Positions 1 through 64,000 of a stretch of 64,000 nt of DNA are shown piece by piece. The position numbers were made by a program, and so were the translations under genes. Numbering within the stretch: the first letter of the stretch is position 1; every line of letters begins with the position of its first letter. Below the pieces are notes generated by a model. It saw nothing but the letters and a program-made list of their open reading frames with translations, ran no database searches and had not been told where the DNA came from. The stretch is from an uncultured Porphyromonadaceae bacterium (GTDB taxonomy: Bacteria; Bacteroidota; Bacteroidia; Bacteroidales; Muribaculaceae): the NCBI GenBank assembly GCA_900540205.1, contig UQER01000009.1, positions 132 through 64,131 of the forward strand. The letters run 5' to 3'.

Positions 1-2351
1 CAGTTGCCTGAAGGGGAGGAGAGATAGTTGACGTAGCCGCAGACCGATGCGAAGGGGAGGTTGTAGACCAGATCAAGCTCGGCCAGGAATTCAGGATCGG
101 AAAACCAGTGTCCGTGGGCGGCCTCGCCGGTCGCGGTGGCCTCGATGCGGCGGAAAGGCATGAACGCGTGGGCTGCCAGGCGCACCTGCGCCCGCTGCAG
201 GGGGCGCCATATCGGGGTGACGCCGATGGCGGCGAAGGAGTTGGCGTGAAACGCCTTGTTGAACACGTTGTCGAGCGATGAGAACGGGGAGAACGACGGG
301 GCGTTGACCACCGATGCCAGGTAGGTGTTGAGCAGCCTGCGGTTGCTTACTAATACGTTGCAGCTTGCGCCGAGCGAAAAAGTCTTGGTCAGCGGGAAGT
401 AGCTTGCTGCCGCAACTTCGGCCTGAAACCAGTGCTGGCTGTGCGTGTAGCGCGGCAGTTCCTCCATCTCTGATTCCCGGTGGCGGTAGTTGTAGCGGTG
501 GTGATAGCGTCCGAAGGTCTGCATGGCGCACACGTCTATGCGCGTGCCTTCTGCAGGATAGCTTTGGTTGTCAAGCGAATTGTACTCAAAATGTCCGATG
601 GCCTGCCCCAGATTCATTTTGGTTGCCTCCTCGGTGGGTATCTCTGCCATAAGCAGTTCGCCTGAATAGAATTTCTGCCGGTTCTGTCCCCCTCCGATGC
701 CTATGCTGGCTTTAGCTCTGCGGCCAACGGCCCAGGCATAACTCAGGCGCGCGAACATGTCGTAGTTCGATATGAAAGCCGGTGAGTTGTCCTCGAAGAA
801 CAGACGGTCTGACTCGTAGTATTTCTGCCGGGACACCACGGCTTTGAATTCGAGAGCCGAGGGGATGTTGTTGGTTAGGTTCATCTGAATGTCGGCCTGT
901 GCTGCCATGTAGCTCTGGCCTATCCACCCCATAAGGCGCGATGTCAACGACGAGAACGACATGCTGGAATAGCTTGCCGAAACAAATATCATGGAGTTCA
1001 CCGACGATGTGAGGTAGCCGCCTGCGCCGAGTGCGAAATTGTTCTTGACATCGGCGGTGAGGTCGAGGCTGAACAGCCCTGTCGAGGGGTTGTAGTGCGC
1101 CTGCGGAAAGAGGTTGCGGAGCTTGCCGGGAGTGAGGGCTCGGTAGTAGGCCAACCTGGCTTTCTCGATGCCGAAGGTGTCGGCATGCTGTTTGGAGCGC
1201 ATGAACAGCTGTGTGAGATATTCATTCTGTGCCGGTGTACCGCCGTGTACATGCACCGAGTCGAACCGCACGTAGGGCGATGCCGATTTGAACACGTGGC
1301 GTTTCAGACGGCGTGTCTCGGCCGGTATGCGGGCTGTGACACGCGTGCGCACCGAGTCCATCATCTCCATCGCCCGCTTGTAGCCAACGGCATAGATTTC
1401 GCGTGCCTTGGCAAAGTCGAGCAACGAGAACTGGCTCACATCCACATGGATGCGTATGCCCTCATGCGCGGGGAGGTCATAGTTGTTGTTCTGTATGATC
1501 ATGTTTTCGAGTTGCGCCACTATGCCGTTCGACACAGGAGCGTCCTCCGAGTGCACATCCACACCGATCATTATGGTGGGGGAGAAGTCCTGGCGCATCA
1601 CGTCCACCGGAAAGTTGTCGTATATGCCGCCGTCGTAAAGCTCCACTCCGTTTATCTTTATCGGTGCGAAAACGGCTGGGAAGGTCATGGACGCGCGGAT
1701 GGCATCGCTCAGCATACCGCTGCGGCACACCACCTTGTGCTTGTGTGTTACATCCGATGCCACGCAGCGGAAAGGCACAAACAGATTGTTGAAATTGCCG
1801 CCGCACTGGGCTGTATAGGCTGCGAAGAGGTCCATGAATGCGAAATTCATCGGGAGCGGAGAAATAAGGCTCGATGGCATGAGCCCCTGAGAGGCCGATG
1901 CCGTGGTGTCGCGCCGGCTCAGGTTCACATTCAGGTGGGCGAATGCCGGGGTGCGCGGCTGCTGCAGGAAATAGTAGGTGAGGTTGGGGTCGATCTGTCC
2001 CGTGGACCATGCCGCGAACCCATCGGACAGCAGTAACTCCATCATCTCCTCCGGAGTGTAGCCGCAGGCGTAGAGGCCGCCCACGATGGCGCCCATCGAT
2101 GTGCCGGCAACGAAGTCGATAGGGATGTTATTGTCCTCCAGCGCCTTGATTACGCCGATGTGGGCAATCCCCTTGGCGCCTCCTCCACTCAGCACCAGTC
2201 CCACCGACTGGCTCGATGAGAATGCGGCCGAATCGGTCGGCACGGCCTGGCTTTCCACGCCGGAATTGGGCGGAGCCACTTCTCCGCGCGATGCGTACGG
2301 CACGAGCACCAGCCCTGCGGCCGCTATGATTCCACGAATTAAATCCCTCAT
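1..2351 (-). CDS. Patatin-like phospholipase fused to a C-terminal Omp85/BamA-type beta-barrel (PlpD-like). The C-terminus runs off the window start.
   Basis: My own translation of the minus strand from the ATG at 2351-2349 gives MRDLIRGIIAAAGLVLVPYASRG (signal peptide). It continues to the LSGGGAKGIAH oxyanion motif and the GTSMG lipase serine motif. A long C-terminal region is predicted as a beta-barrel by translation only. It is absent from the ORF track because no stop falls inside the window. The track ORFs here (1095-2036 +, 2128-2646 - and others) are out-of-frame or antisense artefacts. Confidence 0.75.
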   Translation of the reverse strand, partial: MRDLIRGIIAAAGLVLVPYASRGEVAPPNSGVESQAVPTDSAAFSSSQSVGLVLSGGGAKGIAHIGVIKALEDNNIPIDFVAGTSMGAIVGGLYACGYTPEEMMELLLSDGFAAWSTGQIDPNLTYYFLQQPRTPAFAHLNVNLSRRDTTASASQGLMPSSLISPLPMNFAFMDLFAAYTAQCGGNFNNLFVPFRCVASDVTHKHKVVCRSGMLSDAIRASMTFPAVFAPIKINGVELYDGGIYDNFPVDVMRQDFSPTIMIGVDVHSEDAPVSNGIVAQLENMIIQNNNYDLPAHEGIRIHVDVSQFSLLDFAKAREIYAVGYKRAMEMMDSVRTRVTARIPAETRRLKRHVFKSASPYVRFDSVHVHGGTPAQNEYLTQLFMRSKQHADTFGIEKARLAYYRALTPGKLRNLFPQAHYNPSTGLFSLDLTADVKNNFALGAGGYLTSSVNSMIFVSASYSSMSFSSLTSRLMGWIGQSYMAAQADIQMNLTNNIPSALEFKAVVSRQKYYESDRLFFEDNSPAFISNYDMFARLSYAWAVGRRAKASIGIGGGQNRQKFYSGELLMAEIPTEEATKMNLGQAIGHFEYNSLDNQSYPAEGTRIDVCAMQTFGRYHHRYNYRHRESEMEELPRYTHSQHWFQAEVAAASYFPLTKTFSLGASCNVLVSNRRLLNTYLASVVNAPSFSPFSSLDNVFNKAFHANSFAAIGVTPIWRPLQRAQVRLAAHAFMPFRRIEATATGEAAHGHWFSDPEFLAELDLVYNLPFASVCGYVNYLSSPSGN

Positions 2352-2691
2352 TTATTGTAAGCGATAATATGATGCGGTTTACGGATTGCGGCCAATTCAA
2401 ATGGCCACTTTCAATATGAACAATCGAGCCGCTTCCACGGTTCGGCGCATCGGCAATCGCCTGCCATGCACCGTTCGACAAAATTACTAAATAATTATCT
2501 CTGAATTTTGATTTGCCCCAAATTCCTTCGCCGGGAGGAAGAAAATAATGCGATTTGGTTGTGGAATGTGTAAAATTGGTTAAATTTGCAGTATTGATAG
2601 TCTGAGGTACACAAGATTCAATCATATAGCCGCACTTAATCTTCAAAATATACCGCTACTAAATTTTAATCAAATATCTATACTTACAGTT

Positions 2692-3105
2692 ATGGAGCAA
2701 TTTCAAAATCAAGGCTGCGGAAACCAGGCCGGTTTCCCCAACGTGCCTCCTACACCCTACATGGGTTTTGTAGATGCCATTAAAGTTTGTTTCAACAAGT
2801 ATGCCACATTCACAGGCCGCGCAAGCCGTGCCGAATACTGGTGGTGGGTGCTGTTCACATTCGTCGTAGGCGCTTTGTGCAGCATGTTCGGCCATGTAGG
2901 CCAGTACGTCAGCGGAGTTGCCTCTCTGGCGTTCCTCGTTCCGTCGCTGGCAGTGGCATGGCGCCGTATGCACGACATAGGCAAGGGCGGCGGCTGGTAC
3001 TTCATTCTGTTCATCCCCATCGTGGGCTGGATTCTGTGGATCGTATGGTGCTGCAAGCCCTCCGAACCGTGCCCCAACCGTTTCGGTGATGTTCCTGCCT
3101 GCTGA
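2692..3105 (+). CDS. DUF805 family inner-membrane protein
   Basis: 137 aa. The motifs RASRAEYWWW, AWRRMHDIGKGGGWYFILFIPIVGWILWIVW and PNRFG are typical of DUF805/YhaH-like proteins. Confidence 0.7.
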   Translation: MEQFQNQGCGNQAGFPNVPPTPYMGFVDAIKVCFNKYATFTGRASRAEYWWWVLFTFVVGALCSMFGHVGQYVSGVASLAFLVPSLAVAWRRMHDIGKGGGWYFILFIPIVGWILWIVWCCKPSEPCPNRFGDVPAC

Positions 3106-3121
3106 TTTGTGCAAGCTGGAA

Positions 3122-3862
3122 TTATAGAACGAATGCCACTTCCTTGAACAGGAATGTGCGGGATTCCGCCCCCGGCGAAGTCAACAGCGAAAGTTGGCCG
3201 CCGGGGGCAACTTTTTCAATAATGGCTTCAAAACGGGTTCCGTCGGGGAGTGCGAATGTGTGCGGCTTGCCGTCGGCACGCCACAGGCGCCTGTGATATT
3301 CGGTATGCACTGCATCGGCATCTGCCACAGGGAATGCCCCGGCAATGCGGCTGCATATTCCGGAAAGCAGAGGCGGGAGTGAAAATTCCTTGTGGGCGAG
3401 CATGGCCAGCGATACGGGGTTGGGGGCGTCGGATTCAAATACGGTCTGGTTGACGTTCAGGCCGATGCCGGCGATGGTGTGCCCGATGCCGCTGCCGGTA
3501 AGAGTGTGCTCTATGAGGATGCCGGCAATCTTATGGTCGTCCACATAGATGTCGTTGGGCCATTTCACTTTTATGCGGTCGGATGCCACGGCTTCTGCTA
3601 GGGCATGCTCCACGGCTTCCACGACTGCGAGCGCCACGATTTCGGATATGAGGAACTGCCCGGCGGGGCTCACTCCCTCGGGGTGCAGAAAAAGCGAGAA
3701 TGTGAGATTCTTTCCGGGCGCCGCTTCCCAGCTGTTTCCGCGCTGGCCGCGTCCGGCAGTCTGGTTGTGCGTCACAACCACAGTGCCGTGGGAGAGTTCC
3801 GCGGCATGTTGCTTGGCCCATGTGTTGGTCGATGGGGTTCGGTCAAGTTCCTTTATGGTCAT
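3122..3862 (-). CDS. birA: Biotin--[acetyl-CoA-carboxylase] ligase
   Basis: 246 aa. It has LDRTPSTNTWAK, the GRGQRGNSW biotin-binding motif and KWPNDIYVDDHKIAGILIE. Confidence 0.8.
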   Translation of the reverse strand: MTIKELDRTPSTNTWAKQHAAELSHGTVVVTHNQTAGRGQRGNSWEAAPGKNLTFSLFLHPEGVSPAGQFLISEIVALAVVEAVEHALAEAVASDRIKVKWPNDIYVDDHKIAGILIEHTLTGSGIGHTIAGIGLNVNQTVFESDAPNPVSLAMLAHKEFSLPPLLSGICSRIAGAFPVADADAVHTEYHRRLWRADGKPHTFALPDGTRFEAIIEKVAPGGQLSLLTSPGAESRTFLFKEVAFVL

Positions 3863-3883
3863 TCCTGCTCGTGGGGTTTATGG

Positions 3884-4336
3884 TCACGCCTGTGCGTCGG
3901 AGGGCTTTTCGATTGTGAGGGTGCGCGACATGTCGGGGTTGATGGTAATATTCACCCGCACAGTGTCGTCGGGCAGAAGCGGCTCGATGCGTTCGGGCCA
4001 TTCCAGCAGGCACAGGGCGCCGGAGTCGAAATAATCCTCCACGCCGATTTCAAGCGCTTCCTCCACCGATTCGAGCCGGTAGAGGTCGAAGTGATAGATG
4101 AGTTCGGCGGTGGTGTCCGAGCGGTATTCGTTGATGATGGAGAACGAGGGGGAGTTGGCCAGGTCCTCCTCCACGCCGAGAGCACGGCTAAGCTCGCGGA
4201 TGAATGTTGTTTTTCCGGCTCCCATCTCGCCGTAGAAGGCATAGACGGTTTCATCGCCCATGAGGGCGGCGAATTCTTTGGCGGCTGCGGGGAGGGCGGC
4301 GGTGTCGGGTATGTTGATGGTTGTTTTCGCTGACAT
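3884..4336 (-). CDS. tsaE: tRNA threonylcarbamoyladenosine biosynthesis protein TsaE
   Basis: 150 aa with the P-loop [10 protein letters not shown] and YjeE-like length and architecture. Confidence 0.75.
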
Positions 4337-4379
4337 AACTGAGTGGTTGTGGGTATATATGAGTTGAGGAAAAATCTGT

Positions 4380-5957
4380 TTATGATTTCGGTGTAAGAGT
4401 TACCAGCGGTATCAGCATCTCCTCCAGCGAGATGCCTCCGTGCTGGAATGTGCCGGTGTAATACTGCACGTAGTAATTGTAGTTGTTGGGGTAGGCGAAG
4501 AAGTCGTTGTTTCCGGCAAAGATATAGGCCGAACTGATGTTTGGCGCAGGCAGGCCGAACGCCTCCGGTTTCTTTATTTCGTAGACCTGGCGGTTGTTGT
4601 AGGCGAGGTTTTTCCCCACCTTGTAGCGCAGGTTGGTGTTGGTGTTCTTGTCGCCAACCACTTTCACCGGGTTGTCCACTCGGATTGTGCCGTGGTCGGT
4701 GGTGACAATCACCTTCGCGCCCGATTCGGCTATGCGGCGGAACAGCTCGAGCGCCGACGAATGGCGGAACCACGATTCGGCCAGCGAGCGGTATGCAGCG
4801 TCGGAGCCGGCCAGTTCACGGATCATGCGGCTTTCGGTGCGGGCATGCGAGAGCATGTCGATGAAATTAAGCACGATTATGTTCAGGTCGTTGTTGGCGA
4901 GGTTGGAGAATTCGCGCAGCAGTTTTTCGCCTCCTGCCGAGTCGTTGATTTTGTTGTAGGAGAAGCGGCAGTTGCGGCGGTAACGCTTGAACAGTGTTTC
5001 CACCAGTTCGCTCTCGTTGAGGTTCTTCCCCTCCTCCTCGTCCTCGTCGACCCACAGGTGCGGGAACATCCGGGCAATGTCAATAGGCATCAGTCCGGAA
5101 AATATGGCGTTACGGGCATACTGCGTGGCGGTGGGGAGGATGGACGTGTAAAGGCTTTCGTCGAAGGTGAAGAATTCTGCCAGCATCGGTTTCACCGACA
5201 GCCAGAGGTCGAGGCGGAAATTGTCGATGAGAACAAAAAACACCTTTTCGCCTGCATCGAGCAGCGGCATCACCTTTTTGGGAAATACCTCGGGACTCAT
5301 CAGCGGACGGTCGGCGGCGTCGGCCTTAGCGGCGCCTTTCAGCGACGGGATGGATTCCACCCAGTCCTCGTAGTTGCGCCGCACGAATTTGAAGAATGCG
5401 GCGTCGGCCTCGGCTTTCTGCATTTTCAGCATGTCGGCCATGTTCGAGTCGGCCGATGCCAGGCGCAGTTCCCATGCCACGAGCTTTTCGTATAGGGTAT
5501 AGTAACTGTCGATGTCGGCTGCGCTGTTTATGAGCATCCCCAGATGGCCGAACTCCTGCTGGTAGCTGGATGTGGCTGTCTGCGACACAAGTTTCTCGCT
5601 GTGCAGGTTCTTCTTGATCGACATGAGAATCTGGTTGGGGTTCACGGGCTTTATCAGGTAGTCGGCAATGTTGTTGCCCACGGCCTGGTCCATGATGTTT
5701 TCCTCCTCGCTCTTGGTAATCATGATTACAGGGGTCTGCGGCGACATCTCCTTGATGCGCTGGAGAGTTTCCAGTCCGGTGAGGCCCGGCATGTTTTCGT
5801 CCAGTATCACCAGGTCGAAGTGTCGCGATGCCACCAGTTCGAGGGCATCGTGGCCGTTGTTCACCGTCACGGGGTCATAGCCCTTGCTGCGGAGAAACAT
5901 TATGTGGGGTTTCAGCAGGTCGATTTCATCGTCGGCCCAGAGTATCGAGTTGTTCAA
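4380..5957 (-). CDS. porX: Response regulator receiver fused to a PglZ/alkaline-phosphatase-like domain (PorX-like T9SS regulator)
   Basis: 525 aa. The N-terminal CheY receiver has ADDEIDLL and [14 protein letters not shown]. The C-terminal PglZ-type domain has the TTDHG motif. Size and architecture match PorX. T9SS core genes occur elsewhere in the window. Confidence 0.7.
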
Positions 5958-5990
5958 TGTATGGCAATTTTTGTTGATTCAAGCAAAGAT

Positions 5991-6020
5991 AGTGATTTTC
6001 GCCGACTATGGGAAATAAAG
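5991..6020. promoter_or_regulatory. Tandem direct repeat gccgactatgg x2 (19-bp period) in the porX upstream region
   Basis: Two identical 11-mers at 5991-6001 and 6010-6020, about 35-60 bp upstream of the porX start codon (5957, minus strand). The spacing is typical of dimeric regulator sites. Confidence 0.3.
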
Positions 6021-6042
6021 CCGACTATGGAACATAAAAAAG

Positions 6043-6079
6043 CAGGACGGCGCGCCTGCAGTTGCGGCGCGCCGTCCTG
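6043..6079 (-). terminator. Rho-independent terminator downstream of the T9SS cargo gene
   Basis: Perfect 14-bp GC-rich stem caggacggcgcgcc/ggcgcgccgtcctg with a 9-nt loop. It is followed on the minus strand by a T-run (the plus strand reads ataaaaaagc). Confidence 0.6.
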
Positions 6080-6103
6080 TAAATCAGATTATGTCCGGGT
6101 GTA

Positions 6104-8491
6104 TCAGCGGGCGAATTTAAGCGTTGCTGTTCCCTGCGGAGTGATGGCTTTCGCCATGTAGAATCCGGCGGGGAGTGCTGTTATGTCGGCCTGAGAGGCG
6201 TTGGTGGAGAGCATCATGCGGCCGCTGAGGTCGTAGACTGCGATGGTTTCGGCTCCGCCTTCAACCACAATCATGCCGTCAACCACCTTGATGGCTTTGC
6301 TGCCGGATACATTTGCCAGGACATCCTCGATGCCGCTTGTGGCAGCCTCAACGTCGCCGTAGAAGCCGAGATTGTCGAGGATAAGGGCTTCGCCGCCTTT
6401 GGTGCGGATGTTGAACGCCACATAGATTTCCTTCCCTTCGTAGGGTGAGAGGTCGATGCCGCGTGTCTGCGGATAGACTGACTCGTTGCTGATTTCGGCA
6501 ACACCGGTATAATCATACCATTTGTCGTCTCCGGTGGATACCTTCACGTCATATTTTTCGCGGTATCTCTCGTTGATGGAGTTGGAATTCCACATGAAAT
6601 GGGCATTTTTGCCGGTGACTTTCACCTTGGGCATTACAATGAAGCGGTCTGCGCTGGTGTCGTCGGTGAACCATGTAGCGGCGGCAAGGGCATGGTTGCC
6701 AAGCAGATAGTGCTCGAGGTTGAAGATTCCGAAGCCGTCCTCGTTAAATTCGGCGCCGGCGTCGGGGTGCAATGTGGCGCTGTCCTCCACGCGATAGGTG
6801 AATTCGGCGGGGAGTTTGGCATCCTCCATGTCCCAGAGCATCACTGCATCGGTGAGGTAGTTCACGGTGCCTTCCACAACGTTGTTGCCCGTGTTGTTGT
6901 CCTCGTCGCACACAATCTCCACTTTGTAGGTGTGGGCGCCTGCTGTCATGCCGGCCAGGGCGTCGGTCATTGTGATCTTGCGGATTTCCTGTTTTGTAAT
7001 CGCGAGCGGTTCGGATTTCACTTTCGTTCCGTCGAGGTAGACGTTGACTGTGGCATCAGCATCGATGATGCCCACGTTGCGTACGGTGAATTCCACATCC
7101 TTCTTGTTGGCTTCGCGCAGATATGCGCCGGGTGCGGTCACGTCGGTTATCATCAGGTCAAGCGAGGTGTTGTCGATTTTTTCAATCGAGAGGTCGTCGA
7201 TTACGAGCCAGTTTTCGTTGGCATCGCTGAAGCAGTAGAAGCCGAAATAAATCTTGCCGGACTGCTTGAGTTCGAACACATTGATTGATTCAAGATAATG
7301 TTCGTTCGTAGCGGGGTTATATTCCACAAGCACGTTGGTCATTGCTTCGGGTGTGGGGGCGTTGCCGTAGCATACGCGCAGGCGTTCCGGATGGTTCTCA
7401 GTGGCAGAATACCAGAATTTGAGTACATACCAGCCGGTCTCCATCGTTATGGGCTCAAGGAAGAACCAGTCGTCGCCGGCATTATTCTTGTTGTAGTTAT
7501 AGCCCATGCATGCGTCGCCGGTACGGGAGAAATGCATGAAGAAATCGTTGATGGCTATGTGCCAGTAGCCGTCGTCGTTGTTGAGGTTCGCGTAGCTGAA
7601 GCCCGATGTGTCCTCGTCAGGTTCGAAGCCCATGAAATAGGGCACGGCTGCCGGAGCGACGTGGCGTACATTGGCTGTGGCGGCGTCGTTGGACGGAACG
7701 ATATCGTCGGGATGGATGGTCCATGCCTTTACGGTGTACTTTCCACGCGGTGTGGAGAGGTCGGCCTTTGCAGTGAAGGTGTATTCGGCTGTGGCGCCTT
7801 TGGCGAGCGGCTGGTTTACGGTTTCGATCACCGGTTCGCCGTCGTCAACCGAGAATGCCACCTGGTAGCTGTCAACGTCCACCAGGCCGTCGTTGGCGAT
7901 TTTTACTTTCACAGTTTCCTGCGAAAGGGCTTCGCCTGTGACGGGTGTCACGATCTCGGTCACACGAAGGTCCACGGGATTGTTGACCTGAGTCACCTTC
8001 ATGTTGCAGAGGTACAGGCGATAGCGGTCGGCGGGGGTAACGGCGTGGAAGCCGATGTGAAGATTGCCGGCAGGTGCATCGACAAGGAAGAATCCGCCCT
8101 GACGTTCTGCTGGAATGCTTTCGTGCGATTTGCCCATGGTGGTCATCGCGGCAACCGATTGTGCGGAACCGTACCACACTTCTATTGCCTCTTTGTAGGA
8201 ACTTCCGTACACTTCGTAGCTTACCATATAGCTTCCGGCTTCGGCAATGTTTATGGCCGGTGAGATGAGCCAGTCGTTGGCGGCATTTTTGCTGTTGTAC
8301 TGATAATAAACGTGGGAGGGATCTCCGTCGGGGTTGAACTGCCATTTGGAGCCATCTTCGTTGGCGTCTACTTCAAGCCAGCGGCCAAAGTCTTCGGCGG
8401 TTGCGAACGTTTCTGAGAACAAAGGTTCTGCCGCGGACAGAGATCCTGCCGAGAGGAGGGCTGCTGCCACAAGGGTAAAGATTTTTCTCAT
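6104..8491 (-). CDS. T9SS cargo protein with repeated choice-of-anchor-J/MAM-like domains and a C-terminal Por secretion sorting domain
   Basis: 795 aa with a signal peptide. The C-terminus IAVYDLSGRMMLSTNASQADITALPAGFYMAKAITPQGTATLKFAR is a canonical T9SS CTD. Confidence 0.8.
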   Translation of the reverse strand: MRKIFTLVAAALLSAGSLSAAEPLFSETFATAEDFGRWLEVDANEDGSKWQFNPDGDPSHVYYQYNSKNAANDWLISPAINIAEAGSYMVSYEVYGSSYKEAIEVWYGSAQSVAAMTTMGKSHESIPAERQGGFFLVDAPAGNLHIGFHAVTPADRYRLYLCNMKVTQVNNPVDLRVTEIVTPVTGEALSQETVKVKIANDGLVDVDSYQVAFSVDDGEPVIETVNQPLAKGATAEYTFTAKADLSTPRGKYTVKAWTIHPDDIVPSNDAATANVRHVAPAAVPYFMGFEPDEDTSGFSYANLNNDDGYWHIAINDFFMHFSRTGDACMGYNYNKNNAGDDWFFLEPITMETGWYVLKFWYSATENHPERLRVCYGNAPTPEAMTNVLVEYNPATNEHYLESINVFELKQSGKIYFGFYCFSDANENWLVIDDLSIEKIDNTSLDLMITDVTAPGAYLREANKKDVEFTVRNVGIIDADATVNVYLDGTKVKSEPLAITKQEIRKITMTDALAGMTAGAHTYKVEIVCDEDNNTGNNVVEGTVNYLTDAVMLWDMEDAKLPAEFTYRVEDSATLHPDAGAEFNEDGFGIFNLEHYLLGNHALAAATWFTDDTSADRFIVMPKVKVTGKNAHFMWNSNSINERYREKYDVKVSTGDDKWYDYTGVAEISNESVYPQTRGIDLSPYEGKEIYVAFNIRTKGGEALILDNLGFYGDVEAATSGIEDVLANVSGSKAIKVVDGMIVVEGGAETIAVYDLSGRMMLSTNASQADITALPAGFYMAKAITPQGTATLKFAR

Positions 8492-8827
8492 AAATGTAAT
8501 AATGGTTTGTTGAGATAAAAAATGATTCGTTTAATCGAATCTGTGGATTTTGAAATTAATTAAACCGGCGTGATTAATCTTGCGCATAAAAATACTTCTT
8601 GAAAAAATATCCTTGATGAATATTTTTTCATTTTGGGAGTTTTTTAGAAATCGGGGACAAAAAAACGACTAAACTGCCAACGTTGGAGGCGGATTTGAGG
8701 TATATTAATGCAAATATTCAAATATGTCCCGGCATATGCTTGCTGACCGCCGAAGGGGTCTTCCCTTCAGGCGGCATTATCGGTGACTGTGTCTGCATGC
8801 AGTGGCAGATGCCGACAGGCGATGGGG

Positions 8828-11800
8828 TCAGTCGAGGAGAGGATCGTCGCCTTCCGACCCCGGTTCGTATTCCGGGAGGACAGGCGTAGCCGGCTTCGGA
8901 GTTTCTACGGGCGTATTCGGTTTGGGTTTCTCCTGAGGTTTATCCGGTTTGGGTTGTTCCTGAGGTGCTGTTGTTGTGTATGTTTCCGGACTTGTTGTGG
9001 TTTTTTCCGGAGCTTCATTCGTTTTGTCCGGCGAAGTTTGCGGCTTTTCCGGGGTTTGAACAGGCTCAGGGCTGGCAGGAATGTCGTCGGACGTCTCGGC
9101 AGTGACAGGTTCGGCTGCTTCAGGTTCGTCGGTTTCCTGTTCGGCATCCGGCTCGGGCGCTTGCTCCATGTCGTCGGGCATCATGTCCGTGGCGTCAGAC
9201 GGCATGACTGCGTCGCCGGGGATTGGGGCGGTGTCCTCCGCAGCCTCTTCGGGCGTCAGACCTTCCGATTCTCCGAACAATTCGGGCGGCAGCACGGCCT
9301 CCTCGGTGTCGCGATAGGTCTTGTCGCGCATGTAGCGGAAATATTCGTCGAACGAGCGGCCGTTGCGCAGCAGTGTGTCGAAATTCGCGGCGGAAATGAC
9401 CACCGGGCGCACTTCGGCGGGGAGCTGGAGTGTGGGGCTTGCCGCCATAACCTTGCGGTAATGGTTGATTTCCTCTACGTTTTCAAAGCCTTTGATAAGA
9501 AGCAGCCCGAGGCGTCCGAAATTCATCTGCTCAAGATCGAAATCCTTCACGACGAACGACGAGAAGTTGTGGCGCGCCACCTCATAGAGCAGTGCGTTCT
9601 GCGATATGCGGTCGGTGGGGAAAAGGAGCACCAGATATTGCTCGGTGTCCGGGTTGAGGTCGAACTCTATCTGCTCGTCGCTGACGGCGGTGGAGTCGGA
9701 ACCGAGACGGATGTCCCACAGCATGCCGCGCATGTTGCCCCCGCCGCTCTGCTGCAGCTCGCGGCCCTGGGCAAGTCCTTTCAGATAGGAGGAGGCGTAG
9801 GGGGTGATGTCGGTGTCGGGGTAGCGCTCGAGCAGTTCCATAAGTGTGTTCTTGAAACCCTCGGTGTTTTTGTCGGTGACATACGCCAGGGCCTCGAGGA
9901 ACATAAATTTGGGCATGAGCGGGCTTAGCGGGAAGTCGGAGCGCACTTTTGCGTAGGTGGAGTGCACGCCCCGGTTGTTGTTGTCGAGGTATGCCTGCAG
10001 CGCCTGGTCGTAGAGGCTGTTCTCCTGCTCCATCATGCGCCGGAGATTGCCCACATAGTCGGGGTCGCGCATGGCCATACCGTATTTGGAATCGGGAAAC
10101 TCGTTGAGGATCAGCTGACGGTAGTGCTCGGCGCGGTCCATCCGTCCCATGCGCACGAACATCAGATAGAGGTTATAATAAGCGTCGAGGCGGTAGATGT
10201 TGTCGGGGTAGCGGCGCAGCAGCTCCTCAAACTCCGTTTCAGATGCCGGAAAATCCTCGAGTTTGTCTTTCAGAATAACGCCCATGTTGTAAAGCCCCTC
10301 CTGGATGACGTCGTTGGCCGTCTGCTTCTCGGCGTCGGTTTTGGGGATTTGCTTGAGATAATACTCCGGATAATGGGGATCGTTCTCCTTGTCGGCATTT
10401 TCCTTACCGCCATTCTCCTTGTCTGCGGCTTCTGAATCAGTTTCATCAGTTTCCTCCTCGTTGTCGGCGGAGTCGTCGCCGGAGGTGCCGAAGTCGTTGA
10501 AATCGAAGGTGGATTTATTGCGGCGGCGCCAGTCGTCCTCAAGCTTTCGGTTACCCCACCGGCGCTGGAATTCGGTGCGGCCGGCGTTTTTGGTGGCCGT
10601 GTTGTAGAAGTACCATGAGTCGTCGCCGGTGTTCATCACGAACGTCTGCGGTGCTTTCGACGATGAGCCCTGCATGGTGTTGCCCATGGCGTCGCGGTTG
10701 GCAAGAAACTCCTCCCGTGCAGCCGCCTCGGCCTCCTTCTTTTCTTTCTCTTTCAGCTCCTCGATGATGCGTTCCACCACTTTCTGCTGCTGTTCGGGCG
10801 TCATGGCCGACAGGCGCAGCAGCGAGTCGTTGAGCTCTACGTTCTGCGAATAGAGTGCCAGCTCGTCGAGCACGTCGCTTCGGCGGCGCAGCTTGGCGTA
10901 GTCTGGCCATGTGGTAGGCAGCAGAGGCACCGCCTCCGAGTAGCATGGCTGTGCCTTGGAGTATTTGCGCAGGTCGTAGTAAAGTGAGCCAAGGGTTATC
11001 TGGGCTATCGCCTTGTCTATACCGGAACGGGTGGATTTCTCCACTGCCATCTCATAATTGGCGATGGCGTTTGTTGTGTCGGCGCGCGACAGGTACAGGT
11101 TGCCGATGGCGTAGTATATCTGGTCGAGATACTCTTTGTTGCGGTCATAGCGCACCATGCGCTTGAGGGCTTTTACCTCAGGGGTGATGTCGGCACCTGA
11201 AAACACCTCGCTCTGTTTGATGCGTGCGTTGAATTTCGTACGGTAGGAAGCCGACGAGCTTGAGCCGGCTTTGTCGAACGCTTTGTAGGCCAGCTCCTTC
11301 TGCCCGAGGGCGGAATACACCTGTCCCAACAGGAAGTTGAGCCTGGTGCGTTGCGGCCGTGTGGCCAGCGGAATCGCTTTTGTGAGCATAGGCACTGCCT
11401 CCTCATAGTTCTTCTGCTTTATGAGCAGGTCGGCGTATGTGGAATAATATAGCGAGCGTATGGGCTTGGAGGTGAGCTGTTCGGATTTTACGCGGGTGAG
11501 GATGTTCTCCGCCTCGAAAAGCCAGTCGAGCGCGCAGTAACTGCGTGCTTCCCACAGTTTGGCCTCTACCACGGTGGCCGGCAGCCAGGAGAAATGTTTG
11601 GAGATATAGAAGAATGTGGAGGCGGCTCCGAGAAAATCGCCGTTGAGATACTGGCTGCGTCCCATCATCATCCATGAATTGTGCAGGAAGGGATTGTATT
11701 CCTCCCGGCGCATCCACGCCTTGTACTTCGGGTCGGAGCTTTTGCCTGCCTTTTTCTTGGGTTTCTTCTTTATGGAACGCAACTGGATGGCTTTCTGGGC

Positions 11801-12118
11801 TTTCTCAATCGAGCGGTCGAAGTTGCCTTGCGGCTGCGGGGCCTTTTCGTCGGCCTTGGCGGCAGCCGGATGGATGAAGAGCATGCGCGAGAAGTCGTCC
11901 TCGTAGCTCTCTTCCATGTCGTGCAGGGTCTCTTTGTAGTGTGTGTCGCCGTTGTAATGGATGTTGTAGCGGGTGATGAACTCCTGATATTTGCGCGTGG
12001 CGGCAGTGTTCTTTTTGGGCGAGCACGAACATAGCAGACCCAGGGCCGCAATGGCCGGGGCCGCTGCTATCAGGGCTATGCGTGCAACTCTGTTCAAAGG
12101 AGCGGTGCTTACAGACAA
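8828..12118 (-). CDS. TPR-repeat lipoprotein with an acidic/Pro-rich C-terminal tail (possible SprE/PorW-like)
   Basis: 1096 aa. Lipobox LLCSCS. Several TPR-like stretches (AIGNLYLSRAD...ANYEMAVEKS; ITLGSLYYDLRKYSKA). The last ~170 aa form a low-complexity D/E/P/T tail. The PorW/SprE assignment is inference from architecture and T9SS neighbourhood only. Confidence 0.45.
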   Translation of the reverse strand: MSVSTAPLNRVARIALIAAAPAIAALGLLCSCSPKKNTAATRKYQEFITRYNIHYNGDTHYKETLHDMEESYEDDFSRMLFIHPAAAKADEKAPQPQGNFDRSIEKAQKAIQLRSIKKKPKKKAGKSSDPKYKAWMRREEYNPFLHNSWMMMGRSQYLNGDFLGAASTFFYISKHFSWLPATVVEAKLWEARSYCALDWLFEAENILTRVKSEQLTSKPIRSLYYSTYADLLIKQKNYEEAVPMLTKAIPLATRPQRTRLNFLLGQVYSALGQKELAYKAFDKAGSSSSASYRTKFNARIKQSEVFSGADITPEVKALKRMVRYDRNKEYLDQIYYAIGNLYLSRADTTNAIANYEMAVEKSTRSGIDKAIAQITLGSLYYDLRKYSKAQPCYSEAVPLLPTTWPDYAKLRRRSDVLDELALYSQNVELNDSLLRLSAMTPEQQQKVVERIIEELKEKEKKEAEAAAREEFLANRDAMGNTMQGSSSKAPQTFVMNTGDDSWYFYNTATKNAGRTEFQRRWGNRKLEDDWRRRNKSTFDFNDFGTSGDDSADNEEETDETDSEAADKENGGKENADKENDPHYPEYYLKQIPKTDAEKQTANDVIQEGLYNMGVILKDKLEDFPASETEFEELLRRYPDNIYRLDAYYNLYLMFVRMGRMDRAEHYRQLILNEFPDSKYGMAMRDPDYVGNLRRMMEQENSLYDQALQAYLDNNNRGVHSTYAKVRSDFPLSPLMPKFMFLEALAYVTDKNTEGFKNTLMELLERYPDTDITPYASSYLKGLAQGRELQQSGGGNMRGMLWDIRLGSDSTAVSDEQIEFDLNPDTEQYLVLLFPTDRISQNALLYEVARHNFSSFVVKDFDLEQMNFGRLGLLLIKGFENVEEINHYRKVMAASPTLQLPAEVRPVVISAANFDTLLRNGRSFDEYFRYMRDKTYRDTEEAVLPPELFGESEGLTPEEAAEDTAPIPGDAVMPSDATDMMPDDMEQAPEPDAEQETDEPEAAEPVTAETSDDIPASPEPVQTPEKPQTSPDKTNEAPEKTTTSPETYTTTAPQEQPKPDKPQEKPKPNTPVETPKPATPVLPEYEPGSEGDDPLLD

Positions 12119-12465
12119 AAAACTATTGTCACGACAGTTTATCGTGTGACTTGAATAAAAACGTCAGTCGCAGCCATTTTATTGCCCATGGCGCACATTC
12201 CCCCGTCCGGACCAAACACTTGAGTGTTGCAGGGCGTTAATAAATATGAACGCAAGCTAAAATCTTTGTCTGCCGAACAAATTTAAATCAGTTTGTGGGT
12301 TCTGTGTCACTGTTGTTAAGGTAATACGGAGAATCAAGCGCAATTTGTGGTGCGGTGGTGGATTTTTCGGGCGTATGTGGAAAAATTAACGGTTTTGTGT
12401 TAAATCGATTTGGAAAATAGTTAAAAAAGTTTTAACTTTGCTTCCAGTCATAAATACAGTTTAAT

Positions 12466-13632
12466 ATGAAAAAGGCTATTCTTTTGGCTGCTATGGCGTT
12501 GAGTATGGCTGGCGCATCCGCTCAGACCACCGTGGCCGGCAGCAAATTCACCGACAACTGGTCGTTCACCCTCAAGGGTGGCGCCGTAATGTCGTCGAAA
12601 TCGGTAGCAGACAATGGCTTCTGGGATAATGCCCGCGGCATTGTGGGAGCGGAACTCCGCAAGCAGATCACGCCCGTATTTGGCCTGGGTGTGGAAGGCG
12701 AATGGACAATTAACACATCCAGCTGGGCCGGCTACCGTTCGGGCAACTGGTTCGATCATCAATATGTAGGCGTGTTCGGCGCAGTCAACCTTATGAACGC
12801 ATTTGCAGGTTACACAGGCGCTCCACGTCTTTTCGAGCTTGAAGTGGTGGGCGGCACCGGATGGCTGCATGCCTACTATCCCCACACTTCCGGCAAGGAC
12901 GGCAACTCCTGGGCCACCAAGGTGGGTATGAATTTCAACTTCAACCTCGGCGAATCGAAAGCATGGACACTTGCGTTCAAGCCCGCATATCTGTGGAACA
13001 TGAACGGCAATCCGCGCCCCAACATTCTCGGTTACGAGGCCCGTTACGACAGCAATTTCGGCTATCTCGAACTTGAGGCCGGCATCACATATCATTTCGG
13101 CAATTCCAACGGCACACATCACTTCACCGTGGTGCGCCCGTACGACCAGACTGAAATCGATGCACTCAATGCTCAGATCAACGCCCTCCGCGGCGAGCTT
13201 GAGGCATCGGGTGCCAACAACGCAGCTCTCCTCGCTCAGATTGCCGACCTGCAGGCTCAGCTCGACGCTTGCAACCGTCGTCCGCCGGTGGTGGAGAAGG
13301 TTGTGAAGGACCTCAATAACATCCGTTACGTGTTCTTCAACTGCGGTTCTGCCTATGTTCAGCCCAATCAGCAGCCCAACATTGCAATGGTGGCCGACCA
13401 GCTAAAAGAGAACACCAACGCCACCGTCACCGTGAAGGGTTACGCTTCGAAGGACGGCTCCGCCGCTTTCAACCGCAAGCTTGCAGAACGCCGTGCAGAG
13501 GCAGTCAAGAAAGAACTTGTGAAACGCTACGGCATCGCTTCAGACCGCGTCAAGGCTGAGGGCATGGGCATCGGCGATCTCTTCCAGGAGAACAGCTGGA
13601 ACCGTGTGAGCGTATGCACAGTCCACGAATAA
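12466..13632 (+). CDS. OmpA-family outer-membrane protein (N-terminal beta-barrel, coiled-coil linker, C-terminal OmpA domain)
   Basis: 388 aa with a signal peptide. The coiled coil is IDALNAQINALRGELEASG...LQAQLDA. The C-terminal OmpA_C motifs include TVKGYASKDGSAAFNRKLAERRAEAV. Confidence 0.8.
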   Translation: MKKAILLAAMALSMAGASAQTTVAGSKFTDNWSFTLKGGAVMSSKSVADNGFWDNARGIVGAELRKQITPVFGLGVEGEWTINTSSWAGYRSGNWFDHQYVGVFGAVNLMNAFAGYTGAPRLFELEVVGGTGWLHAYYPHTSGKDGNSWATKVGMNFNFNLGESKAWTLAFKPAYLWNMNGNPRPNILGYEARYDSNFGYLELEAGITYHFGNSNGTHHFTVVRPYDQTEIDALNAQINALRGELEASGANNAALLAQIADLQAQLDACNRRPPVVEKVVKDLNNIRYVFFNCGSAYVQPNQQPNIAMVADQLKENTNATVTVKGYASKDGSAAFNRKLAERRAEAVKKELVKRYGIASDRVKAEGMGIGDLFQENSWNRVSVCTVHE

Positions 13633-13680
13633 GACAGCTTTTACAAAAGCACTTCAGATAATAACTGAACAAACATTTAC

Positions 13681-13724
13681 CACGCTGCGTCGGGATGTAT
13701 TCCCGGCGCAGCGTGTCATTTGTT
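13681..13724 (+). terminator. Hairpin downstream of the ompA-family gene
   Basis: Stem cacgctgcgtcggg/cccggcgcagcgtg with a 7-nt loop, followed by tcatttgtt. Confidence 0.4.
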
Positions 13725-13936
13725 CCGGCTGACCCAATGCTTCGTTTTTCCGGCTCTACCCGATTATTGGCAGATTTGGCTTAACATTAAGCAATTTTTG
13801 TGAAGAAATGAAAAACGGACGGGGATAACGCCCGAAAAATCCTAAATTTGTAAATTGTGGAATGTGCATTTGCATATGGCCACGTTGTTTAAATATAACG
13901 AGTAAGGCCGTCCGGGCGGCCGGAGCATACTGCCAG

Positions 13937-14464
13937 ATGAACGAACTGCTGACTGTTACACTTAATGTTACCTTGTCCGATGTGCTTATGGTGCTGTCGG
14001 TTCTGCTGCTGAGCGCAGGCGTTGTGCTTGAGTTCAGCCGGAGCGACAACGGCGTGGCATTTTCCTGCCTTGGGTTGGGGGCGCTTAACCGCTGCGACAT
14101 GGTGACGATAAGCGACAAGGTGCTGCTGTTCTGGGCCGTGGTCACCATCATTGTTCTTGTGATAATGCGTATGCGTGACGGACAGTCAGGCTATCCGGCA
14201 CTCTGCAGGCGGTTTGTAGCCGGTGGAGCATTGGCCGGAATGGCGGTGGGTATGCTTTGGGGCTATGCGGCTCTGATGGCCGGGGCAGCCGCAGGTGCGG
14301 TGCTCGGCGCTGTGGCGTGGAGCCGTACGCCTTCAGGTGCGGTTTACCCCCGTGGCGCGGCCGGCGCCATAGTGGAAGTGGGCCTTCCGGCTGTGGTGGT
14401 GATGGTAATGACCGGCATCGCCATCAACTCGTTTATTGTGGCCTCTCGTACGGGCAGCATTTGA
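13937..14464 (+). CDS. Hypothetical polytopic membrane protein
   Basis: The ORF track frame is 13862-14464. The hydrophobic segments begin after the internal Met at 13937. The protein is Gly/Ala-rich and has no recognisable motif. Confidence 0.35.
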   Translation: MNELLTVTLNVTLSDVLMVLSVLLLSAGVVLEFSRSDNGVAFSCLGLGALNRCDMVTISDKVLLFWAVVTIIVLVIMRMRDGQSGYPALCRRFVAGGALAGMAVGMLWGYAALMAGAAAGAVLGAVAWSRTPSGAVYPRGAAGAIVEVGLPAVVVMVMTGIAINSFIVASRTGSI

Positions 14465-14520
14465 AAACGGCCTTGCCGGCATGGCGTCCGGCAGGGATAA
14501 CTGACATTGAACGGACTACG

Positions 14521-15243
14521 ATGAAAAAACTGTTGATAGCAATAGCGGCGTGTCTGTCGGTTGCATTGGCGTTCTCGGCCTTTGCAACCACAGCGAAGTC
14601 TGCGAAAAAAACTGAGCCGGAGGCACCCGATTTCGAGCGTATCAAAGCCGAGGTGTCCGATCCCAAATCGCAGTGGTATTATCCAAGACTCATGCAGCAG
14701 TATGAGCGTAACGAGACTGTGATGACTCTCGATGATTACAGGCATCTCTATTACGGATATCTCTTTCAGGAGGACTTCAACCCCTATCGCCACAACGAGG
14801 CCGTGACGCGCAATGAAGCGCTGTATTATAAAAACAATCACACTCGTGCAGAGCTTGATTCCATCATAACATACGCAAGGCAGGCCATTGACGACAATCC
14901 CTTCGACCTCAATCAGATTAATTTCCTGATTTATGCGTTGCGTGAACGGGGAAAGGTGAATCTCGCCAATATCTGGCAGTACAGGCTCAACCATCTGCTG
15001 CAGGCCATTGTGTCGAGCGGAACCGGAACCGACAAGGAGCATGCATGGTATGTGATAAACCCCCGGCATGAGTACAGTATAATCAATTTCCAGAATGCAG
15101 TTGTCAAGGACCAGCATTACGAGGAGCCTTATTTCGACTGCATGGAAGTGGAGAAAAAGAGCGGGAAGGAGAACGCCACCTACTATTTCAACATCCGCAA
15201 CCTGCTCGAGGAATATTATCGGAAATTTCCCGAGCAGATGTGA
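14521..15243 (+). CDS. Hypothetical secreted protein (possibly DUF4919-like)
   Basis: This is the MKKLLIAIAACLSVALAFSAFA signal-peptide start lying inside track ORF 14257-15243. The protein is rich in Y, N and E. The family assignment is uncertain. Confidence 0.5.
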   Translation: MKKLLIAIAACLSVALAFSAFATTAKSAKKTEPEAPDFERIKAEVSDPKSQWYYPRLMQQYERNETVMTLDDYRHLYYGYLFQEDFNPYRHNEAVTRNEALYYKNNHTRAELDSIITYARQAIDDNPFDLNQINFLIYALRERGKVNLANIWQYRLNHLLQAIVSSGTGTDKEHAWYVINPRHEYSIINFQNAVVKDQHYEEPYFDCMEVEKKSGKENATYYFNIRNLLEEYYRKFPEQM

Positions 15244-15287
15244 GGTTGAAGTCCTCGCCGCAAAATGAACCAATCAACAACCTACCG

Positions 15288-16286
15288 ATGAAAATTGCAC
15301 ATATCGATCTGGGCGACCGCCCTGTGATGCTCGCGCCGATGGAGGATGTGACTGACCGCTCGTTCCGGCTCATATGCAAGGAGCTGGGCGCCGACATGAC
15401 CTACTCCGAGTTTGTTTCGGCCGATGCATTGATACGCAATATCGCCGCCACTACCCGAAAGCTTCATATCGAACCCGCCGAGCGCCCCACGGCCATTCAG
15501 ATTTATGGCCGCGAGGTGGAGCCGATGGTGGAGGCTGCCAGAATGGTGGAGGCTGCCGGGCCGGATGTGATCGACATCAATTTCGGCTGCCCGGTGAAGA
15601 AGGTGGCAGGCAAAGGTGCCGGAGCCGGTATGTTGCGCGACATCCCAAAAATGCTCGAAATCACGCGGGCGGTTGTAAAGGCGGTCAACGTGCCTGTCAC
15701 GGTGAAAACGCGCCTGGGATGGGATCATGAACACCGTATAATTGTGGATTTGGCCGAACAGTTGCAGGACTGCGGCATTGCGGCGCTGACGGTGCACGGG
15801 CGCACGCGTTCACAGATGTACACCGGAGAGGCCGACTGGGAGATGATTGCCCGCGTAAAGGAGAATCCCCGCTTCCGCATCCCTCTGATCGGAAACGGCG
15901 ACATCACAACTCCGCAGAAGCTTGTGGAGGCGTTCAGCCGTTACGGCGTGGATGGTGTGATGGTAGGGCGCGCGGCCATAGGCAATCCGTGGGTGTTCCA
16001 CGACATGAAGCAGACTCTGTTGCATGGCAACGTGCCTGAACCTCTGAGCCTCGAGCGGAAATTTGAAATACTGCGCCGGCAGATCAACGAGAGCATCGAC
16101 CGTATCGACGAGTATCGCGGCATACTTCACATCCGCCGCCATCTGGCCGTGAGCGGTCTGTTCAAGGGGATTCCTTTTTTCCGCGATACACGCATAGCCA
16201 TGTTGCGTGCCAACACAAAGGACGAACTGTTCGGCATTATCGACATGGTGGAGGACAAACTGCGCGACGGCAGTGCGTTCATATAA
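15288..16286 (+). CDS. dusB: tRNA-dihydrouridine synthase (DusB-like)
   Basis: MKIAHIDLGDRPVMLAPMEDVTDRSFR is followed by the FMN-binding TIM-barrel motifs IDINFGCP and NGDI. The start is taken at the internal Met. Confidence 0.8.
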   Translation: MKIAHIDLGDRPVMLAPMEDVTDRSFRLICKELGADMTYSEFVSADALIRNIAATTRKLHIEPAERPTAIQIYGREVEPMVEAARMVEAAGPDVIDINFGCPVKKVAGKGAGAGMLRDIPKMLEITRAVVKAVNVPVTVKTRLGWDHEHRIIVDLAEQLQDCGIAALTVHGRTRSQMYTGEADWEMIARVKENPRFRIPLIGNGDITTPQKLVEAFSRYGVDGVMVGRAAIGNPWVFHDMKQTLLHGNVPEPLSLERKFEILRRQINESIDRIDEYRGILHIRRHLAVSGLFKGIPFFRDTRIAMLRANTKDELFGIIDMVEDKLRDGSAFI

Positions 16287-16317
16287 ATATTAATTAAGTG
16301 AATAAAATTATATAGCT

Positions 16318-17103
16318 ATGAAAATCAGGTTTTTAATGGTTTTGTCTCTGCTTGTGACGCTGTCGGCTTACGGCGCCGGTGACGAGCCTGTGCAGAAGTT
16401 TGAACTTGATGTAAAGGATTTCTCGCAGCTCGTGGTGGATGACGGCCTGAATGTGGAGTACCACAGTAATGACGACATGGCAGGGAAGGCTGTGTTCTCT
16501 GCTCCGAAAAGCATTGCCGACAAAATCCTGTTCGAGAACAACGGCAAAGGGAAACTGCTCATTCAGAAATCATTTCACGAGGAGACAGAACTGGTGTCTG
16601 ACCTTCCCACAATCAAGGTGTATTCACGCTTCCTGAAAAGTATAACCAACAACGGCGATTCCACTGTACGCGCTCTGGAGGTGCGTCCCACAATGGAGAT
16701 GAACGCAACGGTGGTTGGTAACGGGCGTCTGGTTGTGCGTGATGTAGACTGCTCCAAATTCAGCGGCAGCATAAAGACCGGGAACGGCACTCTGGTGGTG
16801 ACAGGCAAAAGCGCCGAAGCCGTGTTGAGCAACACCGGTACGGGTGCGATACAGGCCGATAATCTTCGTGCCGGCAACGTGTCGTGCCGCTTTTTCGGCA
16901 CCGGAACCACAGGCTGCTGGGCCACCGGCACGCTGACTGTTAAGGGGGTGATGAAAGGAAAGCTTTATTACCGCGACACCCCCGCACGCATCCGCAACTT
17001 CTCGGTCGGGGTGAAAATCTATTCGCTCGAAGGCACCGAGTGGCTGGGCGAGCAGGAGCCTGACCCCGATGGCGACAGCGGTGCGCCTGCCGATGAAAAG
17101 TAA
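16318..17103 (+). CDS. Secreted beta-helix protein, DUF2807/GIN head-domain-like
   Basis: 261 aa with a signal peptide. It has repetitive G-x-G strands (TGNGTLVVTGKSAEAVLSNTGTGAIQADNL). Confidence 0.5.
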   Translation: MKIRFLMVLSLLVTLSAYGAGDEPVQKFELDVKDFSQLVVDDGLNVEYHSNDDMAGKAVFSAPKSIADKILFENNGKGKLLIQKSFHEETELVSDLPTIKVYSRFLKSITNNGDSTVRALEVRPTMEMNATVVGNGRLVVRDVDCSKFSGSIKTGNGTLVVTGKSAEAVLSNTGTGAIQADNLRAGNVSCRFFGTGTTGCWATGTLTVKGVMKGKLYYRDTPARIRNFSVGVKIYSLEGTEWLGEQEPDPDGDSGAPADEK

Positions 17104-17128
17104 AGAATTCAGGCTGTTGTCTTAGTCA

Positions 17129-18616
17129 ATGAGCAGTCAGGACGCACCATTGAAAACCCTTACGGCCCGGTCGGTGAAATGGAATCTCATCGACCGCTTG
17201 TCGTCGCAGGTGCTCTATGGCATCACCGGAATAATTCTGGCCCGGCTTCTTTCGCAGGAGGATTTCGGCCTTGTGGGTGCCATCCTCGTGTTTCAGGCGT
17301 TCGCCTCGCTGATGGTCGACAGCGGATTCTCCTATGCGCTTATCCAGCGCAAGCACCCCACCCGGCTTGACTATTCCACCGTGCTGTGGTTCAACATGGC
17401 CGTGGCCGTGGCGCTTTATGTGGTGCTGTTTTTCTGCGCCCCGCTCATTGCCGATTGCTTTCAGGGCGACAGGCGTCTGGTGCCGTTGAGCCGGGTGATG
17501 TTCCTCTCGTTTATCCTGAATGCCTCGGCCATAGTGCAGACCAACCGTCTGATGAAGCGGATGGATGTGCGGATGGTGGCGGTTTCGAACGCGGCCGGTC
17601 TCGTGGCCGGAGCTATAGTGGGCATTACGCTGGCCGTGGCAGGGATGGGAGCATGGGCCATCGTTTGGCAGACACTTGCGCTGAATGCCGTCAAGAGCGC
17701 CGTGCTGTGGTTCACTTCAGGATGGTTGCCGCTGTGGCGGTTCTCCATGCAGTCTCTGCGCAGTTTTTTCAGCGTGGGCTCGAGCATGATGGCCTCTTCG
17801 TTTCTGAATGTGCTTTTCCAGAACATTTATACATTTTTCATAGGCAACCGGGCCGGACTTGTTCCGCTGGGCTATTACACACAGGCCGACAAATGGAGCA
17901 AAATGGGGATAACCTCCATCTCGCAGGTGCTCACATCCTCGTTTCTGCCGGCGTTGTCGGCCGTACAGGACGATGACGAGCGGTTTTCGCGTGCCTCGCA
18001 GAAAATGAACCGCTTTACGGCCTACATACTCATGCCAGCCATGGGGTTCCTCATCATAATGGCCACCCCGATATTCCACTGTCTGTTCGGCGAGAAATGG
18101 GATGCATCCATCCCCCTGTTCCAGCTGCTGCTTTTGCGCGGGGTGTTCACCGTGCTTACGGCGCTCTACAACAATTATCTCGTTGCAAAGGCCATGTCGA
18201 AGGCCGTGGTGGCGATGGAGGTGCTTCGCGACGGGGTGGCGCTTCTGCTGCTGGTGGCCTGTCTGCCTTTCATTGCCATGTCGCTACCGGGCAATCCCGT
18301 TTATGGCATTGAGCTGTTGCTTTACGGTCAGCTGCTGGCATCGGTTGTGGCATGGGCTGTGATGACGGTAAAGGTGGCGCGTGTCACCGGGCGCTCCCTG
18401 TGGCGGTTTCTTTCCGACAACGTGCCTTATGTGGCCGAGACAGTCCTGATCGGTGCGGTGATGTGGGTGGAGAGTCTGGTGATAGCCAACTGCTGGATTC
18501 TACTGTTTGCGCAGGCATGTACGGCACTGCTGCTCTACATCGGCGTGAACCATCTGCTACACTCCGTTATCCAGCGCGAGGTACTCGACTATCTCCGCGG
18601 CCGCTCTGCACTCTGA
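17129..18616 (+). CDS. MOP-superfamily oligosaccharide flippase (Wzx-like)
   Basis: 495 aa with 12-14 TM segments and polysaccharide-biosynthesis-protein-like composition. Confidence 0.7.
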   Translation: MSSQDAPLKTLTARSVKWNLIDRLSSQVLYGITGIILARLLSQEDFGLVGAILVFQAFASLMVDSGFSYALIQRKHPTRLDYSTVLWFNMAVAVALYVVLFFCAPLIADCFQGDRRLVPLSRVMFLSFILNASAIVQTNRLMKRMDVRMVAVSNAAGLVAGAIVGITLAVAGMGAWAIVWQTLALNAVKSAVLWFTSGWLPLWRFSMQSLRSFFSVGSSMMASSFLNVLFQNIYTFFIGNRAGLVPLGYYTQADKWSKMGITSISQVLTSSFLPALSAVQDDDERFSRASQKMNRFTAYILMPAMGFLIIMATPIFHCLFGEKWDASIPLFQLLLLRGVFTVLTALYNNYLVAKAMSKAVVAMEVLRDGVALLLLVACLPFIAMSLPGNPVYGIELLLYGQLLASVVAWAVMTVKVARVTGRSLWRFLSDNVPYVAETVLIGAVMWVESLVIANCWILLFAQACTALLLYIGVNHLLHSVIQREVLDYLRGRSAL

Positions 18617-18655
18617 TTCAGAATTTCAGGAAAAAGTGCTAACTTTGCAGCCGGA

Positions 18656-18994
18656 ATGAGAATGTTGAACAGGAATATAGCAACGCTGCTTATAGGTGTT
18701 TTCGCTTTCTTTTTTTGCGGGAACACAGTGTTCATACATTCCCATGTGGTCAACGGCGCCCGCGTGGTGCATTCGCACCCGTTTTTACCGGGCGACCATC
18801 ACGGCCATACACAGAATGCCCTGCATTTCATCGCGGCCTACAATCTTATGGCCGCCACAATGGAATGCGGAGAGACTGTGCATCTGCAGCAGCCCGCACG
18901 TGTATTGCAGGGTTGTGTGGAGTTGCAGCCGGTAATGGACTGTGCGCCGGCTCTCACCGATGTACGTCCCGTACGCGGCCCTCCCTCATGTTGA
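18656..18994 (+). CDS. Small His-rich membrane-anchored protein immediately upstream of the TonB-dependent receptor
   Basis: 112 aa. It has one N-terminal TM helix (IATLLIGVFAFFFCG) followed by a His-dense segment (HSHVVNGARVVHSHPFLPGDHHGHTQNALH). No family is recognised. There is a 114-bp gap to the receptor gene on the same strand. Confidence 0.45.
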   Translation: MRMLNRNIATLLIGVFAFFFCGNTVFIHSHVVNGARVVHSHPFLPGDHHGHTQNALHFIAAYNLMAATMECGETVHLQQPARVLQGCVELQPVMDCAPALTDVRPVRGPPSC

Positions 18995-19108
18995 TAATTC
19001 CAGACACTATAAAAATTAAACCGGATGCCAGGTTGCACCACGCGTGATGCGGTTATGCAGCTTCAGGTCCGGTTCACAGGATTATCAACCAAAATTCCAG
19101 CACAACAC

Positions 19109-21424
19109 ATGACAAGACATATTCTTATGTCGGCATTCACAGCAATGTCGGCACTTATGGCATATGCAGCTCCTGCAGGCGCCTCGGCCACGCCTTCGGA
19201 TGCAAATATCACAGGCCATGTAATCGACAGTTCCACAGGCGAGCATCTTGCTTACTGCACTGTAAGGATTGACGGTACCTCGATTGCCACACTCACCGAT
19301 GCCTCCGGTCATTACACCATCCGTGACCTTAAGCCTGGAAATTATGAGGTTGTGGCATCGTTCGTGGGCTATAAATCAGTGACACATAAAGTCGATGCCG
19401 AGCGCGACCGTACCATAGAGGTGAATTTTGACCTATCGCCCGACGCTTTCATGCTCGATCAGGTGGTGGTCACTGCGAGCAAGAGCGAACAGAAACGCCG
19501 CAACAGTCCGTCACTTGTGAGTGTCGCCTCGGCCAAGCTGCTCGAACAGGTGAGCGCCTGTTCGCTGGCCGACGGTCTGAGCTTCCAGCCCGGTGTGCGT
19601 GTAGAGAACGATTGCCAGAACTGTGGTTTCACGCAGGTGCGCATCAACGGTCTCGACGGTCATTACTCCCAGATTCTGATGAATTCACGTCCGGTGTTCT
19701 CGGCGCTTGCCGGGGTGTACGGTCTCGAACAGATTCCGGCCAATATGATTGACCGGGTGGAGGTGATGCGCGGCGGCGGTTCGGCCCTGTTCGGCTCCTC
19801 GGCCATAGGCGGCACAATCAACATCATAACCCGCGACCCGGTGGTGAATTATGCCGAAGCCGCCCACAGCCTCACCTCAGTAGGCATCACCGGCAAACTC
19901 GACAACAACACCACGGTGAATGCATCGGTGGTGAACGGCAACAACCGTCTGGGGCTTTTTGTCTACGGGCAGAACCGCGTACGCGACGGTTACGACCACG
20001 ACGGCGACGGTTTCACCGAAATAGCACAGCTTAAAACCCAGACCCTGGGTGCGCGCGCGTTCATGCGTCCGTCCGATGATACACGCCTGACGCTGGAATA
20101 TCACGGCACGCACGAGTACCGCCGTGGTGGCGACAATCTTGACCTGCAGGCCCATCAGGCCATGGTGGCCGAGCAGGTGGACCACAACATCCACGGAGGC
20201 GAGGCGTCGTTCGACCTGTGGTCGCGCAGCCGTGCCGACCATCTCAATGTATTCGCCGCCCTGCAGAACACCAAACGCAACAGTTATTACGGCAGTGAGA
20301 TGGATCCGAACGCCTACGGCACCACCCACGACCTCGTAATCAGTTCAGGCGCCCAATGGACCCACTCGTTCAGCCGCCTGTGGTTCATGCCCTCCGAACT
20401 CATTGCCGGAGTGGAGTACAATCATAACTATCTGCATGATGTCACCCTGAGTTATGACCACAATGTGGTGCAACGCGTCAACATCTACAGCGGTTATCTG
20501 CAGAACGAATGGCGCGACGACCGTTGGGGATTCCTCATCGGCTGCCGCATCGACAAAAACTCACTGATCCGCAATGCAATCCTGTCGCCGCGCGCAAACA
20601 TCCGTTTCAATCCGTCGGATAATTTCAATTTCCGTCTGTCCTACTCCACCGGATTCCGCTCGCCGCAGGCTTATGCCGAGGATTTCCACGTGGCCGTGGT
20701 AGGCGGTGAGCGTCTGGTCACCGTTCTGGCTCCGGGTCTGACACATGAGAAAAGCAACAGTTTCAGCGGTTCGGCCGACATGTATCACCGTTTCGGCAAT
20801 GTGCAGACAAATCTGATGATCGAAGGTTTCTACACCGACCTGCGCGATGTGTTCGCCCTGCGCAAGCTTGACGAACCCGACGATCAGGGCAATGCCGTGC
20901 TCGAGCGTTACAACGGTTCGGGCGCCACGGTGTGGGGCGTGAACGTCGAGGCGAAAGCCTCGTTTCCTGCAAGGGTCGACCTGCAGGCCGGTCTGACATG
21001 GCAGCGGAGCCGCTACAAAACTCCGGAATACTGGAGTGAGAACCCGGCGGTGGCTCCGGAAAAGCGGATGTTCCGCACCCCCGACCTCTATGGGTATCTG
21101 ATGATAAGTTACAACATTACCCGCAGTTTCCGTGCATCGCTCAACGGCACCTACAGCGGTTCGATGCTCGTGCAGCACATGGAGGGATCTGGCACGCCGG
21201 TGGATGTGGCCGAGACAACGCCCGATTTCTTTGACCTCGGATTCAAGCTCAACTACGAGTTCAAGATAATGCACAGCGGATGCATAGACCTGGGCATAGG
21301 CATCTCCAACATCTTCAACAGCTATCAGAAACATTTTGACCAGGGGTATCTGCGTGATTCGGGTTACATCTACGGCCCGATGCTTCCGCGCAGCCTGTCG
21401 GCGTCCGTGCGGTTCCATATCTGA
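19109..21424 (+). CDS. TonB-dependent receptor (carboxypeptidase-regulatory-like domain, then plug, then barrel; non-SusC type)
   Basis: The start is taken at MTRHILMSAF, the signal peptide. NITGHVIDSSTGEHLAYCTVRIDG is CarbopepD_reg-like. DQVVVTASKSE and VEVMRGGGSALFGSSAIGGTINII are plug motifs. The C-terminal ...RFHI ends in an aromatic barrel residue. Confidence 0.8.
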   Translation: MTRHILMSAFTAMSALMAYAAPAGASATPSDANITGHVIDSSTGEHLAYCTVRIDGTSIATLTDASGHYTIRDLKPGNYEVVASFVGYKSVTHKVDAERDRTIEVNFDLSPDAFMLDQVVVTASKSEQKRRNSPSLVSVASAKLLEQVSACSLADGLSFQPGVRVENDCQNCGFTQVRINGLDGHYSQILMNSRPVFSALAGVYGLEQIPANMIDRVEVMRGGGSALFGSSAIGGTINIITRDPVVNYAEAAHSLTSVGITGKLDNNTTVNASVVNGNNRLGLFVYGQNRVRDGYDHDGDGFTEIAQLKTQTLGARAFMRPSDDTRLTLEYHGTHEYRRGGDNLDLQAHQAMVAEQVDHNIHGGEASFDLWSRSRADHLNVFAALQNTKRNSYYGSEMDPNAYGTTHDLVISSGAQWTHSFSRLWFMPSELIAGVEYNHNYLHDVTLSYDHNVVQRVNIYSGYLQNEWRDDRWGFLIGCRIDKNSLIRNAILSPRANIRFNPSDNFNFRLSYSTGFRSPQAYAEDFHVAVVGGERLVTVLAPGLTHEKSNSFSGSADMYHRFGNVQTNLMIEGFYTDLRDVFALRKLDEPDDQGNAVLERYNGSGATVWGVNVEAKASFPARVDLQAGLTWQRSRYKTPEYWSENPAVAPEKRMFRTPDLYGYLMISYNITRSFRASLNGTYSGSMLVQHMEGSGTPVDVAETTPDFFDLGFKLNYEFKIMHSGCIDLGIGISNIFNSYQKHFDQGYLRDSGYIYGPMLPRSLSASVRFHI

Positions 21425-21532
21425 TTTTTGATTTGAATTTTCCTGTGCAAATCGCGCGGATTTAGCGTAAATTGTGCTAAATTTGGATTTCAAACAAATA
21501 AGTAGCTGTAAAACATTAAACCAGCCTGTCGC

Positions 21533-21871
21533 ATGTCGGTAAATAAAGTGATACTTGTGGGAAATGTGGGGAGGAATCCGGAGATAAAATATGTCGGGAG
21601 CCGTCCGTATGCCACCTTCTCGCTTGCCACGTCCGACCCCGCCTATACCACAGCACAGGGTGTGCAGGTGCCCGAACGCACCGAATGGCACAACATAGTG
21701 ATGTGGGACCGCCATGCCGAGACGGCTGAACGCTACATCACAAAAGGCACAAAGCTATATATCGAAGGGAAATTGCGCACGCGGGCATGGCAGGACGCCA
21801 ATGCCATAAAGCGGTCGGTTACGGAGATTGTGGTCGACACGTTCGACATCCTCTCCCGTCCGCAGCAATGA
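21533..21871 (+). CDS. ssb: Single-stranded DNA-binding protein (short form without an acidic tail)
   Basis: 112 aa OB fold with VILVGNVGRNPEIKY and WHNIVMWDRHAETAERYITKGTKLYIEGKLRTRAW. There is no C-terminal D/E/IPF tail. Confidence 0.8.
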   Translation: MSVNKVILVGNVGRNPEIKYVGSRPYATFSLATSDPAYTTAQGVQVPERTEWHNIVMWDRHAETAERYITKGTKLYIEGKLRTRAWQDANAIKRSVTEIVVDTFDILSRPQQ

Positions 21872-21940
21872 TGCCGCCCGTACCGCAGCCGCAACACAGC
21901 ATGTTGCCGAAAAATGACAATAAATTTATAAATTCACGAT

Positions 21941-23944
21941 ATGGAAAAAAGTAAAACCGCTATGCCGCCCGCACCCGAGGCGGAGGGATTCGCCAACGAT
22001 GTGGATCCTGTGGAACTGCCCGAAAACGCGTTCCGCGAACTCGGCGCCGATGAGCAATACCGCCCGCTGATGCATCCGGCGCGCCAGTACCGTGAGGTCA
22101 CGGTCTATTCCGTGCTGATGGGTCTGGTGCTCTGCGTCATCTTCAGCGCCGCGGCTGCCTATCTCGGGCTTAAGGTTGGGCAGGTGTTCGAGGCCGCCAT
22201 CCCCATCTCTATCATTGCAGTGGGTCTGTCGAGCGCCCTGAACAAGAAGAATGCCCTCGGGCAGAATGTAATCATACAGAGCATCGGAGCATGCTCTGGC
22301 GTGATTGTGGCGGGAGCCATTTTCACACTTCCGGCTCTCTACATCCTTCAGGCCAAGTATCCCGAGATTTCGGTGAACTTCTTCCAGATATTCCTCAGCT
22401 CTCTGCTCGGCGGTGTGCTCGGAATCCTGTTCTTCATCCCCTTCCGAAAATATTTCGTGAAGGACATGCACGGCAAATACCCCTTCCCGGAGGCTACCGC
22501 CACCACTCAGGTACTCGCAAGCGGACAGACCGCCGGAGCTGCCGGCGGCTCACAGGCCAAGACTCTCGTCATAGCCTCGCTGATCGGTGGTATATACGAC
22601 TATGTAGTTGAGATCTTCGGCTTCTGGGCCGGAACGCTCACAACCACGGTCGGGAGCTGGGGTGAAGCCATTGCCGCAAAGACAAAGCTTGTGCTGAGCT
22701 GCAACACAGGAGCCGCCGTGCTCGGTCTGGGCTACATCATCGGCTTGCGTTACGCCTTCATCATCTGCGCCGGTTCGTTCTTTGTGTGGTGGGTGATTAT
22801 CCCCCTGATGGGAACATACGGCAATGCAGAGATTGCGGCCATGAGCTCCAACGAGATTTTCAGCAATTATGCCCGCATGATCGGTATCGGCGGTATCGCC
22901 ATGGCCGGTGTCATCGGCATCGTCAAGTCGTGGCCCATCATCCGTCAGGCAGTCGGGCTTGCAGGCCGTGAGTTCAAGGGTGGTGCGGCAGCAGCCGAAC
23001 GTCCGCAGCGCTGGCAGTGGGACATATCGATGAAGCACATAGTGTTCTTCATCGGTTTGGCCCTTGTTGCCGTGTTGCTGTTCTTCCGTTTCGGTGTCAT
23101 CGACAGCTGGTGGCAGGCCATCATCGCATGGGTGGTGGTTACCCTTATCGCCTTCCTGTTCACCACCGTTGCGGCCAATGCCATCGCCATAGTGGGTTCA
23201 AATCCTGTTTCGGGCATGACGCTCATGACCCTTATCATAGCATCGGCCATCTTCGTGGCCATCGGTCTTAACGGAACTTCCGGCATTGTGGCCTCGATGG
23301 TTATCGGAGGTGTGGTTTGCACCGCACTCTCGATGGCCGGCGGCTTCGTCACCGACCTCAAGGTTGGATACTGGCTTGGCTCGACCCCACGCCGTCAGGA
23401 ACAGTGGAAATTCCTCGGTACACTGGTGTCGGCAGCCACCGTCGGCGGTGTGATTCTGGTGCTCAACCAGGTGTACGGCTTCTCGGGTGAGAATGCCCTT
23501 GTGGCACCTCAGGCCAACGCCATGGCCAAGGTCATCGAGCCGCTAATGATGGGTGGCGACACCCCCTGGATTCTTTACATGACCGGCGTTGTTCTCGCTC
23601 TGCTGCTCAACTGGCTCGGCGTTCCGGCCTTGGCATTCTGCCTGGGTATGTTCATACCCCTGTCGCTCAATACACCGCTCCTTGTAGGCGGTGCCGTGGC
23701 ATGGTTCGTGGGTAACAGCTCTAAGGACAAGAAAGTGAACGAGGCACGCCGCGACCGTGGCACACTCATCTCCTCCGGCCTCATTGCCGGGGGCGCCCTG
23801 TTCGGTGTGTTTGCCGCCCTTACCCGCTTCTTCGGCTATGAATATGTATGTGGAGTGTCGGCCGGCATGTTGCAGGTCTATGGCCTCATCGCTTATGCGC
23901 TCCTCATAGCCTACCTCTGGTGGTCCTCCCTCCGCGCCAAATAA
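21941..23944 (+). CDS. OPT-family oligopeptide transporter
   Basis: 667 aa, polytopic, with an OPT-like N-terminus and organisation. Confidence 0.75.
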   Translation: MEKSKTAMPPAPEAEGFANDVDPVELPENAFRELGADEQYRPLMHPARQYREVTVYSVLMGLVLCVIFSAAAAYLGLKVGQVFEAAIPISIIAVGLSSALNKKNALGQNVIIQSIGACSGVIVAGAIFTLPALYILQAKYPEISVNFFQIFLSSLLGGVLGILFFIPFRKYFVKDMHGKYPFPEATATTQVLASGQTAGAAGGSQAKTLVIASLIGGIYDYVVEIFGFWAGTLTTTVGSWGEAIAAKTKLVLSCNTGAAVLGLGYIIGLRYAFIICAGSFFVWWVIIPLMGTYGNAEIAAMSSNEIFSNYARMIGIGGIAMAGVIGIVKSWPIIRQAVGLAGREFKGGAAAAERPQRWQWDISMKHIVFFIGLALVAVLLFFRFGVIDSWWQAIIAWVVVTLIAFLFTTVAANAIAIVGSNPVSGMTLMTLIIASAIFVAIGLNGTSGIVASMVIGGVVCTALSMAGGFVTDLKVGYWLGSTPRRQEQWKFLGTLVSAATVGGVILVLNQVYGFSGENALVAPQANAMAKVIEPLMMGGDTPWILYMTGVVLALLLNWLGVPALAFCLGMFIPLSLNTPLLVGGAVAWFVGNSSKDKKVNEARRDRGTLISSGLIAGGALFGVFAALTRFFGYEYVCGVSAGMLQVYGLIAYALLIAYLWWSSLRAK

Positions 23945-23955
23945 TCCCCTCGCCA
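23860..23955. repeat. Left copy of a ~96-bp imperfect direct repeat (3' end of the OPT gene); candidate attL
   Basis: ...catgttgcaggtctatggcctcatcgcttatgcgctcctcatagcctacctctggtggtcctccctccgcgccaaataatcccctc recurs at 29000-29095 with about 5 mismatches. Confidence 0.7.
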
Positions 23956-24037
23956 CCCTTCGGTAGCAGATTATTTGCCGCCCTCCGGACGCAAAAACTT
24001 CGCTACCAACAGACTGCATTGTCTGCACCCCATAAAA

Positions 24038-24080
24038 CCCACAGGGCTGATTCTTCACTTGCGAGAATCAGCCCTGTGGG
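24038..24080. terminator. Hairpin cccacagggctgattct / agaatcagccctgtggg (left copy)
   Basis: 17-bp stem with a 9-nt loop downstream of the OPT gene. The same stem with a different loop recurs at 29158-29198. Confidence 0.55.
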
Positions 24081-24172
24081 TCTGTTATTATGCCATAATA
24101 TTAATGGTTTGTGTCACATCATTATATCGGACAATCGTTGGTTTTGTCTGAATAAATTCCTGTAGAATCAGA

Positions 24173-26569
24173 TTAATTAATATGATGGAGAGTCAAGGAC
24201 GGTTGGAAGAGAGTTCCAGCAATCCTTGATTTGGATTCACTTATTTGCATTATGGGCATAATGTCAAGATTCGGAACGTCAGGCAACTTTGTTCTGGAGA
24301 TTCGTGCCCCGTTCGGCTGCTGATATGATACGGCTTGCTCAACTTCTGCCGGGAAATGGATTCTGCATGGTTGTTTTGCTGAATATAGATCAGACCCTAT
24401 CCATATTGTCGGACAAAGAATTTCTACGATATTATTGGCAAATGTGGATTGGGCGTATTGGCTGTTTGCCATGGCATCGATAATGTCCTGTATGGAAGCG
24501 TCAGGATATTCTGCAAGCATTTCTCCTTCTATATTGCTGATAATTAATTCTTTGTTGATTGGGCTTGGTGTAAAACCGGAACGTTGTGGCGTTACAAATA
24601 CATACCCATCATAGATGTGGAACTGTATCAGAGCCATGTCTGCGAGGGCTCCTGTTGTGTTCTGCTCAGCATAGGGGCATGCGGTCTGTTTCGACCACGG
24701 TTTATCGATGGCATAAAGTGTCGGATCGGTTCTGGATTGATAAAGGTCTACATTCCAGGAATTGTCTGCAGCTGCTGCCGGCGCTCCTTCCTCCAGCACG
24801 CCGGCTATCCAACCGTCTTCGAAGAGAGTCTGGCCGAGATATGTCCATTTGTCAGGAGAAAAGTCCTTGATGTATAGATTGTCGGAGGCAGATCCGATAA
24901 CATTGCCGTCAGTGTCAAAAAGCACAGATACCACTCTCAAATCGCCTGAGAGAGAAGTGTTGAGAATGAAGGAGCCTTCCCGGGAGTTATTGCAGGATAC
25001 AGGCGTAATCTGTCCGGAGTTTTCCACTATGTAATCAACTGCACTCTCAACACTCAGCTCCGTGACAATGGATTTTATATTGTCAGCCTTGTGTCTGGCC
25101 TGAGTGTACTTCACAATGACATCTTTGGTTCCATCGCCTTTGTCTGCAATTTCGGTTACTTTTGTTGTAATGGGTGCGACATAAGGTTTGTCAAACTCAG
25201 GACCTTCATGTACGAAATACTCGTTGCCAACGATGTAATATCGACCTGGAATCTCTTTGGGGTAATATATCACATGGAGTTTCATTACTCCGTTTTCAGG
25301 CGAATAATAACTCGGCTCGGTGGGAATCTGACGGATATTCTCGGAAAACCAGTCTGTTGTGGCAACACAAAGCGTATTTCCGTCACCTACATCAGTTGTC
25401 ATCTCCGTTTCAGGGATATATACATCTATATTGTTGTCGGCATTGCGGTTGTAAATATTGTCGGCTGTGACAACGATTGCGTCCGGTGCGCCTATAGTTA
25501 TGCGGTAAGTTGCACCCATTACTCCCTCTGAAGGATTGTATCTTACGGACAGGTCAGCAGGGTAATCACCGGCATAGAGAATGCTATGCAGTTCTCCTGA
25601 CGTTACTTCTGATTCTAATCCGGAGAACTCGTATATGGTGAAATAATTTGAGGAAACGGCAGTTGCGTCACCGATTATATTTCCCTCGAAATCATATGCC
25701 TTATATACTATCATTACGCCGCAATGCTCCGCATCCGGTTCAACCGTGAAAATGGTGGCTGGATTATCGGAAATAGAAAATCTGGTGCCACCTTCGCTGT
25801 TGAGCTTTTCTGTGAGACGGGTTTGAAGATTGTCATCATATCCGGCAACGGCATCCCAGCAGGCCTCGATATGATCCACAATACCATCGTATGTAGAAGC
25901 CTGAATGTTTGCGGAAAATTTATTGTTGTCGGTTGTGATTTCATACTTGAAGTTAACCGGGGCATAATAAGGTGCCGTAATGTATTCAACTGCGGCTGAA
26001 CTGAATGTCTTGCCGTCTTGATAATCAGGGGCGTAATACACCACATCAAGACGCATCAGATAGTATGAGTCGTAATACGACAGCTTTCTGGCCACGTATT
26101 CCTGGCCAAGCACATCGGCATTGTAGTGATCGGCGTCTGCAATCCATATCTCGCCGTACTCCGGGTGATGGTAGCCGGTTGACTGGCATGGAATTTCCAG
26201 GTTAACCCCGGCGTATGTCTGGACACCTCGTAGAGTAATGGATCTGCATCCGTTGCCCCAGCCTGAGATGACAATCGTGTGGTCTGTAGGATTGTTGGCC
26301 ACATATCGGTCCGTCACTTTGACATTGTGGTCAATATTTGTGAATAACGACTTATGGTACCACCGGGCATTGTCCCAGAGGTTTTCGGTCAGATAATTGT
26401 CAACGGGTGTTTCGGGGATTTCCTCAAGTTGGAGAAAACTGAATTCATCCACAGCGTCGGTATCGATATATCTCACAGTGCCATCCTTCATCTCTACCTT
26501 CATAATGATGGTCTGTGCACAGACCATCAGCACGGTCAAAGACAGCAGTGACAATAGAAGTTTTTTCAT
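24173..26569 (-). CDS. Hypothetical secreted 798-aa protein (islet gene 3)
   Basis: Signal peptide MKKLLLSLLSLTVLMVCAQ. No recognisable catalytic or sorting motif. Low GC. The N-terminal module IIMKVEMKDGTVRYIDTDAVDEFSF is shared with the other two islet proteins. Confidence 0.7.
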   Translation of the reverse strand: MKKLLLSLLSLTVLMVCAQTIIMKVEMKDGTVRYIDTDAVDEFSFLQLEEIPETPVDNYLTENLWDNARWYHKSLFTNIDHNVKVTDRYVANNPTDHTIVISGWGNGCRSITLRGVQTYAGVNLEIPCQSTGYHHPEYGEIWIADADHYNADVLGQEYVARKLSYYDSYYLMRLDVVYYAPDYQDGKTFSSAAVEYITAPYYAPVNFKYEITTDNNKFSANIQASTYDGIVDHIEACWDAVAGYDDNLQTRLTEKLNSEGGTRFSISDNPATIFTVEPDAEHCGVMIVYKAYDFEGNIIGDATAVSSNYFTIYEFSGLESEVTSGELHSILYAGDYPADLSVRYNPSEGVMGATYRITIGAPDAIVVTADNIYNRNADNNIDVYIPETEMTTDVGDGNTLCVATTDWFSENIRQIPTEPSYYSPENGVMKLHVIYYPKEIPGRYYIVGNEYFVHEGPEFDKPYVAPITTKVTEIADKGDGTKDVIVKYTQARHKADNIKSIVTELSVESAVDYIVENSGQITPVSCNNSREGSFILNTSLSGDLRVVSVLFDTDGNVIGSASDNLYIKDFSPDKWTYLGQTLFEDGWIAGVLEEGAPAAAADNSWNVDLYQSRTDPTLYAIDKPWSKQTACPYAEQNTTGALADMALIQFHIYDGYVFVTPQRSGFTPSPINKELIISNIEGEMLAEYPDASIQDIIDAMANSQYAQSTFANNIVEILCPTIWIGSDLYSAKQPCRIHFPAEVEQAVSYQQPNGARISRTKLPDVPNLDIMPIMQISESKSRIAGTLFQPSLTLHHIN

Positions 26570-26604
26570 ATTAAAAATGTGTTGAGTAGTGAAGAAGGTG
26601 TTTG

Positions 26605-28248
26605 TTATTCGTTCCAGTTGCCGGCCGGCCCATAAACCGGGAGTGCAGATTCTTGTTCATAGTCGAAGCCTTCCACTTGGGGAGCGACTTTAGGATAACG
26701 GCAGAGCATGAACTTGGAATTGCCACGGATACGCAGGATATAACGGTCAGGTACAGCCTCATCGCCGAAGCGGTCCATGTCGAGCTGCAGGCGCAGTTTG
26801 TCAAAGTACACAAGGCCCTCGCCCCAGAACTCGGCACGACGCTGCCAGATGATTTCGTTCTGGAGCGTCTTGGCATCGGTGGCTTGGCAAGAATAGCCCG
26901 GATTACGATAAGTGGCAACAAAATCGGTAAGAACATTGCGTGCCTCATCAACATTTCCAGACATGGCCAGACCTTCTGCCCGGATGAGATACATCTCCTC
27001 TATTCGCATCAAAGGGATATCGGATGCAGGAACCGGATGCACCACCCGCCCCTGATAGTTGTCGAATTTAACGTTGAGATATGGCATACGGGGAGTCTCG
27101 TAAGACAAATTGACAACCTTCTGTTGGGCCGGAGTGAGGTTCTTGTTTTTACCGGATTCATCGGTAAACCACATGCGCCGCACATCATTGCCTTGCGCCT
27201 CAAGATACTGATGGAGCGCTTTTCCGCAGCATTTGGGCACGGCGAAATTGCAGTATCCTCCATCGAATATCGAACAGATCTGCGAGGTAAAATTACAAAC
27301 ATTATTTTTGGTGGATGCATCGTCGGGATTAATGGTAATAGCCCACATCCAGTTGCCGAGCTTTGCATCGTTGAAACCTGGATAGGCAGCGGCAGCAGGC
27401 AGAAGCGGGCGCCCTGAGGATGCCTCTATCGCCATGGAGGCATCAGCTGCAGCGTCGGCGTAGCGGTGCATCGTCAGCTTGTAGCGGGCACGAAGGCCAT
27501 AGGCCGCCCCCAGGTTGATATACCGCTTTGCCACGGTCACGTTGATGTGCGCGGGATCCATGGATATCTCCTTCAGATTGTCTATTGCAAGATTGATGTC
27601 GGCCAAAATGGCGGAATACACATCTTCAACCGTTGAAAGCGGATATGTGCCGTCGCGTCCGGAGTTTTCCGGAAGAATGACTATCCCCGGGGCTTGCGGC
27701 GCAAAATGGTAGTTGGGGGCATACATCTGCACCAGATTCCAATATGCCCATGAACGTAGGGCATGTGCCTGAGCCAAAAGCAGACGGCTTTCTTCTGACG
27801 AGGCGGCGTGGTTGCTGATTATCGAATTGCAGCCGTGAATAGTGGAGTACATCATGGCCCACATATAGCCTGTCGGATGATATAGCGGTGACTGGGTATT
27901 GAATATGCACCATTCTCTAAACCAATTGTAGCCGCTGTCGGGGACGTTCATATCCTCTGTCATACAGTCGAGCCCTATCAGGATGCCTCCGTAGCCGATG
28001 GCGAAATGGCCATTGTAAAACGTGAGAATTTCTTTCAGAAAATCGAAGCGTTCATTGACTAACGTGTAAAGCTCGCTGCCGGTATCCACGCCGCGTGCAA
28101 ACGAGATTCGGGCGATGTCGTCGGCAGGTATGTAGTCAACGATTCCATCGTTGTATTGTATCCGGACAACTTCGCGGGGATCTGCCTGGGCGAAAATACC
28201 TGCGGTCAGTGCGATGGCCGTTGTAATTGTTTTAAATGTATTGTTCAT
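26605..28248 (-). CDS. SusD/RagB-fold protein that is not a lipoprotein and has no adjacent SusC (islet gene 2)
   Basis: 547 aa. The C-terminal IIWQRRAEFWGEGLVYFDKLRL matches the SusD_RagB signature (ERRxELafEGxRwxDLrR). The signal peptide ends AQA with no Cys lipobox. The N-terminal extra module is VVRIQYNDGIVDYIPADDIARISF. Confidence 0.65.
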   Translation of the reverse strand: MNNTFKTITTAIALTAGIFAQADPREVVRIQYNDGIVDYIPADDIARISFARGVDTGSELYTLVNERFDFLKEILTFYNGHFAIGYGGILIGLDCMTEDMNVPDSGYNWFREWCIFNTQSPLYHPTGYMWAMMYSTIHGCNSIISNHAASSEESRLLLAQAHALRSWAYWNLVQMYAPNYHFAPQAPGIVILPENSGRDGTYPLSTVEDVYSAILADINLAIDNLKEISMDPAHINVTVAKRYINLGAAYGLRARYKLTMHRYADAAADASMAIEASSGRPLLPAAAAYPGFNDAKLGNWMWAITINPDDASTKNNVCNFTSQICSIFDGGYCNFAVPKCCGKALHQYLEAQGNDVRRMWFTDESGKNKNLTPAQQKVVNLSYETPRMPYLNVKFDNYQGRVVHPVPASDIPLMRIEEMYLIRAEGLAMSGNVDEARNVLTDFVATYRNPGYSCQATDAKTLQNEIIWQRRAEFWGEGLVYFDKLRLQLDMDRFGDEAVPDRYILRIRGNSKFMLCRYPKVAPQVEGFDYEQESALPVYGPAGNWNE

Positions 28249-28286
28249 AAGTATAATCTAAATCATTAAAAAACCTGTGTGTCTGT

Positions 28287-28778
28287 TTAGAGCGATAACT
28301 TCGTGACAAACTTACCGATACGGACAATATAGACGCCATGCCCGACAATGTTACGGCGCAGTGAGAATGCCCCGTCGGCCGATGCTTCCGAAAAGACTCT
28401 GTTACCGGAGATGTTGTAAATTTCCACGGCAGCATTGTCAGCGATGCCGGTGAAAACAACGGCTTCTGCACCGATTTTTACACAAATGGCATCTCCGGGA
28501 TTTGCATCGGTTTTGGTGATACCGGAATATTTGTCCTTTTCGCCGTAATCACAGGATTGCACATCGTCAAACGATATTGATACAGGCTCTGCTGTCGGGT
28601 CGGCCTTTACTTCGACGGTTATCGAGCGGTCATCATTAAAGGTCAGTTCCGGTTCATCTTCGAGGAGCAGTGTAATTACCCCATGCGAAGCAGTGTGGAT
28701 ATGCAACGCCGTTATGGCTGCGAAAGATGCCGACGCGCATATCATGAATGTGATAATGAAAAACAATAACTTTTTCAT
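28287..28778 (-). CDS. Small secreted protein made of the shared N-terminal module plus a T9SS C-terminal sorting domain (islet gene 1)
   Basis: 163 aa. Signal MKKLLFFIITFMICASASFA. The CTD-like tail is VEIYNISGNRVFSEASADGAFSLRRNIVGHGVYIVRIGKFVTKLSL. N-terminal repeats are ITLLLEDEPELTFNDD and ITVEVKADPTAEPVSISFDD. Confidence 0.6.
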   Translation of the reverse strand: MKKLLFFIITFMICASASFAAITALHIHTASHGVITLLLEDEPELTFNDDRSITVEVKADPTAEPVSISFDDVQSCDYGEKDKYSGITKTDANPGDAICVKIGAEAVVFTGIADNAAVEIYNISGNRVFSEASADGAFSLRRNIVGHGVYIVRIGKFVTKLSL

Positions 28779-28955
28779 AGAAGAAATATATGATTGTGAA
28801 TATTATGAGAGTTACCCGGATAATGGCCTGATTGTACGCGCTTAGGTATTTGAATGGTTTTCACGGTAATACATAAAGAGCACCTTGCAAAGGTATAAAC
28901 AAAGTTTCATTTTACCCCCCCTATTAGTTAAAGATTGTTAACAAGGTGTGCTTCT

Positions 28956-28993
28956 CCAGTTTAACATACTGTCACCAGTTTAACATACTGTCA
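28956..28993. repeat. Tandem 19-bp direct repeat ccagtttaacatactgtca x2 at the right edge of the islet
   Basis: Two perfect copies (28956-28974 and 28975-28993), each partly palindromic (CAGT...ACTG). They lie immediately left of the right direct repeat and upstream of islet gene 1. Confidence 0.6.
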
Positions 28994-28999
28994 GATGTG

Positions 29000-29095
29000 T
29001 TTTCACGGCATGCTGCAAGTCTATGGCCTCATCGCCTATGCGCTCCTCATCGCCTACCTCTGGTGGTCCTCCCTCCGCGCCAAATAATCCCCTCA
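29000..29095. repeat. Right copy of the ~96-bp direct repeat (duplicated OPT 3' end); candidate attR
   Basis: See the left copy. The duplicated fragment is not preceded by an ORF in its reading frame, so it is a displaced gene end. Confidence 0.7.
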
Positions 29096-29157
29096 TTCTT
29101 TTCTCTTAGTATATTTCCCACCGCCATCAGGCGGCATAGTTCATAAAACCATAAAAA

Positions 29158-29198
29158 ACACAGGGCTGATTCTTGCAAACGAAGAATCAGCCCTGTGT
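29158..29198. terminator. Hairpin acacagggctgattctt / aagaatcagccctgtgt (right copy), overlapping the 3' end of the Y1 transposase-like gene
   Basis: Same stem as 24038-24080 with a different loop (gcaaacg). Confidence 0.55.
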
Positions 29199-30140
29199 TT
29201 GTGTTTCCTGGCAGATGCGTTCTGCAAGTGAATTCATGGCGAGGCAGCTTTGGCGGGATAATGGTGTGGGGAGGTCGGCGGAGATGATGAGCATGCGGCC
29301 GGTCTCACATAGGTTGAAGTCTGAGCCGGAGGGTTTGTAACGGGCATCCATCTGTTCGTTTGTTATCACGATGAAACGGGAGCCGAGGGCTTCCGCTTCT
29401 GTGCGGATGGCTTTCTCTGCGGGGGAGATAAATGGCGAGACAAGCACGCCGCCATTGGCAGCCGTATACAGCCACTGGGACTTCAACCGGTGGTTTTCCT
29501 CATCCGAGTAGTGCCGATGCACCAGCACTTGTTGTTTGAAGGGATACTCCAACAGTTGGAAATTGCCATAGGCATGATAGCTCTTGCCTCCGATTTCGAG
29601 CGCGTTGACGCGTCTGAAATGTTCCGGGTATCGTTGCCTTACGGCCAGCCGACGAGGGTTGTCGCGGATATATTGGTATAAAGTTGCCAACTGGCCTTCG
29701 TGCATTAATATCCTGTCATGAAATCCCGGTTCAAATACAACCAGATCCGGCGATTGGTATTCTTCCCGTACTTTACGGGTAACGGTTGCCTTGATTGCCT
29801 GAACGATTTCTCCGAGTGTCCGTCTCATAGGGCGGGTTACAAACAGCAAGAGGTGGAAATGATCAGGCATAAGCCCGAATTCAAGTATCCGTATTTCAGG
29901 ATTATGCGATGGGGTGTCCCTGATTGCGTCAATTATTATTTTGCCGGCGGCAGATGAGTCGATATATGCCTGGGTTAAATCTTCGGGGATGATGAGGCGG
30001 CCGAATGTGGGCGCTGCGGCATGCTTGTTGGCAGTCACCATGTAGATGCACCTGGCATGGTAGTCATGCCATGGTGCCCTGCGCCGCCCGTTAGGGATGG
30101 TGGCTTTCCAGTAGGGAGGCTTTGGAGAGGGAGTGGCCAT
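29187..30140 (-). CDS. IS200/IS605-like HUH Y1 transposase-family protein with a ~150-aa C-terminal extension (RAYT-like)
   Basis: 317 aa. LEFGLMPDHFHLLLFV is the HuH motif. VFEPGFHDRILMHEGQLATLYQYIRDNP matches the Y1 helix (catalytic Tyr in YIxNNP-like context). No partner tnpB is present. Confidence 0.65.
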   Translation of the reverse strand: MATPSPKPPYWKATIPNGRRRAPWHDYHARCIYMVTANKHAAAPTFGRLIIPEDLTQAYIDSSAAGKIIIDAIRDTPSHNPEIRILEFGLMPDHFHLLLFVTRPMRRTLGEIVQAIKATVTRKVREEYQSPDLVVFEPGFHDRILMHEGQLATLYQYIRDNPRRLAVRQRYPEHFRRVNALEIGGKSYHAYGNFQLLEYPFKQQVLVHRHYSDEENHRLKSQWLYTAANGGVLVSPFISPAEKAIRTEAEALGSRFIVITNEQMDARYKPSGSDFNLCETGRMLIISADLPTPLSRQSCLAMNSLAERICQETQTQG

Positions 30141-30147
30141 TTTTGCG

Positions 30148-30218
30148 TGGGGTTAGTTTGGGGGTGTTTGGTTGGTTTGGTTTGGGGCAGTTTGGCTGGT
30201 TGGGTTTGGCTGGTTAGG
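30148..30218. repeat. Degenerate GGTTTGG / TTGGNT microsatellite-like tract (CCAAACC on the Y1-gene coding strand) in the leader of the Y1 gene
   Basis: The sequence is tggggttagtttgggggtgtttggttggtttggtttggggcagtttggctggttgggtttggctggttaggtt. It has several G4-G5 runs. Confidence 0.6.
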
Positions 30219-30242
30219 TTAATGGCCGAGCTCGGCCATTAA
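30219..30242. repeat. Perfect 24-bp palindrome ttaatggccgagctcggccattaa overlapping the stop of the kinase gene
   Basis: The reverse complement is identical. It encodes ...MAELGH* on both strands. It is a likely bidirectional terminator stem. Confidence 0.7.
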
Positions 30243-31079
30243 CTGGACTGGGCGGGTGAGGGCGGCCAAAGGGGAGGGGAGGAAGAGGCCGGGGGTGAGG
30301 GCGCGGGAGGCGAGGGCGGCGGTGAGCTGGGGGCGGAAGGCCATGGCTACCGAGCCGACGAAGTTGACGGGGTGGCCTTCGGGGTAGATCAATAGGTTAC
30401 GCTCTACGAACAGGGAGGCTCCTCGTTCAATGATGCCCGCTATGTGGGGATGGCTGATGTGTTCGCTTGCAAACGGCGCGAGAGAGGCCAGAAAGCGGTT
30501 GGGAGCGGTATCAATGGAGGGGTCGGGACGATATACGCGGCGGATTATTTCGTCGGCATCGAGGCGGAACCGCTCTGTGAATTTCTCAGCCAGTGCGGCC
30601 GGGAGAAGCCCTTTGATGAAATCGGCGGCTATCTGCTTCCCTATCCATGCTCCGGAGAATTCATCGCCAAGGATGTAGCCTCCGGGCGAGGCGTTCAGAA
30701 TGATAGCGTTCCCATCGTAGAAGCATGAGTTGGCGCCTGTGCCGAGAATAGCCACTATTCCGGGGTTGTTGCCGAGAACGGCGCGGCAGGCACCGAGCAT
30801 GTCGCTTTCCACGATAATCCTTTCAGCGCCCGTGACTGCCTGCAAGGCTTCGCGCATGGCGGCAAGGGGCTGCGCGCCCCGGCATCCGGCTCCGTAGAAT
30901 TCCACTTCGGTCACTTCGGCATGTGGCGGCAATTGGAACTCAGCACGCAGTCTGCGCAGCAGTTCATCGGCTGTCATCACCGACGGGTTCAGTCCGCCGG
31001 TTGTGAATGTGTGTATCCGGTCGCCGTCAATCAGCGCCCAACTCACTTTGGTGCTCCCACCGTCGGCTATCAGTTTCAT
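30219..31079 (-). CDS. BadF/BadG/BcrA/BcrD-type ASKHA sugar kinase (MurNAc/GlcNAc kinase MurK-like)
   Basis: The start is taken at MKLIADGGSTKVSWALI, the typical BadF-type N-terminus. GTGANSCFYDG is the second ATPase motif. It is about 287 aa and co-oriented with namZ and ampG. Confidence 0.6.
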   Translation of the reverse strand: MKLIADGGSTKVSWALIDGDRIHTFTTGGLNPSVMTADELLRRLRAEFQLPPHAEVTEVEFYGAGCRGAQPLAAMREALQAVTGAERIIVESDMLGACRAVLGNNPGIVAILGTGANSCFYDGNAIILNASPGGYILGDEFSGAWIGKQIAADFIKGLLPAALAEKFTERFRLDADEIIRRVYRPDPSIDTAPNRFLASLAPFASEHISHPHIAGIIERGASLFVERNLLIYPEGHPVNFVGSVAMAFRPQLTAALASRALTPGLFLPSPLAALTRPVQLMAELGH

Positions 31080-32335
31080 TTGTAAAGATGGTATTTCTGT
31101 TTTGTGTTCTTGAACTCCTCCACTCCGTTGTGCCATATGGGGAGAATGTCGGCCACCTTGTGGCGTTTGAAGAATGCCGGGCGCAGGGTGGCATTGCCTG
31201 TCACCTTGTCGAACATCCCGAAGCGTGCGGCGGATGCGGCAGCCGACGCTTTGTGAGCCGGATAAAGCCGTGCCAGCTCCTGCATTGCGTAGAATTGAAT
31301 GAGCGTCAGTTCCGCACGGTCGAAGTCAGTGACCACCACTTCCACACCTCCAAGATCAGAGCCTTTGGCGAACCCATAATAGGGCCGGTAGTTGATAGGG
31401 CGGAACCGCACGCCAGGCAGATTCAGGGCATTGAGCGCTTCGGCCAGTTTGTGGCTGTTGATCCAAGGCGCTGCGAATGTGCGGAACGGCAGGGTGTAGC
31501 CCACGCCGATGGAGATATAATCCAGTTCGCCGGCGATACCGGTGGCAGGATAATAGATGGCGGTTTCGGCCGAGGGGATATGAGGTGACGGCAGTACCCA
31601 CGGCAGTCCGGTTGACGGATAGAGCATACTGCGGTTCCATCCCTCCATCGGCACTACTGTGAGATGCAGCTTGTCGGCATTCTTTATCATCCTCTCGCCT
31701 TTGAGCATCTGGGCAAGTTCTCCCGGTGTGAGCCCGTAGAGGTAGGGGATGGAGAACTGTCCTACAAACGAGCGCATGTCGGGCTGCACGGGTGCGCCCT
31801 CCACCTTGTTGCCTCCGAGTGGGTTCGGACGGTCGAGCACCATGAACTCTTTCCCGAGTGCCGCACACTGTTCCATGGCAAGCCCCATGGTGGAGATGAA
31901 CGTGTAGGAGCGGCAGCCGTTGTCCTGAATGTCATAGACAAGCACATCCACATCCTTGAGCATGGCGGCTGTGGGTTTGCGTGTGGCTCCGTAGAGCGAA
32001 TAAACCTTTATTCCCGTCAGGGCGTCGGTGGTGGGTGCCACTTTCTGTCCGGCAGGGATGTCGCCACGCACACCGTGCTCCGGGGCGAAAAGCGCCACCA
32101 GCTCCACTTCAGGCGCCTCGTTGAGGATGTCGATGGTGGAGCGCAGGTTGCTGTCCACTCCGGTAGGATTCGTTATGAGGCCCACGCGTTTGCCGCGCAG
32201 AGCCTCGAAACCGCTGTCGCGCAGCGTCTCGATGCCTGTGCGTACCTGAGCAGCGGAGTTTAGGGTGCCCGCTGATACAAGCAGCAGTGCGGTCAGAAGG
32301 ATAAGGCGGAAGGAGTAAGGGGCAGTGTGTTTCAT
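31076..32335 (-). CDS. namZ: DUF1343 exo-beta-N-acetylmuramidase (NamZ-like)
   Basis: 419 aa with a signal peptide. GKRVGLITNPTGVDSN and ALFAPEHGVRGD resemble YbbC/NamZ motifs. Confidence 0.7.
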   Translation of the reverse strand: MKHTAPYSFRLILLTALLLVSAGTLNSAAQVRTGIETLRDSGFEALRGKRVGLITNPTGVDSNLRSTIDILNEAPEVELVALFAPEHGVRGDIPAGQKVAPTTDALTGIKVYSLYGATRKPTAAMLKDVDVLVYDIQDNGCRSYTFISTMGLAMEQCAALGKEFMVLDRPNPLGGNKVEGAPVQPDMRSFVGQFSIPYLYGLTPGELAQMLKGERMIKNADKLHLTVVPMEGWNRSMLYPSTGLPWVLPSPHIPSAETAIYYPATGIAGELDYISIGVGYTLPFRTFAAPWINSHKLAEALNALNLPGVRFRPINYRPYYGFAKGSDLGGVEVVVTDFDRAELTLIQFYAMQELARLYPAHKASAAASAARFGMFDKVTGNATLRPAFFKRHKVADILPIWHNGVEEFKNTKQKYHLYK

Positions 32336-33624
32336 TTGTTGTCAGGAAGTTTTTTGCCGAACTCGCGGTCGACATGAATCAGGTAACATACTCCGATTGT
32401 GGCAATGCAGCACACCATTGTCCACACGAAGAAGGTGCGGTAGCTGAATGTGTCGGCAATCCATCCGGCGGCCATTCCCGGGAGCATCATTCCGAGAGCC
32501 ATGAAGCCTGTGCAGATGGAGTAGTGGGCTGTTTTGAACCGGCCGTTAGAGAAGTAGATGAGATAAAGCATATAGGCGGTGAAGCCGAAGCCATAGCCGA
32601 ACTGCTCGACAAACACGCACACATACACCTCCCAGATGGCCGACGGCTGTATGTAGGCCAGATAGACGAACGTCAGGCATGTGAGCGACATGCTCCAGGC
32701 CATGGGGTGAAGCCAGTGCCGCAGGCCGTTGCGTGCTGCCACAAGGCCGCCGACAATGCCTCCGAGCATTAGCCCGATCACGCCTACGGTGCCGTAAACG
32801 ATGCCCACCTGGTCGGCCGACAGACCCAGGCCTCCGTTCTCCACGGGGTCGAGCATGAACGGTGTGATCATCTTCACGAGCTGTGCCTCGGGCAAGCGGT
32901 AGAGGAGCATGAAAAGGATTGCGATGCCTGCTTCGGGTTTGCGGAAGAAGCTGACGAAAGTCTCCACAAACTCACGCAACGTGTCGGAGGCCGACCGAGG
33001 AGAGCGCATGGCATCCGCTTCCGGACGTGGAAGCGATAAACTGTGATACGATGCCACAAGGGCGAAAAATGCGGCAAGGATGCCGAACACCACAATCCAT
33101 CCCGCCTTGGGTTGCGCCCATGCCTCGCTCACGTTGGCCGCCACAACCACCAGCACCCCCTGGCCGATGATCATTGATATGCGGTAGAACAGCGAGCGGA
33201 TGCCCACGAATAGGCTTTGCTGATGCTGTGTGAGTGCGAGCATGTAGAACCCGTCGGCGGCGATGTCGTGGGTTGACGAGGCGAACGCCATGAGCCAGAA
33301 CAGGGCCAGGGTGGCCTGAAAAAATCCGGAGGCGGGGAGAGCGAACGCCACGGCAGCCATGGCCACGGCTATGGCCCACTGCATGGTCAGCACCCACCAG
33401 CGCTTTGTGCGGATGATGTCGACAAACGGGCTCCAGAACGGCTTGATTACCCACGGCAGGTAGAGCCATGCGGTGTAGAAGGCAAGCTCGGTGTTGCCGA
33501 TGCCGAGACATTTGTACATCACCGTGCTGATGGTCATAACGGCCATGTAGGGGAGCCCTTCGGCGAAATAGAGGGTCGGCACCCACCACCAGGGGCGCCG
33601 CGATGAGGTCATATCGTTTTTCAT
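32332..33624 (-). CDS. ampG: AmpG-family MFS muropeptide permease
   Basis: 430 aa with 12-14 TM segments. YFAEGLPY and LPWVIKPFWSPFVD are AmpG-like N-terminal motifs. Confidence 0.6.
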   Translation of the reverse strand: MKNDMTSSRRPWWWVPTLYFAEGLPYMAVMTISTVMYKCLGIGNTELAFYTAWLYLPWVIKPFWSPFVDIIRTKRWWVLTMQWAIAVAMAAVAFALPASGFFQATLALFWLMAFASSTHDIAADGFYMLALTQHQQSLFVGIRSLFYRISMIIGQGVLVVVAANVSEAWAQPKAGWIVVFGILAAFFALVASYHSLSLPRPEADAMRSPRSASDTLREFVETFVSFFRKPEAGIAILFMLLYRLPEAQLVKMITPFMLDPVENGGLGLSADQVGIVYGTVGVIGLMLGGIVGGLVAARNGLRHWLHPMAWSMSLTCLTFVYLAYIQPSAIWEVYVCVFVEQFGYGFGFTAYMLYLIYFSNGRFKTAHYSICTGFMALGMMLPGMAAGWIADTFSYRTFFVWTMVCCIATIGVCYLIHVDREFGKKLPDNK

Positions 33625-34865
33625 TCGTAGATTTTTGTCAGTATGGATTTAGGGAAATAGTGTTGCAGGATTTCACGGGCGCTGTAACCCTTTGCGCCCA
33701 TCACGGCCGCGCCTATCTGGCACAGCCCCACGCCATGGCCCCAGCCGCGTCCGCGGAGGATGAAACGGCCGTCCGCATCGCGTGTAACTTCAAAGTTCGA
33801 GCTGCGCAGGTGCGATTCCGACAGCCATCGCCTTATTTCAAGTTCCTTGCCCACAACCATGGTGCGCCGGCTCCCCCTGACGAGCAGTCTGACTATGCGT
33901 CCCGACTCGCCGCTGGTGAGTGGCCGGAGTTCCTCGATGTCGCCGAAATCCACCCCCGACCGCCGTGCTATGAGCCCGGAAAGCTCTGCGGGTGTGTATG
34001 CTGCCTCCCATCGGTAAAAATCGGGGGCTTCGCGGTCGTAGCCGTTGAGCACCTGGTCAAGAATCTCGGTGTCGGTGGTGTCGCAGAACGGATCGTCAAC
34101 AGCTTCAAGATATGGATGCGAAGCATCTTCCCAGCAATTGCCGAATGTCTCGCTTCTGCCTCCGCAGCATTTTGAAAAACGGGCGTCGCATATCTCGTCG
34201 CCGTAAGTGAGCACCATTCCGCGTGTGGCATCCACGGCTGCCTCCACAGCCGGCGATGTCTGGCGTGTAAGCCCTTGGTAACGTTGGCAATGGTCGTCGG
34301 CACACACATCGAAAAGCGTGTGGTCCTCACGGTCGTGCCAGCAGCACAGTTCATCGACGGTCTGCCCGTCAACCTCTGTGGAGAAGGTCCGCCTTGTAAG
34401 ACCGCAGGGATGTTTGCCCACATCGTGCAGCTGCCTGAGCAGCCAGCTGCGCGACACTACCGCATGCGCACGCAGCAACGCTTCCGAGGCGTTGGCACTC
34501 ATTTCGGAGGATATCACGCTTTTGAGGTAGGATTCCAGGCCGATGACGTTGATGGCTATGAGTTTCCCCTGGTCGGCTATGATGCGTAGCTGTCCGCTGA
34601 AAAGCTGGTCCTCGTTGCGTTGCCAGTGGAATCCGATGCCGATGGGAACATCGATAAGTTCGAACGGAGCTTCAGGGGCAAACCGGAGCACCGGGCTGCA
34701 CTCGCCGTCGCATTCTACACCGTTGCCGGTGCTGTCCGGGCGTGCGGTTTTCACGGGTTCGCCGGGCAGGCGGAACTTTATTTCAGGAGCTGTGACGATG
34801 CCGACGCTTATGGTCGGCTCACTGTTTGGAAATGTCATGGAGGGTGTCAGGTTTGGGGATAACAC
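33621..34865 (-). CDS. SpoIID/LytB-domain protein (peptidoglycan lytic or amidase-enhancer family)
   Basis: 414 aa. It ends in the characteristic GRGWGHGVGLCQIGAAVMGAKGYSAREILQHYF. It overlaps neighbouring genes by 4-19 bp, consistent with operon coupling. Confidence 0.75.
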   Translation of the reverse strand: MLSPNLTPSMTFPNSEPTISVGIVTAPEIKFRLPGEPVKTARPDSTGNGVECDGECSPVLRFAPEAPFELIDVPIGIGFHWQRNEDQLFSGQLRIIADQGKLIAINVIGLESYLKSVISSEMSANASEALLRAHAVVSRSWLLRQLHDVGKHPCGLTRRTFSTEVDGQTVDELCCWHDREDHTLFDVCADDHCQRYQGLTRQTSPAVEAAVDATRGMVLTYGDEICDARFSKCCGGRSETFGNCWEDASHPYLEAVDDPFCDTTDTEILDQVLNGYDREAPDFYRWEAAYTPAELSGLIARRSGVDFGDIEELRPLTSGESGRIVRLLVRGSRRTMVVGKELEIRRWLSESHLRSSNFEVTRDADGRFILRGRGWGHGVGLCQIGAAVMGAKGYSAREILQHYFPKSILTKIYE

Positions 34866-35755
34866 GTCTGGTCAATCAGCGCTTCGAGATGGGCAGGGGT
34901 GAATTTGTGGTGGAAATCATCTGGTGACGGGAGGATAATAACGCCGCCGAGGTCGACAGAGGCCGGTGACACAAGAATCTCGTCCTCGCCCGTGCCGTAG
35001 AAATCCGGACGGTGCGCTTTGCGTGGAATCACGACAACACGGATTCCCGTCGGCTCGCCGTTTTCCCCCTGGCATGCGGTGCAGAGCACATTGAGGGGAG
35101 TTTCCTCATGCGGAGGTTCTGCCGCAGGCACTGGAAGCTGTCCGATGAGTGTGCGGAACCATCCGGTGGCTTCGGCAATGTCGGTGAATGTGTCGGTGAA
35201 CACCCTGAAAGGGAGTGGTTCGCCGTTTTCGATGTATTGAATCAACGGCAGCCTATGGCGCTCCACCGCCTGAAAGTGCATGTGGTCGGGGGCGGAAGCT
35301 CCGCAGCGGGGCCCGTTGTAGAACAATGCCAGGCCGGGCAGTTTGAGTGCAAGCGCCGCCATGTGTGCGAATGGGGCGCAGTTGTCGGCGGTGATTAGCT
35401 GGGGCGTATGGGCAGCCGCAGGGATGGTGAAGTGTACCGGAAAAATCGGGAACGGATTGACCAGAAGCAGATAACCGTTACCGATGTTCAGCTCCATCTG
35501 TTCGGGCGGCCGGTTCGCTTTGCATAGGAAGCAGGCTCGCTTTTTGATTGAGCCGCTGTCAATTTTCGCTCCGGTGGATGCTATGCGTGCCGGATTGAAC
35601 TGCAGGGTGAATGTGGTGTGGTGGAGTTGCATCTCACGCGTCTCCACGTTTTCCAGTGCTTTGAAATTTGTGGCAGCCAGCGGCCATGCTTCAAGCTGGC
35701 GTTGCAGGAGCACCATCGCCTCGGGAGTGGAAATGTTGAATTCTTCCATGGTCAT
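34847..35755 (-). CDS. DUF4922-like protein with an HxHxQ (GalT/VTC2-type HIT-like) motif; putative sugar-phosphate nucleotidyltransferase or phosphorylase
   Basis: 302 aa. PDHMHFQAV fits the H-x-H-x-Q active site of GalT-branch HIT enzymes. There is no signal peptide. Confidence 0.5.
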   Translation of the reverse strand: MTMEEFNISTPEAMVLLQRQLEAWPLAATNFKALENVETREMQLHHTTFTLQFNPARIASTGAKIDSGSIKKRACFLCKANRPPEQMELNIGNGYLLLVNPFPIFPVHFTIPAAAHTPQLITADNCAPFAHMAALALKLPGLALFYNGPRCGASAPDHMHFQAVERHRLPLIQYIENGEPLPFRVFTDTFTDIAEATGWFRTLIGQLPVPAAEPPHEETPLNVLCTACQGENGEPTGIRVVVIPRKAHRPDFYGTGEDEILVSPASVDLGGVIILPSPDDFHHKFTPAHLEALIDQTCYPQT

Positions 35756-35763
35756 CTTCCGGC

Positions 35764-37140
35764 TCAGTGCGAGGATGTTGAGGATGATTCGCAGTTCAGG
35801 CGGATGCGGGCTTCAAGCTCGATGGTGCGCAGCCAGTCCTTGTAGGTGTTGTTGGCGTTCACCTTTTCAACCGAGAGGTCGGCATCCGAATTCCCTTCCC
35901 AACGGCGGCACAGATACAGCGAATCGTAGATGCGCCCGATGCGCCATGTGCGGCTGATGTTCAGGCCGATTCCGTAATCCTCGCCATAACTTACATTGTG
36001 CATCCCGATTTGGCGGAACACGGGGGTATAGAATGCCCTCGGGGCGCCGAGACCGTTGATGCGCAGGGCGTTGTTGGCTCCGTTCGCGTCGGTCCATTCC
36101 TTGTGGTCAATCAGTCCCGGGGGGATGGGATTTCCGTTGAAGTCCACGAGTTCATAGCTCCCTATCACCATTGCGCAACGTTCGCGGCGGAAGGTGTCGA
36201 CGATGCGCTGGAGCACGTCGGCCGATTTGTAGAGGTCGTCGCTGTCGAGTTGCACGGCGAAGCGGCCGCAGCAGCTATGGTTCACGGCAAGATTCCAGCA
36301 CCCGCCGATGCCGAGGGTAGTGGATTCAGGTATTACGTGAATTACGCGCGGGTCGGATGCTGCCAGTTCTGAAAGGATATCTGTGGTTCCGTCGGTGCTG
36401 TGATTGTCAACTACGATTACGTTTAAGCTGAACTCAGGCGTCTGGGCCAGGGCGGAGCGCACGGCATCGGCGATGGTGCGGGCACGGTTGCGTACAGGGA
36501 TGATTACGGATGCCTCAACCGGAAAGTCCTGCTCGTCAGGGTTGATTGTGGTACGTGAAGCCGGTAGACGGGCACCTATGCGTTCAAGAATCAGCGTAAA
36601 AGCGCGCTCGAATTCTAACTGCACCTCGCGGTTGCGCGGGTCTACGTAGTCAAACTGCTTCTCGCCGCTTTTGCGGGCATCGGTCTGCCCAACGGTGTAG
36701 AGCGGTTCGGGGATGCGGACTATTGCGCCGGCGTTCCCGCGTGCCATGGCGAACCAGAGCCAGCAGGCATACCATGCCGAGAATTTCAGCTCAGACAGTT
36801 CCGGGGCGTTCAGGAACGCAAGCAGACGCGGTGCGTCCACAGCAACCACGGCACCGAAGTCGAAATCGTTGCGCGACGAGCCCCGCTGCATATTGATTGT
36901 TGGGTGAGCAGCAACGCGGCCGTCGGCAAGGCGTTCGCGGTAGTCGCTGTAAACAATGGCCGCGCCGGAGTCGAGCAGCATGCGCAGCATGCGCTTCTGC
37001 CCGTCGGGGTCGAATTCAAGCGGTTTCGGGGTGCCGTCGTGGAAATGCAGGAGCACATGTTTTTCCGATTTCGGCAGAGCGGCGAGTGAACCGGAAAGCT
37101 GGCGGGTGGTGCAGAGGCGCGGTAATTCTATGGTTTGCAT
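35764..37140 (-). CDS. Glycosyltransferase family 2 with a ~200-aa N-terminal domain of unknown function
   Basis: 458 aa. [18 protein letters not shown]...[12 protein letters not shown] and LDSDD are GT2 (GT-A, DxD) motifs. Confidence 0.75.
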
Positions 37141-37155
37141 GGTGTCAGTATGTCG

Positions 37156-39948
37156 TTAAGGAATGAGGAAATGCAGAATGTCGGCCATTAGGCGGTTGCG
37201 CGACTTCTGCGATTCAATTGTCTCGAAGGGGAAACCCATGGCCACGGAGCGGTAGCTCCCTGTGCCTCGGTTGGTGTTGAAAGCGCGGTCGAACGCCACG
37301 CCGGCCGACAGGCCGTTTTCATCGTAGCGCATTATGGTTGATGCGCCTGTGCCGGTGGGGCGGATGGCGTCGGGCGATTCCACCGCATAGCTTTCAGGCG
37401 TGGGTGTTACGGCGAAACTGAACCGCTCCTGCCAGCCGAACGGCTTGAATGGGGAGGGTACCATCGACACCTTGCCGTCGACGGTGCCTTTGCCGAGCTG
37501 CCAGTCAAAGCCCAGGAGGTTGTTGGCGAAATCGCGGTCAAGCTGGCGGGTGGTCTCGTCGGAGTGCGGATTGTCGAGCAGGTCGGTGGCTATGAACGCC
37601 CCGCTGACAAACAATGCGCCACCCTGCATGCAATGTGCCTCAAGCCGCTGCTGCAGCTCACGGGGAAAGCTCTTGAACCGTGTGCCGCGAGAGCCGTTGC
37701 CAGGGGCAATCTCTTTCTGCTTGCCGAGGATGAGGTCAACCACCTTGGGTTTGCCTGCCGCTCCGATAGGATTGAGCGTCGGTTCGGAGGCGAAGGCAGC
37801 CACGCTTTCCGATACGAAACCGTAGCCGGCCGCTTTTATCGACAGTCCGTGGAGATAGGCGAAGTCGCGGGTGTTGCCGGCTGTGATGATTTTTTCAAGA
37901 TTGCCGCGCGAGGCACCGAATCCCGGGGCCTCGTTGCTGATGTACGACGAGGCGGGGCGGAAGTCGTACTGCGAACCGGTGGTGATGATGTCGCATACAT
38001 CGGGCACGCCGCCATCGGCGTTGTAGTTGAATCCCGAGAACTCTGTGGTGCTGAATGTGTCGGGTGCCGAGATGCGGGTGAATCCGTTGACGATGTTGAC
38101 TGCCGTTTTCCCTGCGCCCATGTTGCAGAGTGCGAGCACCTCGGAGGGGAAACTCATGCCGCCGTCGTTGGTGGCCACGATGCGGAACGAATGGATACGG
38201 TTGTCGGTTATGGTGGTTTCATAATGAGGCTCGCTCACCACGGCCACGTCGCGGAACGCTCCGTTGTCGGTGCGCTGCTGCACTATGTAGTTCTTTGAGA
38301 ATGCCGACGGTTCAAGAGGGTCCGGTGTTGGTGTCCACGACAGGGCGTAACGTCCCTGCCCCTTGTCGCGGATAGCGAACGTGGATGGCGGGAGGGGCTG
38401 CACCGTGTAGCGTGTGTTGTAGCGGCGCGCAAGGAAACGGAGCGCCCCTTTGTAGACGGCTCGCGCCACATCGAAGCGGAACGCCGGGTCGAGGGCGAAC
38501 TTCATGTCGTCGAAATTCTGGTGCGAGAGTGTCTCGATAATCATGGCTGGCACTTTGGTTTCGCGTATTTCGTAGTATTTGCGGTCGCGTACTCCGCGTG
38601 AGGTCCAGCCCGGATTATGGAGGGCGCGAACGTCGGCCACCACCTGGTCAATGACGGTCTCCGTGAGGTCGCGTGCGTCAAGGCGCGTGCGTCCGTCGCC
38701 GAGGAGGTTGCCGCTGTCGGTGGAATATATGCCGAGGGTGCCCACCACCGATCCGTCGTCGGTGGTTCCGGCATCGGTGTGAAATGCCAGCGCCATGTCG
38801 ACGGGGATGTTCAGCCCGGCGCTGTCGGGAAGCATCGGCGAACCACCGGCAAGATAATTTACCCACAATGCGCGGCATTTGTAATCGTCGGTATAGTCGT
38901 TTGTCCCGTTACTCTCGGTGTAGACTTTCGGTGGCATGCCGGCCCATTGCAGCCAGTAGCGTGCTCCTTCGGTGAAGCGGGGGCCGCAGGACACTTCGGC
39001 CGGCAGGCTTTCGCGGCCGCAGCTTTTCGGGGCGCGCGCCACATTGCCCATGCCGCCGCCGATTTTCACGGCGTCGGCAGAGACCACGCTGTCATCTTCG
39101 TCCGAGATGTTCGACAGCGTGACGATGGGGCGCGAGGGCTTGCCTTCTGCGAGGTCGAAATGCCCAAGGTAAATCCATGTCCCGCCGCCCATCTGCTGGT
39201 TCACGGTGATTTCGGTCGAGCCGCCGAGATGGTTCACCGTGTAGCGGGCGTCGGTGGCGCTGTTGGGGTAGGACCGGTAGGACACATAAACGGCGTAGCG
39301 GCCGCGTTGTTTTATGTCGGCTGTCCAGTTGGCGGTTGACTGGCGGTCTGTGTCATCGGAATCCACGGTTTCCACCGTTTCAGATGTCCCGCTGGTGAAA
39401 GGGTTCTCACCGTCGGTTATGGTGCCCCCTTTGTGGGCGAAGCCGCCTCCTTGCGAGGTCTCTTTCCAGTGGTGACGTCCGTTGGTCATGTAGAAATCTC
39501 CGCCTTTCCACCCGTCGGTGTCAATAATCAACTCGTAGGTGGACAGGTCGCGTTCGCGCGGCGACATCACATAGGCGCCGGCATTTTCGAGCATCGGAAT
39601 GAGATAGGGGAGCACGAATCCCTGGGCAAGCAGGTCCTCAACGGTGCCGAACAGCCGGGGGCGCTGCCACCGCCATTGGGTCTGCCCCTGGTCATAATAT
39701 TTTCCGTGGCTCTGCCATACGGCGATAACGCGGTTGTCCAGACCTTTTGTAATGGGGGTTGGACGCTCGAATGTGATGAATGGATCCGTTTCCTGCAACG
39801 GGCCGGAAGCGGTGGGCGTTTTCATCACAACGCGTGTAACCTTTGGACGTTTGCGGTGTTTGCGTTTTCGGCGCTTCGCATCGGCGTCGAATGCGGTGCA
39901 TAGCATGACCGCCATAAGTAACAATGCCAATAATTTGTGGAGTTTCAT
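37156..39948 (-). CDS. Large exported protein with an Amidase_3-like (N-acetylmuramoyl-L-alanine amidase) core
   Basis: 930 aa. Signal peptide followed by a basic KRRKRKHRKRPK stretch. DMALAFHTDAG...GTLGIYSTDSG and KVPAMIIETLSHQNFDDMKFALDP resemble Amidase_3 Zn-site motifs (HxD, then E, then H). Confidence 0.5.
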   Translation of the reverse strand: MKLHKLLALLLMAVMLCTAFDADAKRRKRKHRKRPKVTRVVMKTPTASGPLQETDPFITFERPTPITKGLDNRVIAVWQSHGKYYDQGQTQWRWQRPRLFGTVEDLLAQGFVLPYLIPMLENAGAYVMSPRERDLSTYELIIDTDGWKGGDFYMTNGRHHWKETSQGGGFAHKGGTITDGENPFTSGTSETVETVDSDDTDRQSTANWTADIKQRGRYAVYVSYRSYPNSATDARYTVNHLGGSTEITVNQQMGGGTWIYLGHFDLAEGKPSRPIVTLSNISDEDDSVVSADAVKIGGGMGNVARAPKSCGRESLPAEVSCGPRFTEGARYWLQWAGMPPKVYTESNGTNDYTDDYKCRALWVNYLAGGSPMLPDSAGLNIPVDMALAFHTDAGTTDDGSVVGTLGIYSTDSGNLLGDGRTRLDARDLTETVIDQVVADVRALHNPGWTSRGVRDRKYYEIRETKVPAMIIETLSHQNFDDMKFALDPAFRFDVARAVYKGALRFLARRYNTRYTVQPLPPSTFAIRDKGQGRYALSWTPTPDPLEPSAFSKNYIVQQRTDNGAFRDVAVVSEPHYETTITDNRIHSFRIVATNDGGMSFPSEVLALCNMGAGKTAVNIVNGFTRISAPDTFSTTEFSGFNYNADGGVPDVCDIITTGSQYDFRPASSYISNEAPGFGASRGNLEKIITAGNTRDFAYLHGLSIKAAGYGFVSESVAAFASEPTLNPIGAAGKPKVVDLILGKQKEIAPGNGSRGTRFKSFPRELQQRLEAHCMQGGALFVSGAFIATDLLDNPHSDETTRQLDRDFANNLLGFDWQLGKGTVDGKVSMVPSPFKPFGWQERFSFAVTPTPESYAVESPDAIRPTGTGASTIMRYDENGLSAGVAFDRAFNTNRGTGSYRSVAMGFPFETIESQKSRNRLMADILHFLIP

Positions 39949-40010
39949 GTCAAAGTAGTAGGTGTGATAAGAATAATCGTGTTGTAATCAGAGGGGTGTG
40001 GCGGCATCCG

Positions 40011-41189
40011 TCAGCGTTGCAGCCAGGTGTAGTTGCGGCGTGAGGCTCTGCCGCAGGTGAGGCTGTAGCGGAGTGTGCGTATCCAGTGCCAGAGCATGAG
40101 CCAGGGGGCTGTGAACGCATTTAGCCGTATTCCCATGGCGTCGGCGGTCTTGCGCCACGACAACCCCAGAAGCCACCACAATGCAACGGCGAGGAGAAGG
40201 AAAATGCATCCGGGCAGAGCGTTGGGAAGGGAGAAAACTATCCCTGTCACCGTGGCGGCGAGCCATAGCCACAGCATGAACGACGAGAATCCGAAAAGCC
40301 GCGACGATCCTTTAGGGAGGAAGCGGGCGGTGAAGCTGTGGCGCAGGCGCATCTCGTTGAGCTCACGTGAGGGGTTTGAGTAATTCACCTCTACGATGGA
40401 ATCGCCGGTAAGCACAACCGCGCAGTTGTCGGGCGTGACAATCTGCCGGATGAACAGGTCGTCGTCGCCGTGGCGCATGGTGAGCGATTTGGAGAACCCT
40501 TTGGCTTCGAAGAACAGCTCGCGTTTGTAGCCGATGTTATATCCGGTGCCGCGGTAGGGATGTTCAGACAGGGCTGCCGAAAGCCATATGGCTTCGGTCT
40601 GCGCCATGTCAAAGCGGTCTGCGGCATGCTTTAGTCCGGTGATGTGTGCAGTTCCGAGCGATACGCCGAAGCCCTGTGCAAACGGTGTGGCCATCGCCTT
40701 TAGCCATGTGGCCGACGGGATGGTGCATTCGGCAGTGGTGAGTACAACGTATGGATGTGATGCGGCCTTTACGCCGAGCGATATGCCGAGCTTTTTGCGG
40801 CTGAGGTTGCGTGCCTTGTCGGGCACGAACGTTATGTGCAGGTTCTTGTGCGTGTTGGCCAGAAGATTGACCACATCAGTGGTGTCGCTTGTCGAGCCGT
40901 CGTTGATTACGATGACTTCAAATGCCGCAGGATACTCCTGGCCGAGAATCTGCGGGAGGATGCGCGCCAGGCCGCGTGAATTGTCGCGTGAATGCACTAT
41001 CACCGATACCGGAGGATAGGCCGAATCTTCGGGCCGGGCCTGGGATTGCGCGCGGTGGCGGGAAATGAGGTTCAGACGCCCGGCATAGACAGTGAGCAGC
41101 CATGCTATGGCCGCCACGGCAACGCCGGCGCATATCCATACGATTGTGAGCAGATTGGAAAATGAGAAATAGATGTAGCCTATTGACAT
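40011..41189 (-). CDS. Membrane-anchored family 2 glycosyltransferase
   Basis: 392 aa. N-terminal TM, then VSVIVHSRDNSRGL...VIVINDGSTSDTT (GT2 fold), then C-terminal TM helices. Confidence 0.7.
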   Translation of the reverse strand: MSIGYIYFSFSNLLTIVWICAGVAVAAIAWLLTVYAGRLNLISRHRAQSQARPEDSAYPPVSVIVHSRDNSRGLARILPQILGQEYPAAFEVIVINDGSTSDTTDVVNLLANTHKNLHITFVPDKARNLSRKKLGISLGVKAASHPYVVLTTAECTIPSATWLKAMATPFAQGFGVSLGTAHITGLKHAADRFDMAQTEAIWLSAALSEHPYRGTGYNIGYKRELFFEAKGFSKSLTMRHGDDDLFIRQIVTPDNCAVVLTGDSIVEVNYSNPSRELNEMRLRHSFTARFLPKGSSRLFGFSSFMLWLWLAATVTGIVFSLPNALPGCIFLLLAVALWWLLGLSWRKTADAMGIRLNAFTAPWLMLWHWIRTLRYSLTCGRASRRNYTWLQR

Positions 41190-41388
41190 TGTGGAACTAG
41201 GATGGTCTGTGGTGACTATGCGTAATTACACCTTTAGGCTGACATACATCCATAGCCTGACCGGTAAATGTCTGTGCTGACAGCCTGAAGAAGAAATGTA
41301 GTGGAGAAAAAGCAGGGATGTACATACAAAATTACGCGTTTCTGTTCTATCTGCCAAGAAAATCTCAGTAACTTTGTGGCCAAACTCA

Positions 41389-41569
41389 GAAGTCATTTAA
41401 ACTTTTTCTTAAATGGCTCCATGAGATTTCTTCTTCAAGAATTCGGCCTGTTATTGGCTGCGTTTAACCTTATTTTCGGTCACGATGCCCGCATCGCTCC
41501 CTCAAATTCGGTTAAAATCCGCTCAAAAACAGTCTCAAATTCTTTTCGAAGAAAAAGTTTAAATGACTT
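41389..41569. repeat. Perfect 22-bp inverted repeat pair GAAGTCATTTAAACTTTTTCTT (41389-41410 and 41548-41569) enclosing ~137 bp. The right arm overlaps the folB start codon.
   Basis: Read directly: agtcatttaaactttttctt ... aagaaaaagtttaaatgacttc. Any folB mRNA beginning upstream of 41389 could sequester the start codon in a 22-bp stem. Confidence 0.55.
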
Positions 41570-42012
41570 CATTGCTCGAAATGACTTTTACCATCGAACT
41601 TGAGAAAATGCGCTTTTATGCCCGTCACGGAGTGTTTCCGCAGGAACGAGCAGTGGGAAACTGGTTTGAGGTTTCGGTAAGCCTGACATATGAGACTGAC
41701 GCCGAAACGGAGCCGGACGACAATCTTGCCGGCACGATAAATTACGCCCGCGTGGCCGAAATAGTGACGCATGAGATGTCCATCCCCTCGCAACTGCTCG
41801 AGACTGTGGCTCTGCGCATCCGCCGTGCCCTCCTTGATGCATTTGCCGCATCAGCTTCTGCCGTTTCTTCCGCTTCAGGCGCCTCAACCGCCGTTACTAA
41901 CGACGCTACCGACGCATCGCCTATAATCACCTCCGGCTCAATACGCGTAGCCAAAATAACCCCGCCCCTTGGCCTCCCCCTCGCCTCTGCCTCCGCCACC
42001 CTCCGGTGGTAA
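41563..42012 (+). CDS. folB: Dihydroneopterin aldolase with an Ala/Ser-rich C-terminal tail
   Basis: FTIELEKMRFYARHGVFPQERAVGNWFEVSVSL resembles the FolB N-terminal motif. There is a low-complexity tail of about 40 aa. Confidence 0.65.
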   Translation: MTSLLEMTFTIELEKMRFYARHGVFPQERAVGNWFEVSVSLTYETDAETEPDDNLAGTINYARVAEIVTHEMSIPSQLLETVALRIRRALLDAFAASASAVSSASGASTAVTNDATDASPIITSGSIRVAKITPPLGLPLASASATLRW

Positions 42013-42159
42013 ATTGCACTCCACTTTTCTGGACTTGTTCTCATGCTTTCGCTCTCGCAGTGTGAGATTCCCAATAATTCTCAATAACAATTACGAGGAC
42101 TATGTCCCAAATCTCGCCGATTTGTATTATATTTGCGATATTCACTTAAATAAATTCTT

Positions 42160-42885
42160 ATGAGACATCTGTGTGCAATTCTTGCAAGTATGCTTGCATT
42201 ATCACTGGCTTTCGCTGCTTCTGCTAAAGATAAAAAGAAGGATGTAGAAAAAGACGACGATGGCAAGGAAATTATCGCCAAGGTATGGTTCAAGGATGGA
42301 AGTGTCTACAGTGGGCCACTCGTGAAACACTGGCATACGAGACGCCAGAATTTCCTTGACCAGGGACACAATTTCCATACGGTCAACCCTGACGGAAGTG
42401 ACAAATCCATAAAGCATGAAGCTAAGGAAACAGACTCAATCCAGATCATATCAAGCACACATGAAGCCTTCAAAGCCGGCGATTTCTACATGGCTTACAA
42501 TGGAGAAGGACGTTATGCCCTCCACAAGATGCTGCTCAGAGCCAATCAGGGTCGCCATGCCGATATGTTTACGTTGCTGCACTGGGATGTTGGTGGCACC
42601 AAGTATCAAATTCAACTTATGAATACATGGTATATGCTTTTCCATGACGATCCTTCAAAAATATATTTATTTTATGACGTGGCCTTGCAGCCTGGGCAGC
42701 GTAAAACAAAGGTATACCTCAAGAATTTAACTAAATCATTGGAAAAAAACGGAAGGAAAGAACTGGCTGATGCCATAACTCAACAATTTTGTCCTGATAA
42801 AAAAACTACAAAGGAGAGTGAGGCCAAAATTAAGGAGAACCCATCCATATTACTTGATTTTATCGACGAGTATTTAAGTAAGTAG
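42160..42885 (+). CDS. Hypothetical secreted Lys-rich protein in an AT-rich patch
   Basis: 241 aa. Signal MRHLCAILASMLALSLAFAASA. Local GC is roughly 40 % against ~60 % for the window. No family is recognised. Confidence 0.5.
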   Translation: MRHLCAILASMLALSLAFAASAKDKKKDVEKDDDGKEIIAKVWFKDGSVYSGPLVKHWHTRRQNFLDQGHNFHTVNPDGSDKSIKHEAKETDSIQIISSTHEAFKAGDFYMAYNGEGRYALHKMLLRANQGRHADMFTLLHWDVGGTKYQIQLMNTWYMLFHDDPSKIYLFYDVALQPGQRKTKVYLKNLTKSLEKNGRKELADAITQQFCPDKKTTKESEAKIKENPSILLDFIDEYLSK

Positions 42886-42924
42886 GTGATGAGGATTAGC
42901 CGCACCGGGAGTGGAGGTTTTTGA

Positions 42925-43170
42925 GTGATTTATGATGTAATATTGCATAAAGGTATGATCAGTAATAGAGTGAAACGGAATGTGTGGCTGGCGCTGGCCG
43001 TGATGTCGGTAGGAGTGGTGATCGACAGGGCCATCCGTGTGGCTGAAGGAACCGTGGAATGGTGGAATCTCGTTTCGGCAATTGTGATAACTGCGTTCTG
43101 TGTCAAGTTTTATCTCTGCTGCCGCAGGGAAGTGAAAAACGGCAACCTGTTCGGACGTTCCGGCAAATGA
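42925..43170 (+). CDS. Hypothetical small two-TM membrane protein
   Basis: 81 aa, AT-rich, with two hydrophobic segments. Support is weak. Confidence 0.3.
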   Translation: MIYDVILHKGMISNRVKRNVWLALAVMSVGVVIDRAIRVAEGTVEWWNLVSAIVITAFCVKFYLCCRREVKNGNLFGRSGK

Positions 43171-43273
43171 TAATTTAAACAATATATTTTAGAGGTATTT
43201 TTAAGATATTGGGCGGTTCTGATTGTTAATCATCGCAGACTGAAAGATATCTGCGATATAACGGTGTATTTAT

Positions 43274-43804
43274 ATGGAAGAACTCAGGATAGATGTGACA
43301 TTGCAGACTGCAGAGGAGTTGGCGTTGGCCAATGAGCAGGCGCAACTCGTTTTCAGGTTCAATCACACCATGCCGGGTACCGACGAGTACCAGCAATTGA
43401 TGCACGCCATTTTCCCTGCGATGGGTGAAGGCAGCAGGGTGAGTGCTCCGTTGTCTGGTGTGCGGTTTCATAATGTCAGTATAGGGCGCAACGTAATTGT
43501 GATGCCCGGATGCCTGATGATGTCGGCCGGTGGAATCACTATAGAGGACGGTGCGATGATAGCCGCCAATGTGCAGCTGATAAGCAACAATCATGACCTG
43601 TATGAACGTCAGGTGATAACATGCCGCCATGTCCGCATCGGCAAAAATGCATGGATTGGAGCGGGGGCGACAATTCTGCCCGGAGTCACTATCGGTGACA
43701 ATGCCGTGGTAGGAGCGGCCAGTGTGGTGACCAGGGATGTGGCGCCTGACACGATCGTTGCCGGCAATCCCGCCCGCGTCATAAAACACATCCCACCCCG
43801 ATAA
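43274..43804 (+). CDS. Hexapeptide-repeat sugar O-acetyltransferase (maltose/galactoside O-acetyltransferase-like)
   Basis: 176 aa with LbH repeats (IGKNAWIGAGATILPGVTIGDNAVVGAASVV). Confidence 0.75.
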   Translation: MEELRIDVTLQTAEELALANEQAQLVFRFNHTMPGTDEYQQLMHAIFPAMGEGSRVSAPLSGVRFHNVSIGRNVIVMPGCLMMSAGGITIEDGAMIAANVQLISNNHDLYERQVITCRHVRIGKNAWIGAGATILPGVTIGDNAVVGAASVVTRDVAPDTIVAGNPARVIKHIPPR

Positions 43805-44002
43805 ATACTTTCAGGAGCACGTGGCTTGAATTTTGAGATAAAATAGTCAAATGATTCAATTTATTTTGCAGATTCTTAAAGAGTAAGTATTTTTGCATTA
43901 CTTAAAAGCGTCACATGTGACAAGAAATAGTAATAAGATGATTGTAAACCGCCCTATATATCTGCAAAAACTGATTGAATCGCGTCATAACCACATGATT
44001 AA

Positions 44003-44509
44003 GGTAATCTTGAATATATTTGCGATGCTTTCCTGGCTGAAAGAGTGTTCCGATATGATGTGAAAGGGAGAGAGTATTTTGACACACCCTATAAATATTA
44101 CTTTGTGGATTTAGGACTGAGAAATGCAAGATTGAATTTCAGGCAGTCAGAACCGACCCATGCAATGGAAAACGTGATTTATAACGAGTTGCGGGTTCGT
44201 GGATATAATGTAGACGTAGGAGTTGTGCCGGTGGTGCGGCGTGATTCGGAAGGACGACAGAGCAGAAGCCAGTTGGAGATTGATTTCGTATGTAATCTCG
44301 GAAGCAAAAGATATTATATTCAGTCTGCATACCGTATGGTTGATGAGGCGAAAATTGAGCAAGAGGAAGCTTCATTGCGCAGGGTGGATGATTCGTTTAA
44401 AAAAATCATTATAGTCGGTGCAGATATTCTTGTACGGAGGAGTGACGCCGGCATTACGACAATGGGGATTTATGATTTTCTGTTGAATCCGGATTCGTTG
44501 GATTTATGA
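44003..44509 (+). pseudogene. C-terminal DUF4143 fragment of an AAA_14-family ATPase; the N-terminal ATPase domain is missing
   Basis: The open frame starts right after a TAA at 44000. ...LEYICDAFLAERVFRYDVKGREYF...QLEIDFVCN matches the DUF4143 C-terminal module. There is no P-loop region and no room for one because the acetyltransferase ends at 43804. Confidence 0.5.
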
Positions 44510-44648
44510 GAAATTACAGACAAGATGGTTGTTCGAGTCACGCTTCCAAATAAAACAACTCCCCCGGCTAAAACAGATTCTCTAATTCGAGAGTTTTCAC
44601 TAAATTTGCAATTACTCCGTCGGCATGCCCGTCGGCAATGATGGACCA

Positions 44649-46160
44649 ATGGCAAGGAACTCACTCAATATAGGCACTGAACTGAAACAGCAGCAACGGC
44701 TTACGCCGCTGCAGGTGCAGTTTGTGCGCATGCTTGAGATGAGCGCTCCCGAGATGGAGGATGAAGTGCGCCGTGCTCTTGATGAGATGCCTGCACTTGA
44801 GGCGGTGGACAATCAGGACACGGACACCAAGGCCACCCAGACCACCGAGGACGGACAGTTGTTCACCGAATCGGACCGCGACATGCAGCGTGCCGATTTC
44901 CGCACTGACGATGACGTGCCCGATTATCTGGACAATCAGGAGCGGCATGTGGAGGCGCCGGCATTGCCGGGTGAGCGCTTCGAACCACGGATTACGCGTG
45001 CCTCCTATGACCCCGACAGATATGTGGAGCCGGTGGTTACGAATAGCGACGAGACACTGTTTGAATCGCTTGACCGTCAGGTCTCCGAACTGCATCTCAC
45101 CGCCGATGAACTTGCCATTGCCCGTTACATCATAGGCTCGATTGACGAAAACGGCTATCTCACGCGCCCCATGCAGGCGTTGCTCGACGATCTGGCCATA
45201 AACGAGGGGATTGACACCGACATGGCCACCTTGGAACGTATGCGCCGTGTGGTGCGCAGTCTCGACCCTCCCGGCGTCGGCGCCGTGGATTTGCGCGACT
45301 GTCTGTTGCTCCAGTTGCGCCGTATGCAGCGTTCCACCCGTTCGCTCACTGCGGCGGAGGTGGTGGCCGATTATTTCGACCTGTTCTCCAAGCGACATTT
45401 CGACCGCATCGCGTCGGCTATGGACATTACCCGTCCGCAGCTCGACGATGCCATTGAACTTATCTCACGGCTCAATCCCAAACCGGGGAGCGCATTTCCG
45501 ACAGGAGCCATTGATGACAGGAGCCGTCAGATTACACCCGACTTTCTGGTTGAGGCCGCACCCGACGGGAGCCTGACGCTTACGTCGCTCAGCCACATTC
45601 CCGAGCTGCGCGTGGAGCGCACGTTCGAATCGGATGCCACGGTGCCCGAGGGGAGCGACAAGCGTCTGGAGGACGCCCGCATATTCCTGCGCACCAAGCG
45701 CGACGATGCGCGGAACTTTATCCGCGTGGTCACACAGCGGCAGGAGACCCTTTTCCGTGTGATGAGTGCCATTGTGAAACTGCAGCACGATTTCTTTGTC
45801 AGCGAGGATGACGAGGATATCCGCCCTATGGTGTTGCGCGACATTGCCGAGCTGACCGGCTACAACCTTTCGGTGATTTCACGTGCCACCCAGGGCAAGT
45901 ATGTGGCCACACTCCACGGAGTTTATCCGCTTAAAAAGTTTTTCAACGAGAAGGTGAAGGCCGACAACGACACCATCACCTCCAACCGCATAATTTCAGC
46001 AATCAAAAAGGCGATAGAATCGGAAGACCCGTCAAAACCGCTGAGCGACCGCGAGATAACGGCACGCCTTGCCGCCGGAGGCTACGACATAGCCCGGCGC
46101 ACTGTAGCCAAGTACCGGGAGAATCTCGGTTTCCCGGTGGCGCGTCTGCGCAAAAAATGA
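44649..46160 (+). CDS. rpoN: RNA polymerase sigma-54 factor
   Basis: The start is taken at MARNSLNIGTELKQQQRLTPLQVQFVRMLEM. The C-terminal RpoN box is ARRTVAKYRENLGFPVARLRKK. Confidence 0.85.
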   Translation: MARNSLNIGTELKQQQRLTPLQVQFVRMLEMSAPEMEDEVRRALDEMPALEAVDNQDTDTKATQTTEDGQLFTESDRDMQRADFRTDDDVPDYLDNQERHVEAPALPGERFEPRITRASYDPDRYVEPVVTNSDETLFESLDRQVSELHLTADELAIARYIIGSIDENGYLTRPMQALLDDLAINEGIDTDMATLERMRRVVRSLDPPGVGAVDLRDCLLLQLRRMQRSTRSLTAAEVVADYFDLFSKRHFDRIASAMDITRPQLDDAIELISRLNPKPGSAFPTGAIDDRSRQITPDFLVEAAPDGSLTLTSLSHIPELRVERTFESDATVPEGSDKRLEDARIFLRTKRDDARNFIRVVTQRQETLFRVMSAIVKLQHDFFVSEDDEDIRPMVLRDIAELTGYNLSVISRATQGKYVATLHGVYPLKKFFNEKVKADNDTITSNRIISAIKKAIESEDPSKPLSDREITARLAAGGYDIARRTVAKYRENLGFPVARLRKK

Positions 46161-46182
46161 TGAATGTTCCGAACGAAGTCTT

Positions 46183-46896
46183 TTGTATCATAAACCGCAT
46201 ATGAACCAGAATCCCGACACCACCGGCCAAGAGATGCCCGCACCTAAAGTCGCAGCCAAAACAGATGTGCTTGAGAACGCCGCACGTTGGCTTTCGGCCG
46301 TTTTCTCTCCGTTGCTTTCCGCCACCTATGGCGTTTTGCTCGCCATGTGGCTGAGCTATCTGTGCTACAGCCCGTTCCGTGCAAAGGCAATTGTGGTGGT
46401 GATGACCTTCGTGGCCACCTGCGTGGTGCCCGTGATAATTATTTTTGTTCTGAGCAGGGTGGGAGTGGTGAAAGATCCGAGCCTCAACACCCGCAGCGAC
46501 CGTACGGTGCCTTATCTGCTGTCGGCGCTCTGCTACATAGGGGTGGGAGTTTATTACCGGTTTGTCAACGCTCCCGAATGGCTGTCTATGTTTGTGTTCG
46601 GCGGCGGATTGGCCCTGATCATTCTCGGGATAGTAAACCGTTACTGGAAAATCAGCGCGCATGCAGCCGGGATGGGTGGACTCGTGGCCATGCTCTTCTT
46701 CATGATGTGCAGCGGCAACAGCGTGGAGAACATGCAGTGGCAGTTCCTCTCCTCGGTGCTTTTGGCCGGGATGGTGTGCACATCGCGTGTGGTGCTGCAT
46801 CGGCACACGCTGTGGCAGCTCGGAGTGGGATTCGTCGTTGGTTTCGTCTGCGTGTTCCTTCCGGCATGGTTCTTCCCCGGCGATGTCCTCCCCTGA
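46183..46896 (+). CDS. PAP2-superfamily membrane phosphatase-like protein
   Basis: 237 aa, polytopic. KISAHAAG (SxH) and TSRVVLHRHTLWQ (SRx5Hx3[DQ]) resemble PAP2 motifs 2 and 3. Confidence 0.5.
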   Translation: MYHKPHMNQNPDTTGQEMPAPKVAAKTDVLENAARWLSAVFSPLLSATYGVLLAMWLSYLCYSPFRAKAIVVVMTFVATCVVPVIIIFVLSRVGVVKDPSLNTRSDRTVPYLLSALCYIGVGVYYRFVNAPEWLSMFVFGGGLALIILGIVNRYWKISAHAAGMGGLVAMLFFMMCSGNSVENMQWQFLSSVLLAGMVCTSRVVLHRHTLWQLGVGFVVGFVCVFLPAWFFPGDVLP

Positions 46897-46960
46897 AAGT
46901 CTTTATCGTCACTGAATCAAGACGTCAGTTGAAACATAAACAATAATGATAATCAGCTTT

Positions 46961-47071
46961 TGTAGGGTCGCGGCCTGCCGCGACTGCAACAGAGGAGAAT
47001 GTCATACAAAATACACTGATTTGGCGGAGAACGAAAGTTCGTTTGCAGTCGCGACAAGTCGCGACCCTACA
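46961..47071. repeat. 111-bp nested inverted-repeat element between the PAP2 gene and purE
   Basis: Outer 12-bp stem tgtagggtcgcg/cgcgaccctaca. Inner 11-bp stem cgcgactgcaa/ttgcagtcgcg. Each junction carries a cgcg-N6-cgcg mini-palindrome. A ~50-nt loop contains a cgaaagttcg mini-hairpin. Confidence 0.6.
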
Positions 47072-47119
47072 ATCTGGATTTTGATAATAAAATGATAATG
47101 AATATATAATATAATCAAT

Positions 47120-47617
47120 ATGGTAAGTATAATCATGGGCAGCACCTCCGACCTTCCGGTGATGCGGAAAGCTGCCGATTTTCTCAACAGTATGCAGGTG
47201 CCATTCGAGATGCTGGCACTGTCGGCTCACCGCACCCCCGAAGAGGTGGCTGAGTTTGCCCGCAAGGCACATGAACGTGGCGTGAAGGCCATCATAGCAG
47301 GTGCCGGCATGGCAGCTGCCCTTCCCGGTGTGATTGCCGCTTTGACCCCCCTGCCTGTCATCGGTGTACCTCTGAGCGCCACTCTGCAGGGCAACGACGC
47401 CCTCCTGTCCATCGTGCAGATGCCTCCGGGCATTCCTGTGGCCACCGTGGGCATCGACGGCGCCATGAACGCAGCCGTTTTGGCGGTGCGCATACTGGCC
47501 CTGTCGGATGCGGCTCTTGCAGAACGCTATGACATGTGGCGACTTGATCTCGGTAAAAAAATCGTGAAAGCCAATGCCGAACTTGCCGAAATCAAGTACG
47601 AGTACAAAACCAACTGA
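47120..47617 (+). CDS. purE: N5-carboxyaminoimidazole ribonucleotide mutase
   Basis: 165 aa. VSIIMGSTSDLPVM, AHRTPE and IAGAGMAAALPGV are PurE signatures. Confidence 0.85.
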   Translation: MVSIIMGSTSDLPVMRKAADFLNSMQVPFEMLALSAHRTPEEVAEFARKAHERGVKAIIAGAGMAAALPGVIAALTPLPVIGVPLSATLQGNDALLSIVQMPPGIPVATVGIDGAMNAAVLAVRILALSDAALAERYDMWRLDLGKKIVKANAELAEIKYEYKTN

Positions 47618-47632
47618 CAAACCATAGCCGTA

Positions 47633-49291
47633 ATGGATATTTTCAACTATAAAAGACGTCCCGCCACCGTCACGCATATAGGCGAAGTGGAGGTGGGAGG
47701 CGATAATCCTGTGCGTCTGCAGTCGATGAACAACACGTCGACCACAGATGTGGAGGGTTCGGTTGAGCAGGCCCTGCGCATTGCCGCGGCAGGCGCCGAT
47801 ATCGACCGCCTCACGGCGCAGGGCGTGCGCGAAGCTGCCGCAATGGGCGAGATACGCCGTGAATTGCGCCGGCGCGGTTGCCGCATCCCTTTAGTGGCCG
47901 ACATACATTTCAACCCCAAGGCAGCTTTTGCCGCCGCCGAACAGGTGGAGAAAGTGCGCATCAATCCCGGAAACTTTGTGGATCCGGGGCGAGTGTTCAA
48001 AAAGATAGAGTTCACCGACAGCGAATATGCACATGAACTGCAGAAGATAGAGGACACCTTCGGGCCGTTTCTCGACCTCTGCAAGGCACATGGAACAGCC
48101 GTGCGCATCGGTGTGAACCACGGATCGCTCTCCGACCGCATCATGAGCCGATACGGCGACACCCCTGCCGGAATGGTGGAGAGTGCCATGGAGTTTCTGC
48201 GCGTGGCCGTGGCACGTGATTTCACTGACATAGTCATATCCATCAAGGCCAGCAATACGGTGGTGATGGTGGAGACAGTGCGCCGCCTCGTGGCTGCGAT
48301 GGATGCCGAGAACATGCATTTCCCGCTGCATCTCGGCGTGACCGAGGCAGGCGATGGCGAGGATGGCCGTGTGCGTTCGGCCGTAGGCATCGGCACGCTG
48401 CTGGCCGAGGGTACGGGCGACACCATCCGCGTGTCGCTGAGCGAGGAGCCTGAATGCGAGGTTCCGGTTGCGCGCGAGCTGGTGGATTATATCTCCGCCC
48501 GTGCGGCTGCACCGCATATAGATGGCTCCATGGCGCCGGATTATGACCCACTCGCTCCGCAGCAACGTGTCACCGACGCTGTGAGAAATGTGGGCGGAGG
48601 TCAGGTGCCGGTAGTGGTGGGCCTGGATGCAATATCGGCCGGACTGATTGAGATTCCTGCATCCACACCCCATGCTGAACTTACAGCCACGGTTGCCGCG
48701 AATCCCGGCAAGGTGGTAGTGCTCACCTCCTGCCATGCTAATCCTGTGGGCGAGATTTCGGCCGCAGTGCATGCGTTGATGCGTGCCGGTCTGTGCAATC
48801 CTGTAATTGCTCGTCTGAACTACAATGGCATCCCTGCCGACAAGGTGGTAATCCGTGCATCGGCCGATTTCGGCGCGTTGCTTCTCAACGGGTTGCTCGA
48901 CGGCATCGACCTGCAGACCGATGCATTGGACAGCGACGGCCGCAACCGTCTGTCACTCGGCATCCTGCAGGCTGCCCGCAAGCGCGTGAGCCGCACGGAG
49001 TTCGTATCCTGCCCGGGATGCGGACGCACAATGTTCGACCTCCAGGCTACAGTGAAAACCGTAAAAGAGGCGGTGTCGCACCTGAAGGGACTGAAAATCG
49101 CTGTAATGGGCTGCATTGTGAACGGTCCCGGCGAGATGGCCGACGCTGATTACGGATACGTAGGTGCCGGAGCCGGAAACGTGTCGCTCTATCGCGGCAA
49201 GGAGGCTGTGGAGAAAAATATCCCCTCCGGAGAGGCTCTCGAACACCTCATAGCATTGATAAAATCGGACGGTAAATGGTGCGACCGGTAA
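47633..49291 (+). CDS. ispG: 4-hydroxy-3-methylbut-2-enyl diphosphate synthase (long Bacteroidota-type GcpE)
   Basis: 552 aa. VGGDNPVRLQSM, RINPGN and the C-terminal FVSCPGCGRT Fe-S motif. Confidence 0.85.
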   Translation: MDIFNYKRRPATVTHIGEVEVGGDNPVRLQSMNNTSTTDVEGSVEQALRIAAAGADIDRLTAQGVREAAAMGEIRRELRRRGCRIPLVADIHFNPKAAFAAAEQVEKVRINPGNFVDPGRVFKKIEFTDSEYAHELQKIEDTFGPFLDLCKAHGTAVRIGVNHGSLSDRIMSRYGDTPAGMVESAMEFLRVAVARDFTDIVISIKASNTVVMVETVRRLVAAMDAENMHFPLHLGVTEAGDGEDGRVRSAVGIGTLLAEGTGDTIRVSLSEEPECEVPVARELVDYISARAAAPHIDGSMAPDYDPLAPQQRVTDAVRNVGGGQVPVVVGLDAISAGLIEIPASTPHAELTATVAANPGKVVVLTSCHANPVGEISAAVHALMRAGLCNPVIARLNYNGIPADKVVIRASADFGALLLNGLLDGIDLQTDALDSDGRNRLSLGILQAARKRVSRTEFVSCPGCGRTMFDLQATVKTVKEAVSHLKGLKIAVMGCIVNGPGEMADADYGYVGAGAGNVSLYRGKEAVEKNIPSGEALEHLIALIKSDGKWCDR

Positions 49292-50505
49292 ACGTGCAGA
49301 CTTTTACGTTGCCCAACGGGCTGAGGCTCGTGTGCCGGCGCACACAATCGAATGCCGATTATTTCGGAGTTGCTATCAACGTTGGCAGCCGCGATGAGAC
49401 TCCGTCGACCTACGGGCTGGCGCACTTTGTGGAACATACCATCTTCAAGGGCACCTCACGCCGCCACGCGTCGCACATAATCAACCGTATGGAGGCAGTG
49501 GGGGGTGAGCTGAACGCGTTCACCACCAAGGAGGAGACCAACGTCTACTCGGCCTTCCCGCACGGCAACGCGGCGCGGGCCGTGGAGCTTATCGCCGACC
49601 TTGTGAAAAACTCGGTGTTCCCGGAGCGCGAACTTGCAAAGGAACGCGAGGTGGTGCGCGATGAGATTGACAGTTATCTCGATGTCCCCTCGGAAGCGGT
49701 GTTCGACAGTTTCGAGGATGAATTCTATGCAGGCTCGCAGCTGGGGCATAATATCCTCGGATTGTCGGCCAACCTCGACAGCTTCACCCCGGATGTATGC
49801 CGCCGGTATATCGAATCGTATTACACTGCCGACAGGATGGTGGCCTACTATAGCGGACGGATGCCGGCCGAGAGAGTGTTCCGACTTGTGGAACGGCACT
49901 TTTCGGATGTGGCTCCCTCCGGAGAGCCCATGGCGAGGATTGCACCGGTTGCCGTAGCGCCGTTCGGCATAGTGCGCAACATCGATTCGCATCAGGCGCA
50001 CTGCGTGATGGGGGCTGCCGTGCCGTCGGTGCATAGCAGCGAACGGATAGCGCTTGCGTTGATTACCAATATTCTCGGCGGTCCGGGCATGAATTCGCGG
50101 CTCAATGTGGCGCTGCGTGAACGCCGCGGCCTGGTGTATGCCGTGGATGCAGGGCTGACCTCGTTCTCGGATTGCGGACTGTTCACGGTCTATTTCGGGG
50201 CGGATCCCGACGATGCTCCGAAGTGCCGACGCTTAGTGGCCGATGAGCTCGACCGCATCGCCTCGGAACCGCTGACCGAGCGTCAGTTGCGTATGGCAAA
50301 ACACCAGTTTCTCGGTCAGTCGGCCATGGCTTCCGACAATGGCGAGCAGATGGCGCTGAATGCCGGGCGCTCTATGCTGTTCCTCGGTAAAGTGCCCACC
50401 GATGCGGAATTCCGCGAAGCGGTGGAGGCTCTGACGGCTGAAGACATAAAACGGTCGGCAGCATGGTTGGCCGCCGACCGCATATCGTCGCTGACGTTCT
50501 GTTAA
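49276..50505 (+). CDS. M16-family zinc peptidase (pitrilysin-like)
   Basis: 409 aa. HFVEH is the inverted HxxEH zinc motif. It starts with FTLPNGLRLV. There is a 16-bp overlap with ispG. Confidence 0.8.
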   Translation: MVRPVNVQTFTLPNGLRLVCRRTQSNADYFGVAINVGSRDETPSTYGLAHFVEHTIFKGTSRRHASHIINRMEAVGGELNAFTTKEETNVYSAFPHGNAARAVELIADLVKNSVFPERELAKEREVVRDEIDSYLDVPSEAVFDSFEDEFYAGSQLGHNILGLSANLDSFTPDVCRRYIESYYTADRMVAYYSGRMPAERVFRLVERHFSDVAPSGEPMARIAPVAVAPFGIVRNIDSHQAHCVMGAAVPSVHSSERIALALITNILGGPGMNSRLNVALRERRGLVYAVDAGLTSFSDCGLFTVYFGADPDDAPKCRRLVADELDRIASEPLTERQLRMAKHQFLGQSAMASDNGEQMALNAGRSMLFLGKVPTDAEFREAVEALTAEDIKRSAAWLAADRISSLTFC

Positions 50506-50517
50506 TCCTTATTTTGA

Positions 50518-51630
50518 TTATTCCTCGCCTGCCGCGGCATCGATCTGCGACAGGGCGAAGGTGTATGCGCCGATGGAGATGGCTTTGGATGCCCCGAGTT
50601 TCGAGATCATCACGCCTGTGCGTTTCATCGGGTCGTAGGTCACGGTTTTGTCGGAACCATAGACTTTGAGTTCACGTGCATCGCCGTGGATAAATTCGTT
50701 GAATTCGATGTCGTTGTCGAGGTCAAACACCTTCATCTGCACGCGCTGCAGCTGTTCGCCGTTGATGGTACGTATGGTGGAGCGGAGCTGAGCGAGCAAT
50801 GCCGGCATGATGTGGCGTGCCGCGCCGGTAAGACCGCCCCCTATCACTATGAGCGAGTCGGTGAGGGTCACGGCTGTGGCCATGGCGTCGCCGGCGCTCT
50901 GCCCGAACAGACGGAAGCTTTCGATGGCAGTCTCGCGGTTGCCGGGGCGTTTGCCGTCGGCAATCTCGCATATATCCTTGGGTGTGAGGTCGTGGTCGCT
51001 GGTGCCTGCCAGACGGTTGTATTCACGCACCACGGCACGGATGGCCACGAAGTCCTCGGCCATGATTTCAGGATTGGTGTGCGAGGGGAGGCAGAATGTC
51101 TCGATGCAGGCGTTGTTGCCCAGATTGAGGCGTCCGTCAATCACGGAGCCGACGCCGAAGCCTGTGCCGAAAGTGTAGCCGAGAATGTTTTTATATTGCT
51201 TTTTGGAGCCGGATTCAGCCACGCGGCGATTGATTTCGGGGAGCGCTCCGGCCATGGCTTCGCCGAATGCGAAGAGGTCGCCGTCGTTGTTGATGAACAC
51301 CGGCAGACCGAATTTTTCCTGCAGGAAAGGGCCGAGGGCCACACCGTCGCGGAAACTCGGGAAGTTGGGGAGATAGCCGCCCACAATGCCGTTGGGATAA
51401 TCGGCCGGACCGGGGAAGGCGAAAGAGATGGCCACCGGTTTCTCATCGAGAAGGTCGATTACGGTCTTGAAGCCGTTGACCATCGACTGCAGGCAGAGGT
51501 CGAGGTTGTCGGCGCGCGAGGGGATGGTTACGGGGTCGACGATGAATTCGCAGCCGCGCATGGCTCCGAACACGAGGTTCGTGCCTCCGGCGTCGAGAGT
51601 GATGACTATGCGGTTGTCAAAATGATACAT
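50518..51630 (-). CDS. ROK-family sugar kinase
   Basis: 370 aa. ITLDAGGTNLVFG and GYTFGTGFGVGSVIDGRL are ROK/ASKHA motifs. Confidence 0.7.
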   Translation of the reverse strand: MYHFDNRIVITLDAGGTNLVFGAMRGCEFIVDPVTIPSRADNLDLCLQSMVNGFKTVIDLLDEKPVAISFAFPGPADYPNGIVGGYLPNFPSFRDGVALGPFLQEKFGLPVFINNDGDLFAFGEAMAGALPEINRRVAESGSKKQYKNILGYTFGTGFGVGSVIDGRLNLGNNACIETFCLPSHTNPEIMAEDFVAIRAVVREYNRLAGTSDHDLTPKDICEIADGKRPGNRETAIESFRLFGQSAGDAMATAVTLTDSLIVIGGGLTGAARHIMPALLAQLRSTIRTINGEQLQRVQMKVFDLDNDIEFNEFIHGDARELKVYGSDKTVTYDPMKRTGVMISKLGASKAISIGAYTFALSQIDAAAGEE

Positions 51631-51663
51631 TTTCGGTTGGGTATTTGGATTTAGGTGTGGGGA

Positions 51664-52635
51664 TTAATTTCGGATATAGACGTTGACAAATTCGCCGTTG
51701 CCGCGCACAGTCACCGTTGGCATTGATGCAGGCACGAGCAGTGTCTGTCCCTGCGGAAGCGGTGTGACCGCACCGTCGGGAGCCACGACCTCGAGGTTGC
51801 CGCGTGTGGCTATGAGGATGGTGAACGATTTGCGTGCGGCAAGCGGAAGTGTGAACGAGCCGTCGACGTTCACCAGCTCCGTGGTGAAGTAGCTGCAGTC
51901 CTCGAGCATTGCCTCATGGCCGGGGGCTGCCTGCACGTTTTTCACTTCCTGGGTGGTGTCGGCATAGTTGATGGCATCCACCGACTCATCCACATGCAGC
52001 TGGCGCAGATTGCCCTGCGCGTCGCGGCGGTTGTAGTCGTAGATGCGATAGGTGATGTCGCTTGCTTCCTGGATCTCCAGTACGAAATTGCCTGCGCCGA
52101 TGGCGTGGACGCGTCCTGCCGGGAGGAAGAATACGTCGCCGGGCTTGGTGTAGTATTTCCGCAGGGCCTCCACAATGGTGCTGTCGGCCACCATGCGGCG
52201 GAATTTCTCAGGCGACATCTCCTGCGAGAAACCGGCATAGAGATATGCCCCTTCGGCCGGGAGCACGGAGTACCACATCTCGGTTTTCCCGAGTGAGTTG
52301 TGGCGGACTGCGGCAAGTGCGTCGTCGGGATGCACCTGAATGGAGAGGTCGGTGTTTGAGTCGATGAATTTGATCAGGAGCGGGAAGTTATGGCCGAAAC
52401 GGCGGATGAGGTTTTCGCCCATCAGTTCGTTGCCATGCGTTTTGACCAGTTCGGGAAGTGTGGCGCCTTTGAAAGGACCGTCCTCCACCACGGATTCATG
52501 GCCGGGCATGGGGGAGAGTTCCCAGGATTCCCCGATGTTGTCGCCTTGCGACGGAATTCCTTTGAATCGGGCGATTCGTTCGCCTCCCCATATCACGGGC
52601 TTGAAGTAGCAGTTGAATTTAAGAATCGGTAGCAT
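51664..52635 (-). CDS. manA: Type I mannose-6-phosphate isomerase
   Basis: 323 aa. WGGE..., IQVHPDD and HAIGAG are cupin PMI motifs. It is adjacent to the ROK kinase on the same strand. Confidence 0.75.
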   Translation of the reverse strand: MLPILKFNCYFKPVIWGGERIARFKGIPSQGDNIGESWELSPMPGHESVVEDGPFKGATLPELVKTHGNELMGENLIRRFGHNFPLLIKFIDSNTDLSIQVHPDDALAAVRHNSLGKTEMWYSVLPAEGAYLYAGFSQEMSPEKFRRMVADSTIVEALRKYYTKPGDVFFLPAGRVHAIGAGNFVLEIQEASDITYRIYDYNRRDAQGNLRQLHVDESVDAINYADTTQEVKNVQAAPGHEAMLEDCSYFTTELVNVDGSFTLPLAARKSFTILIATRGNLEVVAPDGAVTPLPQGQTLLVPASMPTVTVRGNGEFVNVYIRN

Positions 52636-53013
52636 GTGTCAGTTTCCGGTTGTGGATATGTCCGTTTGTAACGGAGTTCGTGTTTCTGTTGTTAAATACG
52701 ATGCAAGAGGGCGATGCGCCTATCCGCCGAACATTAAAATTCATGTGGTGGAACTGTCGTGCCCTTTGTATGATTTAGGTTACGTAAGTATTCAAAATTA
52801 TTACGCCTATGAATATTTTAAAAGCTTTATATCCCCGCCGGAGTCTTTTCGGCGCTTTTCGTTCTCTTCATCAGTCGTGTAGCTCGCTACATTCCTTCTT
52901 CATCGAGCGAAAATCCCTCGAAAATGCTCACGTCAGTGATATAAAATAATTTTGACTACTTACTTATGCAAAAATACGCAAAAATATTGAATGGGCTAAA
53001 GGTTGTGTTTTCA

Positions 53014-53050
53014 AAAAGCCAGGGCGGCGCACCGGGATGGATTGCACCGG
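53014..53050 (-). terminator. ahpCF terminator
   Basis: 13-bp perfect GC stem ggcggcgcaccgg/ccggtgcgccgcc with an 11-nt loop, followed by a T-run on the minus strand. Confidence 0.65.
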
Positions 53051-53081
53051 TGCGCCGCCTGAGGAGAAATATAAATGGAGG

Positions 53082-54638
53082 TTATAGGTTGCCACGCATG
53101 TAGTCCTCCGACTGCGAAAGTGCGGCTTTGGCGCCTTCGCCTATGGCCACCACCACCTGCTTGTAGGGAACGTTGGTGACATCGCCTGCGGCATAGACGC
53201 CTTTCACCGAGGTGCGGCACCGTTCGTCAACCACGATTTCGCCACCTTTGGTCAGCGGCAGAGAATCCTTGAACGGAGCGCTGTTGGGGTGCAGTCCTAT
53301 CTGGATGAACACGCCCGACACTTCGTAGACCGAATCCTCTCCTGTGGCGAGGTTCCTGACCTTGATGCCGGAAACGCCCGTGCCGTTGCCAAGGATTTCA
53401 AGAACCTGTGTGGAGAGGTGTATGTCAACATTGTCAAGCGATTTCACTTTCTTCTGAAGTACCACGTCGGCCTTGAGCGAATCGGTGAATTCAAACACAT
53501 CTACGTGGGGGCACATTCCGGCCAGATCGATGGCAGCCTCGATGCCGGAGTTTCCGCCTCCGACAACGGCTACACGCTGACCGGCGTAGAACGGGCCGTC
53601 GCAGTGAGTGCAGAACGCCACGCCGTGGCCCACGTGCTCACTTTCGCCGGGCACCGCCAGTCGGCGCCATCCTGCACCCGTGGCGATGATGACGGCTTTG
53701 GCCTTGAACGTTTCGTTGGCGCATACAACGGTTTTCTCAGGGCCGGTTATATCGGCCGATTCAATGATGCGGTTCTCAAAAACATCAATAGGGTAGCTCT
53801 CAAGGTGTTTCTTGAAATCTGCAGCAAGCTGTGGGCCTGTGGTTTTGGGAACTGATGTGAGGTTTTCAATGGCCATTGTCTCCAGCACCTGGCCGCCGAT
53901 GGCCTTAGCCACCAATGCGGTGTTGAATCCTTTTCGTGCCGAGTAGATGGCGGCCGTTGACCCGGCGGGGCCGCCTCCGAGCACCACTACATCGTATTCC
54001 CGCACTACGGGTTCGGCGGAGAATGCCTCATCGCGTCCATAGAGTGTTTCCAGTTTTTCAATGAGTTCGCCCAGCGATGTGCGTCCCACACTGAGCACGG
54101 CGTCGCCGGCATATACGGTAGGGACCGACTGGATGTTCAGCCCCTCGACTACTGCGGGAACCACAGCACCGTCGGTGACGGTGTTTTCAACTTCCGGATT
54201 CAGCAGGGCAACGAGGTTGAGCGCCTGAGCCACATCGGGGCAGTTGGTGCATGTCAGCGACACGAATGTGCGCAGGCTGATGGGGCCTCGCAGTGCCTTG
54301 ATGCGCGCTGTCAGCGCGGCATCCGGAAGGTTTTTCCCTTGACCGTCGGCATTCAGCACGGCAAGCAGGAGGGTTGAGAATTCGTGTCCGGAGGGGATGC
54401 CGCAGAATCTTATGCCCGTAGGCTCTCCGGCATGGATTATTTCGAACGTGGGCGCGGACACCTTTCTCTCGGCGTTCTCCACCGACAGGTGCGGCGACGA
54501 GGAGGCCACATCCTGCAGGAAACTTTTCATTTCGGCAACTCCGGGAGTGCCGGCATCGGAATAGAGACGGAACGCTATGTCTGAACCCAGAGTGGCGAAG
54601 ATGCTTCTTATCTGGTTTATAATATCTTTGTCAAGCAT
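53082..54638 (-). CDS. ahpF: Alkyl hydroperoxide reductase subunit F
   Basis: 518 aa. It has an N-terminal thioredoxin-like CxxC pair (CTNCPD; CTHCDG) and FAD/NAD Rossmann motifs (VVVLGGGPAG; VAVVGGGNSG). Confidence 0.85.
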   Translation of the reverse strand: MLDKDIINQIRSIFATLGSDIAFRLYSDAGTPGVAEMKSFLQDVASSSPHLSVENAERKVSAPTFEIIHAGEPTGIRFCGIPSGHEFSTLLLAVLNADGQGKNLPDAALTARIKALRGPISLRTFVSLTCTNCPDVAQALNLVALLNPEVENTVTDGAVVPAVVEGLNIQSVPTVYAGDAVLSVGRTSLGELIEKLETLYGRDEAFSAEPVVREYDVVVLGGGPAGSTAAIYSARKGFNTALVAKAIGGQVLETMAIENLTSVPKTTGPQLAADFKKHLESYPIDVFENRIIESADITGPEKTVVCANETFKAKAVIIATGAGWRRLAVPGESEHVGHGVAFCTHCDGPFYAGQRVAVVGGGNSGIEAAIDLAGMCPHVDVFEFTDSLKADVVLQKKVKSLDNVDIHLSTQVLEILGNGTGVSGIKVRNLATGEDSVYEVSGVFIQIGLHPNSAPFKDSLPLTKGGEIVVDERCRTSVKGVYAAGDVTNVPYKQVVVAIGEGAKAALSQSEDYMRGNL

Positions 54639-54759
54639 TGTTGTGGTAATTATGTTGTCCGATTTTAATAAAAACGGTGTGCCATAATGCGGACATCTGG
54701 CACACCGGCTTCTTGATTCATCCTTTCTCAGGCGGAATGGCCTGGCCGGATGGTGCCGG

Positions 54760-55326
54760 TCAGATTTTTCCGACGAGGTCGATACTCGGCTTGAGGGTTG
54801 CCTGACCCTGTTTCCATTTGGCCGGGCATACCTCGCCGTCGTGGGTGGCCACGAACTGTGCGGCTTCCACTCTTCTCAGCAGTTCCTCGGCGTTACGGCC
54901 GATGCTGTTGTCCTGGATTTCCACAAGCTTGATCATCCCTTCGGGATTGGCGACGAATGTGCCGCGGTAGGCCATTCCGTCATTCTCAATCATAACGCCG
55001 AATGCACGGGTAAGCACGCCTGTGGGGTCGGCCAGCATGGGGTACTGTATCTTCTTGATGCTGTCCGAGGTGTCGTGCCATGCCTTGTGGACGAAGTGGG
55101 AGTCGGTGCTCACGGAGTAGACCTCCACGCCGAGTTTCTTGAATTGTTCATATTTTTCAGCCATATCCTCAAGTTCGGTTGGGCATACGAATGTGAAGTC
55201 GGCAGGATAGAAGAAAAAGATTGCCCATTTGCCGAGCACATCCTTGTCTGTGATTGTCTTGAACTCGCCGTTGTGGTATGCCTGTACCTTGAATTCAGGG
55301 ATGCGGGTGTTGATTATAGATTCCAT
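54760..55326 (-). CDS. ahpC: Peroxiredoxin AhpC
   Basis: 188 aa. FFYPADFTFVCPTE contains the peroxidatic Cys. The resolving Cys is in VCPAKW. Confidence 0.9.
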   Translation of the reverse strand: MESIINTRIPEFKVQAYHNGEFKTITDKDVLGKWAIFFFYPADFTFVCPTELEDMAEKYEQFKKLGVEVYSVSTDSHFVHKAWHDTSDSIKKIQYPMLADPTGVLTRAFGVMIENDGMAYRGTFVANPEGMIKLVEIQDNSIGRNAEELLRRVEAAQFVATHDGEVCPAKWKQGQATLKPSIDLVGKI

Positions 55327-55558
55327 ATTATTTATTTTTGTGTGTTTTGATTAATGAATAGTGAATTGTCTGTTTCATTATATCAAACATGCAGCAGGAG
55401 GTGGCGGTTTAAGACGGACGGGGATATTAATAAGGTTTAGTTTTTTTGCATAGATTTTCGCCAAAACATGAAATTCCGGTGCTGTCGTTGGTGGCGGCCG
55501 CCCATTTTGAGTTAACTTTGTGTCGGTCCCGACTGTCGGGGCTGCAATATCACTGCTT

Positions 55559-56221
55559 ATGGGTAATTTTGTAAAAGATCTTCGGGAGATAGGGATAGTA
55601 AAGACTTTGCGGTTCAATCTCCGCTATTTTGGATGGAAGGCCGGATGGCGCATGCCGGTGCTGATTTCGCGGCGCACGTCTCTGAAATGTCTTGGCGGCT
55701 CGGTGACTGTGCCGGCCGGTATGGGTTTCGGTAAGGTGCGTATCGGTTTTCATCCTAATTCCATTGTCGATTTCCGTTACGAGCGTTCCGTGTGGGATGT
55801 TACGGGGCATGTTGAGTTTCAGGGTAAATGCCGGTTGTGTGCGGGATGTAGAATTGTGGCTGGCGGCCGACTGACTTTCGGAGAACGCTGCTGTTTTGTA
55901 GGACTCAGCCGCATCATCGCCAACGACAGTGTCACCATCGGAGACGATTCACTGTTCTCATGGGACATCCAGATAATGGACACTGATTTTCACCGCATCC
56001 TGGATTCCGCTGGCAGGTGGGTGAATCCGCCGCGTCCGGTGGTGATAGGCCCGCGTGTGTGGATGGGATGCAAATGCACGGTGCTTAAAGGTGTTTCGAT
56101 TCCGGAAGGCTCGGTGATAGCCGCGGGGACCATGGTAGTTTCTTCGTTGCACAAGCCGTCGGCGGTCTATGGTGGCAATCCTGTGCGCGAACTCCGCAGT
56201 GACGTGAGCTGGGAGTTCTGA
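55559..56221 (+). CDS. Left-handed beta-helix (hexapeptide) acyltransferase, WcaF/LacA-like
   Basis: The start is taken at MGNFVKDL, inside track ORF 55520-56221 whose first codon is GTG. LbH repeats and a C-terminal ...YGGNPVREL are present. Confidence 0.65.
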   Translation: MGNFVKDLREIGIVKTLRFNLRYFGWKAGWRMPVLISRRTSLKCLGGSVTVPAGMGFGKVRIGFHPNSIVDFRYERSVWDVTGHVEFQGKCRLCAGCRIVAGGRLTFGERCCFVGLSRIIANDSVTIGDDSLFSWDIQIMDTDFHRILDSAGRWVNPPRPVVIGPRVWMGCKCTVLKGVSIPEGSVIAAGTMVVSSLHKPSAVYGGNPVRELRSDVSWEF

Positions 56222-56350
56222 ATGGCGTAGCCATTTCAGCTTGACGCAAAAAAAGCAGCGTGCCGGAGAATGATTCGTGGCACGCTGCTTTTCTTTATTG
56301 TGTTTCAGTCTCCGCCGGAATAAGGCTGGAGGGCTGTTGGGGCTTTGGCT

Positions 56351-58042
56351 TTACGCTTCATTGTTACCCCGGTTCTTGGTTTTGGTCTTGGCTTTGACCG
56401 ACGACGTTTTGTCGAGGTCTTTTTCTTCTTTGAGGTCTATTTCCGTGCGGTTGCGGTCAAGGACCTTGTATTGCAGGTAGGCGAGAGATTCGTCAGGCAT
56501 GATCTTGAACTTTCCGCCCATGTCCAGCCGCCAGCGGCGGTAGAGCGAAATCAGGCCTTTTTTCAGGTAAGCATCGACGAATGGATGTACGTAGACGATG
56601 AAGTCTTTTTCTTTCAGCTCATTGACAAGGTAGGAGATTTTTTCTCTCAATGTGTCGGTGAACAGCAGTGACGGCTGCACCTCGCCTTTGCCGAAGCAGG
56701 ATGGACAGGTCTCGGTGGTGACTATGTCGAGAGCCGGACGCACGCGCTGCCGGGTGATCTGCATCAGTCCGAATTTGCTCAGGGGCAGGATGTTGTGCCG
56801 TGCGCGGTCGTTGGCCATCACCTGACGCATATGCTCGTACAGTGCCTGCCGGTGCTCGGCTTTGTTCATGTCTATGAAGTCGACCACAATGATGCCGCCC
56901 ATGTCGCGCAGACGCAGCTGGCGTGCAATCTCGTCGGCTGCACGGATGTTTACATCCAGGGCGTTGGTTTCCTGGTCGTTGCCGGCTTTGGTTCGGTTGC
57001 CTGAATTGACGTCGATGACGTGCAGGGCTTCCGTATGCTCGATGATGATATAGGCGCCCGATTTGAACGATACTGTCTTGCCGAACGACGATTTTATCTG
57101 GCGGGTGATGTTGAAGTGGTCGAAAATCGGCTCATTGCTGTTGTAGAGCTTTACGATATCGGCTTTTTCGGGTGCGATCAGGCTGACATATTTCTTTATC
57201 TGGGCCATTATGCCGGGGTCGTTGACGTAGATGTCCTCGAACGTAGTGGAGAACACGTCGCGGAGCACGCCCACAATGCGGCTTTCCTCTTCGAAGATGA
57301 GCGAGGGCACGGGTGCGGTGCGGGCTTTGGCCACAGTGTCGTTCCACGATTGCAGCAGAGTCTGCAGCTCGTGGTTAAGTTCAGCCACTGATTTACCTTC
57401 GGCCGAGGTGCGGATGATCACACCGAAGTTTTTCGGCTTGATGCTCTCCACCAGATGGCGCAGGCGCAGCTTTTCGGCTGTTGTCTTGATTTTCTGGGAA
57501 ATCGAGATCTTGTCGCTGAACGGGATGAGCACCATGTATCGGCCTGTGAAGGCTATCTCGGTGGTGAGGCGCGGCCCTTTCGACGAAATGGGTTCTTTCA
57601 CAATCTGCACCATAAGCTCGCGGCCGGCTGTGAGCTGGTCGGTGATGGTGCCGTGCTTGTCGATGTCGGGCAGCAGTTTCATGCGCGAAATGTCGGGCAG
57701 TTTGCCGCCGGGACGTTTGGGTGGATTGGCGCCTTTTTTGCTGTTGTTGTCGGGTGTTGCGTCGGCAGGCTGCTCGCCAAACACCTGCTTTGTGAATTCC
57801 GAGTAAGAAGAAAAATGCGGACCAAGATCCAGGTAATGAAGGAAAGCGTCTTTCTCGTAGCCTACGTTGACAAAGGCCGCGTTAAGCCCGGGCATGAGCT
57901 TCTTGACCTTGGCGACGTATATATCGCCCACGGCGTAGGCAATGTCGCGGCTCTCTTTCTGGAGAGACACCAGACGACCATCCTCAAGCAGGGCTATGGA
58001 GACCTCCTTGGGCTGCACATCGACGATCAGTTCGCTTTTCAT
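56351..58042 (-). CDS. rng: Rne/Rng-family ribonuclease (RNase G-like)
   Basis: The start is taken at MKSELIVDV. It has an S1 domain and a DNase-I-like catalytic core. The C-terminal CPSCFGKGEV is the Zn-link. Confidence 0.75.
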   Translation of the reverse strand: MKSELIVDVQPKEVSIALLEDGRLVSLQKESRDIAYAVGDIYVAKVKKLMPGLNAAFVNVGYEKDAFLHYLDLGPHFSSYSEFTKQVFGEQPADATPDNNSKKGANPPKRPGGKLPDISRMKLLPDIDKHGTITDQLTAGRELMVQIVKEPISSKGPRLTTEIAFTGRYMVLIPFSDKISISQKIKTTAEKLRLRHLVESIKPKNFGVIIRTSAEGKSVAELNHELQTLLQSWNDTVAKARTAPVPSLIFEEESRIVGVLRDVFSTTFEDIYVNDPGIMAQIKKYVSLIAPEKADIVKLYNSNEPIFDHFNITRQIKSSFGKTVSFKSGAYIIIEHTEALHVIDVNSGNRTKAGNDQETNALDVNIRAADEIARQLRLRDMGGIIVVDFIDMNKAEHRQALYEHMRQVMANDRARHNILPLSKFGLMQITRQRVRPALDIVTTETCPSCFGKGEVQPSLLFTDTLREKISYLVNELKEKDFIVYVHPFVDAYLKKGLISLYRRWRLDMGGKFKIMPDESLAYLQYKVLDRNRTEIDLKEEKDLDKTSSVKAKTKTKNRGNNEA

Positions 58043-58265
58043 TAACGGGTATTGGTTGGGTTGTTTGAGTGTTCGGAGGGGGAGGTGAGGATGAAATGGG
58101 GCGGTCAGCAAAAAGTGAAACAAACTTTTATGGAGCCCGTGCGTCTTGGCGTGGCCACATGAAAGTTTGTTTCAAAAATTTCGGAAGGTCGTTTCGCCGG
58201 TTCCGTTCGGCATCCCCTTCCTCAGGGGTGCCGCCACGGCATCCGCGAATGATTAAAGGCCTGCC

Positions 58266-58355
58266 TTATTTCTTCTTGTGACGGTTCTTGCGAAGGCGTT
58301 TTTTACGCTTGTGGGTAGCCATCTTGTGGCCTTTTCTTTTCTTTCCGCTTGGCAT
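58266..58355 (-). CDS. 29-aa hyper-basic micro-ORF (MPSGKKKRKGHKMATHKRKKRLRKNRHKKK); candidate bS22-type ribosomal peptide
   Basis: My own translation of the minus strand. It is too short for the ORF track. It sits 47 nt downstream of hup and upstream of rng on the same strand. About 60 % of residues are K/R/H, as in ribosomal micro-proteins. Confidence 0.35.
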   Translation of the reverse strand: MPSGKKRKGHKMATHKRKKRLRKNRHKKK

Positions 58356-58402
58356 ATCGGTTAAATATTAGTAAGGGGAATAATTGTTTGGTTGGGATTT
58401 AT

Positions 58403-58675
58403 TTATTTCACGTCTTCCATGAACACTTTAGCCGGCTTGAAAGCGGGGATTTTGTGCTCGGGAATGATGATTGTGGTGTTCTTGGAGATGTTGCGTGCAG
58501 TTTTCTGCGAGCGGGTCTTGATGATGAAGCTTCCGAATCCGCGGAGATAAACAGGTTCATTGTGCGAAAGAGAGTCCTTCACAACTTCCATGAATTTTTC
58601 GATGGTTTCGAGAACTGCGGCCTTTTCGATGCCGGTGGTCTTTGAAATCTCGTTTACTATTTCTGCTTTAGTCAT
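58403..58675 (-). CDS. hup: HU-family nucleoid-associated DNA-binding protein
   Basis: 90 aa. MTKAEIVNEIS...GFGSF.. matches HU/IHF signatures. Confidence 0.9.
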   Translation of the reverse strand: MTKAEIVNEISKTTGIEKAAVLETIEKFMEVVKDSLSHNEPVYLRGFGSFIIKTRSQKTARNISKNTTIIIPEHKIPAFKPAKVFMEDVK

Positions 58676-58902
58676 AGTTTTGGGGATTATGCTTTTAGTG
58701 ATATTTAATTGATTAGTAGCAGTGATTTGGCTGAATGTCAGCCGTGTAGTTGCAGAATTGCGGGTTATGGCAAATTTTGCAACTGCAAATATCGCACTTT
58801 TTTTTGAAACTCATGCTATTTCGCAAGAAAAATCGCTAATTTTTTTGAAATAAACGATTTAAAGGGGAACAGTCCTCGAATTCATGCGTTGACGGAATGT
58901 GT

Positions 58903-59619
58903 TCAGATATCGGCCACACGCCACCAGCGGTAGTCCACTCCGTTGTCCACCGTATCGATTCCCTCGGCTTTCTTCAGTCGGCGCACAACCTTCACTGTTA
59001 CAGGCAGGATGAGGATTTCGTAGATGGTTTTAAGGAGCGTCTGGGTGGCTATGAGCGACACGATGGTGTCCCATGGGAGCACGCCGCCGAATGCTATGGG
59101 GAAAAACATCACCGAATCCATCCCCTCGCCGAACAGGGTACTTGCTATGGCACGCAGCGGGAAGCCTGATGCAGCATCGCCGGCGGCTGCCGCTCTGGCC
59201 TTCATGCGGCTCATGACATAGGCGTTGACCATAGACCCGCATATGAAGGCGGTGAAACTGGCCGCCATGATGCGCGGCACGCTGCCGTAGATGGCTTTCA
59301 TGGCATCCTGTTCATGCCAGTCGGCGCCTCCGGGGAGTGCTATGGCCACGTTGAGCATGATGGCCACGAAAAGGCTCATGGCGAAGCCGAGCCAGATCAT
59401 GAGCCGGGCCTTGCGGAAGCCGTAGACTTCCACCACGCAGTCGTTGATGATGTATGATATGGGAAACACCGTGACACCGGCGGTGATGGTGAACCAGCCG
59501 AGGTCCACGGTTTTTATCTCGATGAGGTTTGAGACGATGAGGCACGCTACAAACAGTACCGACAGCAGCATATATACTATGGTGAGCGGCGCGCGCGAGG
59601 GTAGAGTTGTGTTCGACAT
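58903..59619 (-). CDS. Queuosine-precursor transporter (YhhQ/DUF165, VUT family)
   Basis: 238 aa, polytopic. It has YhhQ-like conserved segments (ITAGVTVFPISYIINDCVVEVYG; LIATQTLLKTIYE). Confidence 0.7.
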   Translation of the reverse strand: MSNTTLPSRAPLTIVYMLLSVLFVACLIVSNLIEIKTVDLGWFTITAGVTVFPISYIINDCVVEVYGFRKARLMIWLGFAMSLFVAIMLNVAIALPGGADWHEQDAMKAIYGSVPRIMAASFTAFICGSMVNAYVMSRMKARAAAAGDAASGFPLRAIASTLFGEGMDSVMFFPIAFGGVLPWDTIVSLIATQTLLKTIYEILILPVTVKVVRRLKKAEGIDTVDNGVDYRWWRVADI

Positions 59620-59740
59620 GTGATCTTGTTTTTTACGAGGTGTTCAAGCACTCGGAGTGTTCTTTCGGCTGCAAAGGTACAAAAAAACACGGCCTCCGGT
59701 GTCATGGAGGCCGTTAAGATTGCTTAAGAGGGGGGCTGCG

Positions 59741-60214
59741 TCAGTCCACGCGGGTGTACCAGATGGTCACCGGTCCGTACATCGAGCCGGGCGGCCATGT
59801 GATGTTCATTCTGCCGCCGTTGATCATGTCGATGGTGCAGTCGAGGTCGTAGCTCGGTGCTCCGGCAGGATAGAAGGTGAAATATATCCAGTTGCCGAAG
59901 CAGTAGTAATCGAAATCGAGATAGTCGCCGGTGCTTATCGATTGCCAGTAGCCTGTGCCGCCGGAATAGAACACCATCTCCTCGTCAGGGTAGGAGTTGT
60001 TCTGCCACACTCCGCTTATGTACCAGTCGGATCCGGGGCCGTCGTTGTCGTCGGTGCAGGCCGAAAAACCTATGGCCACCACCAGTGCGCCGATGAGCAC
60101 TATGCACAGCGCTACGGCGCGGCCCAGTGATTTGGCCGACGGCTCGGTGGAATGCGCCAATGTGGCATGGCAGCCATTGGGCGTGGTCTTGTTTTCGGAG
60201 TCCCTCTGTGTCAT
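59741..60214 (-). CDS. Hypothetical lipoprotein
   Basis: 157 aa. Lipobox AIGFSAC after a hydrophobic stretch. It is rich in Y, W and G. The true start is uncertain. Confidence 0.4.
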   Translation of the reverse strand: MTQRDSENKTTPNGCHATLAHSTEPSAKSLGRAVALCIVLIGALVVAIGFSACTDDNDGPGSDWYISGVWQNNSYPDEEMVFYSGGTGYWQSISTGDYLDFDYYCFGNWIYFTFYPAGAPSYDLDCTIDMINGGRMNITWPPGSMYGPVTIWYTRVD

Positions 60215-60464
60215 TGTCGAATCTGTGTTAATCGCCTTGCGGCGCAGGTTAGAGTTTTTTTATCCCTTAAGAACGGCGGGTGGCCGGGGAGAGGACCGGA
60301 CCCGATTGTTTTTGCAAGATGTTACAAACTTATAACAATCAAGTGGCGTTACTTGCGGACGAGTATGCGCGATTTAACATATTTTTGCGTTTTCTGTATC
60401 CTGCCGGGCAAAAGGGGCAATAAAAGCCGCACCCTTTCGTTACTTAATCAACAATCATTTACAG

Positions 60465-61217
60465 ATGAAGCTAAAAATTCAGCATATATCGTTCGGTTGC
60501 CGCGCGTTTCTTTTGGCTGCGGTGGCTGTCGTGTCGGTGCTCGGCGCCCTGACGGCGCGTGCCGACCGGTTGAACGATAAACTGTTAAACCGCCCGTACA
60601 GCGACAACCGCCGCTGGCATCTCGGGTTCTCTGTCGGGCTCAACACGTTCGATATCTCGTTTCATCACAACGGTTTCGTCACCGACGACGGGCGCACATG
60701 GTTCATGGAGCAGCCTTCGTTCTCGCCCGGATTTTGTGTTAACGGTCTGTTCGCGCTGCGCCTGAACGATTATTTCAGCATCCGCGTCACCCCCGGCATG
60801 TGGTTCGGCAACCGTCAGATACGTTTTGCCGATACAACCACAGGTCAGGAGGAAAGGCAGGACATAAAATCGGCCTACCTGGTGCTCCCTGTCGACATAA
60901 AGTTTGCCGCCATGCGTCTGCGCAACATCCGCCCCTACGTGGTGGCAGGTGTGATTCCGGCGGTGGACGTGATGAAGAAGAAAACCGACTTTCTGCAGCT
61001 CAAATCGTCGGATTTCATGCTGTCTGTAGGCTTCGGCTGCGACCTCTACCTCCCTTATTTCAAACTTATCCCCGAGCTGAAATTCTGTTTCGGAATGGGC
61101 GACATTATCAATCACGACCGTCCGGACCTGGTGGACGACCCCTTGCGTGCCGGCGTGTCGAATTCGTTGAAGAGAGCCACATCGCAGATGGTGGTGCTTT
61201 CGTTCTATTTTGAGTAA
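60465..61217 (+). CDS. PorT/SprT-family outer-membrane beta-barrel protein
   Basis: 250 aa with a signal peptide. It has alternating beta-strand periodicity and a C-terminal ...VVLSFYFE aromatic terminus. Size and pattern match the PorT family. It lies immediately upstream of porP. Confidence 0.55.
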   Translation: MKLKIQHISFGCRAFLLAAVAVVSVLGALTARADRLNDKLLNRPYSDNRRWHLGFSVGLNTFDISFHHNGFVTDDGRTWFMEQPSFSPGFCVNGLFALRLNDYFSIRVTPGMWFGNRQIRFADTTTGQEERQDIKSAYLVLPVDIKFAAMRLRNIRPYVVAGVIPAVDVMKKKTDFLQLKSSDFMLSVGFGCDLYLPYFKLIPELKFCFGMGDIINHDRPDLVDDPLRAGVSNSLKRATSQMVVLSFYFE

Positions 61218-61223
61218 ACCGGA

Positions 61224-62231
61224 TTGATGAACATACAGATAACACATCAGATCGGACAGCTGGCGCGCAGGGTGCTCCCTGTGCTTGTGATGATCGTGGC
61301 ACTGCAGGCAAAGGCACAGACCGATGCGCAGTTCTCGCAGTATTTCGAAGTGCCGGCCTATTACAACACGGCAGCCATCGGCACCACCGACCTGCTGAAA
61401 ATCCGCGGCGGCATGCGCATGCAGTGGGTGGGCATCGACAACGCCCCGCGCACGTTTCTCGCGCTGGCCGACATGCCTTTCAAGCTTTTCAACAAGCGCT
61501 TCGGCGTGGGCCTTGTGATGCAGCAGGAGAGCATGGGCCTGTTCAAGAACATGAATATAGGCGCACAGGTGGCCTACAAGCAGAAGCTTTTCAAGGGCAC
61601 GCTCTCCATCGGGTTGCAGGTGGGATTCTTCGACCAGACATTCAAGGGCTCGGAGGTCTACATACCCGATGACGACGATTATCATCAGAGCACCGACGAG
61701 GCCATTCCCCAGCAGGACATACGAGGCAACGCCTTCGACATGGGTCTGGGTCTGTTCTACACCCACAAATGGTTCTGGGCCGGCCTGTCGGCCACTCACC
61801 TCAATTCTCCCTCGGTGAAACTCAATGCCGAAAGCGGCGAAAACTCCAATGAGAAAAACTATGAATTCAATCTGGGGCGCACGCTTTATTTTATGGCAGG
61901 CAGCAATATTCGTGTGAAAAACACGTTATTTGAAGTGATGCCGTCAGTGCTTGTGAAGACCGATTTCGACTTCACCACCTGGGAGGCCACGGCGCGTTGC
62001 CGTTACAACAAATTCCTCACAGGAGGCGTGGGCTACCGGTGGAAAGATGCCGTGTACATCACGCTATCGGCCGAGTTCAAGGGCTTCTTTCTCGGGTACA
62101 GCTACGATTATCCCACCTCGGCCATCTCAAAGGCCTCCAGCGGAAGCCACGAGGTGTTTGCCGGCTACAGCCTCAAACTCGACCTCGGCGACAAGAACCG
62201 TCACCGGCACAAGAGCATCCGCATAATGTGA
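61224..62231 (+). CDS. porP: T9SS membrane protein PorP/SprF
   Basis: 335 aa. AQTDAQFSQYFEVPAYYNTAAIG matches the PorP/SprF N-terminal signature (QFSQY...NPA-like). Confidence 0.8.
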   Translation: MMNIQITHQIGQLARRVLPVLVMIVALQAKAQTDAQFSQYFEVPAYYNTAAIGTTDLLKIRGGMRMQWVGIDNAPRTFLALADMPFKLFNKRFGVGLVMQQESMGLFKNMNIGAQVAYKQKLFKGTLSIGLQVGFFDQTFKGSEVYIPDDDDYHQSTDEAIPQQDIRGNAFDMGLGLFYTHKWFWAGLSATHLNSPSVKLNAESGENSNEKNYEFNLGRTLYFMAGSNIRVKNTLFEVMPSVLVKTDFDFTTWEATARCRYNKFLTGGVGYRWKDAVYITLSAEFKGFFLGYSYDYPTSAISKASSGSHEVFAGYSLKLDLGDKNRHRHKSIRIM

Positions 62232-62295
62232 CCCCCGTCGATACCGGGCTGCATCAGCGCTTTAAAATCAAGTAATTCAGAAGAAAACTCACCAC

Positions 62296-63750
62296 ATGCA
62301 AATGAAAAAGAACATTTCGTTATATCTGTTGCCGATGGCCATAGCCCTCACGGCAGTGTCGTGCGCTTCCGGGCGCCGCAGCGCCACCGGGGGGGAAGTC
62401 ACCGGGGTAGGCGGCACAGCGTGGGCCGAGCCGACCCCTTACGGCATGGTGCTTGTGAGCCGCGGCTCCATGGAGATGGGTCCGGCAAAGGCCGACAGCG
62501 CATGGAACATGGCCGCCGACCCCAAAGGGATGTCGGTGGATGCTTTCTGGATGGACGAGACCGAAGTGACCAACTCAAAATACAAGCAGTTCGTGTTCTG
62601 GGTGCGCGATTCCATCATCCGCGAGCGTCTGGCTGATCCCGCCTATGGCGGCAACGAGGAGTTCAAGATCGAGGAGGACAAGGAGGGCAATCCTGTCACG
62701 CCTCATCTCAACTGGAACAAGCCCATCCCCTGGCGTAACCCCGACGAGGATGCCGCGCGTGCCATCGAGAGCCTTTACCGCACCAACCCCATCACAGGTG
62801 CACGTGAGCTTGATCCCGAGCAGCTCAACTACCGCTACGAGGTGTACAACCAGACCGAGGCCGTGAAACGCAAACACCGCCTTGATCCGCGCAAGCGCGA
62901 ATACAACACCGACCGGCCCGCGCCCACCGATATCCCGATGATCTCGAAGGATACGGCGTGGATCAACGATGAGGGCGAGATTGTGCGTCAGACCATCTCG
63001 CGCGGTCTCACCGGGGACTACGATTTCCTCAACACCTACATAGTGAATGTCTATCCCGACACCACCGCGTGGGTGAACGACTTCGAGAACGCCTACAACG
63101 AGCCGTATGTGCGCATGTACTTCAGCCACGGCGGCTACAGCGAGTATCCTGTGGTAGGTGTGAGCTGGGAGCAGGCCAATGCGTTCTGCAACTGGCGCAC
63201 CGACTTCCTGAAACGTTCGCTCGGCAAGGAGGGCGTCTACATCGAGCCGTACCGTCTGCCCACCGAGGCCGAATGGGAATTCGCCGCACGTGCCGGTGAG
63301 AACGAAAACATGTATCCGTGGGAAGGCGACCTCCCCATAAGCGAGGACAAAGGCTGCTTCTATGCCAACTTCAAGCCTAACGACGGCAATTACGTGAAGG
63401 ACGGCCACCTCATCACTTCGCGAGTGGGAACGTATGCCCCCAACGATTTCGGCCTTTACGACATGGCCGGAAATGTGAGCGAATGGACCTCGACGGCATT
63501 CACCGAGGGTGTGTCGAAACTCACCAACGACCTCAATCCCGAGTACCGCTACGATGCGGCGCAGGAGGACCCCTACAAGATGAAACGTAAGATTGTGCGC
63601 GGCGGATCGTGGAAAGATGTCGCCCACAACATCCGTTCCGATATACGCATGTGGGAGTTCCAGAACGAACAGCGTTCCTACATCGGCTTCCGCTGCGTGC
63701 GTTCGCAGATAGGCTTCGCCCGCGGCCAGCAGCTCAAGACCAAGAAATGA
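62296..63750 (+). CDS. gldK: T9SS lipoprotein PorK/GldK (FGE-sulfatase domain)
   Basis: 484 aa. Lipobox LTAVSCAS. YRLPTEAEWEFAARAG and RGGSW are FGE-domain motifs typical of GldK. Confidence 0.85.
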   Translation: MQMKKNISLYLLPMAIALTAVSCASGRRSATGGEVTGVGGTAWAEPTPYGMVLVSRGSMEMGPAKADSAWNMAADPKGMSVDAFWMDETEVTNSKYKQFVFWVRDSIIRERLADPAYGGNEEFKIEEDKEGNPVTPHLNWNKPIPWRNPDEDAARAIESLYRTNPITGARELDPEQLNYRYEVYNQTEAVKRKHRLDPRKREYNTDRPAPTDIPMISKDTAWINDEGEIVRQTISRGLTGDYDFLNTYIVNVYPDTTAWVNDFENAYNEPYVRMYFSHGGYSEYPVVGVSWEQANAFCNWRTDFLKRSLGKEGVYIEPYRLPTEAEWEFAARAGENENMYPWEGDLPISEDKGCFYANFKPNDGNYVKDGHLITSRVGTYAPNDFGLYDMAGNVSEWTSTAFTEGVSKLTNDLNPEYRYDAAQEDPYKMKRKIVRGGSWKDVAHNIRSDIRMWEFQNEQRSYIGFRCVRSQIGFARGQQLKTKK

Positions 63751-63831
63751 ACCGTGAGGCTGTCGCCCTGCTCGGGGCCGGTACCGCGTATTCCGCTATA
63801 AACAAAGATAACCATTCACAGACTTTGCCAG

Positions 63832-64000
63832 ATGGGAAAGATAAAAACATATAAAAGCGGCATATCCGCCTTTATCTCCTCCGAAAAAGGCCAGCGCTTC
63901 TTCAACTTCGCCTACTCCATAGGCGCGGCCATTGTGATTTGGGGCGCGCTCTTCAAGATTCTGCACCTTCCGGGCGGCAACTTCCTGCTCTCGCTCGGTA
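63832..64000 (+). CDS. gldL: T9SS PorL/GldL, N-terminal fragment (runs off the window end)
   Basis: My own translation is MGKIKTYKSGISAFISSEKGQRFFNFAYSIGAAIVIWGALFKILHLPGGNFLLSLG. It matches the GldL N-terminal TM hairpin (FAYGMGAAVVIVGALFKI...). It is 80 bp downstream of gldK. Confidence 0.75.
   Translation, partial: MGKIKTYKSGISAFISSEKGQRFFNFAYSIGAAIVIWGALFKILHLPGGNFLLSLG

Follow-up and report, generated by a model that had tools for sequence, protein, structure and literature searches.

The copper-sensing DUF2946 protein CruR of Bordetella pertussis (Bp2923; Roy et al. 2022) controls the downstream TonB receptor through Rho (PMC9426467). CruR carries a signal peptide, a CXXC motif, a fixed spacing of 45 amino acids (±1 to 2), and an RAPP sequence three residues before the stop codon (PMC9426467). 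For CutF, a DUF2946 protein of Rhodobacter capsulatus, stalling lasts longer when copper is present in the periplasm, and a stem-loop masking cutO is melted by the stalled ribosome (PMC9973294; bioRxiv 10.1101/2025.02.05.636593).

RAPP and RGPP are experimentally established arrest motifs; they are the strongest cores tested and resist EF-P (PMC12992588). Ordinary proteins strongly avoid them because they stall ribosomes, and small secreted RAPP/RGPP ORFs are strongly enriched before TonB-dependent receptors, RND adaptor genes, and CusA/CzcA genes (PMC12992588). The peptides tested in that study were those of Streptomyces and CruR only.

Here, a 112-amino-acid (aa) ORF directly upstream of a TonB-dependent receptor was analyzed in a 64,000-nt stretch of DNA (the window). 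We consider it fairly likely that this ORF is a cis-acting translation-arrest leader peptide of the RAPP/RGPP class, which couples transition-metal availability to receptor expression. The features of the locus are listed in Table 1.

Table 1. Features of the leader-receptor locus (positions in the window)
Feature	Positions	Strand	Basis
Bacteroides-type -7 promoter box, TAACTTTG, with 8 nt between it and the leader ATG	18640..18647	+	Read from sequence
Leader ORF, 112 aa, His6-RxPP family (without a curated name)	18656..18994	+	Family profile, dN, sequence
Hydrophobic helix, residues ~8-27, signal anchor or signal peptide	18677..18736	+	AlphaFold2; family conservation
His cluster, residues 28-51, HSH-x8-HSH(P)-x7-HGH	18737..18808	+	Invariant columns, 87 sequences
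Spacer, residues 52-106: short conserved helix (I59, N63), then variable linker of fixed length	18809..18973	+	Spacing, dN
RGPP (R107-G108-P109-P110), two codons before the stop; candidate ribosome-arrest motif	18974..18985	+	Family conservation
5' arm of long-range mRNA helix, GUUGAUAAUUC, covering the stop codon (18992-18994)	18990..19000	+	Predicted pairing
Inner hairpin, intergenic	19019..19074	+	RNAalifold consensus of four related loci; compensatory changes in L001
3' arm of long-range helix, GGAUUAUCAAC, 20-30 nt before the receptor ATG	19079..19089	+	Eleven predicted pairs
TonB-dependent receptor, 771 aa, proposed regulated gene	19109..21424	+	Pfam domains

Comparison with known arrest peptides

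Like CruR, the leader is a small exported ORF that heads an operon directly 5' of a TonB-dependent transporter, with a constant spacing between a putative metal-ligand motif and a C-terminal RAPP/RGPP near the stop codon, a poorly conserved spacer, and a C-rich intergenic region. CruR acts in cis on the downstream gene, and the same is proposed for the leader. However, the ligand motif is CXXC in CruR and six histidines in the leader, the spacing is 45 versus about 55 residues, and the metal is copper in CruR but probably not copper in the leader. The leader is known from sequence alone, and its host belongs to the phylum Bacteroidota, unlike that of CruR. In Bacteroidota, translation initiation does not rely on Shine-Dalgarno pairing.

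The two peptides share no sequence homology, and DUF2946 (PF11162) was not among the families listed for 87 members of the leader family. The leader had no Pfam match at an E value of ≤1, and the CXXC or CXXXC motif of DUF2946 proteins is missing from its family. Homology was rejected when the leader family was aligned with three DUF2946 sequences by hhalign, which gave a probability of 1.3% with the RAPP end alone aligned. Thus, the analogy to CruR and DUF2946 is one of design only. Of this design, the leader family has the constant spacing between ligand and stall motifs (53 to 57 residues) and, in Alistipes, Bacteroides, and Odoribacter, the position at the head of metal-homeostasis operons (CusA/CzcA class). 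The initial annotation had pointed to the small proteins that accompany proteobacterial copper receptors. The likeness in position holds, and those are DUF2946 proteins such as CruR. They had also been called unrelated in sequence, which overlooks the C-terminal RAPP/RGPP arrest motif common to both. CruR and CutF are cis-acting regulatory nascent peptides, not partner proteins (PMC9426467; bioRxiv 10.1101/2025.02.05.636593).

As with CutF, the nascent chain of the leader is proposed to be exported cotranslationally and to sense periplasmic metal with its C terminus still in the ribosome. CutF heads a detoxification gene, and relatives of the leader head CzcCBA operons. In CutF, a stem-loop masks the downstream initiation region, whereas the counterpart at the leader is a prediction that applies to about half of the loci. 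CXXXC is combined with an EF-P-sensitive PPP stall in CutF, in contrast to six histidines and RGPP, a motif reported to be EF-P resistant, in the leader; the downstream gene is cutO in the one and a receptor or RND pump in the family of the other.

Every descriptive feature of the RAPP/RGPP small secretory ORFs (Fujiwara et al. 2025, PMC12992588) was found in the leader. The motif lies at the C terminus (residues 107 to 110 of 112) of a protein of <300 aa, an N-terminal localization signal is present (hydrophobic residues 8 to 27, AlphaFold2 helix at 2 to 24), and the same-strand downstream gene belongs to an enriched class (TonB-dependent receptor, RND adaptor, CusA/CzcA). Members of the family stand as anonymous rows in the supplementary tables of that study, before TonB-dependent receptors and RND adaptors. 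The survey was motif based, and the family, its His6 signature, the 53- to 57-residue ruler, and the split between importers and exporters are not delineated there.

An N-terminal export signal and a C-terminal RAPP-like core are also found in ApdA, ApdP, ApcA, and SecM, for which modulation of the stall by force on the nascent chain is proposed, as it is for the leader (PMC7897499 and PMC10951233). Monitoring substrates are built in this way, with an N-terminal targeting helix and a C-terminal motif such as the RGPP of the leader (PMC7897499 and PMC10987492), and the regulated products here are envelope proteins. The leader could accordingly be an arrest peptide that monitors export or insertion by Sec/YidC or envelope stress, like SecM, MifM, VemP, ApdA, and ApdP, with the histidines making contacts in the tunnel or translocon. 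However, the downstream genes are not protein-localization machinery: neither sec nor yidC was ever found there, and all classified loci had a TonB receptor or an RND adaptor, that is, one receptor orthogroup or CzcCBA-type operons. The leader also differs from ApdA, ApdP, ApcA, and SecM in its conserved, putative ligand-binding module, and invariant histidines at a fixed distance from the stall follow the pattern of CruR, CutF, and the predicted metal-sensing Streptomyces peptides. We regard a monitor of this kind as quite unlikely.

The leader ORF and the His6-RxPP family

The ORF was present exactly as first annotated, with an ATG start and 112 codons before the stop. Its single N-terminal transmembrane helix was borne out by the hydrophobicity of residues ~8 to 27 and by the AlphaFold2 helix at residues 2 to 24 (pLDDT, >90), and Arg2 and Arg6 before the helix suggest an N-in orientation under the positive-inside rule. 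A beta-hairpin was modeled at residues 28 to 39. The whole model, a hairpin plus a helix, is of moderate confidence (mean pLDDT, 79), so the mature product could fold and act in its own right. The 30-residue stretch described as having nine histidines is indeed rich in them but holds eight, at positions 28, 30, 39, 41, 48, 49, 51, and 57; the count of nine applies to the protein from end to end. The reported C-terminal cysteine cluster exists as C71, C87, C96, and C112, within the last 42 residues, but is not conserved in the family, the alignment of which shows no conserved Cys outside the membrane helix.

As first remarked, the protein belongs to no recognized family: it had no Pfam or NCBIfam match even at an E value of ≤1, and scans with both collections assigned no family to it or to 87 relatives. 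Two suspected small-protein families of Bacteroidota, HYC_CC_PP and DUF6769 of NCBIfam, did not match. Weak matches to HypB_prefix_2 (NF053668; His-rich, nickel-incorporation protein HypB) occurred in 33 of the 87 members, and we take them to be compositional.

With the family profile, 1079 matches were found among representatives at 50% identity and 1409 among clusters at 90% identity, and the gene is widely conserved across gut Bacteroidales. Metagenomes were also scanned with a 10-sequence alignment as the query. Members are ~110 to 120 aa long, and every one is labeled hypothetical. In places, the ORF is missed by gene callers, as at L096. The range covers Muribaculaceae, Alistipes, Bacteroides, and Odoribacter, with one member labeled Tannerellaceae and one listed in a Parabacteroides genome; the exact 112-aa sequence is recorded on 192 contigs.

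The direct results of this analysis are the conservation, motifs, spacing, gene contexts, promoter box, and shuffle statistics of the predicted helix. The signature consists, in order, of the N-terminal membrane helix, HxH-x8/9-HSH-x7-HxH, an unconserved linker of fixed length, and R-A/G-P-P near the C terminus. Among 87 diverse members, H28, H30, H39, H41, H49, and H51 were invariant, with gaps of 8 to 9 and then mostly 7 residues; R107, P109, and P110 were invariant or nearly so, and the linker was unconserved. The distance from the last invariant His to the Arg was 53 to 57 residues in 224/224 sequences (the members carrying both the His pattern and RxPP) and was unimodal under the full His pattern. 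RAPP was present in 146 and RGPP in 69 of these sequences (215/224 together), mostly 2 to 6 residues before the stop codon. In a small number of members, the Arg is missing (LDPP type) or the motif is RSPP, which was only partially permissive in published arrest assays. In the window, residues 107 to 110 are the only RAPP/RGPP within any real ORF of the six-frame translation. The His cluster is proposed to be a ligand-sensing module.

Occasional omission by gene callers (L096) and the absence of family annotation would fit a spurious ORF that arose by chance from the base composition of the receptor promoter or 5' region. This reading has a negligible probability and is refuted by the conservation of the gene. 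The length and motifs recur in more than 1000 clusters, the frame and motifs hold at 25 to 45% identity, the gene keeps the same position before two kinds of operon, and against the relative L001, dN was 0 for codons 1 to 63. For the linker, dN was 0.49. The flippase gene ends at 18616 and does not overlap the ORF.

Downstream genes

The longest ORF in the receptor frame begins at 19025, but the N termini of orthologues support the ATG at 19109, with which the initially reported gap of 114 nt between the two genes agrees. The receptor is of the CarbopepD_reg type, as annotated, with CarbopepD_reg_2, Plug (PF07715; E = 3.4e-21), and TonB_dep_Rec_b-barrel (PF00593; E = 1.7e-26) domains from Pfam, i.e., a plug and a 22-strand barrel domain. 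No substrate-specific NCBIfam model reached its cutoff, and Pfam and NCBIfam scans found no metal-uptake genes adjoining the receptor in the window. Matches to solved structures (CirA, BtuB, PhuR, and others) were distant, and thus no substrate can be assigned.

In Muribaculaceae, receptor orthologues of 62 to 99% identity follow the leader. The pair was kept in every Muribaculaceae locus reached via the small protein, with unrelated flanks, which supports the proposed link. From the receptor side, conservation of the pair held for three of four orthologues picked blind; the lineage of L097 has the receptor without the ORF. In Alistipes, Bacteroides, and Odoribacter, the leader heads CzcCBA-type operons of adaptor, permease, and outer-membrane factor. 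The permease scored 925 and 906 bits against TIGR00914 (CusA/CzcA heavy-metal efflux; cutoff, 701). Its TM4 motif is DFGIIVDGAIVMMET, which we take to resemble the divalent-cation type (CzcA versus CusA). The suggested metal link is thus supported by six invariant histidines and by relatives that head heavy-metal efflux operons. A hydrophobic linker resembling a second transmembrane segment, considered as a mark of exporter leaders, held in the surveyed loci but was broken by two leaders before TonB receptors (PMC12992588 tables).

These contexts bear on the nature of the ligand. The paired histidines could ligate heme, and heme/hemoglobin receptors are among the weak NCBIfam and PDB matches of the receptor, all far below the cutoff. 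An arrest leader that senses heme or another His-ligated cofactor, upstream of a heme/porphyrin receptor of heme-dependent anaerobes, is nevertheless very improbable. Elsewhere, the family precedes a cation efflux pump of the CusA/CzcA class whose TM4 carries the DFG..DGA motif, which argues for metal cations and against heme; CirA, BtuB, and enterobactin-receptor matches were equal or better, and hmu-type genes were not found adjoining the receptor.

The initial annotation had suggested a metal-sensing or metal-handing partner of the receptor. In such a reading, the ORF would encode a stable, membrane-anchored periplasmic metallochaperone or sensor that trades metal with the receptor or the CzcCBA pump, and RGPP would be a structural or interaction motif. 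Six invariant histidines behind a membrane anchor, the AlphaFold2 hairpin and helix, the weak HypB_prefix_2 matches, and the tie to two metal-transport systems all suit this reading, and a dual role, regulatory when nascent and functional when mature, is conceivable. However, half of the protein varies in sequence but not in length, which would be expected of a ruler but is unusual in a protein that binds a partner. RAPP/RGPP is strongly avoided in ordinary proteins (PMC12992588), it is difficult to see how a single partner would serve both an outer-membrane importer and an inner-membrane RND exporter, the receptor orthologue at L097 occurs without the ORF, and CruR, its analogue, can hardly be detected as a protein and works in cis (PMC9426467). 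Thus, we consider a partner protein unlikely, and a leader peptide fits better because of the sequence-free linker of fixed length, RxPP before the stop codon, use before both importers and exporters, and L097.

Promoter box and predicted mRNA structure

A TAnnTTTG-like -7 consensus is established for Bacteroides promoters. In the window, such a box lies so close to the leader ATG that the 5' untranslated region would be very short. The box was spotted by eye and then counted across loci: at 12 of 16 loci, it begins 14 to 35 nt 5' of the leader start codon, and 14 of 16 regions between the leader and the downstream gene, that of the window included, lack it, against a background of 24 boxes per 64 kb on the same strand. 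A scan for sigma-70 promoters and intrinsic terminators gave nothing above chance, sigma-70 being the wrong promoter model for Bacteroidota. The Fur/Zur-like operators envisaged upstream of the leader were not found: there was no inverted repeat in 18540-18670 and no Escherichia coli-type Fur box in the window, although in Bacteroidota such a test has little power. No riboswitch or other RNA family was returned by Rfam for 18300-19400 at an E value of ≤1.

The intergenic regions are 35 to 205 nt long, and C exceeded G in 15 of 16; in the window, the Rho-type C>G bias of the ORF 3' end and intergenic region is mild, and it is clearer in the intergenic regions of other loci. The predicted pairing between the two arms of the long-range helix (Table 1) was stronger than 98% of shuffles of the intergenic region, and two of the eleven pairs show compensatory changes in L001, the covariation basis being four closely related sequences. 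A ribosome stalled with Pro109 in its P site would cover part of the 5' arm. When the stall-proximal 3' end of the leader was paired with the 40 nt that directly precede the downstream ATG, at least 95% of shuffles were beaten in 7 of 14 loci, a count that takes in the close relatives L001 and the window. About half of the loci lack the predicted helix (L002, L020, L014, L005, and L008). Thus, with a patchy helix and such variable intergenic lengths, a single downstream mechanism is unsupported across the family.

Proposed mechanism

From these features, we infer that the leader arrests translation and responds to a metal, along with the likely metal, the orientation of the peptide in the membrane, the sense in which the receptor is regulated, and a Rho-dependent or translational route. 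Transcription would begin at the promoter just upstream of the leader, with the receptor cotranscribed. The N-terminal helix would bring the nascent chain to the Sec translocon, and the His6 module (residues 28 to 51) would be threaded to the periplasmic face before the ribosome stalls on reaching R107-G108-P109-P110. The 53- to 57-residue spacer would be about the length that spans the ribosomal tunnel and translocon, and the module would therefore be just out on the periplasmic side at the stall. Binding of a divalent metal may then alter folding of the module and, through the pulling force on the chain, the duration of the stall. The metal is most likely Zn2+, with Ni2+, Co2+, and Cu2+ as further candidates; in the His-based reading, a divalent metal such as Zn2+ or Ni2+ would be read where the translocon opens into the periplasm, with the ribosome paused at RGPP.

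A stalled ribosome would occupy the 5' arm at the stop codon, which is otherwise predicted to pair 20 to 30 nt before the receptor start, and would also shield the C-rich, G-poor intergenic RNA. Stalling would thus promote receptor expression because the initiation region would be opened, Rho would be blocked, or both. By the importer logic expected from CruR, metal would relieve the stall and turn the receptor off. A point against the model is that one type of leader before both importers and exporters requires opposite metal responses among members.

Significance

In the best reading, the leader shares its design with CruR and CutF, both of them established copper sensors, and the His-based variant of that design would be new. 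More tentatively, this may be the first His-based, Cys-free metal-sensing arrest family unrelated to DUF2946, with a ruler of ~55 residues and opposite wiring to importers and exporters, and perhaps a main posttranscriptional metal switch of abundant gut commensals. A family of >1000 clusters, now "hypothetical" in databases and sometimes skipped by gene callers, has been delimited, and it takes in a very common human-gut lineage.

If the leader reading is true, the principle of CruR and CutF would be extended to a new ligand chemistry (six histidines versus cysteines), probably to a new metal, and to a phylum with unusual translation initiation. The importer-wired and exporter-wired versions of one sensor would form a natural pair, the comparison of which could address how ligand binding leads to release or prolongation of a stall. 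Abundant gut Bacteroidales would then control metal uptake and efflux by a nascent-peptide sensor, not by a classical repressor or two-component system.

Identity of the small ORF and its family

The 112-amino-acid ORF (the putative leader) was present with an ATG start, and the gene directly downstream encodes a TonB-dependent receptor in which CarbopepD_reg_2, Plug, and barrel domains were detected. Comparison with orthologue N termini placed the receptor start at ATG 19109, in agreement with a gap of 114 nt. The upstream flippase gene stops at 18616, clear of the leader. As the initial annotation had stated, the small protein resembled no family; neither Pfam-A nor NCBIfam gave a match, even at an E value of ≤1. 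This observation was confirmed apart from a small miscount, since eight His residues, not nine, were counted in the quoted 30-residue stretch, and nine is the total for the whole protein. The four Cys residues of the described C-terminal cluster do lie in the last 42 residues, but they are not conserved among 87 family members. The closest relatives (loci L091-L094) share the arrangement dus, DUF2807, Wzx-like flippase, leader, receptor, SSB, OPT transporter of window 15240-23944.

Features of the leader-receptor region
Feature	Position	Strand	Sequence	Remark
Bacteroides-type -7 box	18640-18647	+	TAACTTTG	ends 8 nt upstream of the leader ATG
Leader ORF	18656-18994	+	MRMLNRNIATLLIGVFAFFFCGNTVFIHSHVVNGARVVHSHPFLPGDHHGHTQNALHFIAAYNLMAATMECGETVHLQQPARVLQGCVELQPVMDCAPALTDVRPVRGPPSC (protein)	112 aa
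Long-range helix, 5' arm	18990-19000		GUUGAUAAUUC	spans the stop codon (18992-18994); RNAalifold
Hairpin enclosed by the helix	19019-19074			RNAalifold
Long-range helix, 3' arm	19079-19089		GGAUUAUCAAC	20-30 nt ahead of the receptor ATG; RNAalifold
TonB-dependent receptor gene	19109-21424	+

A word-indexed search yielded nine close relatives, the lowest identity being 42%. When a profile was searched against 1.84 billion representatives, 1079 proteins matched at an E value of ≤0.001; among the matches listed, proteins were mostly of 100-125 aa and most aligned to almost the whole profile. Another indexed search, this time with a profile of 87 sequences, gave 1409 clusters. The sources were Muribaculaceae, Alistipes, Odoribacter, Tannerellaceae, Bacteroidaceae, and Bacteroidales, and all names given there were "hypothetical protein" except for one label that is evidently wrong. 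The window protein occurs in identical form on 192 recorded contigs, and one metagenome contig (L011) is 100% identical to the window across the leader ORF. The leader is a real gene within a large uncurated family. None of the 87 members scanned belonged to a Pfam or NCBIfam family, and a literature search found no published description of this His6-RxPP family.

The sole recurrent NCBIfam match was NF053668 (HypB_prefix_2, His-rich), which was weak (33 of 87 members, best E value 6.7e-6) and is described as hydrogenase nickel incorporation protein HypB. We take the matched region to be the His-rich N-terminal region of HypB; the match is probably compositional, yet compatible with a Ni/Zn-type set of His ligands. 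Two database proteins (P0006 and P0008) are chimeras, whose N termini (…APAWCIRT…) are read in the +1 frame of the His-coding region (an ORF at window 18696-18935) before the leader frame resumes. The chimeras suggest that some strains or assemblies carry indels or that start sites were miscalled.

Conserved architecture of the proposed leader family

The family signature was read from 87 diverse members that are 23-46% identical to the window protein. H28, H30, H39, S40, H41, H51, and R107 were invariant, and P42, H49, P109, and P110 were conserved at ≥90%. C21, in the membrane helix, was retained among close relatives, unlike the four C-terminal Cys residues. The architecture comprises an N-terminal hydrophobic helix; the pattern HxH, 8-9 residues, HSH(P), mostly 7 residues, HxH; a short helix in which an I and an N are conserved; a linker whose sequence is not conserved; and R-[A/G]-P-P, followed by a short variable tail. 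An AlphaFold2 model from the 87-sequence alignment (mean pLDDT 79) predicted a helix (2-24), a beta-hairpin (28-32/35-39), a second helix (53-67), and coil thereafter.

Motifs were counted in the 224 fetched members with both the His pattern and RxPP. The core was RAPP in 146, RGPP in 69, RSPP in 4, RDPP in 3, and contained another residue in 2, with mostly 2-6 residues after PP. In every one of the 224, the last invariant His and the Arg lay 53-57 residues apart, most often 55. The linker evolves rapidly, with a dN of 0.49 against the close relative L001, though its length was held constant.

Synonymous divergence between the window and L001 (2303-2641) was very uneven along the leader. Codons 1-63 had a dS of 0.05 and a dN of 0, the linker codons 64-106 had a dS of 1.57, and the flanking receptor and flippase genes had a dS of 0.33-0.52, which suggests mosaic recombination inside the leader or an RNA-level constraint on its 5' part. 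A sub-lineage of receptor-linked leaders (L005 6001-6351; P0020, P0176, and P0192) ends in G-L-D-P-P and lacks the Arg; no helix was predicted between the L005-type leader and the downstream start region. These may be decayed or differently acting variants.

Gene context across relatives

Loci were gathered from genome and metagenome collections, starting from the small protein. In the classified loci, the downstream gene was always a receptor orthologue or an RND adaptor gene. The 23 receptor-type loci, with orthologues at 62-99% identity, represent about ten distinct lineages and are Muribaculaceae wherever the record gives a taxon. The RND-adaptor-type loci (56) came mostly from one abundant human-gut lineage. 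Two more loci had a downstream ORF that resembled neither reference, and ten were truncated ahead of any readable downstream gene. In Muribaculaceae, the flanks of the leader-receptor pairs differ and are unrelated between lineages; thus, leader and receptor move as a unit.

In the records labeled Alistipes, Bacteroidaceae/Bacteroides, and Odoribacter, the RND operons contain adaptor, permease, and outer-membrane-factor genes. The permease scored 925 and 906 bits against TIGR00914 (CusA/CzcA heavy-metal efflux; curated cutoff, 701), and its TM4 carries DFGIIVDGAIVMMET, which we take to resemble the divalent-cation type (CzcA versus CusA).

For a reverse test, four receptor orthologues were chosen on receptor similarity alone. 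The leader lay upstream in three of them, uncalled as a gene in one, and one lineage (L097, 67% identity) was without it. The leader is common but dispensable, as would be expected of a regulatory accessory more than of an obligate structural partner.

Several further observations were made on these loci. The L097 receptor orthologue is cluster P0328, on 263 contigs, and upstream of it (region L097 938-1501) a divergently oriented gene for a 115-aa product with abundant Ala, Lys, Glu, and Gln occupies the place of the leader. All sampled RND-linked leaders (L006, L008, L010, and L031-L090) have a strongly hydrophobic, second-TM-like stretch in the linker, with a 19-residue Kyte-Doolittle maximum of ≥1.97, against ≤1.46 in the receptor-linked Muribaculaceae leaders (window and L001-L027). 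Exceptions are two leaders with a hydrophobic linker that precede TonB receptors (PMC12992588 supplementary tables). A leader ending in HLRSPPC(H/Y)VC, with RSPP as its core, precedes a CzcCBA-like RND operon on dozens of metagenome contigs (L033-L090, e.g., L036 4489-4836), many labeled human gut. In published assays, RSPP was only partially permissive for arrest.

The C-terminal motif and known arrest peptides

RAPP is a ribosome-arrest motif that has been characterized experimentally and structurally (PMC10951233). RAPP and RGPP gave the most robust arrest, resistant to EF-P, and are strongly depleted in bacterial proteomes; where they do occur, they are concentrated near the C termini of small secreted or membrane proteins, and the genes downstream of such ORFs include TonB-dependent receptors, RND adaptors, CusA/CzcA, and copper-related genes (Fujiwara et al. 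2025, PMC12992588). In a six-frame translation of the 64-kb window, the leader's motif was the only RAPP/RGPP in a real ORF. The leader has every descriptive feature of this arrest-peptide class, with arrest itself as a prediction. Family members also appear, unnamed, in the supplementary tables of PMC12992588, where they precede TonB-dependent receptors and RND adaptors. Thus, that survey swept the family up without delineating or discussing it.

Two copper-sensing nascent peptides of the DUF2946 family offer a comparison. CruR of Bordetella pertussis is an exported ORF of 145 aa, with a CXXC 45 residues before RAPP, a spacing kept within 1-2 residues in >2000 homologues, and with RAPP three residues ahead of the stop codon; a 162-bp intergenic region separates cruR from the TonB-dependent transporter gene bfrG (PMC9426467). 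When copper is absent, the ribosome stalls at RAPP and Rho-dependent termination is prevented; sensing of copper through the CXXC relieves this stall and thereby shuts off bfrG, and a Rho-utilization site was mapped to a C>G region of cruR (PMC9426467). CutF of Rhodobacter capsulatus responds in the opposite way. The exported part of the nascent chain binds periplasmic copper, which lengthens the stall, and the stalled ribosome melts a stem-loop masking the cutO initiation region (PMC9973294; bioRxiv 10.1101/2025.02.05.636593). One design therefore fits both a metal-repressed importer and a metal-induced detoxification gene.

The leader family differs from DUF2946 in having no profile match to it and no CXXC motif. 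Membership in DUF2946 was rejected, as hhalign gave a probability of 1.3% and aligned the RAPP end alone. A role as a substrate monitoring Sec/YidC was also rejected, because the classified loci have a TonB receptor or an RND adaptor downstream. Given these two rejections and the features of the arrest class, we rate the family as a sequence-independent, His-based, Bacteroidales family built on the CruR/CutF plan.

Promoter and RNA signals

The Bacteroides -7 promoter consensus is TAnnTTTG. An equivalent box was found upstream of the leader in 12 of 16 loci and was absent from 14 of 16 intergenic regions, against a background of 24 per 64 kb on the plus strand of the window. The receptor thus lacks a recognizable promoter of its own, and the position of the box leaves the leader mRNA almost without a 5' UTR. 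A Fur/Zur-like operator upstream was not supported, as no inverted repeat was found in 18540-18670 and no E. coli-type Fur box in the window, a test with little power in Bacteroidota. C exceeded G in 15 of 16 intergenic regions (e.g., 9:1, 19:4, and 16:3); the bias is mild in the window itself. No Rfam family was found in 18300-19400 at an E value of ≤1.

RNAalifold, applied to the window and close relatives, predicted an 11-bp long-range helix; compensatory changes occurred in six pairs of the prediction, every one from L001. Because a stalled ribosome usually has a footprint of ~16 nt, a ribosome with Pro109 (18980-18982) in the P site would occupy about the first half of the 5' arm. The ORF end near the stall is predicted to pair over ≥7 bp with the 40 nt that precede the downstream ATG in 7 of 14 loci, and this pairing beats at least 95% of intergenic-region shuffles (chance expectation, ~0.7 loci). 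The seven loci are distinct, the window and L001 being close relatives, and both receptor-type and efflux-type loci are represented. No predicted start-region pairing of this kind was found in the other loci of the 14, so the downstream mechanism may differ among lineages. The 205-nt leader-to-RND-adaptor intergenic region of L008 (6340-6544) contains a long near-perfect hairpin (GGGGCAGAUUGAAUCUGCCCG … CGGGCGGAUUCAAUCCGCCCC) and, 86 nt upstream of the adaptor ATG, another TAnnTTTG box.

Proposed mechanism and its significance

On balance, we lean toward reading the 112-aa ORF as a metal-sensing arrest leader that acts in cis. The initial annotation had proposed a metal-handling partner of the receptor, an interpretation that was partly supported; the relation to metal and the link to the receptor stand, but the protein is most likely a cis-regulatory arrest peptide instead. 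As a His-based metal sensor, the leader would be exported cotranslationally, and metal occupancy would set the lifetime of the stall at RGPP. Stall lifetime would in turn control receptor expression via unmasking of the initiation region, protection from Rho, or both. The ~55-residue spacer approximates the length that would span the ribosomal tunnel and the translocon, from which we infer that the His module would lie at the periplasmic exit when the ribosome stalls. The six His residues and the CzcA-type context lead us to infer a metal ligand, with Zn2+ favored and Ni2+, Co2+, and Cu2+ as candidates. By analogy with CruR, the polarity is assumed to be that metal relieves the stall and the importer is turned off.

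The principle of a metal-sensing arrest peptide was already published in 2022-2025. To this principle, the family would add a new ligand chemistry, a new phylum, and a strict molecular ruler, together with natural importer-wired and exporter-wired versions, all of which are directly testable.

What the first reader, a model, noticed from the sequence alone, without database searches (positions are those of the whole stretch)
24173..28778. Three co-directional islet proteins share an unexplained N-terminal ~25-aa beta-hairpin-like module; one is a minimal T9SS-CTD protein
Right after each signal peptide the proteins read: P1 ALHIHTASHGVITLLLEDEPELTF, with a second repeat ITVEVKADPTAEPVSISFDD; P2 VVRIQYNDGIVDYIPADDIARISF; P3 IIMKVEMKDGTVRYIDTDAVDEFSF. 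All fit the pattern of alternating hydrophobics, then DG, then Φ-x-Y/Φ-Φ, then an acidic stretch, then Φ-x-F. P1 is little more than this module plus a classical T9SS C-terminal sorting domain (VEIYNISGNRVF…GVYIVRIGKFVTKLSL). P1 would therefore be surface-anchored by the T9SS (Por secretion system). P2 is SusD-fold and P3 is a 798-aa unknown. Hypothesis: the module mediates hetero-assembly, for example by beta-strand complementation. That would tether the SusD-like protein and the large protein to a T9SS-anchored scaffold as a surface complex, independent of the usual SusC/SusD pairing.
Basis: partly seen in the sequence, partly recalled or inferred. Interest (0 to 1): 0.75.

Follow-up and report, generated by a model that had tools for sequence, protein, structure and literature searches.

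The report
Hairpin-tagged proteins paired with mini T9SS adaptor
A strain-variable three-gene islet in a gut Bacteroidales genome pairs a tiny protein that carries a type IX secretion (T9SS) sorting domain with two secreted proteins that have no sorting domain and no lipid anchor but share a conserved 24-residue N-terminal hairpin tag, and the same pairing recurs with other cargo types elsewhere, which suggests a sorting signal supplied by a separate protein.

Summary
The three co-directional genes are real and form a conserved unit. P1 is 163 aa: signal peptide, a 60-aa beta domain and a T9SS type A C-terminal sorting domain (CTD). P2 is a 547-aa SusD-like protein with no lipobox. P3 is a 798-aa string of beta-sandwich domains.

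P2 and P3 share a fixed-spacing 24-aa module directly after the signal peptide. Its ungapped BLOSUM62 score is 48, the best non-self match of 65,208 positions. hhalign gives P = 2e-4. P1's N-terminus is not the same module (P = 0.2-0.3); it is a separate, highly conserved small domain.

The P1-P2-P3 order is kept in 9 distinct loci in unrelated neighbourhoods. The tag is rare: 42 hits in 1.84 billion representative proteins, 28 of them N-terminal. It also occurs on GxGYxYP, DUF4957/DUF5123, Lcl_C-like and unknown proteins. In every informative case a P1-like mini-CTD gene lies immediately upstream, and some P1-like proteins carry the tag fused to themselves. The window also encodes the T9SS proteins PorX and PorW.

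Best reading: P1 is a T9SS-sorted adaptor or anchor whose N-domain binds the tags and so exports or displays cargo that lacks a CTD. Binding and export are inferred, not shown. I found no prior description.

The parts
28287..28778 (-). P1: 163-aa protein made of a signal peptide, a 60-aa beta domain, a linker and a T9SS type A C-terminal sorting domain (proposed adaptor or anchor).
   Evidence: ORF. TIGR04183 scores 23.9 bits against a cut-off of 23. 24 of 31 family members match TIGR04183 at E <= 0.01. The family profile hits solved T9SS CTDs 8glk_D (E = 0.0018), 8glj_D and 8qb1. About 30 close homologues exist, all about 164 aa.
28539..28718 (-). P1 N-terminal beta domain (aa 21-80, AITALHIHTASHGVITLLLEDEPELTFNDDRSITVEV...CDYGE). 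This is the proposed tag-binding module.
   Evidence: It is the most conserved part of P1: 62% mean pairwise identity against 30% for the linker and 49% for the CTD. In the relative P0050 it is modelled as six strands with pLDDT 77-90. It is not similar to the P2/P3 tag.
28290..28481 (-). P1 T9SS type A C-terminal sorting domain (aa about 100-163, ...VEIYNISGNRVF...GVYIVRIGKFVTKLSL).
   Evidence: The equivalent region of P0050 is modelled as a beta-sandwich with pLDDT above 90.
26605..28248 (-). P2: 547-aa SusD-fold protein with a signal-peptidase-I type signal peptide, no conserved lipobox cysteine and no CTD.
   Evidence: PF14322 at 2e-11 and PF07980 at 7.6e-10. The N-termini of 9 orthologues show no conserved Cys.
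28099..28170 (-). P2 N-terminal hairpin tag (aa 27-50, VVRIQYNDGIVDYIPADDIARISF).
   Evidence: It is conserved in all P2 orthologues. The general tag HMM scores it 52.7 bits.
24173..26569 (-). P3: 798-aa secreted protein made of the tag, an acidic/proline linker, a string of FN3/Ig-like beta-sandwich and small beta-barrel domains, and a disordered C-terminus. It has no CTD.
26435..26506 (-). P3 N-terminal hairpin tag (aa 22-45, IMKVEMKDGTVRYIDTDAVDEFSF).
   Evidence: It is the most conserved 24-aa window of the whole P3 family (rank 1 of 775), with 69% identity against 26% for the body (alignment). In the model it forms a hairpin with low pLDDT that does not pack on the body.
28888..28895 (-). 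Candidate Bacteroidetes -7 promoter box TAccTTTG, about 110 nt upstream of the P1 start (inference only).
   Evidence: Read from the sequence. The consensus TAnnTTTG is from my own knowledge.
23863..23951 (.). Left copy of the 89-nt direct repeat bounding the islet. It is the true 3' end of the OPT transporter gene.
   Evidence: Strains with an empty site carry a single copy.
29006..29094 (.). Right copy of the 89-nt direct repeat (96% identical to the left copy). The islet proper is 23952-29005.
4380..5957 (-). PorX, the T9SS response regulator (context: the host has a T9SS).
   Evidence: NF052313 at 801 bits against a cut-off of 300.
8828..12118 (-). PorW/SprE, the T9SS periplasmic lipoprotein (context: the host has a T9SS).
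   Evidence: NF052312 at 687 bits against a cut-off of 250.

Best explanation
The islet encodes a two-part surface-display or export module that depends on the type IX secretion system.

P1 is a minimal T9SS type A cargo. After signal-peptide removal it consists of a conserved 60-aa beta domain, a variable linker and a CTD that targets it to the SprA/PorV translocon. By analogy with other type A cargo, the CTD would be cleaved and the remainder attached to anionic LPS.

P2 (SusD-fold) and P3 (multi-beta-sandwich) are exported to the periplasm by Sec and signal peptidase I. They have neither a lipid anchor nor a CTD. Each starts with a 24-residue strand-DG turn-strand-ISF tag on a flexible linker.

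The proposal is that the tag docks onto the P1 N-domain, probably by beta-sheet augmentation. P1 would then supply the sorting and anchoring signal for P2 and P3 as a separate protein. The complex would be carried through the T9SS translocon and/or held on the cell surface, giving a lipid-free, SusC-independent binding complex.

What is shown: gene anatomy, conservation of the tag, tag-adaptor gene linkage across cargo families, natural tag-adaptor fusions, and T9SS genes in the host.

What is inferred: physical tag-adaptor binding, co-export, surface location, and the ligand.
For: 1. P1-P2-P3 occur in the same order in 9 distinct loci within unrelated neighbourhoods, even where P3 is only 24-28% identical.
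2. The tag is the most conserved segment of P3: 69% identity against 26% for the body, rank 1 of 775 windows. The P1 N-domain is the most conserved segment of P1.
3. The P2 and P3 tags are significantly alike and in the same position.
4. A profile search of 1.84 billion representative proteins finds 42 hits at E <= 0.001. Of these, 28 begin at residues 19-30 of the protein, that is, just after a signal peptide.
5. Independent tagged cargo families each have a P1-like mini-CTD gene immediately upstream:
   - a GxGYxYP + F5/8C protein (L019),
   - a 454-aa Lcl_C-like protein (L022),
   - a DUF4957/DUF5123-type protein (L023; the upstream 166-aa gene scores 54 bits, E = 3e-15, against the P1-like HMM),
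   - the unknown protein P0084 (L025; the upstream gene scores 53 bits).
   The last two were reached only through the tag search.
6. Across 375 kb of loci plus the window, the tag HMM hits nothing except these N-termini.
7. P0048-P0052 are natural fusions of tag, P1-like N-domain and CTD.
8. The CTD is supported by TIGR04183 in 24 of 31 members, by hits to solved CTDs, and by a confident beta-sandwich model.
9. PorX, PorW and another CTD cargo lie in the same window.
10. P2 and P3 have no conserved lipobox, no CTD and no adjacent SusC.
Against: - There is no direct evidence of binding. In the AlphaFold2 model of the natural fusion P0050 the tag has pLDDT of only 52-56, so it is not confidently docked on the N-domain. 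Multimer prediction could not be run.
- P1's own CTD score is borderline (23.9 bits against 23), and P0050 itself does not reach TIGR04183.
- The literature I could search holds no precedent for T9SS transport of a non-covalent complex or of a protein lacking a CTD on its own chain.
- The P2 tag is no more conserved than the P2 body (53% against 49%).
- All relatives are metagenomic. The linkage rests on five to six cargo families.
- More divergent tags may exist that the sharp, short profile missed. They might not be linked to P1-like genes.
Confidence: 0.55

Rival explanations
1. The tag and the P1-like protein belong to one system, but the tag binds a third, common partner rather than the P1 N-domain. 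Candidates are PorV, another outer-membrane barrel, peptidoglycan or the LPS anchor. P1 would be a co-factor or a second subunit.
For: The gene linkage is equally compatible with this reading. In P0050 the tag does not dock on the N-domain in the same chain with any confidence.
Against: The 60-aa P1 N-domain is the best-conserved part of P1 and has no other evident role. The tag-adaptor fusions are most simply read as a sign of direct interaction. No third conserved gene accompanies the pairs.
Confidence: 0.2
2. P1 is a small T9SS signalling or regulatory cargo, like PorA of Porphyromonas gingivalis. P2 and P3 are periplasmic or released binding proteins whose N-terminal hairpin serves folding, stability or processing and is not a docking element.
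For: Minimal CTD proteins with regulatory roles are known (PorA; PMC7712824 and PMC12152298, listed). PorX lies in the same window.
Against: P1-like genes are tied to very different tagged cargo genes in several loci, which is unlike a global regulator. The tag is detached from the P3 body in the model and sits on a flexible linker, which is not typical of a folding nucleus.
Confidence: 0.1
3. Head-to-tail polymer model. Tags insert into the N-domains of neighbouring subunits, as in donor-strand exchange of type V pili. The result would be short surface fibres anchored by the P1 CTD/LPS link and tipped by cargo.
For: Some P1-like proteins carry both a tag and an N-domain, and the tag is not docked within the same chain in the model.
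Against: The window's P1 has no tag, so it cannot polymerise in this way. There is no similarity to fimbrillins.
Confidence: 0.08
4. The N-terminal resemblance is a chance or compositional beta-hairpin pattern with no shared function.
For: Family-specific HMMs of the P2 and P3 tags do not cross-hit significantly. The resemblance of P1 to the tag is indeed not significant.
Against: The BLOSUM62 score of 48 is the top non-self match of 65,208 positions. hhalign gives P = 2e-4. The position and spacing are identical in six cargo families. The tag is extremely conserved in P3.
Confidence: 0.02

Closest known systems
T9SS type A cargo (CTD on the same chain, PorV shuttle, PorU cleavage, A-LPS anchoring; e.g. 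gingipains, RemA)
   Same: P1 has a Sec signal peptide and a C-terminal domain that matches TIGR04183 and solved CTDs. The host encodes PorX and PorW/SprE.
   Different: The passenger is only about 60-75 aa and has no enzymatic or adhesive domain. The functional proteins P2 and P3 are separate polypeptides without a CTD. The sorting signal would have to come from a separate protein, which has not been described.
PorA (PGN_0123) of Porphyromonas gingivalis, a minimal CTD protein
   Same: It is a small protein that is little more than a signal peptide, a short N-terminal part and a T9SS CTD (PMC7712824).
   Different: PorA acts in PorXY-SigP signalling and is not reported to pair with tagged neighbour genes. 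I did not compare the sequences.
SusC/SusD nutrient-uptake pairs with SusE/F-like surface glycan-binding lipoproteins
   Same: P2 has the SusD/RagB fold families. P3 is a string of Ig/FN3-like domains, as many surface glycan-binding proteins are.
   Different: There is no lipobox on P2 or P3 and no adjacent SusC-like TonB-dependent transporter in any of the 9 distinct triad loci. Instead both carry an N-terminal hairpin tag and sit next to a T9SS adaptor gene.
Cohesin-dockerin assembly of cellulosomes
   Same: The logic is the same: a short conserved tag on diverse glycan-related proteins, and a small beta-domain on a cell-anchored scaffold encoded nearby.
   Different: There is no sequence or fold relationship. 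The tag is a 24-aa N-terminal beta-hairpin rather than a Ca-binding helical dockerin. The scaffold has one receptor domain and would be anchored through T9SS and LPS. The cargo must also cross an outer membrane.
Tat hitchhiker export and T2SS export of folded complexes
   Same: A partner without its own signal is exported by binding a signal-bearing subunit, and the translocon accepts folded proteins.
   Different: The machinery and the membrane differ. Nothing comparable has been shown for T9SS.
Mfa5 in type V (Mfa1) fimbriae
   Same: It is a T9SS-delivered CTD protein that assembles on the surface with proteins delivered by another route (PMC7835359).
   Different: The Mfa partners are lipoprotein-route fimbrillins joined by strand exchange after proteolysis. 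No N-terminal hairpin tag and no mini-adaptor is involved.

Membership tests
T9SS type A CTD cargo (P1) | N-terminal Sec signal peptide | tested here: met
   MKKLLFFIITFMICASASFA|AITALHIHT. Orthologues show AxA|ALTALHIHT. This was checked by inspection, not with a predictor.
T9SS type A CTD cargo (P1) | C-terminal sorting domain of about 70 aa matching TIGR04183/PF18962 | tested here: met
   TIGR04183 scores 23.9 bits against a cut-off of 23. PF18962 scores only 15.9 against 27. 24 of 31 family members match TIGR04183 at E <= 0.01, best 4.8e-8. The family profile hits solved CTD 8glk_D at E = 0.0018. The result is marginal for the window protein alone and solid for the family.
T9SS type A CTD cargo (P1) | Host encodes a T9SS | tested here: met
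   PorX scores 801 bits and PorW/SprE 687 bits. A further CTD cargo lies at 6104-8491.
T9SS type A CTD cargo (P1) | T9SS-dependent export, CTD cleavage by PorU, A-LPS attachment | not testable with these tools
   This needs mutants and proteomics.
SusD/RagB family (P2) | SusD-like_3 and SusD_RagB domains above the Pfam gathering scores | tested here: met
   PF14322 scores 45 bits against 27. PF07980 scores 39.3 bits against 23.1.
SusD/RagB family (P2) | Lipoprotein signal peptide with lipobox cysteine | tested here: not met
   The 9 orthologues have no conserved Cys. The cleavage context is signal-peptidase-I type (FAQA|DP, ARA|ET, YA|QS and similar).
SusD/RagB family (P2) | Adjacent SusC-like TonB-dependent transporter gene | tested here: not met
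   No such gene is next to the triad in L001, L004, L006, L010, L011, L014-L016 or L018. The window's TonB-dependent receptor at 19025-21424 lies outside the islet and is also present in strains that lack the islet.
Cohesin-dockerin | Pfam cohesin or dockerin domains, or their folds | tested here: not met
   No such Pfam hits appear at E <= 1. Foldseek on the P1-like model finds nothing significant. The relation is analogy only.
PorA-like minimal CTD signalling protein | Sequence homology to PGN_0123 and a role in PorXY-SigP signalling | not tested
   No PorA sequence was compared. P1 is linked to tagged cargo genes, not to porXY specifically.
Proposed tag/mini-CTD adaptor pairs (new grouping) | The cargo begins with a signal peptide followed by the fixed-spacing hairpin tag, and a P1-like gene (beta domain + CTD) lies immediately upstream | tested here: met
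   The window triad and L001-L018 meet this, as do L019, L022, L023 and L025.

The most novel reading that the evidence does not exclude
T9SS can export and surface-anchor proteins that have no CTD of their own. A dedicated mini-adaptor (P1-like: beta domain + CTD) would capture a 24-residue N-terminal hairpin tag in the periplasm and carry the folded partner through the SprA translocon. This would be a hitchhiker route plus a cohesin/dockerin-like display system for Bacteroidota. The sorting signal would be supplied by a separate protein, and the route could be used as a two-part tag system.
Probability: 0.3. Interest if true: 0.9.

Novelty: new variant of a known kind. Interest (0 to 1): 0.78.

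Why it matters
All current T9SS models require the CTD to be on the same chain as the cargo. A CTD supplied by a separate adaptor that recognises a short N-terminal tag would have three consequences.
- It would enlarge the predicted T9SS secretome, because cargo lacking a CTD is invisible to current predictors.
- It would explain how a SusD-fold protein can work without lipidation or a SusC partner.
- It would provide a compact 24-aa tag and 60-aa receptor pair for surface display in Bacteroidota.

The islet is present or absent among otherwise near-identical human-gut strains. It may therefore contribute to strain-level differences in surface phenotype.

Tried and rejected
- Family-specific HMMs of the P2 and P3 tags did not cross-detect each other (E = 24-90). 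These profiles are too sharp, so I used ungapped scoring and hhalign instead.
The profile therefore had only one P2-type row (A6).
- A fused P1 + tag construct for structure prediction was not possible under the tool's input rules. The natural fusion P0050 was modelled instead, and its tag was not confidently placed.
- A sequence-profile search of solved structures with P3 gave nothing meaningful.
- Literature searches for export via a separate signal-bearing protein, hitchhiker export, dockerin-like assembly or strand complementation in T9SS found no description of this arrangement.
The GTDB representative scan found only 6 MAG loci and not the window's own genome.
- The contexts of the tandem-tag fragments P0064 and P0065 were too short to interpret.
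- I rejected a role for the TonB-dependent receptor at 19025-21424 as partner. It lies outside the islet and is also present in strains that lack the islet.
Full report
**Anatomy**

The region holds three co-directional minus-strand ORFs separated by 38 and 35 nt:
- P1, 28287-28778, 163 aa
- P2, 26605-28248, 547 aa
- P3, 24173-26569, 798 aa

GC content is 44-52% here, against 55-60% in the flanks.

P2 matches SusD-like_3 and SusD_RagB above the Pfam cut-offs. P3 matches nothing. P1 reaches the NCBIfam T9SS type A sorting-domain model only just (23.9 bits against 23) and stays below the Pfam cut-off.

At family level the CTD assignment is firmer:
- 24 of 31 P1/P1-like proteins match TIGR04183 at E <= 0.01.
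- The P1 profile hits solved T9SS CTDs (8glk_D, E = 0.0018; also 8glj_D and 8qb1).
- The equivalent region of a relative is modelled as a beta-sandwich with pLDDT above 90.

The same window encodes PorX (801 bits), PorW/SprE (687 bits) and another CTD cargo. The host therefore has a T9SS.

**The observation**

Each is the other's best non-self match among 65,208 positions of the window's six-frame translation; the next best score is 28. hhalign of the two family profiles gives P = 2.2e-4 over 26 columns.

The module has fixed geometry in every example: a 6-7-residue strand, a DG turn, and an F exactly 16 residues after the D. It starts 2-5 residues after a signal-peptidase-I type cleavage site, often with Q at +1.

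P1's quoted segment is not this module. Its BLOSUM62 scores are 5 and 2, and hhalign gives P = 0.21 and 0.28. It is the start of a different 60-aa beta domain. That domain is the best-conserved part of P1: 62% pairwise identity, against 30% for the linker and 49% for the CTD.

**Conservation of the unit**

P3 is rare. It has 16 clusters among 5.8 billion proteins and occurs in 6 of 185,579 species-representative genomes, all Bacteroidales MAGs.

Every locus with enough flank has the same P1-P2-P3 order. The neighbourhoods are unrelated: DXP synthase/Fic, peptidase M3 with a radical-SAM RiPP cluster, a restriction system, and others. This holds even where P3 is only 24-28% identical.

In the P3 family the tag is the single most conserved 24-aa window (rank 1 of 775), at 69% identity against 26% for the body.

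None of the P2 or P3 orthologues has a conserved lipobox cysteine, a CTD or an adjacent SusC gene.

**The tag beyond the triad**

Distant P1 relatives (P0048-P0052, 186 aa) carry a P2/P3-type tag (EKTMCVQKTDGTYALTRVAELSKISF) fused in front of a P1-like N-domain and CTD.

The gene just downstream of them is a 714-aa GxGYxYP + F5/8C protein without a CTD. After its signal peptide it starts TTMFVHTTDGDIIPNDVTDVEKITF. Another P1-like protein (P0047) is followed by a 454-aa Lcl_C-like protein that starts KMVEIHLADGTVELKKVSDVVKISF.

A tag profile searched against 1.84 billion representative proteins gave 42 hits at E <= 0.001:
- 28 are single full-length matches that begin at residues 19-30 of the protein.
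- The other 14 are partial matches inside long repetitive proteins.

Two new tagged proteins came only from this search: P0087, of DUF4957/DUF5123 type and located in a PUL, and the unknown P0084. Each has an immediately upstream small gene that scores 54 and 53 bits (E about 1e-15) against a P1-like HMM that was not trained on them.

Across 375 kb of fetched DNA the tag HMM hit nothing but these N-termini.

The tag is therefore rare, strictly N-terminal, found on at least six unrelated cargo types, and consistently linked to a P1-like mini-CTD gene.

**Structure**

AlphaFold2 on P3 with 13 sequences gave mean pLDDT 80.
- Residues 57-745 form a confident, nearly all-beta body.
- The tag forms a hairpin plus a short helix at pLDDT about 45-54 and does not pack on the body.
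- Residues 746-798 are disordered.

The natural fusion P0050 (31 sequences) gave mean pLDDT 80 and pTM 0.72.
- The N-domain is six-stranded, with pLDDT 77-90.
- The CTD has pLDDT above 90.
- Its own tag has pLDDT of only 52-56, so it is not confidently docked.

The fold has no significant match among solved structures. This neither supports nor excludes docking between separate chains.

**Mechanism proposed**

P1 is a T9SS-sorted adaptor or anchor. Its N-domain would bind the hairpin tags of P2 and P3, most simply by beta-sheet augmentation. Proteins without a CTD or a lipid anchor would then be carried through the T9SS and/or held on the surface by the LPS-linked remnant of P1.

Shown: the anatomy, conservation, gene linkage, fusions, and T9SS genes in the host. 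Inferred: binding, co-export, surface location and the ligand.

The literature available to me describes only CTDs on the same chain as the cargo, with PorV or PorP-type carrier proteins. It describes nothing like this arrangement.

The rival readings are a third common partner, a PorA-like regulator, strand-exchange polymers, and chance. Each is listed in this report with its own test.

**Genomic context**

The islet (23952-29005) is bounded by an 89-nt direct repeat that duplicates the 3' end of the OPT transporter gene, together with a duplicated terminator hairpin.

Human-gut metagenome contigs encoding the identical OPT protein show three states of this site:
- an empty site with a single repeat copy (L029, L033),
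- the same triad (L030, L031, L034),
- a different insert (L032).

The triad is therefore a strain-variable insertion at a recombination hotspot, next to a REP-associated tyrosine-transposase-like gene.

**Verdict**

This is a real, conserved and apparently undescribed arrangement. P1 carries the presumptive receptor domain rather than a third copy of the tag. The system is also broader than this triad.

Confidence in tag-adaptor binding with T9SS-dependent display is about 0.55. Confidence in true co-export through the T9SS is about 0.3.

Noticed in passing
window 4380-5957 (-), 8828-12118 (-), 6104-8491 (-): T9SS genes lie about 12-20 kb from the islet: PorX (801 bits), PorW/SprE (687 bits), and a 795-aa choice-of-anchor J/CARDB protein with a type A CTD.
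   Followed up: yes
window 23863-23951 and 29006-29094; loci L029-L034: The islet is an insertion flanked by an 89-nt direct repeat of the OPT gene 3' end. Contigs with the identical OPT protein show an empty site (L029, L033), the same triad (L030, L031, L034), or a different 660-aa + 557-aa insert at the same site (L032).
   Followed up: yes
window 24040-24078 and 29159-29197: Duplicated GC-rich terminator-like hairpins (CACAGGGCTGATTCTT...AAGAATCAGCCCTGTG) follow each copy of the repeat.
   Followed up: partly
window 28956-28993: A perfect tandem duplication of a 19-nt unit (TGACAGTATGTTAAACTGG, read on the minus strand) sits at the right edge of the islet, upstream of P1. It could be an operator or a recombination scar.
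   Followed up: no
window 29187-30140 (-): A REP-associated tyrosine transposase-like (Y1_Tnp) gene lies directly beside the insertion site. It is below the NCBIfam cut-off (45.9 bits against 80) and is present in strains with and without the islet.
   Followed up: partly
window 42000-45000: A second low-GC stretch (42-48%) contains a 241-aa ORF with no family match and a hexapeptide-repeat transferase. It may be another islet.
   Followed up: no
P0064, P0065, P0070, P0076; locus L027: These short metagenomic proteins carry two tags in tandem: a P1-like-fusion type followed by a GxGYxYP type. It looks as if the adaptor's N-domain and CTD had been deleted between two tags. The contigs are too short to judge.
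   Followed up: partly
L004 12709-21552: In one relative the triad sits next to a radical-SAM/SPASM/PqqD/ABC-transporter RiPP-like cluster. This is probably coincidental.
   Followed up: no
L019 6290-9769: A 1159-aa Peptidase_C25 (gingipain-family) protein with a CTD lies directly upstream of the tag-fused P1-like gene and its GxGYxYP cargo.
   Followed up: no
window 31076-39948 (-): To the right of the islet lies a cell-wall recycling and remodelling cluster: NamZ exo-muramidase, an MFS (AmpG-like) transporter, a SpoIID-like protein, and a protein with amidase_3 and Golvesin_C domains.
   Followed up: no
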